DNA of 64,000 nt, the filler included, from Jimgerdemannia flammicorona (taxonomy: Eukaryota): the NCBI GenBank assembly GCA_003990765.1. It is 3 parts of 3 records of this genome, joined end to end, with 100 filler letters (N's around TTAATTAATTAA, not from the genome) between each part and the next. Parts side by side here need not be neighbours in the genome. Positions count along the whole stretch, not along the records: positions 21,392 to 42,680 come from RBNJ01001485.1; 2 more parts are not named here. One strand, written 5' to 3'. The notes beneath the pieces were generated by a model. It did not search any database. It was not told the origin of the DNA and worked only from the letters and a program-made list of their open reading frames with translations. Of the stretch, positions 1-64,000 are shown piece after piece. Both the position numbers and the translations under genes were made by a program. The stretch's first letter is position 1. Every line of letters starts with the position of its first letter.

Positions 1-1220
1 TGCACTATATCTCCCTCAGCATCCAAGACCCCATTCCATCAGTGGCACACCCTCTTAGCTTGGAAGAGCCTTGACAGGTATCTTGTAGGCCACTCACCCT
101 CTTCAAGCCCCTGCCACCTTAGTCTAGCAGCCATACCCAACATATGAGACTCCTCCTCTTCTCTCACCACCTGTTGTAGTTCCATTATCTCCAATTTAAC
201 CCACACTATCCTCCAATCCTCAACCCCATCAGAAGTAAGAAGATCTGCCTACTCTATTTGCAGTCTCCTCAATCTGTTGGACATATACTCCATGCACTCC
301 CTCCTTCTTCTCCCAGCTTCTCTCCCAGCCCCTCTCCAATAGACCCCTGCAGCCTCTTTCAATCTCATCCAATGGACACTTACTTACAAACCCTCATCAC
401 TCTAGCCAGAAACTTTAGTATGTATGTCCTCCACTCATGAATCCCACAACCCCTTCTCAGCCAGCAGGGAGGAGTTAAGGCACCAATGTCTGGGTCCATC
501 TCCACTCCCCCAAAACTGCTCTTGTCCCAACAGTCCCCAGTGATCAGACCATAGGCACCACTCTACCTCCAATGCCTTTCAAATATCAGACCCCTAGTAT
601 TCCACCATCAGAATCCAGTCAATTCTTATACCCAAGCCATTCACCCAATGCATGTAGACCCTGGTGTCACCCTATCATGTTCTGTCCATATCCCCTAAGG
701 AGCTCAGCCACTCCACCTCCTCCCATACATCCAGACCTCCACTTCTCCCTCCTGTACTCCTCCCACCATCAGTTCTGTCCAGATACTGATCCCGAACCAT
801 ATTTAAGTTCCACCCAAGTACATCAACCCCTTCCTCCAAGAGAATACCCTCCTCCAGCAGCTCCTTAATCCATGCAATCCTCTCACCCCTAACCACAGGA
901 CAGTAGCAAGAGCCAACCTTCACTAACTTCCACCCTGGCCGATGCTAATCTCCCCAGACCAAGCGATCCCCCCAGCTCCCAATACCCCCCAAGTCTCCTC
1001 TTCCCTTCCTCACCAGAATCACCACTTTTCTAAACCAAGCAGTAGCCCTACCCCATTCCCTAGTCCACTCTTCCTGATCATCCTCATCCTCACATTGAAC
1101 ATCCTGTAATAAAAAGAGATCGGCCTCCAATCCCTTGAGCCAAGTAAAAATGTTCCTATGCCACCGAGATCTCCTTAGTCCATTCACATTCAGAGAGAAA
1201 ATGTTGGTTGTACTATTCAT
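1..1220 (-). pseudogene. Family A ORF2, APE endonuclease region (disrupted)
   Basis: SLNVNGL, LLQDV, VGSCYCP, G[D]-N, and SDH-like motifs in ORFs 945..1220 and 675..923; in-frame stops. Confidence 0.85.
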
Positions 1221-1250
1221 AAGAAAAATGTTATACTGTGTTCCAACCCT

Positions 1251-3334
1251 CTACAATTCCACATTTCGCTCCTCCTGTAACAAATCTAAGTCATGTTCAG
1301 CAGCTAGTTCCCTTTCACGAGCTTCCTGTACCTCCAACCCTCTCAGAAGTTCCACCATCACCCCATCTTCACACTCCTCAAAGTCCTCCTGGTATTTCAG
1401 ACAGGCCTCCTGCCAGAACTGCAAACCATGCCACTCTGCCCAACTGTATTCTGCCTGCTCACCAGCAATCAGCACTAGCTCAGCCTTCCTTACTGCATCA
1501 ACCTCATATTCCTCCTCCACCAGGAAAATCGAAAGAATCTCCCCCTTCAGTGCCTCTACTACTCTCTCACCACTCAGAATCTATATCCAATGCTCCTCAG
1601 ACATCACCCACAGGTCCACTTCCCCCAAAGTCTCAGCTGCGAGGTTGACCATCACCTTGCTCATCTACAGCAAGTTCCCCACCTCCTTCTCTCCTGGAGT
1701 CCCTGGCCATCCTGCATCCAACATTGTGGTATCAGCCCCTATACTGGCAGCCTCATCCTACTCCTCCTCAGGGATGTCCACCAGCTCATCCTTGCCAACT
1801 GCCACCACCTGACCCCCTCTCTCTACATCAGGGACCCCAAAATGCACTCAATGGGCCCCCTTCATCAGTACATCCTCTGTTGTCTTTCTCTTCCCAGCTG
1901 GGCCCCTCCTGATAAGAGGGGGGGGGGTGGTATCCAGTTCCTACTCCCAGACCAAGAAAGTGCCATCAGTGTAGGGGTCCTTGTCCAGTATCTTCACAGC
2001 TCCTTCCTTGCCTGCCTCCACCTCCCCAACCTCTTTACTCACCCAAACACTAGCTTCGATGCCCCCAGACACTTCAGCTCCAACTGCCTTCTTCTTTGCC
2101 TCTACCACCATACTCACCAGTAGCTCCCTCTGCCTCCTGTGTCCCTGTGCCCACTCCCACTACTTCCTGTCAGTATGGACATATCTCCCATCCATAACCT
2201 CTAGATATGTCAACTCTCCATACACCTTCCAGGCCCTTGCCCTCCTCTCCACAGCTCCACTCAACTCCTCCAGTGCCTCCAACAAGTCCTCCTCCTCCTC
2301 TTCACTCCCATTCAACCTCGACACCTTACAGACAAATGTCCCCCACATTAGCACAGAAGGCCAGTCACTCGCCTTCCCCATGGCCTCCTTGCCCACCAGC
2401 ATCAATGTCACCCATCCTGATCAATGTCCCCTCCCACACCTGAAAGCCTATGTCCACCACATCACCATACTCTACCATCACCTCCTCCACCCTCCTCCTT
2501 GTCTCCTCTTAGTCACTGTGGGCACCCCTCTCATCAGAAGCTGCACCACTCTGGGGTCCCATCACAAGTACTGCACCATAGGGACCACCACCTCCCCAAC
2601 TATGACCTCAGTCTTCAGCATCTCTTCCAGTGGACCTGCCTCCTCAAAGCCCACCTCAACCCCCTCCAGACCCTTTAAGAACTTCACCAAGGCTGCCCCA
2701 GCCACCTGCTTCGAAATAAGCCCCAGAACCATCCTTGTCATCACTGCCAAGCCCTGGAAGCACAAGGTTGCCACAAACTCCAAAATTGACTTCTTGAGCA
2801 TTGGAGTCACTGCCAGTCCTGTTACACCATCTGCCAGATCCCCCTTCAGCATTGGGAACCCCTGTCCCCCCAGACCATCAGTCATCACATCTCTTTTTTT
2901 TCCTTCTGATTCACCATCACACTGCCATCAGCAGTCCCGCCACTACCCTCAGCAGCTACTCCACCCCCGCCACTACCCTCAGCAGCTACTCCACCTCCAC
3001 CACTACCCTCAGCAGCTACTCTACCCTCGCCACTACTCACTGCCAAAGGCCCAGCTCCCTCAGTACTCTCAACCTTCTTCTTCCCCTTACCTCCTGTCTG
3101 TCGACTGCAATCTCCAACTGGCCAACCTCCTGACCTCAGCATGTCTACAAAGCTCCTCCCCTGCTGCCCTACAGCCCCCCCACCAGTGCCACTTCCACTA
3201 CCCAAGCTGTCCTGTCCACCTGGGCCACCAAAAGACCCCATCCCCAGTCCATACCCTCTCCTGACATGCTGCCAGTTGAAGGCCCCAGGTCTACCCAACC
3301 TAGTACATATGTCAGCTTGCTTACTGGTCGACAT
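1251..3334 (-). pseudogene. Family A ORF1 (Gly-rich N-terminus, acidic C-terminus; disrupted)
   Basis: ORF fragments 2885..3355, 2562..2888, 2160..2411 and 1251..1520 are homologous to ORF1 fragments of A3, A4 and A6, and lie directly upstream of the APE ORF. Confidence 0.8.
2938..3035. repeat. 30-bp tandem repeat (~3 copies) in A1 ORF1 encoding VAAEGSGGGG
   Basis: cactaccctcagcagctactccacccccgc repeated; only one unit in A4. Confidence 0.85.
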
Positions 3335-3425
3335 TGCCTTAATATTTTTCTCCAATAAACGACTTGAAAGTGTGTTGTAAAAGTGTGTATAACGTGAATT
3401 GTAGTTGAGAAAGATGAGCTGATGG

Positions 3426-4052
3426 TTACAGATCCCTTCTACCAGGCAGTGATGTCACCCACCCTGGGGACCCCAATCAACCCACCATCCCGTAAGAAGA
3501 TCACCCATTAACTCCTCTCACCTTACCAAATTCTCCTGCAACCCTGCCTATCACCCTTTCTCAAAAATAAATAGCCAATATCGAGCCAAACCTACACTCA
3601 CTGCAATCATGCCTTACAGTGAGCCACCCATTACCAATACCTCCCACTAGTCTAGATTCCAAATCCTCCCAGTGGCCTTGCTCGCCATCCAGCCACCTTT
3701 CGACACCCAGCCTGTACCCCACAGCTATCCAAAAGTCCCCCAACACCTCGCACTCTTCCAGCCAATGTTCTGGTGTCTGCATGAAGCCCCCAGCTTGCCC
3801 TACATCATAACATCCTCACAATCCAATTAGCCACCATCCACCAGATGCCCAGTATGGAAATTCAGCATAACATTCCTTCACAGCATTCACCATCAAACAA
3901 TCCAGACCTTGGGAGGAAGCTACTTCTGCACCTCAGCACTTCAAGCCCAGATTCCAACCCAGTCCCACTGCTCATCAATCCCCACCACATACCAACTACT
4001 TGGCCAAAGATCCTGGCCAAGTCTCTACTGACACTCCACTCCATCACCAATT
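3426..4052 (-). mobile_element. Family A 3' fragment (ORF2 C-terminal Cys/His region), interrupted by A1
   Basis: Encodes CEGCYDVGQAGGFMQTPEHWLEECEVLG, homologous to 43313-43945 of A4. Confidence 0.85.
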
Positions 4053-5195
4053 AATAGAGCTATCTGTATTATCTACTTGATCTAGTTGATCTTGTGATAA
4101 ATTTATTAATACTGGCTTCTGATTAGAATCCTTTCTGATACTGGGTAATTAGCAAGTCTTGATTTGATTACTTCTTTCTCCATCTAAATACTGGTGATAA
4201 TAGATTCTTCTATAGTGGCAGAGATTAGTGTTGTATTAAATATATTCAGTTTAACTGTGAGTTCTTATGAGCTGAAGTTATATAGATTTTAAAATCTTCC
4301 TAGTTTAGCCCCTAAATATAACATACTAACTTCATTGAGATAAATTACAAAATAGAGATTGATGTAGTTTAGCTTGAGCCTCCAGTCCCTTTGTTAAAAA
4401 GCAACAAAATGTTTTATAATCTCTGATATCCTTATTGGTATTTAGTAATATAATTATCAAATATGAATATTATGGTCAATTCTTGCGATTTTCTTATTGG
4501 GACAGTTCTTGAGTATAGTAGTAATTTTTATATGTATTTTCTTCTTAAATGTCAGATAATTTCAATATAGTATAATAATCTCCAAAAGTATCTAATTTCT
4601 GGTTTAATAATCTTAGCAGTATTCCATATTAGGTTAATTTGACAGATAACTCAATTTGGTAGATAACTTGATTTAGTATAGATTCTTCTGAATCAGCAAG
4701 CTTTTTGAATAATTTAGATAATAGATAACTTGCTAATTGGATAGTATATATGCAACTTGAATTCTTCTTAGCAAAGTTATTTCAAAGACTGACTTCATTT
4801 ATATAAATATAAGTTTATTATAAAGTTATATCTTATAGACTAGCTTTGTAGCAAGATGACAGACTTCTCTTAAAATGGTAGGTTTACCTTAAACAGTAGA
4901 TTTCTCTTCAAATATCAGACTTCTTTGTATCAGAAAGTAGACTGGAGTATGAATTAGACACCAAGCTCACAATCTCCTAAAAGTAGCTTTAGAGCAGATG
5001 TATCTTCAAAATATTGCAATCTAATTCCTTTAAGATCAAGTGGCTTTTGACAGACATATCCCTCGAAATATAGTAGGCAGACTTGGCTTTTGCTTTTAGA
5101 TTCAATTTTAGACTGAGATTTATTCCCTCATGTCTCTAGGGTATTTTATACAGTTGGGTTGCTATCTGGTTACTATATAGCTAACTATAGATTGC
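4053..5195 (-). mobile_element. Highly decayed AT-rich fragment, possibly LTR plus gag start of an LTR retrotransposon
   Basis: Minus strand has gtataaaataccc...aataaaatctcag (5113-5152), resembling the TATA/AATAAA arrangement of the LTRs at 26991 and 33211, plus short internal repeats. No clean ORF. Confidence 0.35.
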
Positions 5196-5868
5196 TTTTT
5201 TTTTTTTTTTTTTTTTTATAATCACTTGGACTCTTCCTTTATTATACCCATCTATCCCATATAAGTACAGTGAACCCACCCCCTACCCTATTCCCCTAGG
5301 GGGGCCCCTCCCCTCTACCCCTTCTTGATGAAACACCACTCTATCAAATACAATTCCCACCCTCCCATCACTCTGTTTGCATATCCTTGTCATTAAACCT
5401 CGCTGTTGCCCCCCTGAAGGCCCCAACCTATCCACCATCCAGTCATCAGATCTCCCAGCAGCTCCTCCCACCTTAAGACCTTCTCTTGTAGGCTTACCTA
5501 CCACTTCTCGTCAAATACAAATAACCAATGTCCTGCCAATCCCACTCAAACTGCTAACACCCACCCAACAGTGAGCCAACTATCCCCCACCCCCCCCACT
5601 AGCTGAGACCTCAAGTCCTCCCAGCGATCCCCCTTACCCACCAGCCTGCACCCCACACGCAGCCTATCTCCTATTTTAATCCTAAAGTCTCCCAAAACCT
5701 CACACTCTCCCAGCCAATGTTCTGGCATCTGTACCGAACCTTCAGCTTGCCCTACATTGTAACACTCCTCACAATCGAAACAGCCACCATCAACCAGATG
5801 CTTGGTGCAGAAATTCAGCATAACATTTCACTACAGCATTTGCCACCACATCATCCAGAACTTGGGGG
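5196..5868 (-). mobile_element. Family A 3' end with poly(A) tail (5'-truncated)
   Basis: T-run at 5196-5217; ORF2 C-terminus ...CEECYNVGQAEGSVQMPEHWLGECE...GPPRGIG*. Confidence 0.9.
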
Positions 5869-8800
5869 GATAACGCACCCAGTCCGCAATGAGAGTCGGG
5901 TTCCTCAATACACATGGACTACCTCAGGACAAGTTCAATGTGCTCAGTCAGTTGATTGGTCCTGCCCTCAACATTCTTTTCATATATAAAATGTGGCACA
6001 TTCCGCTGTGTCCCTCTCTGCTCATTCACATATCCTCCCCTCTGGCATCATACAGGATCGTGGGTCACCAGAATGGTGGTCTCGTGGTCCTTGTGTCAAA
6101 CCACTTCACCCCCCTTATTTCCGGGTCCTCTACTGACCTCTTCCATATCTGACTCATGTTCCAGGACCTGGCTTTGGTTGGGGTTTATGCCCCCCCCTCT
6201 CTTCCCATTGGTGGTTTCCGTGATCTGGTGTCTGGTCCCTTTCCGGGTAAGGCTCTTTTGATCGGTGATATCAATACCCACTTCGGCGCCTGCCTTGGTG
6301 ATGTCAACTCTGGTCCCCGCGATCGGATAGATGTCATTGACACCTCTCTGATGACGTGGTCATTGAACCATCTGACCCTGGTGGCTGGATCTATAGGCGT
6401 TGATCATGCGTTCGCTACTATGTCCCTCCATGCATCCCTCACATGCTCCACTCCTCCTGTCGCTACCGACCACCCCTCCCTCCTCACTGTCTCCTTCCCC
6501 TTCTCCCCCTCACAGATTGCTGCCTTGGTGGGCGTCTGTCATTTCTCTGCAAGATATTTGACCGATCCGGTCATTCAAGCCCACCTCCAGGAGTCAGCAG
6601 ATATTGTTTGCGATACTACTGTCAGGTCCATTTATGCTATCAGAGACCACATCTCTGGCTTTCGCTCTGTGGAAGATCGCTAGCAGTTTGTGGATTCCCT
6701 TGATGCCCTTTTGACCTCTGGTCTGCAGTCAGTTTGTGAGGACATTCTTGGCTCGTATGATGTAAGAGAGATTAGGGTGGTGCCACTCCCTCGGCAGGAC
6801 CTTCTTTGCAGTGCATCTTTGGTCTCTGATGCCATCTGTGGTTTTAAGCGAGTGTACCGCTCCACCCCCCTCGCCCCCCTCCAATCTTGCTCCCCCAATG
6901 TTCCGGTGTTCAATGATGTGGTTGCTCACTTCACCACTATCTTCGGCCAGCCAAACGCCTCCCTCCACCTCAATGACTCTGAGGATGTCTTCCTGCTCAG
7001 CGTGAGTGCTCTTGGACTGCAGTCTTGGTTTGACCAGCCTGCGTTCTGGAGGGCTATCCACAGCTACCCCCTCTCGAAGGCATGTGGTGCCGATTCCTTG
7101 CATGTCCGGATCCTTCAGGTAATGGCAGGTGAAAAGGATGCCCTCTGTAGCCTTTCGAAAGCTCTCTCATTCTTCTTCCAGATGTGCCTGGTTTGGGGGC
7201 TCACTCCCTGCCACTGGAACTCTGCCATCATCACCCCAGTCCCCAAGAAGGAGGAATTGTGTACGATTGATGGGTTTTGCCCTATTACTCTGACTGAAAT
7301 GTTTCATAGACTCTTCGAGCGGTGTTTGGAAGGATATGTCAAAAGCCGAAGGGGCCTGACAGAATTGTTGCGCTGCCAAGGTGGCTTCCGAACCCACTTC
7401 TCGTCCCTCTCTCATATCTTGCTATTGCACGAGATGTGGGCCAAGGGATGGGGCTGCCGTGTCTTTGGCAGGCATACGATCGAGTCCCCCTCAAGCTCAT
7501 TCTTTCTCGACTTGAGGAGCAAGGTGCTGATGTAGCCCTCCTTAGCATTATCTGAAGCCTGTTCAACCATTGTTCTTATCAGGTGGTTGTTAATGGCCTC
7601 ATCACCCCTTCGGTCCTCACTGAGTGTGGCCTCTTTCAGGACTCCCTCCTCTCCCACTGGCTGTTTGATGTCTTTATCGACCCCCTCGCCACCTCCTTTG
7701 ATGAACAGTTCAAGGAGTATGACTTCCCCCTCAGGCTTTTCTTTGCTGATGATATCACCCTTACCCCCCACACTACTGTAGAAGGGCAAAGGATGGTTGA
7801 TTTTTGCGAGGATTGGCTTCGGGCGAATGGTATGGAGCTCAACCCCAAGAAGTGTGGTTATGTCAGCCCGGCTGACTGTACTGTGCTGATTGGAGGCGAA
7901 CCCTGCCTGCAACCCGCCTCCTATATGTACCTGGGTGTGCCATACACCAACAAAGGGTTTGACTTTGTTAGCCTTACATTGCAGAATGCAGCAAAGACGA
8001 AATGAACTCTTGGTTTCTGCCATGCCCATGGTCCTCTCTGGTCACCAATGGTCAAGTTGGCCATCCTTCGAACATTCATCAGGCCTCAGCTGGAGTATGG
8101 CCTCCCCCTCCTACGTGCTTCCTGTCTGGCAACTACCACGGGGCTTCAGGTGTTGAAGCATCCCGAGCAGGTCTTTGATGATACTGTTGCTTGGGCGGTT
8201 GGATTTTCAGGCCATCCCTTGCTTGGCAGTTCGATTCTCAGCCTCCCCTCCTTCCTTCATCGTATGTCTGACCTCTGCTGCATATTCCAAGCTCACCTGG
8301 ATTGGTGTAGCAAGTCGGGCAACAACCTCATCGGCCACCTTAGCGAGCGCTTTGTCATGCACCCCCCAGGTTCTATCATTGACAAGTTCCAGCGTTGGAC
8401 CTCCTGGCTTGACTTCCTCGACTGGTACTGGGACCTTTGTCCCCAGGTCCACAAGACTCGCTCGCTCTGCTCCTTCCTCCAGTCTTTCCTTCAGGATCAG
8501 CAGCTGCAGGAATGGGCCTCCTCCTCCCAGGCTCTCATTCAGTATATCACCCCCAAAGGCTGCTTGCAGTCACAGGGCACCGACCGTGTCCTCTCCTTCC
8601 CCCCCCGGCTTGTGCATTCTGCCCTTGCTTGGCATTATGGCTATTTTGGCCAACCCCGCCCCTGCCCCTGTGGAGATAAGTTTCATCGTAGCCATCTCCT
8701 CAGGTGCGGTCTTCTCGTCAGTTCATATTCTGCTTTCCGAGGTTCTTCCAATCATGATGAATAACTCGATTGGTTTTCCAATGACAAATGGCAGGAGGAA

Positions 8801-9340
8801 CTTTGTGCCTACCCTCTTCACGCTCTTCATGAGATAGCCTACCACGCTATAGATGCTATGTGTAATTCTGGTGGCCACCTCACAGTCGGGTTCTGCCTGA
8901 CTGAGATCACAAAGATGCTTGGGTGATTGAATGATTGAATATTTTCTTTACTCCTTTCTCTTCCCTCGCTTGCCTTGGTTGGTTCCCCCATTGCTGAGAG
9001 TGCATTGAGTTATTCATCTCATGTCAGTCATTTGGTGTTTAGTTGATGATACAGTTCATGTAGTTGGCACCAGGCAAACGTGTATTTTATCTTAGCTCTT
9101 CTTTACTTTGCTTTTTGCATTTATTATCTTTACGGCTGTGACGAAATGGTATTATCCAGCCTGTCCATAGGGTGGTTACCTCTCTGGCCTTTGTTTTGTT
9201 CTTCTTAGCTAGTTGCTTACTTTGCTGGCCTCGTTTTGCTCTTCTCATCTTAGGAGTCTTTGTCTTTTGTTGCTCTGATGTATCCCCTCTTCTCTACAAT
9301 GAATAAATCCTTACTTGAAGCCTAACCCTAACCCTAACCC
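5869..9340 (+). mobile_element. Non-LTR retrotransposon family B copy B1 (5'-truncated at the ORF1/ORF2 junction), ending in a (CCCTAA)n tail
   Basis: APE + RT + C-terminal Cys/His motif, pyrimidine-rich 3' UTR with AATAAA at 9302, then ttacttgaag-cctaaccctaaccctaaccc. Confidence 0.92.
5889..8926 (+). pseudogene. Family B ORF2: APE endonuclease - reverse transcriptase - CPCG..H...C motif (disrupted)
   Basis: MRVGFLNTHGL, VGVYAPP, LIGDINTH, VDHAF, TDH (APE); KACGADSL, IITPVPKK, QGGFR, QAYDRVP, GLFQ.SLLS, FFADDI, YLG (RT); PCPCGDKFHRSHLLRC. Confidence 0.9.
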
Positions 9341-9344
9341 AACC
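9321..9344 (+). repeat. Telomeric-type repeat tail (CCCTAA)~3 of B1
   Basis: cctaaccctaaccctaacccaacc. Confidence 0.9.
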
Positions 9345-10124
9345 TCGCTTATTTCATGCTTTGGCATTCACCTTGAAGCCAGTGTGGTATGACAAATGTT
9401 CCATGATTTCACACGATTTTCTATCACTCTTATGACTTCTTGCCTCAGTTAGTCAACATATACTTTCTTAATACATTTGTTGGCCACAGCAAAAGTATGC
9501 CTAATATCTGATTTGTAAGGCCTTTTCTCTGTGAGGTTTGGGGCATCTGGGAAATTGATTTGTCAATGCTTCCAGGTGGTGTTTGGGTAAACTTGATGGC
9601 AAAAATGGCAATTGTAGCAAGATTTGTACTCCAGCCCAGGCTTAGAAGCTAGAGGATATATATATTTCAAATATTATTAGGAAAAAAATTTGGACATTGA
9701 TTTAAAAAGAAAAAAAAAAAAAAATTTAACTTTTTTGAGCTGTATTATTGGGATCTAGTGAGGGATTGTACTTGCGGACTGCGGCGAGCTGGTGGTCAAG
9801 CTGGAGATTGGGGAGTTGAGGATCAGCGAGCTAGGAGTTGGCGAGCTCGGCAACCTGGGTGTCAGCATGCTTAGCAGGCTAGGTGTCAGCAAGCTCAACA
9901 GGCTGAGTGTTGGCAAGCTCGGCAGGCTGGGTGTCAGCAAGCTCAGCAGGCTGGGTGTCAGCAAGCTCGGCAGACTGGGTGTCAGCAAGCTCAGCAGGCT
10001 GGGTGTTGGCAAGCTGAGCATCTTTAGGGCACTGAGCTTTGGAACAGCAAGCTGAAGTGCATCGAGCTTGGGGGGGGCCAATTAAATACTTATTGGCTGG
10101 GCAGTCATATTCATGTTTTCTCAA
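9345..10124 (-). pseudogene. Possible spliced gene remnant of unknown function with AELADTQP repeats, truncated at the B1 tail
   Basis: Frame with (AELADTQP)n continues to ...LDPNNTAQK, then an AT-rich gttaaa...cctctag intron-like segment (~9730-9650), then a mostly open frame ...LEYKSCYNCHFCHQVYP... Confidence 0.3.
9843..10020. repeat. 24-bp minisatellite, ~7 copies
   Basis: Unit agcaagctc(a/g)gcaggctgggtgt(c/t). Confidence 0.9.
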
Positions 10125-10256
10125 TATAGCAGTGAATTAAGTGAGGCGAAGTGAAGGACAAGGTGAAGTGAAGGATGAGATGAAGCAAAGCATGAGGTGA
10201 AAAGAATGAGAGGCAAAAGTAAGCTTTCGATATCTTAAAAGTTCAAAAGCTATAAC

Positions 10257-10345
10257 ATCTTTCAGAAGCTCTTTTGGAATCTCTTTGAAATCTCTTTCAG
10301 AAGCCCTTTCCGAATCTCTTCGAAATCTCTTTCGAAATCCATTTC
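10257..10345. repeat. 12-bp tandem repeat, ~7 degenerate copies
   Basis: Unit gaaatctctttc. Confidence 0.75.
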
Positions 10346-10442
10346 TAAATTGCATGTTGTTTGTAATCTGAGGAATGAGGGTGAGGAAGGTGGAGAAATA
10401 CATCAGGGTTGTGCAAGAGGAGTAGAATGTAAGAGGAGTGGA

Positions 10443-10659
10443 ATGCAAGAGGAGTGGAACACAGTGAGGAAAGCTCTGGATTGCAAGTGTAAGTGTAAGC
10501 ATAAGCACAAGTACAAGCTTTGCTCTGCTCAGCTGATAGCTAATATTACATGATATCAGCTTATTATCAGCTTGTAAGACTGAGCAGAGCAAAGCTTAAC
10601 ACTTATGCTTACACTTGCAATATGGAGCTTTCCTCACTGCATTCCACTCCTCTCTGCAT
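10443..10659. repeat. Long imperfect inverted repeat (hairpin 1)
   Basis: agaggagtggaa..cagtgaggaaagctc..ttgcaagtgtaag..cataag..aagctttgctctgctcag pairs with ctgagcagagcaaagctt..cttatgcttacacttgcaa..gagctttcctcactg..ttccactcctct. Confidence 0.9.
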
Positions 10660-11077
10660 GATTCAGCAGATTCTGTATAAGCCTCGATTGAGCAAGGTTT
10701 GCAATGATGTTTTAGCAAAGTTTGTGGTGCATTTGAGCGAGATTTGCAGTGAGGTTCAAGCAAGATTTGCAAGCAAGATTTGCATAAGCCAGGCTTTGCA
10801 AGCCTTGTACTTGCAAGCTCAGCTAATAGCTGATATCATGTGATATCAGCTTATATACACATCATATCAGCTTGTGACTAAGCTTGTCCAGGCTTGCAAG
10901 CACAAGGCTTGCAAAGCCTGGCTTATGCAAATCTCACTTTAATCTTACATACAAATCTCACTTGCAAATCTTGCTTGCAAATCTTGCTCAAACCTCGCTA
11001 CAAATCTTGCTCAAATGCACCACAAACCTCACTCAAACATCATTACAAACCTTGCTCAATACTGAATATGCTGAATC
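10660..11077. repeat. Long imperfect inverted repeat (hairpin 2)
   Basis: gattcagca..ttgagcaaggtttg..gtttgtggtgcatttgagc..gatttgcataagccaggctttgcaagccttgt pairs with acaaggcttgcaaagcctggcttatgcaaatc..gctcaaatgcaccacaaac..caaaccttgctcaa..tgctgaatc. Confidence 0.9.
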
Positions 11078-11365
11078 TCAAAAGTATATTTGCTGTTTGC
11101 TGTTGCATGATGGGTATCAGTTCACCACCTGTGTGTATTTATTCATCCATCCTCTGTCCCCAGCTCGCTGACTCCTGTTCCAGGCCCCACAGTTCCTGGC
11201 TTTTCCTGCTGCTTGCTGCCTCCCCCCAACTCTCTGCCCCCTAGTTCACTGCCCCCCCAGCTTGTTTCCCAGTTCGCCACTCCCTAGCTCATCACTTCTT
11301 AGCTACTTTCCAGCTCTCAGCCTCCCACTCAAGCTCCCAGTCTCTGACATTATCAAACATTCGAA

Positions 11366-13726
11366 ATGTCTAAAGATCAAGAAGTACATTTAGAAGAAAT
11401 CTCAGAACCATTGGATGATATATCAGAGGATATATCAGAGGATATATCAGATATCTCCACCAGTTCATTATCACCAATGAGCATGAGAATAAAAATAAAA
11501 TCAAAACTTGGTGATAGCTGGGTGTAGAATTATGCTACAAAGGTAGTTTTATACATTGTGCTAATGGTTGAATTCATAGGGATGATTGGTCTCATCAATC
11601 ATAAGGGTGGGTGGTCAGTTGTAAGTGGTTGAGGTTCTAATATAGTCTCATATCTCTCTATTTAAATAGAATTTACAAAGTAAGCTCATAAGTTGCAACC
11701 ATTGCATGACTTAGAGCTATAAATCAAAGGATGGTAATATCAACAATCTTAAACGACATCTCTGGAAGCATCACAATACCATGCTCTTACCTCTCCAGTA
11801 TGCTGAGAATCCTCGCTGGTCTAAGAAAGATGATATTGTGAGTATAGATAGAATGGAATTTGGGAAGTACTTAGGAGGTTATTAGAAAAATAATTGATCA
11901 AATTTTATTACTACAAATAGGAACACACGGGCAAGACTTTAAGTAATGAAAAGTTTCATCAGTTAATTACCAACTTCATTGTCACTGGATATCAGCTATT
12001 CTCTACTATCGAAAATGCTGGCTTCAAGTATCTCCTTCACATATTATGCCCTGATCTGGCCCTTCCATCGGCTGATATGATTTTGCGAATTATTCGAAAG
12101 GAATTTGAACTATTGTGGATTCAAGTAAAAGCAAGGCTAGCAGGGCTCAAGTCGAAGGTGTCACTTATACTTGATTGTTGGACATCAGATGTTAACATCA
12201 AGGTCTTTCTTGGAATAACAGCTCATTGGATTGACAGTGATTGGAAGATGCATGACATTATCTTAGACATTGTGAATATTAGTGAAATAACACACATGGG
12301 TGCCAATCTTGCGAAAAGTCTGGAGCTGGTAATAGATTATTTATTACCTAGTGACAATCAAATTATTGCTGTTGTGTGTGACAATTTCAGTAACAATGAT
12401 ACTCTGTTTGAGAATCTCCATCATCTGCTCACTCATGTATACTGTTTCGGATATGTGTTGAATCTCGTCGTTCATGATACTCTTAGTTCTCTTAGTGAGC
12501 CCATTGGAAAGTTATGGGAGTTGATGAAGAAGATCAAAAATTCAGTGCAATGACAAGCACAACTGGCAAAGGTCTGTGAATCCTCCGGAATTCCCATTTT
12601 GAAGCCTCTCTTAGATGTTATAATGAGATGGAGTTCTATACATGAAATATTAGTGCATACTCTGGAGATTCATAAGGTAAGATTTTGAATCTATTTGTAT
12701 AGATTTTGGAATACAATTCGGAAGTATTTTGGTACTAAATAAATTGATATTATATCCAAATAGGGCTTGGATATATTGTGTGCCATGGATAAGCAAATGA
12801 GTGTTATATCCGAAGATGCATAGCAACAATTTGAATTGATTTTCCGATTTCTCGAGCCTTTTGCCAAAGTGACAACTGTGATGTCAGCTTCGAAGTATCC
12901 TACAATAGTGGCTGTTATCCCACTATTTAATTGGCTATGTGATCACCTTGAAGATGTCATCGGTATGTATCAAACTGGTGAACATTTTAATCAGGTATAC
13001 ATATATATGATTTTGAAAGTAATTTTATTTGTGAATTTAGGAACTTATTTAGTAAGTAATTGGGAAGTAATATGTGTATATTTTTATTTTTATAGTTATG
13101 CTTACCGCTGCTGAGAATGCATGTACGAAACTTCTAAAGTATTACTGCAAGACAACACCATTATACAGCATAGCTTCGGCCTTAGATCCACATATCAACA
13201 TGCATTATTTCTGTTGTGAGCAATGGAAAAAATCCTTAATTGATGAATGGAAGAATCAGATGGAACGTATCTGGGAAAAGGAGTATAAGCCTGTTAATGC
13301 TATCATTATACCCTCAATATTTCGTGATGCCAATGATTTTATCAACTCAATATATGAGAAGACACAGCATGTCGATGTGGATGACAAGCTTGAATGGTGG
13401 GTGTTGTTTTTATGTTTTTTGGTTGGCTTGGTTAATTTCCACCCATATCTCCCTGTTTCAGTTATTTGTCAGAGAATACAGCTGATCCTTGCATAGATAT
13501 ACTGGATTGGTGGTGGTGAAATCAGTCAGTATATCTTAATCTTTCACGAATGGCTCATGATTATCTTGCTATTTCAGCGATATCTATTCCATCTGAACAT
13601 ATTTTTTCTATTGCTGGTGAGCTAGTGACTGAATATCGAAATAGCTTGTGTGTAAATGCAATTCATGTATGCATGTGTTTGGATTCTTGGTGGTCTTCAG
13701 ATATTTTTCACTTTCAATTGCTCTGA
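11366..13726 (+). pseudogene. hAT-superfamily transposase, intron-containing (disrupted)
   Basis: BED finger (SWV*NY...CNHC...GNINNLKRHLWKHH), LILDCWTSD, VVCDNFSNND, CFG[H>Y]VLNL, DVIMRWSS, ALDP, and dimerization domain ILDWWW*N...LSRMAHDYLAISAISIPSEHIFS. GT-AG introns at about 11543-11669, 11838-11920, 12677-12763 and 12995-13095. Confidence 0.92.
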
Positions 13727-13767
13727 ATATTATCCAAATATTTTCCAAATCATTTTTTCAGAGCAGA

Positions 13768-14097
13768 GTTCAGAGGGTTGGGTTCAGGGTCAGGTTCAGG
13801 GGTCAGGTTTAGAGTCAGGTTCAGGGGTTGGGTTCAGGGTTGGGTTCTGGGGTCGGGTTCAGATTTGGGTTAAGGGTAAATAATGGGTTGGGTGACATAC
13901 ATTTCTAGGTCGGGTTAAAGATGGGTAATGTATCTTTCCAGGTCAGGTTAAAGATGGGTAATGTATAATTCTGGGTCAGGTTAAAGATGAGTGACATATA
14001 ATTCTGAGTTGGGTTAAAGACAGGTGATGTCTAATTCCAGATTGGCTGTTTTACGGGTTGGGTTTCGGATTAATCAGATTGGGTTTGTGGAGCACTA
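13768..14097. repeat. hAT 3' subterminal repeats and probable 3' terminal inverted repeat
   Basis: GGGTT(C/G/A)-rich array, then ~31-bp units (gggtcaggttaaagatgggtaatgtataattct). Ends in ...gtggagcacta (reverse complement TAGTGCTC, a hAT-like TAG start) exactly where family B sequence resumes. Confidence 0.65.
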
Positions 14098-15915
14098 GGC
14101 ATAAGGTACTGATGCAGCTCTCCTTAGCATTATCCAAAGCCTGTTCAATCACTGTTCTTATCAAGTGGTTATTAATGGCCTCATCACCCCTTTGGTCCCC
14201 ACTGAGCATGGCCTTTTTCAGGGCTCCCTCCTCTCCCCTTAGCTCTTTGATATCTTTATCGATCCCCTCACCGCCTCCTTAGATGAACAGTTCAAGGAGT
14301 ATGACTTCTCCCTTAGGCTCTTCTTTGCTGGCGATATCGCCCTCATCCCCCGCACTGCCACAGAAGAGCAGAGGATGATTGACTTTTGTGAAGATTGGCT
14401 TCTGGAGAATGGTATGGAGCTCAACCCCAAGAAGTGTGGTTATATTCACCCTGCTGACTGTACTGTGCAGATTGGGGGTGAACCCTACCTATGACCCCCC
14501 TCTTACATGTACCTGGGTATACTATATACTAATAAAGGGTTTGACTTTATCAGCCTCGCATTGCAGAATATAGTGAAGGCAGAATATACTCTTGGATTCT
14601 GCCATGCCCATGGTCCTCTCAGGTCACCAATGGTCAAGCTGGCCATCATACGAACATTCATCAGATCTCAGCTGGAGTATGGCCTTCCCCTTCTATGAGC
14701 CTCCTGCTCAGCAACCACCACAGGGCTTCAGGTATTGAAGCATCCTGAGCAGGTCTTTGATGATGCTATTGCTTGGATGGTTAGATTTTCTGGCCATCCC
14801 TTGCTTGGCAGTTCGATTCCCAGCCTCCCTTTCTTCCTTCATCATACATCCAACCTCTGCTGCATGTTCCAAGCCCATCTGGATTAGTGTAGTAAGTCCG
14901 GCAACAACCCCATCAGCCCCCTTAGCAAGCGCTTTATCACATATCCCTCAGGTTCTATCATTGACAAGTTCCAGCATTCGACCTCTTCACTTGACTTCCT
15001 CAACCAGTACTGGGACCTTCGTCCCCAGGTCTATAAGACTTGCTCACTCTACTCCTTCCTCCAGTCCTTCCTTTGGAATCAACTGCTGCAAAAATGGGCT
15101 TCCTCTTCTCAGGCTCTCATTCGGTATATTACCCCCAAAGACTGCTTGCAGTCGTAGGGCACCAACCATGTCCTCTCCTTCCCCCCCTGGCTTATGTGTT
15201 ATGCCCTCGCCCGGTGTTATGGCTACTTTGGCCAACTCCACCTCTGCTCCTGTGAAGATAAGTTCCATTGTGGATATCTCCTCAGGTGCAGTCTTCTCAA
15301 TGGTTCATATTCTGTGTTCCAAGATACTTCTGATTGAGATGAACAACTTGATTAGTTTACCAGTGACAAATGGCAGGACAAACTTTGCACCTACCCCCTT
15401 CACGCTCTTCATGAGACAGCCTACCATGCTATCAATGCTATGTGTAATTCTGATGATTACCCCACAGTTGGGTTCTGTCTGGCCAAGATTACAAAGATGC
15501 TTGGATGATTGAGTGATTGTATATTTTCTTTACTTCTTTCTTTCCCCTCATTTGCCTCAGTTGGTTCCCTTGTTGTTGAGAGCATATTGAGTTATTTATC
15601 TCATATCAGTCGTTTGGTGTTTGGTTGTTGATACGGTTCATGTAGTTGGCACCGAATGAATGTGTATTATATTTTAGCCTTTCTTTTCTTTGCTTTTCAC
15701 ATTTATTATCTTTACAGCTGTGACAAAATGGTTTTATCCAGCCCATCCATAGGGTGGTCACCTCTCTGGCCTTTGTTTTGTTCTTCTTAGCTAGTTGTTA
15801 ATTTGCTGGTCTTATTTTGCTTTTCTCATCTTAGGAGTTTTTGCAGTTTATTGCTCCAATGTATCTTGTCTTTTCTACAATAAATAAATTCTTACTTGAA
15901 GCCTAACCCTAACCC
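14098..15915 (+). mobile_element. Family B copy B2 (RT 3' half, 3' UTR, CCCTAA tail)
   Basis: Colinear with B1 7515-9340; ends cttacttgaag-cctaaccctaaccc. Confidence 0.92.
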
Positions 15916-15923
15916 CTGACCCC
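15902..15923 (+). repeat. Telomeric-type repeat tail of B2, separating B2 from B3
   Basis: cctaaccctaacccctgacccc. Confidence 0.85.
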
Positions 15924-15938
15924 AATCTGGTCACAGAG

Positions 15939-17050
15939 ATGGCCACAATGAGGAAGCAGATCTTGGATCTACTGACTCAGGTGACCGAACTTGTCATGAT
16001 CAACACCCAGCTGATGGCGCAGCTTGCTGCACAATCTGCGCCCACTGCCCCCTCATCATCTGGTGCCCCTTTGGGAAGCACCCCTGCTGCCCCTTCCACA
16101 TCTACCCCCCCAAGTCCTCAGCCCTCTCTCCTACTGGTCCTGCCATGAACATCTAGTTGAAGGCCCAGAAGTGAGCAGACAAGCAGACCACTAAAGCTGC
16201 TATGTTGCAGTCTAGTACACTACCAAAGGAGGTAACTCCCATGGCCATACCTCTAGCTGCCAAAGCTGCGCCCCCTAAAAAGAGCAAAGCCAAGGCCCCC
16301 GGGCCAGTACCCCAGGTTATGCCTGTGGGACCCAGTGCCACCAGTCTATCTTTGTCCCCCACTTCCACCCCTGCCTCCTCCAAATTGTATGCCAGTGCCA
16401 CCTAGAAGATCTCTATCAAGGATAGGACCCAGGTCTATCCTGAGATAGAAAGGGCAGCTGCCGCTGCCACCCTTTCACGTATAACCCACAACCCAACCTC
16501 TCATTTATTGCCAACTGAGAAGAGTGCTAGCTGCAGTACATTTACATCAATGGGTTTACCCATCTGAAGATTGGACAGATCCGGAATAACTTGTATGACA
16601 TCCATGTGATGTTGTCAAAGGTTCTCAATATGTCATGTGTCTCAGTGTTGACTATCAAATTCCTCTTCTGCCCTGATTATGTCACAGTATTCCAAAAGAA
16701 GATGAAGGCACTCGAGTTCTTGGTGCTGTCAGCCTGAGACCCTGCACTTCCCCACAACAAGAATACCACAGAGACTATGAAGACAGATACTCTAATCATT
16801 ACATGCTTGGGTCCAGCAGTTGGCTGGCAATGCCACTGCAAAGAGGCCTGAGGTGTAGACCTTCTACAGAGCTTGGGCTGTGGAACTCAGCCTCACTCTC
16901 CCCTCCTCTGCCTCCTCATTGGCCGGCCCTGCTTCGAAGACAGGTGGTACTGTGGCTATGACTGGTGAGATGGTGATGGATTTGGAAGCTGAAGCTTCCT
17001 CCTCGTGTGCTTCCCATGCTATTGGTGCTAATGTGCCTAGCCTACAATGA
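15939..17050 (+). pseudogene. Family B ORF1 (coiled-coil-like start, Pro/Ala/Ser linker, C-terminal globular domain; disrupted)
   Basis: MATMRKQILDLLTQVTEL..., LYASAT, YINGFTHLKIGQIRNNLYDIHVMLSKVLNMSCVS; frame ends ..NVPSLQ* with TGA overlapping the ORF2 ATG. Confidence 0.7.
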
Positions 17051-20000
17051 GGTTGGGTTCCTCAATGCACTTGGACTACCCCAGAATAAGTTCAATATGC
17101 TCAGTTGGCTGATTGGTCCTGCCCTCAATATTCCTTTCATATATGAAACATGGTACATTCCACTGTGTCTCTCTCTGCTCATTTACATGTCCTCTCCTCT
17201 GACATCACACAGGATTGTAGGTCACCAGAATAGTGGTCTTGTGATCCTTGTGTCAAACCATTTTGCCCCCCTCATTTCTGGGTCTTCTACTGACCCCTTC
17301 CATATCCAGCTCATGTTCCAGAACCTGGCTTTGGTTGGGGCTTATACCCCCACCTCTCTTCCCATTGGTGGCTTCCATGACCTTGTATCTAGTCTCTTTT
17401 CGGGTAAGGCCCTTTTGATCGGTGACATCAATACTCACTTTGGTACCTATCTTGGTGATATCAACTCTGGTCCTCATGACCAAATAGATGTCATTGACAC
17501 CTCTTTGATGAAATGGTCATTGAACCACCTGACCCCGGTGGCTAGATCTATACACATTGACCATGCATTTGCCACTGTGTCCCTCCTTGCATCCCTCACC
17601 TGCACTACTCCTCCTGTCACCACTGACTACCTCTCCCTCCTTACTGTCTCATTCCCCTTCTCCCCCTTGTCAGTTGTTGCCTTGGCTGGCATCTGTCATT
17701 ACTCTGTGAGATACCTGACTGATCCGGTCATTCAGGCTCATCTTTGAGAATCAGTAGATATTGTTTGTGATATTGTTGTCAGGTTCATATACTCTATTCG
17801 AGACCATATTGCTGGCTTTCATTCTGTGGAAGATCACCAGCAGTTCATAGATTCTCTTGATGCCCTTTTAACCTCTGGTCTACAGTCAGTCTGTGAGGAT
17901 ATTCTTGGCTCATATGATGTAAGAGAAATCAGGGTGGCACTGCTCCCTCAGCAGGACCTCCTTCGCAGTGCATCTTCAGTCTCTGATGCCATTTGTGGTT
18001 TTAAGCAAGTATACTACTCCACCTCCCTCACTCCTCTTCAATCTTGCTCTCCTGCTGTCTCAGTGTTCAACAATGTGGTTGTCCACTTTATCACTATCTT
18101 TGGTCAACTGGATGCCTTCCTCTACCTCAATAACTCTGAGGATGTCTTTCCCCTTGGTATGAGTGCTCTTGGACTATAGTCTTGGTTTGACTAGCCTGTA
18201 ATTTGGAGGGCTATCTGCAGCTACCCTCTCTTGAAGATCTGTAGAGCCAACTCCTTACACATCCAGATCCTTCAGATGATAGCAGGCAAGAAGGATGCAC
18301 CCTGTAGCCTGTCCAAAGCCCTGTCCTTTTTCTTCCAGATGTGCATGGTTTGGGGGCTCACTCTCTGTTACTGGAATTCTGCCATTATCACTCCGGTCTC
18401 TAAGAAAGAGGAATTTTGAATGATTGATGGATTTTGCCCTATCCCTCTCACCAAAACGTTTCATAGACTCTTTGAATAGTATTTGGAAGGATAAGTCAAA
18501 AGCCAAAGTGGCCTGACAGAGATGTCATGCTGCCAAGGTGGCTTCTGGACCTGTTTCTTGTCCCTTTCCTATGTCTTGCTCTCACACAAGATATGGGCTA
18601 AGGGATGGGGCTGCCATGTCTTTCTTGACCTCTGGCAGGTATATGATAGAGTCCCCCTCAAGCTCATTCTTTCCCAACTTGAGGTGTGAGGTGCTGATGC
18701 AGCCCTCCTTAGCATTATCCAAAACCTATCAATCACTATTCTTATCAAGTGGTTGTTAATGGCCTCATCACCCCTTCAGTTCCTACTGAGTGTAGCTTTT
18801 TTCAGGGCTCCCTCCTCTCTCCTTGGCTCTTTGATATCTTTATTGACCCCCTCACTACCTCCTTTGACAAACAATTCAAGGAGTATGACTTCCCCCTTGG
18901 GCTCTTCTTCACTGATGATATTGCTCTCACCCCCTGCACTGTCACAGAAGAGCAGAGGATGATTCACTTTTGTGAGGATTGGCTTCTGATGAATGGTATG
19001 GAGCTCAACCCCAAGAAGTTCAGTTATGTTGGCTCTGCTGACTGTACTGTGCAGATTGGGGGTGAGTCCTGCCTGTGATGCCCCTCTTATGTATACCTGA
19101 GCATGCCTTATACTAACAAAGAGTTTGACTTTGTCGACCTTGTGTTACAGAATGCAGTAAAGGTGAAGCAAACTCTTGGGTTCTGCCATGCCCATGGTCC
19201 CCTCTGGTTGTCAATGGTCAAGCTGGCCATTGTATGGACATTCATTAGACCTCAGCTGGAGTACAGCCTCCCCCTTCTACATGCCTCCTGTCTGGCAACT
19301 ACCACAGGGCTTCAGGTATTGAAGCATCCTGAGCAGGTCTTTGATGATGTTGTCACTTGGGCAGTCGGATTTTCCGGCTGTCCCTTGTTTGGCAGTTCAA
19401 TTCTTGGCCTCCCTTCCTTCCTTTGTCATATGTCGGACCTCTGCTGCATATTCCAAGCCCATCTGGATTGGTGTAGCAAGTCTGGCAACAACCCCATCAG
19501 CCACCTTAGCGATCAATTTATCACACATCTCCCAGGTTCTATTATTGACAAGTTCTGATATTGGACCTCTTGGCTTGACTTCCTCAACTAGTACTGGGTC
19601 CTCTATCCCCAGGTCCACAAGACTCGCTTGCTCTGCTCCTTCCTCCAGTCTTTCCTTTGGGAGTAGTTGCTTCAGAAATAGGCTTCCTCTTCTCAGGCTC
19701 TCATTCAGTATATCACCCCCAAAGGCTACTTGTGGTTGCAGGGTGCCGATCATGTCCTCTTCTTTCCCCCCCAGCTTATACACTCTGCTCTTGCCTGGCA
19801 CTATGGCTACTTTGGCCAACCCTGCCCCTGACCCTGTGGAGACAAGTTTCATCATGGCCATCTCCTCAGGTGTGGTCTTCTCAATGGTTCATATTCTGCA
19901 TTCCAAGATACTTCTGATCGAGATAATCAACTCGATTAGTTTACCAGTAATGAATGATAGGAAGAACTTTGTGCCTACTCTCTTTATGCTCTTCATGAGA

Positions 20001-20092
20001 CAGCCTACCATGCCATAGATATTATGTATAATTCTGGTAGCCACCTTATGGTCAGGTTCTGCCTGACCAAGATTACAAAGATACTTGGGTGA
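17047..20092 (+). pseudogene. Family B ORF2 APE-RT (disrupted)
   Basis: VGFLNALGL, FIYETW, LIGDINTH, IDHAF, FQGSLLSPWLF, FFTDDI. Confidence 0.9.
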
Positions 20093-20487
20093 TTGAGTGA
20101 TCACACATTTTCTTTATTTCTTTTTTTCCCCTCATTTGCCTCAGTTGGTTCTCCCTTGTCATTGAGAGCACATTGAGTTATTCATCTCATGTCAGTTGTT
20201 TGGTATTTGTGTGTCAATATGGTTTCTGTAGTTGGCACCAGGCATTTGTGTATTCTACTTAGCCTTTCTTTTCTTTACTTTTATCATTTATTATCTTTAC
20301 AGCCATGACAAAATGGTTTTATCCAGCCCATCCATAGGGTAGTTACCTCTCTGGCCTTTGTTTTGTACTTCTTAGCTAGTTGTTTACTTCACTGGTCTTG
20401 TTTTGCTTTTCTTATCTTAGGAGTCTTTGCCATTTATTACTCTGATGTATCCTATCTTCTCTACAATGAATAAATTCTTACTTGAAG

Positions 20488-20504
20488 CCTAACCCTAACC
20501 TTAA
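20488..20504 (+). repeat. Telomeric-type repeat tail of B3, separating B3 from B4
   Basis: cctaaccctaaccttaa. Confidence 0.85.
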
Positions 20505-21291
20505 TAAGACTTGGGTTACAAATATCAGTCTTGATCTCTTCTCTATCACTCTCTTATTAGCAGACTCTATTTTGAAGATAGAGGTACTGTGGTTATAAAG
20601 AGTGAGATAGTGATAGATCTTGAAGTAGAAGCTTCTGCTTTCAATTTCTCTCCAGTTATTGATATTAATATACCTCACCCATAATGAGAGTTGGGTTCCT
20701 TAATATACTTGAACTAACTCAAAATAAGTTTGATATACTTAGTTAGTTGATTAGTCCCATCCTCAATATTCTTTTTATTTGTAAAATATATTCCTTTCTA
20801 CTATATCTCTCCTCACTCATTTACATATCTTCACTCACCTTATCATATAGGATCATGAGTCACTAGAACAGTAGTCTCATTGTACTTATTTTAAACTACT
20901 TAATGCTACTTATTTCTGAGTTCTCTACAAATCACTTCTATATTTAACTCATATTCCAGGCCTTAGTATTAGTTGGGATTTATACCCTCCACTCACTTTC
21001 TATTAGTGTTTTCTATGATCTTATATCTGACCCCTTTTTACATAAGGTTCTTTTGATCAGTGACATTAATACATACTTTAGTATCTACTTTGTTGACATC
21101 ACATCTGGTTTTAGATGTCATTAATATCTTAAAGATAATATAGTCTTTGAACAAACTGACTCTAGTAGCAGCTAGATTTATATATATTTCCTATATATTT
21201 GTCACTGCATTTCTTCATATATTTCTTTTCTGCTCTTCTCTTCCTATCTCTGCCAACTATTCTTCTCTCTTTACTATCTCTTTTTTTTTTT
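20505..21291 (+). mobile_element. Family B copy B4, heavily decayed (end of ORF1 + APE region), cut by contig end
   Basis: 20505-20640 aligns to B3 16870-17000; atgagagttgggttccttaat at 20684 matches the ORF2 start. Confidence 0.8.
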
Positions 21292-21391
21292 NNNNNNNNN
21301 NNNNNNNNNNNNNNNNNNNNNNNNNNNNNNNNNNNTTAATTAATTAANNNNNNNNNNNNNNNNNNNNNNNNNNNNNNNNNNNNNNNNNNNN
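21292..21391. other. Artificial contig-joining spacer
   Basis: N44-TTAATTAATTAA-N44; the 12-mer puts stops in all six frames. Confidence 0.97.
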
Positions 21392-24300
21392 AAACTCTCC
21401 CAGACAGACCATGGCAAGAAAGGGTTTGGATCTACCAACAAACCTCCCAGTCAAAAGGTCACTACCATGAAGGAAGATGATGAAAATTGGTACAAGAGAA
21501 TTGCAGATGGTTATGCACCATGTGGATGATGCCCTCAATCCATTTGAATGTACTGCATGGAACATGTTGGTGAATGCCATGCATGCCTCTCCAAAGTTTT
21601 CAAAATTCAATCCGAGAAATGCCCAGCTCAACAAACTGAGGAACACAAACAAGACAACCCTCCTTGTGAAGGATGGGGAGAAATTGACTTCGAGGAGACT
21701 GACAGCAATTGGAACAATAACGAGGATGAAGAGCTCAATACCATCAAGAAGGAGAATAGTTGCATCAAGTTCACAGGCCAAGTCTATAGACAAAATGTCA
21801 ATGTCTTGCTTGATAGTAGTGCTACTGGAAACTATATCAGCACTAAGACCGCCAAGAGGATTGGAGCCTGAAGCAGACCAACTACGGAGAAAAGAAGTGT
21901 TATCTTCAGTGATGGAAAGACTGCACCATTGACTAAGATCTGTGAAGACCTTTTGCTCAAGATTGGAAAATATCAAGAGAAGTTGGACTTCAGCATTGTA
22001 GACCTCCCAGGACAAGACATTATCTTAGGAAAAGCCTGGTTGACCCAGCACAACCCAGATATCAACTGGAGAACCAATGAGGTTAATCTGACCCATGAGG
22101 GCAGAAAGATCACTCTGACACCCCAGGAAGGTATCAACCACCAAGGAATCGAAATCATCTCTGCCATTCAAATGAAGAGACTATCTCGAAAAAAGGGAAA
22201 CACCTACTTCATCTGTACTGTACAAGAAGTCACTGAAGCTACGAGCAGCCCAATTCCAACAGAAGCTCAAGAACTGTTCGAAGAATTCCAAGATGTATTC
22301 CAAGATCCTCAAGGACTCCCACCCAAGCACCAAATCCAATATGGAATTGATCTTATCCCAGGATCTGAACCCCTATACAAGAGTATCTATCAACTGGCCC
22401 AACCTGAGCTCAAGACCCTCAAGGATGAGTCGACCAAACTACTGGCTCAAGGATACATTGAACCCAGCCACTCTCCATTTGGAGCCCCAATTCTATTTGT
22501 CAAGAAGAAGGATGGCTCTCAGTGAATGTGTATTAACTACAGAGCCCTCAACAAGATCACTATCAAGAATCGGTATGCCTTGCCCAGGATTGATGAGTTG
22601 CTACACTAAATCTTCAAGGCCAAGACCTTTTCTCTACTAGATTTGCGAAATGGCTACCACCAGATTCTCATTGATGAGAAGGACATTGAGAAGACAGCTT
22701 TCCAAACATGGTTTGGACACTACCAGTTCCAAGTCATGCCTTTTGGATTGATCAATGCACCAGCAACATTCCAGTATCTGATGAATGATATCTTTGGACC
22801 ACTCCTCAACATCTGTGTCCTTGTATATATTGATGATATACTAATCTACAGCGAGACAGTGGAGCTACACTATACCCACCTTAGACAAGTACTGACTCTT
22901 CTGCGAGAACACCAGCTCTATGCCAAGATGAGCAAATGCAAGTTCTTCCAAGACCAGATTGAATACCTGGGACACATCATCTCTGCTAAAGGTATCAATG
23001 TGGACCCCCAAAAAGTATCAGCCCTTAAGGATATCCCTATCCCTACTACCCTCAAGCTACTCCAGCACTTTCTGGGTATTGCTGGTTATTACCAAAGGTT
23101 TATCCAAGGATACTCTGCTATTGCAGCCCCATTGACCAGCCTGGCCCATAAAGGAGTGAACATCAAAGTTGAATGGACCCTCGAATGCACCCTGGCTATG
23201 AACCATCTCAAGAGACTCCTTACCGAGGCCCCAGTGCTAATTGTACCTGATCCTACCAGACCATTCACTCTGACCACAGATGCCTCTGATATTGCTATTG
23301 GAGCAGTGCTCAGTCAAGAAGACCACCCAGTGGCCTACCTCTCCCAAAAGCTCAAACCAGCTGAGACCTGGTATACTACCCATGAGAAGGAACTCCTGGC
23401 TATTGTCACTACACTCCAGGAATGGTGCCATTTCCTCCTAGGACAGCCATTTGTGGCCTACACTGATCACTATGCACTGTGGTATATTCACACACAGCCC
23501 ATACTGACCCACAGACAAGCCCGCTGGATGGAAATCATTGCCACTTTGATATGAAAATCAAGTATAACTCAGGCAAAACCAACTGTGTGGCTGATGGTTT
23601 CTCCAGGTACATGAAAGACAAACTTGTCTTCATGGTCGAAGTAATTGGAGATCTTACCCAAATGATCAAGGAGGGCTACCAGCAAGACAGCCCCCTGATG
23701 AATTTCCTTCAATTCTGCCAAGACCCAGAGGCTGAGGTTCCCGAACCCATGAGGCAAATGGCCAAGAGATTTACCTACCATGATGGACTTATCTACAGGG
23801 ACCATGACAGAGTGGTCATACTCAACAATGATACTCTGTGACTCAAATTTATGCAGGAACTCCATGATACTCCTGCAGCAGGACACTTTGGTTTCGAAAA
23901 GACCTATAATCTCCTCTCAAGAGAGTTCTACTGGCCAAAAATGACCAAGGATATCAAAGACTTTGTGGCCTCATGCAAGATGTACCAAAGGTTCAAAAGT
24001 GGTAACAAGCTACCAGCAGGACTCCTGCAACCCTTGCCTATCCTGAGTCACAACTGGGACCAGATTGCAATAGACTTCATTGTCCAACTCCCCAAGACCA
24101 AGGCAGGATGGGATGCCATCGTGGTATTCATGGACCACCTAAGTAAACAAGCCCATTTTGCACCCACCAAGACCACTGCTACAGCACCAGAGATTGCCAA
24201 GATCTTTCTCAACCAAGTATTCAGGCTATATGGCATGCCTAGCACCATTGTATCTGACTGAGATGTCAAGTTTACAAGCAACTTCTGGAAGGCATTTTTC

Positions 24301-25152
24301 TCCCTCCATGGAACCAAGCTGAAGTTCTCTACTGCCTACCACCCTCAGACTGATGGTCAAACTGAGCAAACAAACAGGACTCTCAAACAGATGCTTAGCA
24401 TCTTCTGCTGTTACAAGCAAAATGATTGGGACAAGTATCTAGCCCATGCTGAGTTTGCCTATAACAACAGTCAGCAAACCTCAACAAAGAAGACTTCATT
24501 CTTCCTGAACCATGGTCAACACCCAAGGACCCCAAGTACTACCGCAAAATTAGCAGTCCCAGCAGCCCAAGATCTGGCCGAGACCATTTCTGACCTTATG
24601 CGAATGACAAGAGATGCTCTCATAGAAGCACAAGACTACCAGACCAAGTACGCAAACTTGAAATGAAGAGAAGCCTCCTACAATATTGGTGACATGGTCA
24701 TGCTTAGAACAGACCACCTCCACCCTGACACCCTGGCACAACAACCAGCCAAGAAACTCCGTGCTAGAAGAATTGGACTATACAAGATCATGGAAAAAAT
24801 CAGCAAAGTCAACTACAAGTTACAACTTCCCCACAATATCCGAGTGCACCCAGTATTCCATATTAGCCAATTGGTGGACTACCATGAGAACCCATTCCCC
24901 AAGCAAACATTTCCACCACCACCCCCAATTAGGATCAATGATCATGAGGAATTCGAAATTGAGGAAGTACTTGACCACAAGGTCTGCAAATATCCTTAAG
25001 CAGTCAAGCGCTTTTTCCTGATCAAGTGGAAGGGTTACCCCACCCATGATGCCACCTGGGAAAAAGAAGAAGCCCTGAAGAATGCATGCGAAGCCCTCCA
25101 GGACTACATAGAAATACTCACCCCCCAGCAAAGGAAGGAACTACAGCTCTAA
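21392..25152 (+). pseudogene. pol: G1 pol: dUTPase C-terminus - Cys/His domain - protease - RT - RNase H - integrase - chromodomain (disrupted)
   Basis: LSQTDHGKKGFGST; VLLDSSATGNYIS; SPFGAPILFVKKKDG, GYHQI, VMPFGL, YIDDILIY; TTDASDIAIGAVL; HDTPAAGHFG, AIDFI, IVSD, HPQTDGQTE; EFEIEEVLDHK...FLIKWKGYPTHDATWE. Confidence 0.93.
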
Positions 25153-25797
25153 GCATAGGAGCACACAGCAAGCAGAAGGGTACCACATATTTTTATCTGG
25201 AAACATATAATACCAAACATTGCAAAAAAAGGGAACACTATGGATAACCAACAAAAAAATATCTGAACAAAAGAACAATCTAGTACAGTATAGCAAAACG
25301 CATTTGAACAACTCCATTTCACGCCATTTGTGTCATCTCCACTGGATGATGATGGACGCTTCATGTGAAACTTAGGAAAGCTGACAATGTCGAAACCAGT
25401 CTAAGTCCATCTACATGACAGATATTGTTACTAAAGAATTACCTCGGATTACAAGAAAGTCTATTTCCGAGAGGTTCGAACCCCCAGCTGTGACAATGGG
25501 AGCCCTCGCCCTAGACAAGGATGGCCAGTCCTCACAAATGCGCCAACCAGACAAAAAAAAAGTGGACCAAGACCTGTTAACCCTGTGTAACCACAACTAC
25601 GGGTGATGAGATCTTTGAAATCAGGACTTTCTCATGTGACTAGCATATGCTCCGCTTATAGCACAGGTCATGCATTTTGCCAGAAAGCATGACCAAAGGA
25701 AGGTCACATCAGATGGGTGAATAGGTATAAATACCCAAGACAAGAATACCCTGCAACTCTCATCCCCCTTTTCTTACAAAGAAAAGACAAGACAAGC

Positions 25798-26623
25798 ATG
25801 CCTGCCACCCACCGCCAAACTGCCTGCCATAGCCAGCCCCTCCCAAGCCAGGTTGACTGCCTCTTTGGACATATCCAGGTTGCCATCCAAGGAAGGAACT
25901 GCCGCTCAGAGGCCCTTAACCTCTCCAGCCCAGACCTAGGACAGTATGTCCTTGACTGCCATGAAATTATTGAAAGGGCCTACCTCGCTACCAGCTGCCT
26001 AGAAATCTGGCATGAATATGAAATTGGTCACCAGCTTCTCCAACATATAAGGCCTACCTATGGACCAGGTCTCTGATTGGACCCACCTAGACAGGCATGA
26101 GCAAAGACTTGCCAAGAAGGTCCATCAAATCATGCGCCATGTACCCTTCACGATCCCCAACCTCAACTATGTACAACTGAAGGACTTCCAGAACCTCTCT
26201 TTCCCTGAGGTCGATGCCCTAGAAGTCAAGGTCACCCAAGAAGCCAACTCCTGGATTGTCCTCAAGTCTACTGACATCGAGCCTCACTGGAGCCCCCTCC
26301 TGAATGACAACTCTGACCAATGGCTCCAAGGTCTCTCTGACCTCTTTGAAGGACCATCTATCTGAATGGATATTCTCAGGCATGAAGATCAAGAGCCCTA
26401 CTTGGATGGCCCCAACTGCATCAGATGGCAAACCCCTACACCAGTACCTATTCCAATGCAAGAACCATTTGAAGACCTCATTGACTTCTCCATCCTGGAC
26501 AGTGAGCCACCAGTAACCACTCCCCCTGCCCCTGAAGAAGATGATAACAACCCTGAGGAGGATTCCCGACCTATCTCTCCCCTGGTTCTCAATTTCTCAA
26601 TCAACAAGGATGTTGATTTCTAA
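25798..26623 (+). pseudogene. G1 accessory 3' ORF of unknown function (frameshift/stop)
   Basis: MPATHRQTA...ATSCLEIWHEYEIGHQL...LDRHEQRLAKKVHQIMRHVPF...; TATAAATA at 25726; homolog at 54276-53396; stop abuts the PPT. Confidence 0.8.
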
Positions 26624-26634
26624 GGGGGAAAGGA

Positions 26635-27471
26635 TGTAATAGAATGAAAGAGTGTGAATAGATGGGACACAATGAATGATGAATGACAAATGACAAATGA
26701 TCATGTGACCTGGCGATGATGTCATCATACAAACGAAGCATGACATATGAATTACAAATGATGAATGATGCGAACGATGTGAAATGATGCAGAAAATGAT
26801 ATCCAGCTTATCCTCAACAATTGGTGCCACAGCAACAGTTGCCACAGTAGCTGATCATTGTCTAGTAATTGAGGTCCTGATCACAAAGTTGTTTTTTGTC
26901 AAAAACCACCTGACAAAGGTCGCGATCACAAACCTCATTATAGTTACCAAATTAGTCACTCATACTTAGTCAGAAATCGCGGACCAACTTGTATAAATAT
27001 CCCCCAGTTTCCATCTGAAATAAAGCAGTTTTAGTTCAGTCCTTGATACAAAAATCAAGTCCCCCCTCCCCACATACATTCCCCTGAGTCTTAGTAATGA
27101 TATCTAAGTAACTCTAGTGTTTCTGACTAAACTCCAGAAGCCTAGCTAACTTCTGCCAGAACTGAGACTGGTATATAAATCTCCAAAGACTTAAGTAAAC
27201 CCATTGAACCTGAATTCCAAGACGAATTCAGTCTGTGCACAGCAAAGAACAAGACCCTCGAAATAGGGCACAAGAGAAAGACCTTTGAAACAGAAGGCAA
27301 ACCAGAGAAAGACCTTTGAAAGATAAGGCACTGCTGCTACAACTACTTTAAGTGAGTGCTTCCTCAAACTGAAGGCTTCTTGGTATACATTGTGTACTAA
27401 GTCCCTAAGTAATAGTCCTCTTCCCTAATTATCCAAAGGATAAGAGAGAGATAGAAGTGAGAGTTATTACA
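26635..27471 (+). repeat. G1 3' LTR (~837 bp)
   Basis: Preceded by PPT aagggggaaagga (26622-26634); tgtaatag...ttattaca termini; TATAAAT at 26992 and AATAAA at 27019. Confidence 0.8.
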
Positions 27472-30400
27472 CTAATGTACAAGGAGCTGACGATCCAGCA
27501 AGAATCCTGGCCTTTAAGGCCTGGCTCCAGGTAACCTACTACACAGATGAAATCAAACAGGCACTCAAGGATCAATTAAATACTATGTATCTGCCAAGGA
27601 ATGTCTGAGGACCCAAATATATTCTACACAAGAATCCGACATCAAATAGTCCTTGCTGACTACCCTGATGCAGTTCAAGACCAAGTGGCTGAGAATACCT
27701 TTATGAAAGGTATTCACCAAGAAATCGCTTTAGCCATTCGATCTACCCCAACACCACTGGGCCTGGGACAGAAGGTTACCTATGCTCAAAGATACTGGAC
27801 TGCCAGACACCCTCAAGGCCATACAATGGAAAGGATAACTAGAGTAAAAATTGAACAAGCACCAAGAGTCACCAATACAATCCCAGCTACCATAGTCAAC
27901 CGGAATACACAACCACAACCACAAGACCAGAGAAGGGTTGACCCAATGGAGGAACTGGCCAAACAGTTTGCAGGAATGACTGCACACCTCAGCGATGTAG
28001 TCAAAGAGTTCAAGAAGAAGCCAGTCCAGAAGTTTGCTGCTACAAATGCAAGATGATCAATAACATGCTATAATTGTAGAGAAGAAGGCCACTATGCCTC
28101 CGAATGCATGACAGAAACCAAGCGAAAGGCCAATCCAAGCAATGTAACCAGGAATTGCAAACAAGCAAACACTATCACCTTCAAGGAGATTGGAGAATCC
28201 AAGGAAGAGAGGGAGGAATAGGAAGCTTACCCTGCCACCTCAAGCAAGAAGGATGTCCGATCCAGCCCCTATAAGAAACCAGTGGGCAGACTTCCCAAGA
28301 AGGCACAGACACAGACAAGACAACCAGAAATGGTAAATGAAAAAAGATTTAGCAGGGAGAAGCTAATCAAGATATAGAGCTAGAATAAGATGATGAACTT
28401 GAACAAGCGGTAGATGATATTATCCAAAACACTACCCCATCAAGTGAAGGAAAGAAGGAGCAGAAATTGTGCAAAAGCAAGACCTTTAAGTATGATATCT
28501 TCAAGGATCTCAAGGACCAAAAAGTCAATGCAACCTTCAGCCAACTAGCAGAAATTCCAACATTCAGACAACAAATGAGGACAGGAATCTCAGATATCAG
28601 CAAAGACCAAGGTTACAGAATAATTGAAGCCAACAATGCACAAGAAGATTCAGATGAAGAGAGTGAAGATAACCAGAAAACATCAGCCTATACTATCTGC
28701 CAGATCAAGGACCAGGTCTTTGAAGCTATCATTGATACAGGAGCAGGAGGATGTCTCATCACCAAGAAAGCAGTAGATCGCCTAGGTTGGGAGATCGAAG
28801 AAGCCACCAAATTGGTGTTTGTCACAGCTGATGGGACATGAGCAACACCCTTGAGAAAAATCCGGGATGTACCAATCAAGTTTGGTGAAGCCACTATCCC
28901 TGTGGATGTCATTGTCACCAATGCAACCAACTATGATATCCTCATCAGCAACCAGTGGCTTCACAAAGCCAAGGCCATGATCGACCTTAGTGCACAGAAG
29001 ATGCAGATCATCTACCAGGGAAAGAAGATCAGAATTCCCATCAATGTCCACAAAGGAGTCTGCCCCAAGATGGAGGAAGACCAAGAAGAAGAGGCCTATA
29101 TGGTTACTACGAAGAAAGGAAAAGGCAAGCAATTGACAGAGGAAGAATGGTATATAAGAATCGCAGATGGATATGCCCCACTAGGAAGGTGCCCCCATGG
29201 TGAAAGAATATACTATGCCTAGCACTTGGATCACTGCTACTCTTGTATCATTGAGGTGAAGAAGATCACCAATAAGCCAAAGAAGAACCAGAAGGAACCA
29301 GAAGATGGACCACCAGAACTATTGGATGACAGCAATGATGAAGAAGACATCATAGTCAAGATATGAAGAATCCACCCTGATGCAGTCATGTCATAATACA
29401 AATTGGAGAGTGCAGCAGGAATGAACCTATCTACCATAATACACACAATACTTGAACTGCAGACCACTACCATTCTAGGAATAGGAATTGAAGTGACCAT
29501 CCTGCCAAACCATGTCAGAATCCTCAAGACAAGGAGCAGCTTGGCAAAGAGCGAAATATCGATAGAAGGAGGAGTTATTGATTCAGACTACATAGGAGAA
29601 ATTCTCCTCCTTGCCAGGAACCACAACCCAACCATTCCATTCGAAGTAAGGAAGAAGGATCGGCTGGCACAAATGCTCATCCTACCTGTCCTTAATCCAA
29701 GAATCAAGGAGGTCGTAAACATCAGACAAACTCAACGAGGAAGAGCTGGATTTGGCTCTACAGGAAGAGGAGTCCTCGCAGCAACTAAGATCACTAAATT
29801 AGAGCACAAGAAGGAGGAAAGTCAAGACAAATACACCTATATAATTGGAAGAAACTTTCCTCTCAAAGAAGAATTGCAGAACCTCTTGCATACATTTGAG
29901 GATATACTGGCCATGGATTTCAAGGACATCAAGACCAAGAAACCCCTGTATTATCATGATATCAATACTGGAGATGCAAAGCCAATCTATCAGAAGGCCT
30001 GCCCCATTCCACCAGCATACAGAGAATGGCTCAAAACAGAAATCAAGGAAATAGAGGAATCCGGTCTCATCGAAGAAGCCAGCAGCCCTTGATCCTCCCC
30101 CATCATTCTTGCATCAAAGAAAGAAAGCCGACCAGGAGAATTTGCATCAAGACTCTGCACAGATTATAGAAGACTCAACGAGGTCACAGAGAAGGACAGA
30201 CAACCATTGCCCAATATTGGCAATATTCTCATCATGCTGGTGAATGAATCACGATTCTACACCACCTTGGATCTGTTCTCAGGATTCTACCAAATCGGCC
30301 TTACACTAGAAGCCAGCAAAAGATCAGCCTTCATCACCCCTGATGGAACCTACATCTATCTCCACATGCTCTTTAGAATGTGCAATGCACCAGCAAGCTT

Positions 30401-32471
30401 CCAGTGAATGATGAATAGTATCTTCAGGGATGTTATGGAAAAATGGATGATGGTATACATAGATGATGTGATCATCTTCAGCTGAAGAGCCAAAGAGCAC
30501 TTGGACCACACTAAGGAAATCCTCAGAAGGCTTCACAAACATGGCCTCTATATCAAGCCCAAGAAATGCAAGTTTGGAGAAGAAGAAATCGCATACCTTG
30601 AATACATCATCAACTGTGAAGGAACACATACAGACCCTACAAAGATCAAGGCAGTAGCAGTATACCCAGTACCTACCAGTGTCACTGAAGCCTGAGCCTT
30701 CATGGGACTTACATCCTACTATAGAAGATTTATTGGAAGGTTCTCCCACATCACCAGTCCTATCTATGATCTGTTCAGAAAAGAGGTCAAGTTCCAGTAG
30801 ACTCAGCAGCAGTAACTAGCCTTTGACGAGCTCAAGACCAGATTGACCCAGGCCCCAATCCTGAGAAAACCCGACTGGACTCAGGAGTTTATTCTGCAGA
30901 TGGATGCCAGTGCAATGGGACTTGGAGCTGTCCTCACACAAAAGAAGAATGGTGCCAAATACATGGTAGCTTATCTCAGCCAAGGTACCCAAGGAGCCGA
31001 GCAGTCCTATGAATCATACAAGTTGGAATGCCTTGCAGTCATCTGGGCTGTAGAGAAGTTCCACTACTATCTGGCTAGCAGACACTTCACCATCCAGACA
31101 GATCATTCAGCACTCACCTGGTTGCTCACTACCAGTGAGCCCAAAGAAATCTATACCCGATGGATTATGAAGCTGCAAGCATACAATGCCACAATCACCC
31201 ACTGCTCTGGAAGAACCAATGCTAATACCGACACCCTCTCACGGATACCCTGAAGGACCCCACCCCAACAAAATCACCATGAATAAGGAGCTGTACTATG
31301 GAATCATCAGCTATCTGGGGCAGTAAAAGATGCCCCCGCATCTGGAAGAATGGACAAAAACAATTATTAATCGGACATGGAAAAAATTCGAAACTGATGG
31401 AGAAATACTTAAGAAAGGACAACAATTAGTCATTCCCGAGCACTGGAAGAATCAAGTGATGAAAGAGGTACATGAACAAGGTTACGTAGGAGGAACAAAC
31501 ACCTATGATAAAGTGAGAAGAACCTTGTGGTGGCCCGGAATGGAGGAAGATATCAGACAATTTGTCAGAACCTGTGACAAATACCAGAAACAGAAACAAG
31601 ACCAATGAGATCAAGCTCCTGGATCAGCAGACATCAAACCAATACCATTTGCCCACATCGCAATGGATGTAATTGACCCCCTACCCCTGACATTGACCAG
31701 CAACTGATATGTTATTGTAATAGAAGACCTGTTCACAAAATAGGTAGAGGCCGGACCCCTCAAGAAAGCCAATGCACAGTCAATTGCCGATTTTTTTCAC
31801 AGAGAAATCATCTGCTGATTCAAAACCCTGAAGCAAGTTACCACAAACAGAGGAACAGAATTTGTCAACCAGTTTCATGAGATTCTTTACAAGAAATGCA
31901 AGATCCAACACATCAAGACCACAGCCTATCACTAACAAGGAAACAGACAAGCAGAAAGAACCAACAAGACCCTCAAGAATATCATTGCCAAGATCTGTAA
32001 TGAATATGGAAACTGGGACCATTATCTTCCAATAGCATTATCCACTTTGCGGGACATATAATCACAAAGCACCCATTTTACACCACGAGAAATACTATTC
32101 AGTGAAGAAAGTTCTAGTGGAAGTTTGTCAGCAAGTAATGATGCAATCTGGAAGCATATGGATACGGAGATAGGGAGATTGCACCAAATCAGGAAAAAGG
32201 TAGAGGATTACATAATCAAGGCGCAGGCACTGTAATGGAACAATGCAGAAAGGACCCACAAGCCCCTGGAGATTATCAAGATAAGAGATGAAGTTCTGGT
32301 ATATCAGAATATGGTAGAAGCTTCTTGGTCATACAAACTGGAGCCCAAGTGGGAAGGACCTTACCTGGTGCAAGATATAAAAGGGACAACTTTCTGACTA
32401 TGAAAGCCCTCAGGCACAATAATCCACACCACTATTCACCGAAACCAACTCAAGAAATACCATGGCCAATA
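27472..32471 (+). pseudogene. gag-pol: G2 gag-pol: zinc knuckle - protease - Cys/His domain - dUTPase - RT - RNase H - integrase (disrupted)
   Basis: CX2CX4HX4C at ~28067; AIIDTGAGG; LDLFSGFYQI, YIDDVII; QMDASAMGLGAVL; KLECLAVIWAVEKF; PFAHIAMDVI, EPKWEGPY. Confidence 0.9.
29353..29765 (+). pseudogene. dut: dUTPase domain within G2 pol
   Basis: All five motifs are recognisable: SAAGMNL, TRSSLA, GGVIDSDYIGEI, DRLAQML, TQRGRAGFGSTG. Confidence 0.92.
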
Positions 32472-32923
32472 ACCGAAGCACTGCAGCAGCACTCAAGATC
32501 ACTAGTGCTGCACAAAGGGCTATTGAAAGGCAATGGCACACTACTGAACCTCCAACTATAGAGGCATACTATGAGGATATTCAGAGTATTGTACAGACTC
32601 ATCTCTCTCAGATATCGCATTTTAGTACCTACCAACATCAGGCAGAGTTCCAGGAGTACTTCAAGCTTGGACAAGTGCTCAACCAGGATCCAGTGAAAAC
32701 CAAAGAAGACTGGATCACAGAGTGCCAACTCTCCTACTCACAGATCACCATCACTAAAAGAATCCACAAGTTATTTTGAGAAGATAAATCAGCACTAGCC
32801 CACCTGCGAGGAGTAACTCCTACTGACTTTGGTAAAGTAAGGAGACATCATTGGGAGACAGTCATACAACAGATTGAACAGTACAAGACCATTCAGACAG
32901 TAGAAGCCTGGGAGTTTGAATAG
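32462..32923 (+). pseudogene. G2 accessory 3' ORF of unknown function (one internal TGA)
   Basis: MANNRSTAAALK...EFQEYFKLGQVL...TKRIHKLF*EDKSALAHLRGVTPTDFGKV...; ATG overlaps the last codons of pol. Confidence 0.75.
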
Positions 32924-32960
32924 ATGCCTCAGAGATGAGACCATCTATTCAGGAGGAAGT

Positions 32961-33417
32961 TGTGATGGTATAGCCAAATTAGGGAGAAGGAAATAGGGAA
33001 TAGACAATTGATCGCACCCATTCCCAAAAGTAGTATAGTTTTATAGTTAGCAGTTGCCGATTTCAACATTGTCTAAATTTCTAGACATTGTCCAAATCGA
33101 ATCTCCTGATTTAGTATAGCATTTCAACATTGTCTAAGTTTCTAGACATTGTCTAAATGACTCATAACTTAGCTGCGTAACTCAGTAGCCATCTCATAGC
33201 TAGCAAACTTGTATAAATAACCCAGTATCTTTGAGTGAATAAACCTCAGATTGAAAGTGTTAGAAAAAGAACAAGTATACCGATAAAAGGACCTTCGGGA
33301 TTACCTCTTTAAACACATTTGGCCTCAAGGAACTACTGACTCTGGGAGTCAAGAAGACAAGAATTCAAGATAAAGAAATCCTACATACTTACCCATCTTA
33401 GCATCTACTACATTACA
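32961..33417 (+). repeat. G2 3' LTR (~457 bp)
   Basis: PPT aggaggaag at 32951; tgtgatg...cattaca termini; internal 38-bp duplication (33060/33121); TATAAAT at 33212 and AATAAA at 33238. Confidence 0.7.
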
Positions 33418-34102
33418 ATGTATATTTGACTATATACTAAATGAAATTTTCTAATATAGGCTACTCTACCACTAAATTATCTTTGGTAATTATTACAATT
33501 TGTTAACCTTCTGATAGAGTTAGTTAATTATATACTATCAAACTTATAACTGTTAACTAAAATCAGAAGTATGATTAAATCATAAATTAGATATAGATGA
33601 TTAATATATATTTACTTAACTCTATTACAAAGATGATAAAATTATTCTAGTGAGTAATAATAATATTAAAATATATTATCTATATTGTAAGGCTCAAAAA
33701 TATATAAAAGCTACTGATGATAAATAACATATAAGATATTGATAGTTCTTTTCATTTATTTACTTATGAGAAATAGAGAGTAGTTATCAATCTTATACAT
33801 ATATACTAAAAGATATATAAAGATAATAAGCCATATAATGAGAGTAAGCTACTAGAAGTCATAATCTATATACTTGGAGTACTTATGATAAGTACTATCA
33901 TAGTTATGAAATAATTTATATTGATGACTTCTTATCTATAATACTATAAGTAGGTTATATATATATAGTAATAAGAATCTACTATTCTATAATAATATAT
34001 AATGGGTCTAATATTATGCAATTATCTGGTCCTATCTCTGAACTTACCAAATAGCTAATTATCAAATGGGATAATTTGACACAAACAACAATCTACTTGA
34101 AG

Positions 34103-37100
34103 TTTTTTTTTTTTTTTTTTATTTTTTTTGACTTTACCTTTTTTTATTTTTATAGTCTCTTTGACTTTACCATTTATTATCAGTCTATCAAATATATACA
34201 GTACCCCATTTCACTACCTAATCCCCCTAGGGGGACTCCCCTCAACACTCTTATGCTTGAACACTATCTTACCATTAATTATTATAACTCTTCCCCCCCT
34301 CTGCCACCAATTTTCTCTACTAAATAATATTATTAACCTCTCTACAGACTCCATCCCAGCAACTAAATCAAGATATCTACCATCAACCCTTCCCACCTTA
34401 TCAGCTACTCTCCCAAACTCAATCACCATCCTTTCTCAAAAACAAACAACTAGTGTCTAGCCAACCCTACTTATACAACTAAAACCCAATCAATAGTGAG
34501 TCACTCATACTAACCCCTCCCACCAATCTATCTCTCAAATTCTCCCATCAACCCCTCTCATCATCCCACCTCCTCATAATACATAGTACCTCATACTCTC
34601 TCAGCCAATGTTCTGGCATCTGCATAAACCCCTCTCTCTGTCCTACATTATAACACTCCTCACAATCAAAGTGTCCACCCTCTATAAGATAGTCTGATCA
34701 AAAGTTGAGCATGACATTCTTCCTCAGCAAGTGCCACTAAACTATCCAGAACTTAGGTGTCAGCTATCAACATATCTCAGCACTCTAAGCCTAAACAGCT
34801 ATCTATAAGCCACTAGGCCATACATTCTATCCTAACCCTCTCTGGCACTCTATATCATTACCAATATTAAAGTCAATTAGTAGAGTACCCTCCAACAACA
34901 TTCTATCTCATCTTTACATTACCAGGCCCCATAGTATCTCCCTCAGCCCTCTGCTAGCAAAGATCAATATAGTGTGCTCCATTAACTACTTCTTACTAGA
35001 AGCTCTTATACTATATATACCTACTGTTCTGAAGCCCAACCAAAGACAGCAAATTCCTATAGAGCCTCTTGGTGAAAACCTCACCTCTTAGATCTTTTTC
35101 ATTAGAGGAACCCAGCTACCACCCCTCAGTTCCATAGCTCTCTTTAGCCACCAAACCCTCAGACATTGCAGCCTCTTTGGAAAGTCAATGAGTCTAAGGC
35201 CTCTTCTAGCTACTGGTAATGACATAATTTCTCAGCTAATCTGACTCTATCTTCTAGCCCAGATTCAATCTTTGGCTAGCTTTAATAGCCTCTTCACCAC
35301 TTAGGCTGGAAAGTCTAGATGATATGCTAAATACTATAGCTTTGACAGTCAATAGACATTCAAGATTGAGACACAACCTACCAAAGAGATGTGGCAGTCT
35401 CTCCAACTCTGCAGGGCCTCTACCTATGTAGCCACCCACTGCTCTCACCAAGTTCTTAGTAGGATGAATCCATAGATCACAAGATAGATATCCAGGTACC
35501 ACACAGTATCTCCAGCAGGGGCAATTGTTCCAATGATATCACCTCTCACCAGACTATTGCCCAACACTATTATTTCATACTTATGTCAATTGAGTTTAGC
35601 CCCAGAGTGTATCTCATATCACTCTACTATTTCCTGAAGTTCTTTGATATCTATAATTGATTTCAGGCCAACTACTATATTATCTGCAAAAGCTCCAAAC
35701 TTACAGACAATTCTAAATATTAAGAGCCCCACTACCTTTTGCTGAATCCTGTCCATCAACAGCTCCAAGAATAGAGTATACAAAATAGAAGACAGCAGAT
35801 CTCTCTAGAGAACATCTCTACCCAGAGAGATTACTACTCCCTAATAACTATTATATATGAGCACTGCTCTACTCCCTTCTAGTAGGCTAATCATCACCAC
35901 TCAAAACTACTGAGGGACTCTAATCCTATCCAGCACCTTCACCAACCAGATCTACCTAACATGGTCATAGACCTTCTCTTGATCCAGAAAGACCAATCTC
36001 TCATCCAGCCCACAGGCTTGAGCCCTCTCAATGACACTATGAACCCAAGCTATATCATCTCTGATGAGCTGATCTCTAATAAAACCTCATTGCTCCTCAC
36101 CTAAGACTTGCTGGACAACCTTCTGTAGTCTTGCAACAATTACCATATAACTAATGTTCTGTCCATGTTCAGGAGCATGATAGGTTGTCAGCTCTTCTAG
36201 TCTTCTCTCCTGCTTTTATCCTTATACAACAGCATCACCAGCCCCAGATCCTGCTCTTCCACCCACTTCTCCGACTGTAATGATAAGTTTCAAAGCACCA
36301 TTATCTCTCCCAGTATCTCAGGAATTTCCACCATCTTCTTCCAGAAGACCCAGGGCACACTATCCTCCTCTGGTGCAGTGCCCAGTATAGTCATGACAAG
36401 AATCTGATAAATCTCCTCCTCCTGGACTGGTATGTATCACTAAACTGCTAAGCCCATCTACTTGTAGTGGGTGCCAATTCTCCAAAACATATTCAATAGT
36501 AGCAGCATTGGCCCCACCCTTCTTCTCACTCTACAGACTACTCCACCTCTCCTTCAGTGAGCCCAAAATATCTTATGCACCATGTACCAGCAGACCATCA
36601 GAATTTAGTACTCCCTCCTATCTCTGCCTCACTCTCCTTGCCTAAAGGATCCTTGAGAGATACTTAGAGGGCCTCTCTCCCTCCCCCAGCCCCTGCCAGC
36701 GTAGCTGCATAGCCATTCCTCACACTAGTATCTCCTCCTTCTCTCTTAACACCTGATGTAACTCAGTGATCTCCAGCTTTACTTATATTAATCTCCAGTC
36801 CTCAACCCCCTCTAAGGCCAAAACACCTGCCCAATTCTTCTGAAGCCAGGCCAATCTAGCAGAGGACCAGGTTACTCTCTCTCTTCTATGTCTTCCTACT
36901 ATCCAGCCTATCTCATCTCAGTAAACCCTAGCAGCCTCCTTTAACCTCACATATTGAATATCAACTAGAACACCCTCTTGGACCCAATCCTCCACTTTCT
37001 GCCCAATATCCTCAGCCTAATTGTCCTACAGCCCCTTCTCAGCCAACAAAGAGGAATTGAGGCACCAATGTCCAGACCTATCACCACTTTCCCCAAACTG

Positions 37101-39874
37101 CTCATGCCCTAATATGCCTCAATAGTCTGATCATGGATACCACTCAATCTCCAGGAACTTCTGGATATCCAGTCCCCAGTAATTAGCTGTCAGCACCCAG
37201 TTAATTCTAGTCTCCAGGCCTCACATCTAATGGATATAGATCCTCCTATCTCCCTGTATTACCCATCCAGTATCCACCAAGGAACTAAGATACTTCACCT
37301 CCTCCCAACTCTCTAGGCTACCACTCCTGCCCCCTATATTCCTCCCCCCATCTGTCCTATCCAACTGTACCAGATAAACCATATTGAAGTCCCCTTCAAG
37401 CATCTTCACTCCTGCCTCTACAAGTACTCTACTATCCAAAAGACTATCAATCCACTCCACATACTTACTCCTGACTATGGGGCAGTAGTAAGATCCAACT
37501 GTAATTAACTCTCATTCAGGCTGATACCACACTTCCCAAACCATACAATCCCCCCAGTTTCTGTTATTATATATTTTTCTATACCAGTAGTCCAATCTTG
37601 CCATTCTAGACCACAGCTCTACCCCATTTCCTTGTCCACTTCTGTTGATCAAGATCTTTCTCACATTACACATCCTGCAGAAGAAAGAGACCAGCCTCTA
37701 ATCCTTTTAACTAAGTAAAAATATTAAATCATCTCCCAGAACCTCTCAGACTATTCACATTTAATGAAAAAATGTTAGTTATACTGTTTATAGGAAATAA
37801 TATTGAAATAGACATCTTCTCTTTACAACTCCATGTTCAATTTCTCCCTAGCTAAGTCTAATCTATGCTCAGCAGCAGCCTCTGCCTCCTCAACTTGCTC
37901 AGCCTCCATTTAACCAAAAGCTCATCTATTGCTGTATTATTCTTCAACTCTATCTCCTCTCAGTACTCCAAGCAACCCCCTTGCCAAATTTCCAATCCAT
38001 GCCTCTATTCTCACTAGAAGATAGCATACTCCCTAGCTACCATCATCATCTCTGCCTCTTACACAACAATTATCTCATAACTCTCCTCATTCAAATGTAC
38101 TATCAGCACCTCCTTCACCAGGGCCTCCACAATACCATCTCCTTGCAGAATTCTTATCAGTGCTTCTCACTGACAACTCATAAGTCTATATCTTCCAACT
38201 TCTCAGCTGCTAAGTTTTTCATCACCCAGTATATTCACTGTAAGTCTCCAATCTTCTTACCCCTAGGTGTTGCTGATTGGCCAGACCCAAGCATCACAGT
38301 GTCTGTCCCAGCACTTGCAGACTCATCCCACTCCTCCTTAGAGATATTCACCAACTCCTCCTCTCTGACCTCAACTATCTGCCCCACACTCACTATCTCA
38401 GATATATACTCCAAATCAAACATAGTGAGTCCCTAATATCAATACATCCTCACCAGCCATTTGCTGGACATCCTATGTCTTCCTTTCTATATCCTCACCC
38501 TCCTCCCATACCTCAAGCATATATCATCATAAAGAGCCTGATCTTGTATCTCTTGGCTCCAACCCCCAGCCTTAACACTTCACCCCTCCTTCTCACTAGC
38601 CTAGACACTCTCCTGAGCACCCCCAGCAGCCTTATCCAAACTGGGCAATGTCTTCTCCTTCTCCTTCAAACTAGCCAGCAACTCTCTCTGCCTCTTATAC
38701 CCCTGAGCCCTCTCTCACTATCTCTTATCCACTCTAATATTCTTTCCATCTACTACCTCTAAGTGAGTTGAGTCTATATAGGCCTTTCACACCTTGGCCC
38801 ACTACTTCACTGCCCCACTGAGCTCCTCCAATATCTCTATCAAATTCTTCTCCTTCTCTATACTTCTCTTTACTCTCATCATCTTACAGATAAATCCCCC
38901 CTATATCAGTACCAAGAGCCAGTCTCTCAACTTCCTCATAGTCTCCTTTCCAGCTAGCCAGAGCCTGATATCTATATCTTCTGTCCTGAAAGAAGTCCCC
39001 TTCTAGATCAGGAAATCAATATTAACTATCTTACTATACTCAGCTATAGTCTCCTTCACTCTCCTCCTTGTCTCAACTATTGTCACTATAGGCACTCCTT
39101 TTACTATAGCTGGACCACTCTGAGGTCTCACCTTACAGTCAACTCTATCTTCAATGCCTCCTCTAGGGGAGCAGCCTCCTTAAAGCCCACCTCCACTCCC
39201 TCAAGCCCTTTCAAGAACTTCACCAAGACAGCTTCAGCCATCTGCTTCAAGATCAGCCCCAGAACCATTTTCCCCATTACTTCTAAGCCTCAGAAGCACA
39301 ATATGCCCACAAACTCTGAGATTGATTTCTTAAGTAATGGGGTCACTGCCAAGTCCATTATACTATCAGCCAGGTCTCCCTGCCCCTGTTGGTCCCCCTG
39401 TATAGTACTACTATCAATCATCACATCTCTTTTTTTTTCCTAATTCTCCATCACATCTCTATCTGCAGTCACTCTATAGCCCCTAGCTATAGCCCCTCCT
39501 GCCTTTATACTTACTCTCTTAGGCAAAGGGCCTTCTGCCCTCTCTAGGTTAGTCTTGCCTTTCCCTTCATCTATGTTAGCCTGAGTATCTACCCACCATC
39601 CACTCTCCTTTACCTTGTCAGTAAAACTCAGGGGCTCAGATTCTCCCCCATTACTACTAGATACTGATTGCTCTCCAGAGTACTCTCCATTCTTTGCACC
39701 TCCAAAAGAGCCTATTCCCAGGCCATAAGTCCTCTCTATATATTGTCAGCCAAATACCCCAGATCTACCTAACCCTACATATCCATCAGAACTCTAGCTC
39801 AAAGATATGTTAATAATACCTTTTCTTTGAATTATTTCAAAAAGTATTGCCAGAAGTTTGTATAATATGAATTG
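34103..39874 (-). mobile_element. Family A copy A2, near full length, decayed, with TSD
   Basis: T-rich tail from 34103; colinear with A4; flanking direct repeat tctacttgaag (34092-34102) / tctacttaaag (39875-39885). Confidence 0.9.
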
Positions 39875-39924
39875 TCTACTTAAAGTCTTTCAGAATGAGT
39901 ATAATAGAGAAGTTGATATCTGCA

Positions 39925-42680
39925 CCTCTTTCACCAGTAACATTTGGGTGACACAAGACTCAGACAATACTTTTTACTATGTTTTTGGTGTCTAGCGACT
40001 ATCAACATGGATGGCAATAATTGAACTGGTGAGTGCACTGGCCAGGGGGGTGACGGGGCCTTTAGCTGGCAGCAGGTCAGGAGGAGGGGAGATGGTTTGG
40101 AGATGCCGGGGGCCTCGATGGCTAGCCGAGATCCTGGTGGTAGAGGGAGGGGTGGGCTTTGGCAGAGAGGAGGGGAGAGGTTGACCTTTGCTGACAAGGT
40201 CAGAATGGGAAAGATGGCCTCAGGCCTTGATGGTTGGCTGGGCCTGGGGACGGCATCGATAGCTACTGCTGGAGGACAGGGAGGTGTACCCAGGGGAATC
40301 TCAGGCGGCAGGGGAGGAGTTGGAGTAGGGGCTGGAGATGTGACTGTTGATGGGGCTGTGACTGGGGATCTGGCAAAAAATCCAGATGTGATGGCAGTTG
40401 GCAATTCAGGACTGGGAGTGGGCATGAGGCCCGAGGACCTAGCAGATGGGGTGATGGGTATGGTGTCAGCCCCATTACTCAAGAAGTCAAGGTTGGAATT
40501 TGTGGTCACGATGTGCTTCCGGAGCTTGGCAGTGATGGCAAGGATGATTTTGGGGCTGGTGGCACAGGAGGCTAAGGGAGCAGCATCAGTGAAGTTTTTG
40601 AGGGGAAAGGAAGGGGTTGAGGTGGGGTTTGAGGAGGAAGATACCTTGTTGGCAGTCATGGAGAAGAGGGTGATAGTTGGTGGGGTTGTGGTCCCTATGG
40701 TCCAGTGTATGTGCTGGGACCCCCGAGTGGTGCAGTTGATGGTGTTGGATCTCCCTACTGTGTCAAAGGAGAGGACCAGGGAGTTGGTTGTGGAGGTAAT
40801 CAAGAGTATGGCGAGATTGTAGATGTTGGGTTCAAGGTCTGGGAGGGCATAGAGCTTAGGACTGGTGATGTCAATGTCAGGGTAAGGCTGGCTGGGAAGG
40901 AGAATACAGGGAAGTCAAGGGACTGGCCAGCAATGCTGAGGTGGGGACCAGTGGAGTGTAAGGTCACTAGGGTGAAGGAGACCCAGGAGGAGGAGGAGGA
41001 CCTGTTGGAGGCTCTGGAGGATCTGGAAGGGGTGGTTGCAAGCAAAAGATTGGCCTGGAAGGAGTTTGAGGCCAGGATGGTAGTGGGGGAGGTGGATGGG
41101 AAGAGGGTCCAGATGGAGAAGGGGGCCTGGAAGAAGATACAGGGGAGGAGGATCCATAAGGAGCTGTTGGCGAAGTTGGGTGGGGGTAGGGCCAGTGGAA
41201 GCTCAGGAGAGGGAGTTGCTGGGTTGCAGGAGAGCACCTGGGCTGAGGGGGGAGAGATGGCCCAGGGTGGGGCTCAGATTGGAGTGGGGGAGGAGAGGGA
41301 GGGCAATTTGGAGATAGATGCCGAAATAGGTGAGGGTGTGCACCCTCAGTATAGTATTCCAGATGGAGCAGAGGGGGAGGAGGAGTTACTGGATGTGCCA
41401 GATGAGGAGTGGGATGAGTCAGTGAGGAGGAGTGTACTGGTGGACCCCGAGGTGGATGGGGGACAAATCGCTCAGGGTGCAGCAGAGGTGGTGGATGAGG
41501 AGAAGTGGATATGGAAGACCCTGGAAGGGGTAGGGGCTGAAGAGCTGGGGGGTGAGGACTTCAGGGTGATGGAGGAGAGGCATTGGGAGGAGATCCTATA
41601 GGGGGAGGAGGTGCCGAGGAAGATGAGGAATGAGATTCTGGCTGTCCTCCTGGAGTCAGTTGAATATCAAGTTGATGATCAGTGGGAGGAGGAACTTAGG
41701 AAGATTGCAAGTGATAGAGTGCTTTTCTTGTGGAACTCGAGGAAGGGTCTGGATAAGTGGCATGCAGTCTGCTTAGACTACCAGGTGGATATGGAGAAAG
41801 TGGACAGGGTGGAATGTCAGGAAATCTTGGGGGCTCTGAATGATCAGGCTAATGTGGAGGGTGACTTGGAAGCTGAATGGTGCTTGGATCTGGCGGGGGA
41901 TGAGATGAGCATGGAATTCTAGGTTGGGGTCTCTGTTGCAACATTTCTTCAATATGAACAGTATAACTAAGATATTCTCATTGAATGTTAATGGGTTATG
42001 GGGGATAGCTAGGAGGAAGTATATATTTGGGTGGCTTAAGAGACTGAATGCAGATCTCTTCTTGTTGCAGGATATTCGTTATGAGGCAGATGTGGACTTA
42101 TAGGATTGGACTAAGGAATAGGGGGGTGCAGCAGTTTGGAGGGGGAAAGTGTGTATTCTCATTTGGAAAGAGATGGGAGACATTGGGGACATTGGACATT
42201 GGGGGTCTCGGGTGGTGTAGGGAGTGTGGAAAAGGCCTGAATGGGCCTCACTGATGGTTGGGTCTTATTACTGCCCAGCTGAGAGTGGAGAGAGGGTGGA
42301 ATGGATTCGTAGATTGAATGAGGCTGGTGTATTGGGAGAAGTTGGACTAGACTGTATGGGGGGTGACTTCAACATAGTATGAGATAAGGAGCTGGACAGA
42401 ACTGATGGAGGAAGAGGAGTGTGGGGTGAAAGTGGTGGGTTGGGTGACTGGTTGGAGATGGAGAGGTTGTGTTCTCTAGTGGACTCGGGAAGACACTTTT
42501 GGGCTGATTGGTGGGTATACACCCACTGGGCGGCAGGACTGGGCTCCAGAATTGACTGGGTTTTAACAGCAGAGTGTTGTTGGGGGATGAGTGGGGGGAA
42601 CCACAGGGGGCTGGTGCAGTGTATCTCCCAGAAAAGTGGTGGGAGGATTCGGGTAGTGGGTAATTGGGTGGTGCTTGGGC
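39925..42680 (+). mobile_element. Family A divergent copy A3 (ORF1 ~40007-41922; APE from 41954), cut by contig end
   Basis: ORF1 fragments 40097..40822, 40705..41601 and 41611..41922 are homologous to A1/A4; MNSITKIFSLNVNGL at 41954; GGDFN. Confidence 0.9.
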
Positions 42681-42780
42681 NNNNNNNNNNNNNNNNNNNN
42701 NNNNNNNNNNNNNNNNNNNNNNNNTTAATTAATTAANNNNNNNNNNNNNNNNNNNNNNNNNNNNNNNNNNNNNNNNNNNN
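42681..42780. other. Artificial contig-joining spacer
   Basis: N44-TTAATTAATTAA-N44. Confidence 0.97.
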
Positions 42781-43132
42781 AAAAAAGAGCCAACTGTTTG
42801 GTCCGTCCTATGTTGCCGCCACCTCTAGCTCTACCAATTGACAGCTCCACTAACCCTGAAGTATCTTCAATCTCCTCCTGAAGTCTACCAAACCCAGACC
42901 CCCATCTGTTATTTACAGCACCACAGTCTCCCAACTAATCTGTGGCCACCTTCCTTACCACAACCACTACCTTCTTTAACCTCTACATCACCCATCCAGG
43001 AAAATCTAAGTGATACTCCAAATACTACAACTTATGTAATTAGTACACATTCAATACAACCACTCTTTCAACTAAGGAGAAGCTTCTCACTGACCAATCT
43101 ATCAAAGCTCCCTCCCACTTCTGTATTATACC
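42781..43132 (-). mobile_element. 3' continuation of older L1-like copy A5, split by A4
   Basis: Reads GIIQKWEGALIDWSVRSFSLVERVVVLNVY...YHLDFPGWV, continuing from YLGIWFSVY.. at ~49070-49020. Confidence 0.8.
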
Positions 43133-43218
43133 TTTTTTTTTTTTTTTTTTATAGTCACTCAGACTTCTCTCTTTATTAAAATACTGTCTATCATCTAAAT
43201 AATTTTTGATGCCCAACC

Positions 43219-46200
43219 CTATCCAATCCCCCTAGGGGGGCCCCCTCCTCCCACTCCCACTCAATGAAAGACCACTTTGTCTAACACCATCTCCACCCAT
43301 CCATCACTCTGTCTACAGATTCCCTCTACCAGGCAATAATATATACCACCCTGGGGACCCCAACCAACCCACCACCCAGTCAGCAGATCTCCCATCAACC
43401 CCTCCCACCTTAACAACTTCTCCTATAAATCTATCTGCTACCTCTCCTTGAAGACAAAGTGCCAATGCCCAGCCAGCCCTACCCATACTACTAAGATCCA
43501 CCCTACAGTGAGCCAACCATTGTCCACCCCACCCACAAGCTGAGATTCCAAATCCTCCCAGCAACCACTCTCTCCATCCAGCCTCTTCTCCACTTCCAGC
43601 CACTTCTCTACTGCTATCCAAAAGTCCCCCAGAACCTCACACTCTCCCAGCCAATGTTCAGGTATTTGCACAAATCCCCCAACTTGCCCTACATTATAAT
43701 ACTCCTAACAATCTAAATGGCCATCCTCCACAAAATGCCTGGCATGGAAATTCAACATGACATTCCTCCTTAGCATCCACTACCATACTACCCAGAACTT
43801 AGGAGGAAGCCACTGCTGCACCTCAGCACTCCATGACCAGACTCCTGCTCAGTCCCACTCCTCGCCAATCCCCACAGCCTGCCAACTACTTGGCCAAAGG
43901 TCCTGACCAAGGCCCTGCTGACACTCCACTCCATCACCAATATTAAACTCAGCAAGCAGAACACCTCCCAAAAGGAGTCTGTCCCATCACCATATAGCTG
44001 GACCCCCCTGCACCTCTCCCTCATTACCTCACCAGTACAGTCCTATCTAGTATGTACCATCCACCACCCCCCACTGGAAGCCCTTATGCCATAGCTGTTG
44101 GCTCTCAGTCAGGCCCACCAGAGAGAGCAAATCTCCCAAGGACCCCCAAGGGGAGAACCTCATCTCTCATACCTTCTGCAGCAGTGGCACCCACTCTCCT
44201 CCCTGCAGTTCAACAGCCCTTTTCAACCACCAAGCTCGCAGACAGAACAGCCACTTAGGGAAATCCACAAGGCCTAGTCCTCTCCTAACCACTAGCATTA
44301 CAAGAGTATCCCAACTGATCTGGGACCTCCTCCCTACCAAATCCAATCTCAAGCCAATTTTGTCAGTCTCTTCACCACCCAAGCCAGGAAGTCTAAATGA
44401 TAGGCCACATACCATAGCTTGGGGAACCAATAAATGTTCAGAATCAATACCCACCCTGTCAGGGAGATGTGGCAAACCCCCCAACCCCTAAGAGCCTCCC
44501 CCCAAATGGCCACTCTCCTCTTCCACCACACTCATGGCAATACAGATCCATATATAGAAAGGAATATGCCCAAATACTGCACCATCTCTCCTATGGGGAC
44601 AATTGTTCCAATGATGTTCTCTCCCACCAGCCTATTTCCTAACACCATTGTCTCACACTTATGCCAGTTGAGTTTTACCCCAGAGTGTGCCTCATACCAT
44701 TCCACTATCTTCTTGAGTGCCTCAATGCCCTCTACTGATCCAAGTTCAATCACCATATTATCTGCAAAAGCCCCCACCTCCCACACCACACCATACACAG
44801 AGAGCCCTGCCACCCTTCGACGTATTCTATCCATCAAAGGTTCCAAAGAAAGGGCATAAAGGATAGGAGACAGTGGGTCTCCCTGAGGAACTCCTCTTCC
44901 CAAGGGAAATGCCAGACTCTGGTGGCCATTACACAACAGCACTGCCCTACTGCCCTCCAACAAATTCAGCATAGAAGCCTGAAACCTTGGGTGAATACCA
45001 ATTCTATCCAACACCTTGCCTAGCCATACCCACCGAACATGGTCATGGACCTTCTTCTGGTCCAAAAAGACCAGTCTACCATCTAGTCTACAAGCCTGGG
45101 CCCACTCAATAATGCCATACACCCAGGCAGTCCCATCCCTAATAAGCCTGTCTCCTACAAAGCCATACTGCTCCTCACCCAGAACCTGTTGGGCAACTCT
45201 CTGTAGCCTCACAACAATCACCTTAGTCACCATCTTCCTGTGTATGATTGGCCTCCTGTTCTTCCAGTCCTCTCTTCTCCCCTTATCCTTGTACAATAAG
45301 GCCACCAGTCCCAAGTCCTGCTTGCCAACCCACTCGCCATTCAGAAGAACATGGTCACAGAGGGCAGCCATCTCTCTTAACACTCCAGGAATCTTCGCCA
45401 ACTTCTTCCAGAAGTCCCAAGGTAACCCATCCTCTCCTGGTGCTGTCCCCAGTTTAGTTGCTGCAAGGACTCTCTGGATCTCCACCTCTTGGACTGGTAA
45501 GATCAAATCACCCAGTCCGTCTACTTGTGGTGGCTCCCACTCCTCCAGTGTATCTTCAATTGCCTCCACATACACACCCCCTTCCTCCTCACTCTACAGA
45601 CCCCTCCAATTTTCTTTCAGTACTCCCAAGATCTGCTGTGTGCTATGCACCATATCTCCCTCAGCATCCAAGACCCCATCCCATTAGTAGTGCACCCTCC
45701 TAGCTTGGAGGAGCCTTGACAGGTATCTAGTGGGTCACTCCCCTTCCTCTAGCCCCTGCCACTACAGCCTGGCTGCCATACCTTTCATATAAATCTCCTT
45801 CTCTTCTTGCAATATTTGTTGCAGCTCCACCACCTCCAACTTTGCCCACTCCAACTTCCAATCCTCCACCCCTTCCGAATGAAGCAACTCGGCCCACTCT
45901 ATCTGCAATCTAATCAGCCTATTAGAAGCATACTATACATGCTTCCTTCACAGCCTCCCAGCCTCCCTACCAGCTCCTCCCCAATAAACCCTCACAGCCT
46001 CCTTCAACCTCATCTACCAGGCCTCCACAGTTGATCCCTCCTGTATCCAGGTAGTGATCTTTACTTGGACATCCTCCACCAATGGGTCCCACAACCCCTT
46101 CTTAGCCAGCAGGGAGGAGTTAAGGCACTAATGTCCAGGTCCATCTCCACTCCCCCCAAACTCTCCCTGCCCCAATAGCCCCCAGTGATCAGACCAAGAA

Positions 46201-46865
46201 TACTACTCCATCTTCAGAGTCCTCCAAACATCAGCACCCCAATATTTGGCTGTCAGAACCCAGTCAATCCTTGTACCCAGTCTATTTACCCAATATGTAT
46301 AGACCCTCCTGTCACCCCACTGTATTCTGCCCATATCTCCTAAGGAGCTAAGGTTCTCTATCTCCTCCCACTTATCTAGCCCACTACTCCTCCCACCTGT
46401 ACTCCTTCCTCCATCAGTTCTATCTAGCTGTGGATCCCTCACTATATTAAAGTCACCTTTCAGAACATCGACACCTTCCTCCAAGAAGACACCCTCCTCC
46501 AGCAGATTCCTAATCTACTCAATCCACTCACCCCTAACTGCTGGGCAGTTGTAGGAGCCAACCTTAACTAATTCCCACTCAGGTCAGTGCCATTCTCTCC
46601 AGACCAAATGGTCCCCCCAGTTCTGAATTCCACCCAAGTCCCCTCTCCCCTTCCTCATCAGAATCGCCACTTTGCCATTCCAAGCAGTAGCTCCTCCCCA
46701 TTCTCTAGTCCACTCCACTTGATCTTCCTCATCTTCACACCATACATCCTGTAATAAAAAGATATCAGCCTCCAATCTCTTAAGCTAAGTAACAATGTTC
46801 CTATATTGCCCTGATCTCTATAGCCCATTCACATTCAGAGAAAAAATACTAGTTGTACTGTTCAT
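43219..46865 (-). pseudogene. A4 ORF2: APE endonuclease - RT - Cys/His C-terminus, L1/Tx1-like (disrupted)
   Basis: TAPGEDGLPWDFW, LLYKDKG, QYGFV, LVFLDQKK, RGVPQGDPLSPILY, AFADNMV, SGVKLNWHKCE, YLGI. Confidence 0.92.
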
Positions 46866-46896
46866 AAGGAATAATGTTGTTTATCAATCACACCCT

Positions 46897-48918
46897 CTAC
46901 AGATCTGCATTTAGCTCCTTCTGTGCCAAGTCCAAGTTATGTTCTGCAGCCAGTGCCTTCTCCTCAGTTACCTGTACCTCCAACCCTGCCAGAAGTTTCA
47001 CCATTGCCCCATCCTCCTTTTCTTTGAAGTCCTCCCAGTATTCCAAGTATGCCTCCTGCCAGAGTTGCAACCCATGATGCTCTGCCCAACAATAGGCAGC
47101 CCACTTACCAGCAATGATCGCTAACTCAGCCTCCCTCATCTTATCTACTACATATCCCTCCTCCTTCTTGAAAATCATAAGTATCTCCACCTCCAGCATC
47201 TCCACCACCCCATCCCCATGCAGAATCTATACCCAATGCTCCTCCAGTATCACATGCAGGTCAACTTCTCCCAACTCCTCAGCTGTGAGGTTATCCATCA
47301 CCTTGCTCATCCACAGCAAGTTCCCCACCTCTCTCCTTCCAGGAGTTCCTGGCCACCCTGCATCCAGTATCATGGTATCTGCTCCCACACTGGCAGTCTC
47401 ATCCCACTCCTCCTCTGAGACATCCACTAGCTCATCCTCACCAACTGCCACCACCTGGCCACCATTCGCCACATCTGGGACCCCAAAGCAAACTCACTGG
47501 GCCCCCTGCATCAGCACATCCTCCACTGCTCCTCTCTTTTCAACTGAGCCCCTCCTGATAAGTGAAGGGGGGGTGCCATCCAACTCCTGCTTCCAAACTT
47601 CAAAGGTACCATCAGCATATGGATCCTTGCCCAGCATCTTTCCAGCCCCTTCCTCATTTGCCTCCACCTCCTCTCCTCCTTTGCTAGCCCAGCCACTGGC
47701 TTTGATACCTCCAGACTCCTCAGCTCCAACCAACTTCTTCTTCACCCCTCCTGTCATATTTGCCAACAGCTCCCTCTGTCTCTTACATCTCTGGGCCTGC
47801 TCACACTGCTTTCTGTCAGTATGGATATGCTAATCTCCAGATGCATCAACTCCTCATACAGCTTCTAGGCTTTTGCCCTCCTCTCTACAGCACCACTCAA
47901 CTCCTCCAATGCCTCCAACAAGTTCTCCTCCTCCTCTTCACTCCCTTTCACCCTCAACACCCTACAGATAAAGGCCCCCAACATCAGCACTAAGGGCCAG
48001 TCACTCGGCTTCCCTGTGGCCTCCTTCCCTGCCAGCTGAATCCTGACATTGACATCACCTGTCCTGAATGTTGTCCCCTCCCACATCTGAAAGCCAATGT
48101 CCACCACATCACCATACTCTACTATCACCTCCTCCATCCTCCTTCTAGTCTCCTCCTTAGTCACCATGAGCACCTCCCTCACCAGAAGCTGCACCACTCT
48201 GAGGTCCCACCTCAAGTACTGCACCATGGGGACCACCACCTTCCCAACTACAACTTTAATCTTCAGGGCTCATCCAGTGGGCCTGCCTCCTCAAAGCCCA
48301 CCTCAACCCCCTCCAGACCCTTCAAGAACTTCACCAAGGCTACCCCAGCCACCTACTTCGAAATAAGCCCCAGGACCATTCTTGCCATCACTGCCAAGCC
48401 CTGGAAGCACAAGGTAGCCATGAACTCTGAGATTGACTTCTTGAGCAACAGGGCCACCACCAGTCCCATTACACCATCTGCCAGGTCCCCCTTCTGCATT
48501 GGGAACCCCTGCCCCCCCTGGCCATCAGCCATCACATTTCTTTTTTTTTCCTAATTCGCTGTTATGCCACCATCAGCAGTCCTGCCACTACCCCCAGCAG
48601 CTACTCTACTTCCTCCACCTCCCACCGGCAAAGGCCCAGCTCCCCCAGCATCTCCAACCTTCTGCTTCCCCTTCCCTCCTACCTGTCCACTGTGGGCTCT
48701 CATCAGCCAGCCCCCAGTCCTCAGCATGTCTGCAAAGCTCCTTCCCTGCTGCCCTCCAGTCACCCCACACCACCACCTCTACTGCCTAAGCTGTCCTGCC
48801 CACCTGAGCCACCGAAACACCCCATTCCCAGCCCATACCCTCTCCCGACATACTGCCAGTTGAAGGCCCCAGGTCTGCCCGACCTAGTATGTGCATTGGC
48901 TTGCTTACTGGTTGACAT
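46897..48918 (-). pseudogene. A4 ORF1 (disrupted)
   Basis: MSTSKQANAHTRSGRPGAFNWQ... fragments homologous to A1 ORF1. Confidence 0.8.
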
Positions 48919-49003
48919 TGCCTTAATATCTTTCTCCAATAAATGATTTGAAAGTGTGTTGTAAAAGTGTGTATAACATGAGTTGTAGTAGAGAAAGATG
49001 TTG

Positions 49004-52000
49004 ACTTCTGTACTATACCACACTACCACTCCTTTAACAATACTGTCCTATATACTGAAAACCAGATGCCCAAATATCTGACTACTTCACCTATAGCCAC
49101 TGTTTGTCCAAAATGCCCATTCTCACTCAAACCAGCTCCAAGCTCCATTGTCTCATACTTGCCCTAATTAAATTTTGCTCCTTCCAGTCTCTCATACTGT
49201 CCAACCCCTTCCTGCAGGATCACCACATCCTCTATACTGTATAACCTGACCACCATATCATCTGCAAAGGCCCCCAGCTTCCAGATCACATCTCCCATTT
49301 GTAGTCCAGTTAGCTGCCCCTTCAATCAAGCCAACAGGGGCTCCAAGGACACAATATAAAGCAGGGGGGAAAGAGGATAACCCTGCAGCACACCTCCATC
49401 CAAGGCAAACTCTGGACTACTCTACTGATTCATCGGCACTACTGCCCAGCAGTCATATATCAGGTCCATCAATCTTTGAGCATCTACTGCACCAAACCCC
49501 ACCTTCCACAGAACTGCTTCCAAATAGTCCCACTATACTCTGTTATTTTCTTTCTTTTGGTCCAAAAGACTATCCACCTATTCACTCTCTGGCTCCTACA
49601 GCCCTCCAAGACATTCTGCACCTAGGCAGTACTATCTCTAATCTACCTCCTCTTAACAAAACCTCTCTGATCCTCACCCACTTGCCTGCCAATCCACTGC
49701 TATATTCTTTCAGCCAAAATCTTAGATACCAACTTCCTGTCCATATTCAGTAACATGATAGATCACCAATTCCACCATATGCACTAATCTCTCTTCTCCT
49801 TATATAACAGAGAGACTAACCCTAAGGAACCTTTGTCAATTCAGCAGCCTTCTCTTAGGATGAAGTTTGCCATTTCTACTAACCATCTACCAAACTTAAC
49901 TCCAAACTCCTTTCAGCATTCCCAAGGCAGTCCATCTTCCCCACATAATGAATCAGTCTGTACTTTCTTCTATACCTCCAACATCTTGTCAAGGGTCACT
50001 ATATCTATCACTGCTCTATTTATCTCAGATACTGCTACCACTGGCCAACTACCAACCAAATTGTCATTATCCTCCTGTAAAACCTCACCTCTGCAAGCTC
50101 TCCTTTGTCCTGCCAGAGAGCTTGCCATTGTCCAGAGACCTCTCCTAGCATATTAGCAATTTCAGTTTCCTCTGTACCATTCTCTCCCAGTACTGCTGCC
50201 CAGCTATATTGCACACTCCTGGCCTTCAAAATGCCTGACAAATATTTAGTGGGCAGCTCTCCTTCTTCCAATCACCTTGCCCACAGTCTGGCTAATAGAC
50301 CATCTACCACTCTATCCTCAACTATTTTTAAATCCAGCTTCAACTCAGCCACCTCCCTGGCCAATTTGGAGTACCTCTTCCCTGACAAGTTCCCCCCTTC
50401 CAACAACCTCAACCATCACTGCAGCCCTCACTCAACTCTCCTCTCCTTTTCCTTCTGCTTTTTTCTGACTATTTCTCTAACATCATACTAATAGGCACCT
50501 GCCAAATGTTTAAATTACCCCACCACTGCTCTATTGGCTCTCTATCCACCTTCTACTGCATCACTTTCTGCCTAGCAATCACTACAAATTGTTCTCACTC
50601 TGCCTGCCATCTGAGTAGAGCCACATTGAGCCACCAGCACCCTCTACTCCCATTGACTGCCTGGAACCTGCCACACATCTCCATGCTCCAGTGATCTGAC
50701 CAAGGGTGCCAATATACCTCCTCATAATCCAGTATATTACCCCAGCATTCAGCCACCCATACCCAATCAATTCTTGTTCCCACCAGATCCTTGCCAACAG
50801 AGTACCACTGAGTAAAGGGCCCTAGCCTTTCCCCCTGCTACTGCCAGACACCATCAACCAATTCTATATTCAACCTGAAGCCATTGTGAGAGCCCTGCTG
50901 AGACAGCTACTCCAACCCTACCATCAGACCTGTCCAATTTCCTGTTATACACTATATTAAAGTCTCTCTCAGAATGTTGAGCCCCACCTTCTCTCATTCT
51001 CCCCAAGCTAGCCAGCCCTCCACTCATTGCTTTCTCTCTGCCAACTACTGGAAGGTAAACAGAGCCCACAACTAGTCCATCTCCAGCTACTTCTTTCAAT
51101 CTACCCCATATTAATATCACTATATACTGCCACCTCTACCAGTCTCACCTCTCTCTATACTGACAAGTATGCTCACCTGCTCAGTCCAACCAGCACTACC
51201 ATACCATTCCTTGCTCTACTCCACATAATCTGGCCCACCATAGGCCTGAATATCCTGAAGAAATATCACATCATTTCTCCTTACTTTCAGCCAAAGAAAT
51301 AGATGCTGACACTTCACTCCAACATATAGACCATTGACATTTAACAATAATATACATAGACTGTTCATCATCATCAGATAAAATTTTTAGAAATGTTTAG
51401 AACTCCATAGGGATTGCCACCACCTTCTCAGCCCATCCACAGATTATTTTCTTTTATTCCTCACAGATAGCCCTCCAGATACAGACCTCATTCATATTAC
51501 CACACAATATATCCACCCACTCAGATGGTACTTTCCTAATGTCAGCCATTCAGTTCTCATCTACCTCATACCCCTCATCATCCAGTAGTGCTGCTACCAT
51601 TGCTATCACCAACTTTGGTCCCTGTATAGCAATATTTAGAAATCCTTCCCAGGCCTCCTGAGATCTATTAAATATATCCACCTTCTTGATATCCTCCTCT
51701 GTAAGTTCCTCAAGTACTGTCTGATACCAGCTGTCTGCTGTCATCTCCAGAGGCCCAAGGGGAGCAGGCCTAGGGGTCTTACTCAACTCCTGCAGTATCT
51801 CTCTGTCTGCCAAAACATCAGAGGCCACATCCACCAGGCCATTCTCCTCAGTGATCTTCTCCAATAGCACTACCTTGCTTGCCTCCAGATACTTCCAATG
51901 AACATTCACCACTCCAACTATATAAACATCCTCCAACTGAGTCTGGTACTACTTAAGTAATATCCTCAAAACCTCCCTCTCCCACCTCCCACTTCTCCTT

Positions 52001-53290
52001 CACTAGTATATGAGCTGAGTTCTCCACACCACCCAGTTATGAAAAGGACACTTTGGCTGTCTCCACCTCTTCCATCTGGCTCTTGGCCATCTCTGCCCTC
52101 ACCACCTCCTTCTCTTTCAAGCTCTGGAGGACAGTCTGCAGGTATTCCCAGTTCTCTTTCCACCACCTCTTTCTGTTGGAATTCAGATCCAGTCCTTAGC
52201 AAACTACTCCTATCTCCTCTTTTGCAAATCCTTCATGGCCTCTCTCTCCTCCAGAGCAAGTAGCAATTCCTCCTTCTCCTGCTTGAACTCTTTCCTTCTC
52301 CACACCTTGTACTCTTAACCACCAACTTAGATCACCTCGGGCCAGTCCTTCTCTAGCCCTATGGCCTCCTTGTCCTCCAGCCTCAATATCACCTCAAGTT
52401 GCCATTCCTCAGTTTGGTCCCTTCCCAGAACATGAATCGAAAATTGACAACCATCTCACCAAAGCCCCCCAGTGCCTCCATCATAATATCCTTAGTCTTC
52501 TGTCTCCCCAGAGTTGGCAACTCTTCCACCAACAGATGTATAGCTCATGGATTCCACCTCAGAGACCTTGTTATCCCAACCTTGATATTTCTGATTATCA
52601 ACCCTTTTTCCAGCATCTTCACCATTGCTTCCTCCTCTACAAAGCCAATCTCTACTGCTTCTACTAATGAGATAAACTTCAGTGACTCTGCTCTCACAAC
52701 CTCCTCACCTATCAGCTACAGCACTTCTCTCACAGATATGCCCAGCCCTAAGAAGTTTGTCAAAATCACTTATATTAATATTGATTTATGGAAGAAAGGA
52801 CATACCACCAGTTCACCAGAATCAGCTACCATTATTGTCTTCTCCTTACTTCTAGACACTCCCGCAGTCACTCCTCCAGCTCTAGCAAGCCCACCAGCTA
52901 CCTCTCTCCCAGTCATCAGACCAGTCTCAGAAATGCTAGTCCCAGCCATCATACCACCAGACCTCTGTCCCCTGTCTATCACCAGACCTGTCACCTTACC
53001 TATCATCTGACTTCCACTCCTGTCAATACTATACCTCCTCTGCCCTACCACCTGGAGCCTAGCCACTGCCCTACTACAGTATACTAACCTTTGATACCAG
53101 CAGATCTCTCCTGACTACCAGTTCCTCCAGCTGCACCACCTGCTCCAGTTGCTACCATGTAGCTCTTAGGGAGGCCCAGGCCAGGCCTCCTCCTCTCTAG
53201 ACACTTAGAGCTAGATAAACTTTGACTTGCCATTTACTCAAAAGTAATTATAATTCAATGAAATTTGCTATGACTTGAAGCTTAATCTTT
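49004..53290 (-). mobile_element. Older, divergent L1-like copy A5 (ORF1, APE, RT)
   Basis: MNSLCILLLNVNGL at ~51370, VGSVYLP, DFN, WSDH, EEGELPTKYL, GVLQGYPLSPLLY, GAFADDMV, YLGI. Confidence 0.85.
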
Positions 53291-53395
53291 GCTGCATCTG
53301 ATACATCTGAGTATGTGAAGTAAAAACTTGAAAACATATTGCCTTTTATATAAGGATGCTTGTGTGGCCTAGCTCAGTTAGTTTGGTTCTATCAC

Positions 53396-54276
53396 TTAGA
53401 CTCCTTTCATAGAGCCATCCTCATATAACTTGAAGTTGAATGTAACTAGGATTATGTCATCCTCATCCTCCTTCTCATTTTCTTTAGAGAGTCTAGCCAA
53501 ATCATTTTCTGCATCCTCTACAGTTGTACTGAGGTTAGTGGAGAGCTCTGTGGGTGCTAACAGTGGGCTTATATGCTCCTCCAGGAGGTTAATATCTTTT
53601 TCCTATGAGATAAGCAGTTTACTCTACTCTGATTCTTGATATCTCTAACCAATAGTATTATAATCTACAAAGTAGGGTATATCTGTAAAATTCTGAAGAT
53701 AGCAGACTCTCAGAGGAGGGCCTTAGAACAATAGAATCAGATCTTGAAGAAACTGATCTGAGTTGTTTTCTAGGATAGAGTTCCAAAGGTCTTGAATCTC
53801 ATTACTTTTAATTGTGATAGTAGACTGGGCTTCTTCTAGAACCATTTCTTCAAGATAATTTGTAAAGCAGCTTGTCAGTTATTAGATATCTGAAACCTTA
53901 ACTTATTTTAAATTAGAAATGGCCAAAGGTACATACCTGAAGATCTGGTAGACTCTCTTGACCAACTTCTGTTCATATCTATCTAGGTATATTACATATG
54001 TAATTTCTTGAGGCAGGCCTGTGGGATATCTTGGCAGAGATGATGCCCCAACTTATATTCTTGCCATATCCAGAGACACTTAGTAGCAGTAGAGATCCTT
54101 ATTTCCATTTCATAGTAGTTGAGAGTATAGTGGTATAGGTCTCTTGTAAAGTAGTTCAGGCTTGCAGTCCTTCTTATATATATCCTCATAGCCCTTTTGA
54201 TATCAGAGAACATCCGATTTTGGACTGATAGACCTGGGTAGTTTCTTGATCTTGCTGTTTGGCAGATGGTAGGCAT
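53396..54276 (-). pseudogene. G3 accessory 3' ORF, homolog of the G1 3' ORF
   Basis: MPTICQTAR...ATKCLWIWQEYKLGHHL...LDRYEQKLVKRVYQIFRYVPL; TATAAAA about 60 nt upstream (54341-54335). Confidence 0.8.
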
Positions 54277-57200
54277 TTTGTTTTATAGTGAGTTTCTTAT
54301 TTGTAAATAATGTCTTATACTTCTTTTCAATACTTTTTATATCCTAAGGGGGTCTCCTTCTTTGGTCCAGAGATAGAGTCATCTGATTTAGAGTAGTATA
54401 CTACTGAGGCTATTATGAGTTATAATGAGTTTGTATTCAAATTATCTTCTGACCATGATGAGTCATAGTTGAGTCACAATTCATAATCAGAGACTTATGA
54501 AGACTGAGCAGTCTTCTGGCATTGATATCATTAGTTTTTAAGGTTTTGTCACATATACTCCTTGCAAAATTAGTACCATTCTCAGTGAAGATAGTTGCAC
54601 AGGAATAGCAGGTCTTGGTTCTCTTTTTTTTTTTTTGAACTATTGGTACATTTACAAGGACTGGCTATCTTTGGCTAGGGTGAGTACCCATTGTCATGGC
54701 TGGGGGTTTAAACCTCTTAGAAATAATATTTTTAATAATCTGAGGCAATTCTTAATAGTAATATCTATCCTATAATAGACTTGAGATTCGTTTTGACAAT
54801 GTCAACTTTCTTGAGTTTCATATAAAATATCTGTCATTCTCTAATAAAGGTAATACAGATGGAGTAAATGGAGTTGTTGAATATATTTTACTTCTCCTAA
54901 GTAATAAGGTCTTATGTGATTGCAATATATCTTGGTCTTGAGTATAACTCTATCTAGGGTCTTAAGTTGATAAGTATGGTTTGTGAACTTTTGATAAATA
55001 AGATAGGGTCCTTCCCATTTTGGTTCAAGTTTGGTACTTTAGTTTCCTTCCATAATGGTATGGTACACTAAGACTTATTGTCTAATAAGTAGAGATTCAG
55101 AGTCAGCCTTATAGTTATAATATTTCTTCTGGCATTCTTATGTCTTAGCAATAAATCCTCATGCTTACTAGTATACTTCATATAATCAGATGATCTCTTC
55201 AGTGACATATTTTATCAAATCCAGCTAGATCAGTTTAGCTGGGTCATGAGCTTCTCAGCCATATACCAAATAGAAAGGGGTCTGTTATGTAGCAGTAGCT
55301 TTTGAAGTATTGATGCTAAATAGGGTTAATAAGAGGTAGATATCTCAATTCAATTGGTCTCTAGTTTTACTGAGGCCTCACTTGATGGTCTGGTTAATTC
55401 ATTCCATAAGTTTATTTGCTTGTAGGTGGTAGGGTGTTATTGGATGCAGTTTGATTTTAAAGTTATCTATAAAGGTCTTCATAGATTTGTTGACAAATTC
55501 TCAGCCTTAGTCTATGATGATTTCCTTGGAGACACTATAGTGACTGAAAATTTCATTATATAAGATTTAATGATTGTCTGGGCATCAGCAGTCTCAATGA
55601 CAAAGGCTTTAGGCTATTTCATCAATAGTGAGGATATAGCATTTTTCTTAAAGGCCAATGATGTCTATTCCCAGTCTTTGAAAGGCTCTAGCTAGTGCTG
55701 TAATTGATATTAGTGGTACTTTATTAGTTAGTTTTTGTTGGTATCTTTGACAGATATCACATTGTTGAATGTGTGTTGAAATTTGTTTTCTCATTTTTAG
55801 TCATCAGTATCTCTTCTTGATTCTTACAATAGTGACTCCAATTCCTTGATTTACATTCTGATCATAGTTTGTTATAAGTATCTTTTATATTTCTTCTTCT
55901 TGTAAAACCCAAGTGTATTGATCTCCTTCTACTCTCCAAAGTTCACCATTACCTTCTTGAAATTTTTAAAATTCCTCTGAATAAACAGCTTATGAGCAGG
56001 CTGAATTCTCTTTTTGAAGCCTCTATGGTACAGGCTCCAGGTAAGGGTGAGGCCTAGTTCTTGATTTATTTGGATTAATGGAAAGCAGCCTTCTCTCATA
56101 TGGGCTCCTTTCCTTCTTATTGATTTCATGAAGTTCTTGATGGAGTATCAACATTGGAATTCTTAATACATTTCTTATAGTCAATAGCAAACTGGTAAGA
56201 TATGATCTATCTGGTTAAGATTCCTGAGGGCTTTGGTTTGTTGAACAATTATTATAAAGCTTGGTGGTCAGTGATAAGGGCAAATCTATTTTCCAAGAGA
56301 TTGTATCTGAAGTGATCTATAGCCCATACTACTGCAAACATTCTAGCTTAGTAGCACCATAGTTTGTTATATATCATTAGTGATCTTACTAGTATACTCA
56401 ATGATATATTCTTTCTTCTGATCATCTAGCTAAGATAGAATTGATCCAGGTTCAAGAGCAGAAGCATCAGTTGCTAAGATATGTAAATGGTTTATCAAAA
56501 TCTGGTCACACTAGGATAGGGGCTTTATTGAGAGTCTTCTTGAGTAGGTCAAATAACTTCTGCTGTTCTTTCTTTCAGTAAAATGGTTGATCTTTCTTGG
56601 AAATATTATATAGTGGAGCTGCCTTGTCTGAAAATCTTAGGATGAACTGCTATTAATAAGATACTAATATTAGAAAGGACAGAACTTCCTTTGTAGAGGT
56701 AGGAATTAGATAGCTTTTGACTTTCTCTACCTTACATAGGTCAGCATGGATTCTTTAAGCTGAAACTATATATCCTAGATATTCAACTTAGTGTTTTTCA
56801 AAGAAGCACTTCTTGGCATTAAGTCTGAGTCCTGAGTTTCAGATGATATCAAATACTTTACAAAGATCTTATAGATATGTTCAAATATTTCTGAGTAGAT
56901 TATTATATCATCTATATATACTGGCACATTTATCTCAATGAGGTCTCAATGGATATATATAGTCCATCATTCAATATAATGAGGCTAGTATATTGCAGAG
57001 TTCAAATGGTATTTAGAGGTATTTATACTATCCTTATTTAGTGATGAAGGCTGTCTTGCAGATGTAACTCTTAGTAATAGATATTACTTGGAATTCTTAA
57101 AACTAATCAGTAGTAGTCATGAACTTGGCTTTTCCAAGGATATTGAGAAGGTCAGTAATTCTTATAAGTTTTCTGAAGACTATAACTAGTCTCCATCCTC

Positions 57201-57890
57201 CCTTCTTTGGTATAATGATTTCTGGTGAAGCCCAGGAGTTCAATGAGTATCTGATAACTCTGTTTCATAGCATTTCATCTATGTATTGTTGTTTTAACTC
57301 AATCAGAGAGTGTGGTGTTCAATAGGGATATTGACAGATTGGTTTAGCATCTTCTATATATATAGTATATTCTCTATATTAATAAGATGGAAAGTTATTA
57401 TATGTAGTTGCAAATATATCTGTATCTATTATTACTAATCCTCAGTTAGAGTTGTTTCAACATTGATAGCTTTAATTGCTGAGTCTTTCTCTCTGATACT
57501 ATCAGTCTCACTGGTGAGAGCTTGCTGTTTCACAAGAACTCAAAGATCTCTTTCTCATAGATATCTATCAGTAGCTCAAAATATCCCAGTATTATTTCTT
57601 TGGAAATTTTTACTACTTCAAAGCCCAGGTTTCAAATAGAAATATAGATTAGTGATATTTAGTCAGATTCATTCTTCAGCCAGGAGGTGATACTTTTTCC
57701 AGAGTTCCATTAATGGCTCAAATATCAGGTTATTAGTATTCACAGATAGGTGTATATCAGACTTCTTTGTTAATATAGTTGAAGGTAGATATATTCTCTT
57801 ACTTGAATAGAGCAATAGATATGTGGTTTCATTTAGCAGAACTGAGCTACTGTTGTCAAGTGAACTTCAATAGGTGGTTGAGGGATTCTA

Positions 57891-58293
57891 TTAGTACTTC
57901 CAAAGTCTCTTTATCCTCTCTTAGTACTGCTGAGTTGGTTTACTTCTTGGATAGTGGGTTGAGATATCTTAATGAACAGAATCTGACAGATGGCCTCCAA
58001 AGGGTTCAAGACTCAGTGGTTTCTACTATTGTTGCAAATAATGATATTCAGGGGGCCTTAGTAGTTCTGGTCAATGACTTCTCCTTCTATAATTCCTTTA
58101 GCTTCCAGATATGATCTCGATATTAATTGTCCATAGTATCCAGATGGTATATCAAGTACAATCTGCAGGTCAAAGATTCTAGTAGTCCTGGAATAAAGCA
58201 TTGTCTGATAAGAGAGATAGAGGTTATATCCAACTGATCCTTCAGTCTGCCTAAGAGGGGTTATACCCAGGGTAATAGTAGTTTAACTTGGAT
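57891..58293 (-). pseudogene. dut: dUTPase domain of G3
   Basis: QTEGSVGYNL, IPSGYYGQLISRS, EVIDQNY*G, AICQILF, STKRG*RDFGST. Confidence 0.85.
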
Positions 58294-58328
58294 GATTGGC
58301 TGGATCTTGAGGAATAATACCTCAGTCA

Positions 58329-61300
58329 CCTTTTCCTGGTAATATTTGGGTTATACAAACTGCTGGCAATATTCAAGATATTATTTTTGGAGAAAAGATA
58401 CTAGTAATATAATAACTAACAAGCATTCTAAGGTACATGCTAAGCAGAGTGATTCTAGTGTATTTGATTGGCAGTATGTAGAGAGGAGTCATGGCTTGAG
58501 GGGAAGTATGTTGGGCTTGCTGGCAGAAGGTTGTGGAAGGGGAGGATGTAGTACTGGAGGACAGGAGACTGGAAGAAAAAGCTTTACATACAAGGTGAAT
58601 AGGAGTCATCTGATGACAGGATTAGAGGGCTGGCTGTAGAAGGGCAAGGAGACAGCAAGGACTGCAGGGGCTGGTGGGGTGGCCCCTGGTGGCAAGAGCA
58701 GTAGGACTGAGAGAGTAGTGGCTGGGGGGAGTGGGACTGCTGGCAAGAGGACTGCTAATCTGGAAAAAATCCAGATGTGATGGCTAATGGCAAAGGGACT
58801 GCTAATCTGGAAAAAAATTCAGATGTGATAGCTGATGGTAGATCTGGACATAGGGGGGCATGAGGCCCAGTGATCTAACTGATAGTGTAATGGGCCTGGT
58901 GGCAGTACTATTACTCAAGAAATCAAAATCAGAATTTGCTGTCATATTGTGTTTCCAAGGCTAAGTAGTGATGACAAGGATGATTCTAGAGCTTCTGGCT
59001 CAAAAGGTGATGGGAATAACATCAGTGAAGTTCTTGAAGAGTCTGGAAGGAGTGGAGGTGGGCTTTGAGAAAGAGAATGTACTATTGGAAGTAATGAAGA
59101 GAGTGGTAGTTGAGGGGGTGGCAATCTCTATGACCCAGTGCTTAAGCTGAGATCTCCAAGTAGTACAGCTAACAGTACTGGATGTTCCTATGGTATCAAA
59201 GGAAATAGTCAGGGGATTGATTGTCAAGACCATCAAGAAGTATGAAGAAATCATAGATATTTGGTTTCAGGTCTGAGAGGGTACTAAATTCAGAACTGAT
59301 GATATGGATATCAGAGTGTAGCTGGCAGACAAGGAGAATATAGGCAAGGCAAGGGACTGGCCAGTAGTTCTTAAATGAGAATCTGTAGAGAGCAAGGTAT
59401 CAAGAGTGAAAGGTATGCTGGAGGAAGAAAGAGATATTAGAGGATCTGGCTGGAGCCATAGAGAGGAGGAGACTAGTATAGAAGGAGTTTGAGGCTAAGA
59501 TAGTTATGGAGACAGTTAATGGCAAGAAGGTGTGACTGGACTGACTGAGAGAGGACCTAGGGGAGGTGCATTCAGAAGGATCTATTGGCCAAGTTGGGAG
59601 GAGGGATGGCTGGGGAGACTACTACTGATGAAGCTGGATCAAAGGTGAGTACCTGGATGGAGGAGAAGGAAATGGTGCCAGTGGGGACCCCAGGTGGGGA
59701 GGAAGGTGTAGGGCTAAGCATCATGGTGGAGGATGAAGAGATGGCAGAGGGGGAGAGCCCTCAGTATGAGGTATCAGATGGGACTGAAGGAGATAACAAA
59801 TTGCAGGATATGCTGGAGAAGAATTGGGATGAGTCAGCAAGGAGGAATGCAGAGAGTGAGCAGGTTGAAGGAGGGAAGAGAGTGGCCCAAGGAGTAGCAG
59901 AGGCTGAAGTTGAGGAGAAATGGCTGTGGAAAACTCTGGAGAATATGGCAGCTGAGGAGCTGGGAGGAGTGGACTTCTGGGTACTAAGTGAGAGGCACTG
60001 GGGTGAAATCCTACATGGTAAGGAGGTGCCAAGAAAACTCCAGGATGAGATAATGGAAGCATTACTGGAGGTGATAGCATATCAGATAGTGTGCAAGGAG
60101 TATTGGTTAGAGATAGAGACTGTGGATGGTATGGATTGTCAGAAGATCTTAGAGGTACTGAAGATTCAGTAGAGAGAGGTGAATGAACAGGAGGCAGAAA
60201 GGAATCTCAATGTTGCTGGTAATGTGGGAATTATAGAGTAGATAGCTGTTCTTCAAATAACATTATTCAATATGAACAGTATAACTTGAATATTATCTTT
60301 GAATATTAATGGGCTATAGAGAGTAGCGAGGCATCAAAATATCTTTAGATGGCTGAAGGGGATGGAGGCAGATTTGGTTCTACTGTAGAATATTGAGTGT
60401 GATAGAGACTTGGATAGTCTGGACTGAATGAAGGAATGGAGTAGTGTGGCTGTTTGGCAAGGACATATAGATATTCTGGTTAGGAAGTGTAAGGGGGACA
60501 TTGGGGACATTGGACATTGGGGGAGCAGAATAGTGTGAGAAGTTTGGACATTAAGGGAGCAGAGTGGTGTGGGGAGTTTGGAGGAGGCCAGGCCGGAGGC
60601 TCTTGATAGTTGGGTTTTGTTATTGTCCAGTGGAAAGGGGGGAGATAGTGGAATGGATTCAAGGGCTACAAGAATCTAGAGCATTGATGGAGGCAGAGAT
60701 TGACTGTCTAGGGAGAGACTTTAATATAATATGTAATAGATAGTTATACAGAACTGATGGGGGAAGGAGAATGGTAGATAGGAGTGGTGGTATGGAAGTC
60801 TGAGAGGAGGTCAAACATTTGAGCTCTTTAGTGGATGCTGGGTGGTAGGGCTGGGCTTGAGGATTAACTGGATATTAACTGCTGATTGTTAAGGAGTTGA
60901 TATCTGGAGGACTTTGGAAACTGTTTGGTATCTATGGTCAGATCACTGGAGTCTTCTTGGAGAGGGGTGTTTTTGGGGTAGTGGGGAGGGACCTGGACAT
61001 TGGCAACTAAATATCTCTTTGCTAAGAGAGGCCTCTCTATAGGAGGCATGGATAGTAGATATCAGCTCAAGGATTCTTAGTTGGAGAGCAGTAGGGCTGG
61101 GGATTGGGGATTGCTGAATGTGATTGAAATCAGAGCCACAAAAGTACTGAGGAGAGACAGGTAGGATGTGGGATGTTCAGAGGAATAAGAGAATGAGGTG
61201 GGCCTCTCAGAGATTAGTAAGATTATTGGTGACTTGGGCAGAGCTGTTGAATGATGGTGGGGAAGAGAATTGAAGAATACAGTGGATCAGACTGGAGGTG

Positions 61301-64000
61301 GAGGAGCTAAAGGGAATACTGAGACAAGAGGAGGATCTTCAGATTAAGAACATGGTGGCCCAGCTGTAGTGGCAGGAATTGGAGGAGAGGGAGAGACTCT
61401 CTAAATTTTTGTCATGGCTGATGCAGGTGAGGAGAGTATGCCAGCAGTGGGAGGGGGTTTTGGATAAGGATGTGGAGTTAGTTGTGGGAATATTGGAGAT
61501 TTTGGATCAGTTGAGCAGGTAGTGGAGATATTTGTAGAGTGAGAAGGATGGAGGGGTGGGGGTGCTGGACATTGACAGGCACTTGAAGGAATGGCAGTCT
61601 GATTTGGCAGCTGGCTTAGGTGACCTTGGTGCTGCTGTCCAAGGGGAGGAGTTTCAGCAGATTCTGATGATGATGAGCTTTGGGACTATGCTAGGGGAGA
61701 ATGACTTATAGTGGGATTTCTGAAAGAAGATGGCAGGAGTTGAGTTAGTCCTGGAGGAAATAACAGCAATGTACAATGATGTAATTGGCTCTAGGGCATG
61801 AATTGGAGGACAGAACTTGGGTCTTGTGGCTCTGCTGTTTAAGAATAAGAGGAGGAGATAAGAGTGGAAGAACTGGTGACCAATTATGCTTTGGGATATA
61901 TGTAGATCACAAACTGGTTATGACAATACTGGTGGCCAGGCTGCAAGGAGTAGCACAACACGTTCTGAGGTCTGAGCAGAAAGGATTCATAGGGAGATAA
62001 CTGATCAGAGACAGGACAGCTTGGGGATATAGAGTGATTGAGAGTATACACACTACTGGGGTGGATAGATGACTGGTTTTCTTAGACCAGAAGAAGGCCT
62101 ATGATAGAGTATAGTGAGTGTGGTTGAAAAGGGTGCTAAAGTACATTGAAGAGCTCTCTGGGGTGAGGGCTTTGGTCAGTCTGCTGGAAGAGTGTTGGGC
62201 AGTGATCATAGTGAATAAGTATAGAGTTATCTCTTTCCCCCTAGGCAGAGGAGTGCTACAGGGGGGTCCACTGTTGCAAATTCTATATGTGTTGTCCCTG
62301 GAGTCTCTTTTGGATAGGATATAGTAAAAGGTGGGAAGGTTGGACATTCTGGAGGCTAATTGGAAGGTAGGGGTCTTTACTGATAATATGGTGATTGGAC
62401 TGGAATCAGCTGAGAATGTTGTGGTACTGAAAGGTACAGTAGAGTGATATGAGGAGTGCTTGGGTGCTAAGCTCAACTAGTATAAGTGTGAGACTTTGGT
62501 GTTGAGAGAAGGGATAGTTGGTGGAGATATGATTGGAACAATTGTCTCTATAGGAGAGGCTGTTCACTATCTGGGAATCTACTTTTCAGTATATAGCTCC
62601 TTGTTATCTCACAAGTAGTGGGAGCAGTGGTTGGCAGAGTGGGGAGGTACTCTCTTAGGGTAGAGTTGTCACTATATATCTCTGACAGAGAGTATTACAG
62701 TATTGAATATCTACTGAATATCTAAGCTATGGTATCTCAGATATTATCTGGACTTCTCAGTATAAGTGGTTAAGTAATTGCTGAAGATGCCAAGACATTG
62801 ATATGGATGGAGTGATAGAGTCAGATTGGTTGAGAGGTATTGACCTGGTCAATAGACCAGGGTAGCCTGAGCCTGGTGGATTTCCCCAAGTATCTTCACT
62901 GCTTGAAGGCTTGATGGATAAAGTAATTGAGTAAGTTGCAAGGTAGAGAGAGGGTTCTCCTCATGCAGAGGGTCTGGGGGGTCCAGTTCTCCCCCCAAGG
63001 GGCAACTGGGGATCTTCTATATTTGGTAATATTGGAGGAGAGTCAGAGGATGTGCTATCAGGTATTTTGGTAAGGAGTGGTTGATGGAGCCCACCATATT
63101 GGTCTCTGATGGTAGAGTGATAAGGGGGAGGAGGAATGGGGACCCCAGATGTAGAGGTAGAACTGCCTTCTGTTAGGCAGGGTACTAGTGGATGACTTCT
63201 GTTTGGAGGATAGCATGGAGTACCTTCAGGAACATTGAAGAGATCTGTGGCCTGAGGTGTGGCAGAGGGTGGGGATTGAAGAGGAGTGGAACTGGAATAG
63301 CATTTGTAGTAGAGCAAGTGGTGGTGAGATGGATCTCCTCCAAGTTCTGGATAATTTGGTGGAGAATTCTACAGTATAATATAATGTTGAACTACCAGAC
63401 AGGTCACTTGGTGGAAGGAGGAACCCAGAAGTGAGGGGAGTGTGTGAATGTCAAGCAGGAGAGAGGAGTGGTACAGATGTCTGAACATTGGCTAGGGGAG
63501 TGTGAGGTTTTTGGGTGTCTTTTGAAAAGTGATTGAGGTATAGCTAGGGGTCTACCCACTAGGGTTAATAACTGAAGAGAGGTGGGGCGACCTCCAGAGA
63601 AGGCTGGTTGGGGGGTTGAGAGATGAGTAATTGATATGAAGGGGTGCTGGCAATTTGGGTTGATCTTGTAGATCATTGGCTCTCTGTATTTGAGGAGGGA
63701 CAATGGTTGACATTGGGGGTAAAGATGGCTAGATAGAAGTGGCTGATGATGGATATATTGAATGAGTGGTAGAGGGGTAGAGGTGCTGGTGGGGGGTATT
63801 AGAGGCAATTAGTAGAGACTATCTATAGAAAGAGTGGGGAGAGAATGGGGGTGATATAGAGATTAATAGTGTTTCGGAGAAATAGTGAGAGAGAGAGAGA
63901 GTTTCTGAGGAGGATAGGATGAGGAGCTCATTTGTATTAGTAGTACATTATAGATAATTAGTAATAAAGTGGAAGTCTATATAACTATAAAAAAAAAAAA
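58329..64000 (+). mobile_element. Family A copy A6, full length, decayed, ending in poly(A)
   Basis: 5' end matches A3/A2; ORF1 fragments; MNSIT*ILSLNINGL at 60272; LDQKKAYDRV, GRGVLQGGPL, YLGI; EHWLGECE; A-run at the window end. Confidence 0.9.

Follow-up and report, generated by a model that had tools for sequence, protein, structure and literature searches.

The DNA analyzed here, a stretch of 64,000 nt from the Jimgerdemannia flammicorona assembly GCA_003990765.1 that will be referred to as the window, carries the remains of three elements (G1, G2, and G3), in all of which an additional open reading frame, ORF3, is located downstream of a Ty3/gypsy pol (Table 1). The window consists of three unlinked contigs with N spacers in between (21292-21391 and 42681-42780); these spacers, which have a short palindromic linker at their centre, are assembly artefacts joining unrelated contigs. 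G1 and G2 are located on one contig, G1 being inserted into the gag gene of G2, and G3 is located on another. As the contigs are unlinked, the closeness of G3 to G1 and G2 is meaningless. CpG is strongly depleted across the window (observed/expected = 0.13). Genome searches covered the 231 Mb assembly, in which 88 matches to the fungal Zn2Cys6 domain, all exceeding the Pfam cut-off, identify the host as fungal.

Table 1: Features of the three ORF3-carrying elements, with positions counted along the window.
Feature	Position	Strand	Remarks
G1 pol remains	21725..25152	+	protease, RT, RNase H, integrase, Tf2-like SH3, chromodomain-like end
G1 post-pol non-coding segment	25292..25591	+	homologous to G3 segment
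G1 ORF3 TATA box	25726..25732	+	72 nt before ATG
G1 ORF3, long form	25798..26623	+	helical core (predicted), conserved middle block, acidic tail
G1 polypurine tract (PPT)	26622..26634	+	G1 ORF3 stop codon runs into PPT
G1 3' LTR (TG...CA)	26635..27471	+	main TATA and AATAAA near 26990-27025
G2 gag (split by G1) and pol remains	27472..32472	+	PR-dUTPase-RT-RH-IN
G2 ORF3 TATA box	32376..32382	+	within integrase codons; TATAAAA, 86 nt before ATG
G2 ORF3, short form	32462..32923	+	153 aa, core only, without acidic tail
G2 PPT and 3' LTR	32951..33424	+	LTR from about 32961
G3 pol remains	54880..58250	-	dUTPase-like, RT, RH, IN; heavily decayed
G3 post-pol non-coding segment	54594..54892	-	homologous to G1 25292-25591
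G3 PPT-like tract	54554..54565	-	LTR start 54553
G3 ORF3 TATA box	54335..54341	-	inside LTR; 65 nt before ATG
G3 ORF3, long form	53396..54276	-	inside LTR; one frameshift, seven in-frame stops

In the G1 pol, RT, RNase H, the integrase zinc finger, and the Tf2-like SH3 domain were assigned by Pfam; the chromodomain-like integrase C-terminus following the SH3 domain was read by eye only. The pol genes of G2 and G3 show the order PR-dUTPase-RT-RH-IN, in which the putative dUTPase was assigned by its motif, and neither of them has a chromodomain. The Ty3/gypsy order PR-RT-RH-IN was found for G1 by Pfam and for G2, G3, and a further family, G4, by the order of tblastn matches. The three pols in the window represent distinct lineages, which are only 34-40% identical in RT and 30-32% in IN. 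A dUTPase-like stretch is also present in the chromodomain-bearing G1 family, where it is located before the protease (L091, L093-L097, L100, about 2930-3370), unlike that of G2, G3, and G4, which is located between protease and RT. Both placements, before PR and between PR and RT, match those given for the dUTPase of fungal Gypsy elements in the accessible part of PMC2864245. In G4 (L071, L076, L086, about 880-1200), the approximately 300 nt from the integrase end to the PPT might be a continuation of the pol frame or contain another short ORF.

First-look candidates in the genome numbered 5413 for the G1 query, 1755 for G2, and 5314 for G3, values which are not copy numbers; over all carrier-family queries they ranged from 1755 to 5552 per query, and the carrier families are abundant. 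Family G4 surfaced via the G3 query, and family G6 was found via a metagenome homologue. A preliminary description had located the three ORFs of the window correctly. All three copies are broken. That of G1 is disrupted by a frameshift near 26050-26076 together with an in-frame TGA at 26363; that of G2, which has an 11-nt overlap with the pol stop (TAA 32470-32472), is disrupted by one in-frame TGA at codon 106. Intact frames are present elsewhere in the genome, with a length of 267-276 aa in nine out of 30 fetched G1 loci and of 153 aa in 11 out of 30 fetched G2 loci.

The ORF3 proteins of G1, G3, G4, and G6 are 26-50% identical to one another, and that of G2 is 16-19% identical to them. The G2 ORF had been proposed as a more distant homologue of those of G1 and G3, which was borne out by two profile comparisons. 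A leave-out HMM generated from 10 long-type proteins and zero G2-type sequences scored the G2 ORF of the window at 16.1 bits, above all of 2000 shuffles (maximum 11.5), and an open G2 copy at 26.2 bits. Alignment of the long against the short forms with hhalign yielded a probability of 91.9% (E = 7e-7), where an earlier and shallower comparison (G1/G4 versus G2) had yielded 48%. Judged by sequence, the ORF3s of G1, G2, and G3 belong to a single protein family sharing a predicted helical, non-membrane core of about 110 residues. This core comprises a long helix ending in aromatic-x-[IL]-G-x-x-L, a short spacer, a helix with the motif A-[KR]-[KR]-[IV]-[HY]-x-[IL]-F, and a final pair of helices. 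In the long forms, a conserved middle block and an acidic tail are present in addition.

No transmembrane stretch was detected in any of 21 members, with a top 19-residue Kyte-Doolittle mean of ≤1.07, in agreement with the earlier view that the protein lacks a signal peptide and membrane segment and is not env-like. The acidic tail, likewise noted before, carries a net charge of -16 to -29 in all ten long forms. The N-terminal 40 aa have a net charge of +5 to +8 in six of these ten. For the core (aa 41-150), net charges range from -16 to +6, most members being neutral to acidic. Two predicted structures were both helical, at low confidence (mean pLDDT 52 and 48).

Selection on ORF3 was evaluated by calculating pN/pS with CpG codons masked, using for G1, G2, and G4 parts of the ORF which had not been used in choosing the loci. 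The values obtained were 0.28 and 0.31 for two such parts of G1, 0.19 for G2, and 0.33 for G4, as well as 0.20 for the whole ORF of G6, and the upper bounds of the codon bootstrap were ≤0.52 for all four families. For G3, which is represented by old, decayed copies, pN/pS was 0.55. The G1 integrase yielded 0.22 as a control, and CpG-masked wrong frames yielded 0.88-1.37. Hence pN/pS is not near 1 but well below it in the four families with young copies. ORF3 is under purifying selection in five families and is a maintained gene.

A TATA box upstream of ORF3 was found in every family checked. The preliminary description had assigned such a box to G1 and G3 but not to G2. The first part was confirmed, with a box 72-74 nt upstream in all 30 G1 loci and, for G3, 65-67 nt upstream in at least 10 out of 13 loci, but G2 has a TATAAAA as well, 86-92 nt upstream in 28 out of 30 loci. 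In G4 the distance is 84-90 nt (at least 18 out of 19 loci), and G6 shows the variant TATTTAA at 56-62 nt (10 out of 10). TATAAAA is present at synonymous integrase positions in 32 out of 34 loci in which ORF3 directly follows, whereas it is present in none of five G4 loci encoding the same integrase peptide with a later ORF3 start, a small control. The retention of TATAAAA in G2 points to selection on the DNA motif itself.

ORF3 is located between pol and the PPT in G1 and G2 and within U3 in G3, G4, and G6, and its end lies upstream of the AATAAA of the LTR. The env position attributed to all three window ORFs is therefore right for G1 and G2 but not for G3, nor for G4 and G6, in which the gene lies inside the LTR. 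The stop-PPT-LTR junction of G1 is also found on metagenome contig L131, and G1 LTR pairs of 787-829 nt (89-95%) were present in eight out of nine long loci. In G2, about 30 nt separate the end of ORF3 from the PPT, and LTR pairs at 91-96% were present in six out of seven long loci. The G3 ORF had been described as ending just before the PPT and LTR, which proved to be incorrect; the PPT-like tract and the LTR start (54565-54553) are instead located 277 nt upstream of its ATG. Six out of ten G3 relatives match only from the LTR start on and have unrelated flanks, and G3 relatives continue past ORF3 via tandem repeats to a TATA/AATAAA block. Homology to these relatives stops at 53409, where the G3 copy of the window is cut, so that the rest of its LTR is absent. 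The G4 ORF3 is present in both LTRs of element L120 (1496 nt, 91% identical) as well as in L112, and downstream of the 5' LTR copy there is a primer-binding-site-like sequence. In G6, a boundary common to the copies is located about 210 nt ahead of the ATG, and the downstream block is as in the G3 relatives. Paired LTRs were thus recovered for G1, G2, and G4; in G3 and G6 neither LTR pairs nor convincing target duplications were found, and the assignment is based on shared boundaries and solo-like copies only. Since ORF3 is inside the LTR in G3, G4, and G6, their solo LTRs hold the whole TATA-ORF-AATAAA cassette.

At 25620-25640 in G1, a TGTGAC without a purine tract was observed at the distance of the PPT/LTR start of G3. 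This might perhaps be the relic of an old LTR boundary, implying the capture of an LTR-embedded ORF3.

G2 and G4 are sisters in pol (RT 60%, IN 65%), and G1 and G3 are 30-40% identical to all others. Nevertheless, the ORF3s of G2 and G4 are only 19% identical, and that of G4 is 50% identical to that of G3 despite an RT identity of 35%. Compared by eye, the LTR core of G4 resembles G1 and that of G2 resembles G3 and G6. A clade of the G2 and G4 ORF3s was rejected in an AU test with 17 rows (p = 0.001) but not in one with 9 rows of four families only (p = 0.46), and G2 forms a long branch in the ORF3 tree. The conflict between ORF3 and pol relationships suggests that 3' ends were exchanged between lineages, and exchange of the 3' module between pol lineages is likely, one of the two tree tests being in support. 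The preliminary description of a conserved soluble helical protein kept across lineages thus agrees with homology, selection, hydropathy, and the helical models, except that "kept" should probably read as partly exchanged.

The 300-nt segment following pol shows 72-80% DNA identity between G1 and G3, though their pols are about 30% identical, and is also present in many ORF-less relatives (L133-L161) and, in part, on the metagenome contig (L131:12-106). The segment contains no ORF and has no codon periodicity, folds no better than shuffled sequences (z = -0.04), has no match in Rfam, and was not found when searched for in G2 and G4 elements. In 27 out of 30 loci carrying the G3 segment, ORF3 was missing from the available downstream DNA (370-1400 nt); related elements therefore spread without the gene. 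One abundant family (L136-L150, L156, L159-L161) consists of an approximately 300-nt remnant of a G3-type integrase end, the post-pol segment, and a PPT, followed by a different LTR without ORF3; some copies are located near protease and dUTPase remnants, and the family is probably non-autonomous. In L191, two copies of it lie close together in opposite orientation (2789-3452 and 4642-5310; 3519-4198 versus 5389-6069).

A joint profile searched against 1.84 billion representatives yielded 11 matches, ten of them unnamed metagenome proteins of the ORF3 family and one a repetitive false hit. The distant metagenome members P0025-P0028 score with both long and short types; they were found by the joint profile and hence are not independent. 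Profile searches of Pfam, PHROGs, and PDB did not assign ORF3 to a known domain family and gave no entry naming it, a Pfam scan of 19 members yielded no hit, and no description of this ORF3 family was found in a literature search.

To our knowledge, gag and pol are usually taken to be the only genes of fungal LTR retrotransposons. In vertebrate retroviruses, Tas/Bel1 of foamy viruses is a 3' accessory gene under an internal promoter, and sag of MMTV and nef of HIV are 3' accessory genes in or overlapping U3; their likeness to ORF3 is one of layout only, and no homology is claimed. Plant LTR retrotransposons possess sense additional ORFs between pol and the 3' LTR (aORF-3S), which, as far as the accessible part of PMC7264820 describes them, resemble ORF3 as a sense 3' extra gene present across copies of a family and likewise without an assigned function. 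Among loci picked by the ORF itself, ORF3 is likewise conserved in sense orientation downstream of pol in most copies of a family; the aORF-3S location between pol and the 3' LTR applies to G1 and G2, whereas the gene is inside the LTR in G3, G4, and G6. By the description in the same part of PMC7264820, on which the comparison is based, ORF3 differs further in that it lacks a transmembrane segment, has its own TATA box instead of splicing, and is fungal. A fungal Gypsy "add. ORF" of unknown function is drawn in the accessible part of PMC2864245; it is likened to ORF3 by description and may bear on its novelty. Bdelloid rotifer ORF3s, in the portion of PMC5408684 available, are comparable as non-env types common to unrelated lineages via modular exchange, accompanied by dUTPase-bearing pols, but are GDSL esterases, DEDDy exonucleases, coiled-coil or transmembrane proteins, whereas the fungal ORF3 matches no Pfam family. 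The C. elegans Gypsy-type element Cer1 encodes CERV, again a non-env accessory protein and likened by description, which differs in being translated from a spliced mRNA and acting in gRNA export (PMC10309623, accessible part).

Extra ORFs in LTR elements are thus already known, and the ORF3 family is a well-supported addition to the additional-ORF class. On the sequence evidence, we regard it as a real family of accessory genes in fungal Gypsy elements that is as yet unnamed; its TATA boxes are putative promoters, its position varies, and modules have probably been exchanged. One and the same selected protein is retained by at least five abundant families that differ in their 3' layout, with a TATA box in each and a location inside the LTR in three. 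If ORF3 should be a regulator or anti-silencer, it would provide a direct, testable way of studying how the elements came to fill a fungal genome depleted of CpG and would represent retrovirus-like regulatory complexity outside animals.

The preliminary description had suggested a regulator or anti-silencing factor, of which the soluble helical accessory protein stands and the function itself is a prediction. We tentatively favour, at somewhat less than an even chance, a putative separately transcribed, nuclear, trans-acting DNA-binding regulator of element transcription, by analogy with Tas of foamy viruses. A short transcript would run from the internal TATA box to the poly(A) site of the LTR, independent of the gag-pol RNA, and the ORF3 core would bind LTR DNA, perhaps the tandem repeats of U3. 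The acidic tail might recruit the transcription machinery, by which the element would stay expressed in a CpG-depleted and probably methylating host, and tail-less short forms such as that of G2 might act as binders or modulators. Where ORF3 is embedded in U3, each solo LTR would retain the complete cassette and be a potential source of the protein in trans, and the 3' module would have been swapped between pol lineages, probably by template switching. Points against such a regulator are the core charge, which is atypical of a DNA-binding domain, the absence of the acidic tail from the G2 form, the low confidence of both structure models, and the spread of related elements lacking the gene.

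Alternatively, ORF3 might be no plain activator but a protein counteracting host DNA methylation or RNAi, similar to VANC of plant MuDR elements (PMC13547354, accessible part). The CpG depletion of the window, the abundance of the carriers, and the apparent movement between lineages, as expected of a broadly useful counter-defence gene, would fit. However, carrier copies are themselves CpG-decayed, G3 heavily, the purifying pN/pS gives no sign of an arms race, and no resemblance to known suppressors was found. We consider this anti-silencing role rather unlikely; were the protein to bind DNA, it would overlap with the favoured regulator.

A role in RNA handling similar to that of CERV or Rev, in which the protein would bind a cis element of the genomic RNA and aid its export or packaging, appears unlikely. 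The post-pol segment common to G1, G3, the ORF-less relatives, and part of L131 would be a candidate cis element, and CERV, on which gRNA export depends, provides the precedent among non-env accessory proteins. Yet this segment shows neither better folding than shuffles nor an Rfam match and was not found in the ORF3-carrying G2 and G4, and ORF3 has its own TATA box, whereas CERV is made from spliced mRNA according to the available part of PMC10309623.

Decidedly unlikely is a more specific proposal, in which these would be "complex" retroelements whose sequence-specific transactivator or anti-silencer originated from a prokaryote-type DUF1016_N/ParB-like helical domain, with the U3 placement making each solo LTR an autonomous unit of expression in trans and the 3' end spreading as a swappable module among unrelated pol lineages. 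DUF1016_N and ParB-type helical DNA-binding domains belong to bacterial proteins, and neither score against ORF3 was significant. The hhalign comparison with DUF1016_N was in the expected register (probability 1.6%, E = 0.03), and its score of 18.2 was slightly higher than the null maxima of 16.7 and 17.4 from 120 shuffled profiles. A search for the DUF1016_N family (PF17761) across the genome yielded no candidate, and a SopB/ParB profile yielded nothing against ORF3 (0.3%).

A structural or movement accessory that takes the place of env but has no membrane domain, for example, a particle chaperone or a factor for spread among nuclei, seems very unlikely. The location between pol and LTR in G1 and G2 would suit it, and for env-like ORFs of plants, non-fusion roles such as that of a chaperone have been suggested (PMC7264820, accessible part). 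However, structural genes are not usually located in U3 with a putative promoter of their own, as ORF3 is in three families, and no signal or membrane stretch is present. That the ORF3s are open merely by chance or are carried along neutrally, for which the three broken window copies, the G3 value of 0.55, and the existence of ORF-less relatives could be cited, is effectively refuted by purifying selection in the four families with young copies and by the leave-out homology, and intact G1 and G2 frames and protein identities of 16-50% across families argue against it as well.

Further repeats were observed in the window. Several long elements with a strong C/G strand skew (1-4050, 34100-39900, 43100-53300, and 58340-64000) are repeated on both strands at 60-90% identity and give the impression of LINE-type retrotransposons. 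Another repeat of a few kb is present in three related copies (5900-9340, 14100-15920, and 17050-20990; 63-88%). In addition, a tandem array of about ten 24-nt units is located at 9799-10038, and an inverted repeat with 98-nt arms (90%) separated by 178 nt is located at 10687-11060.
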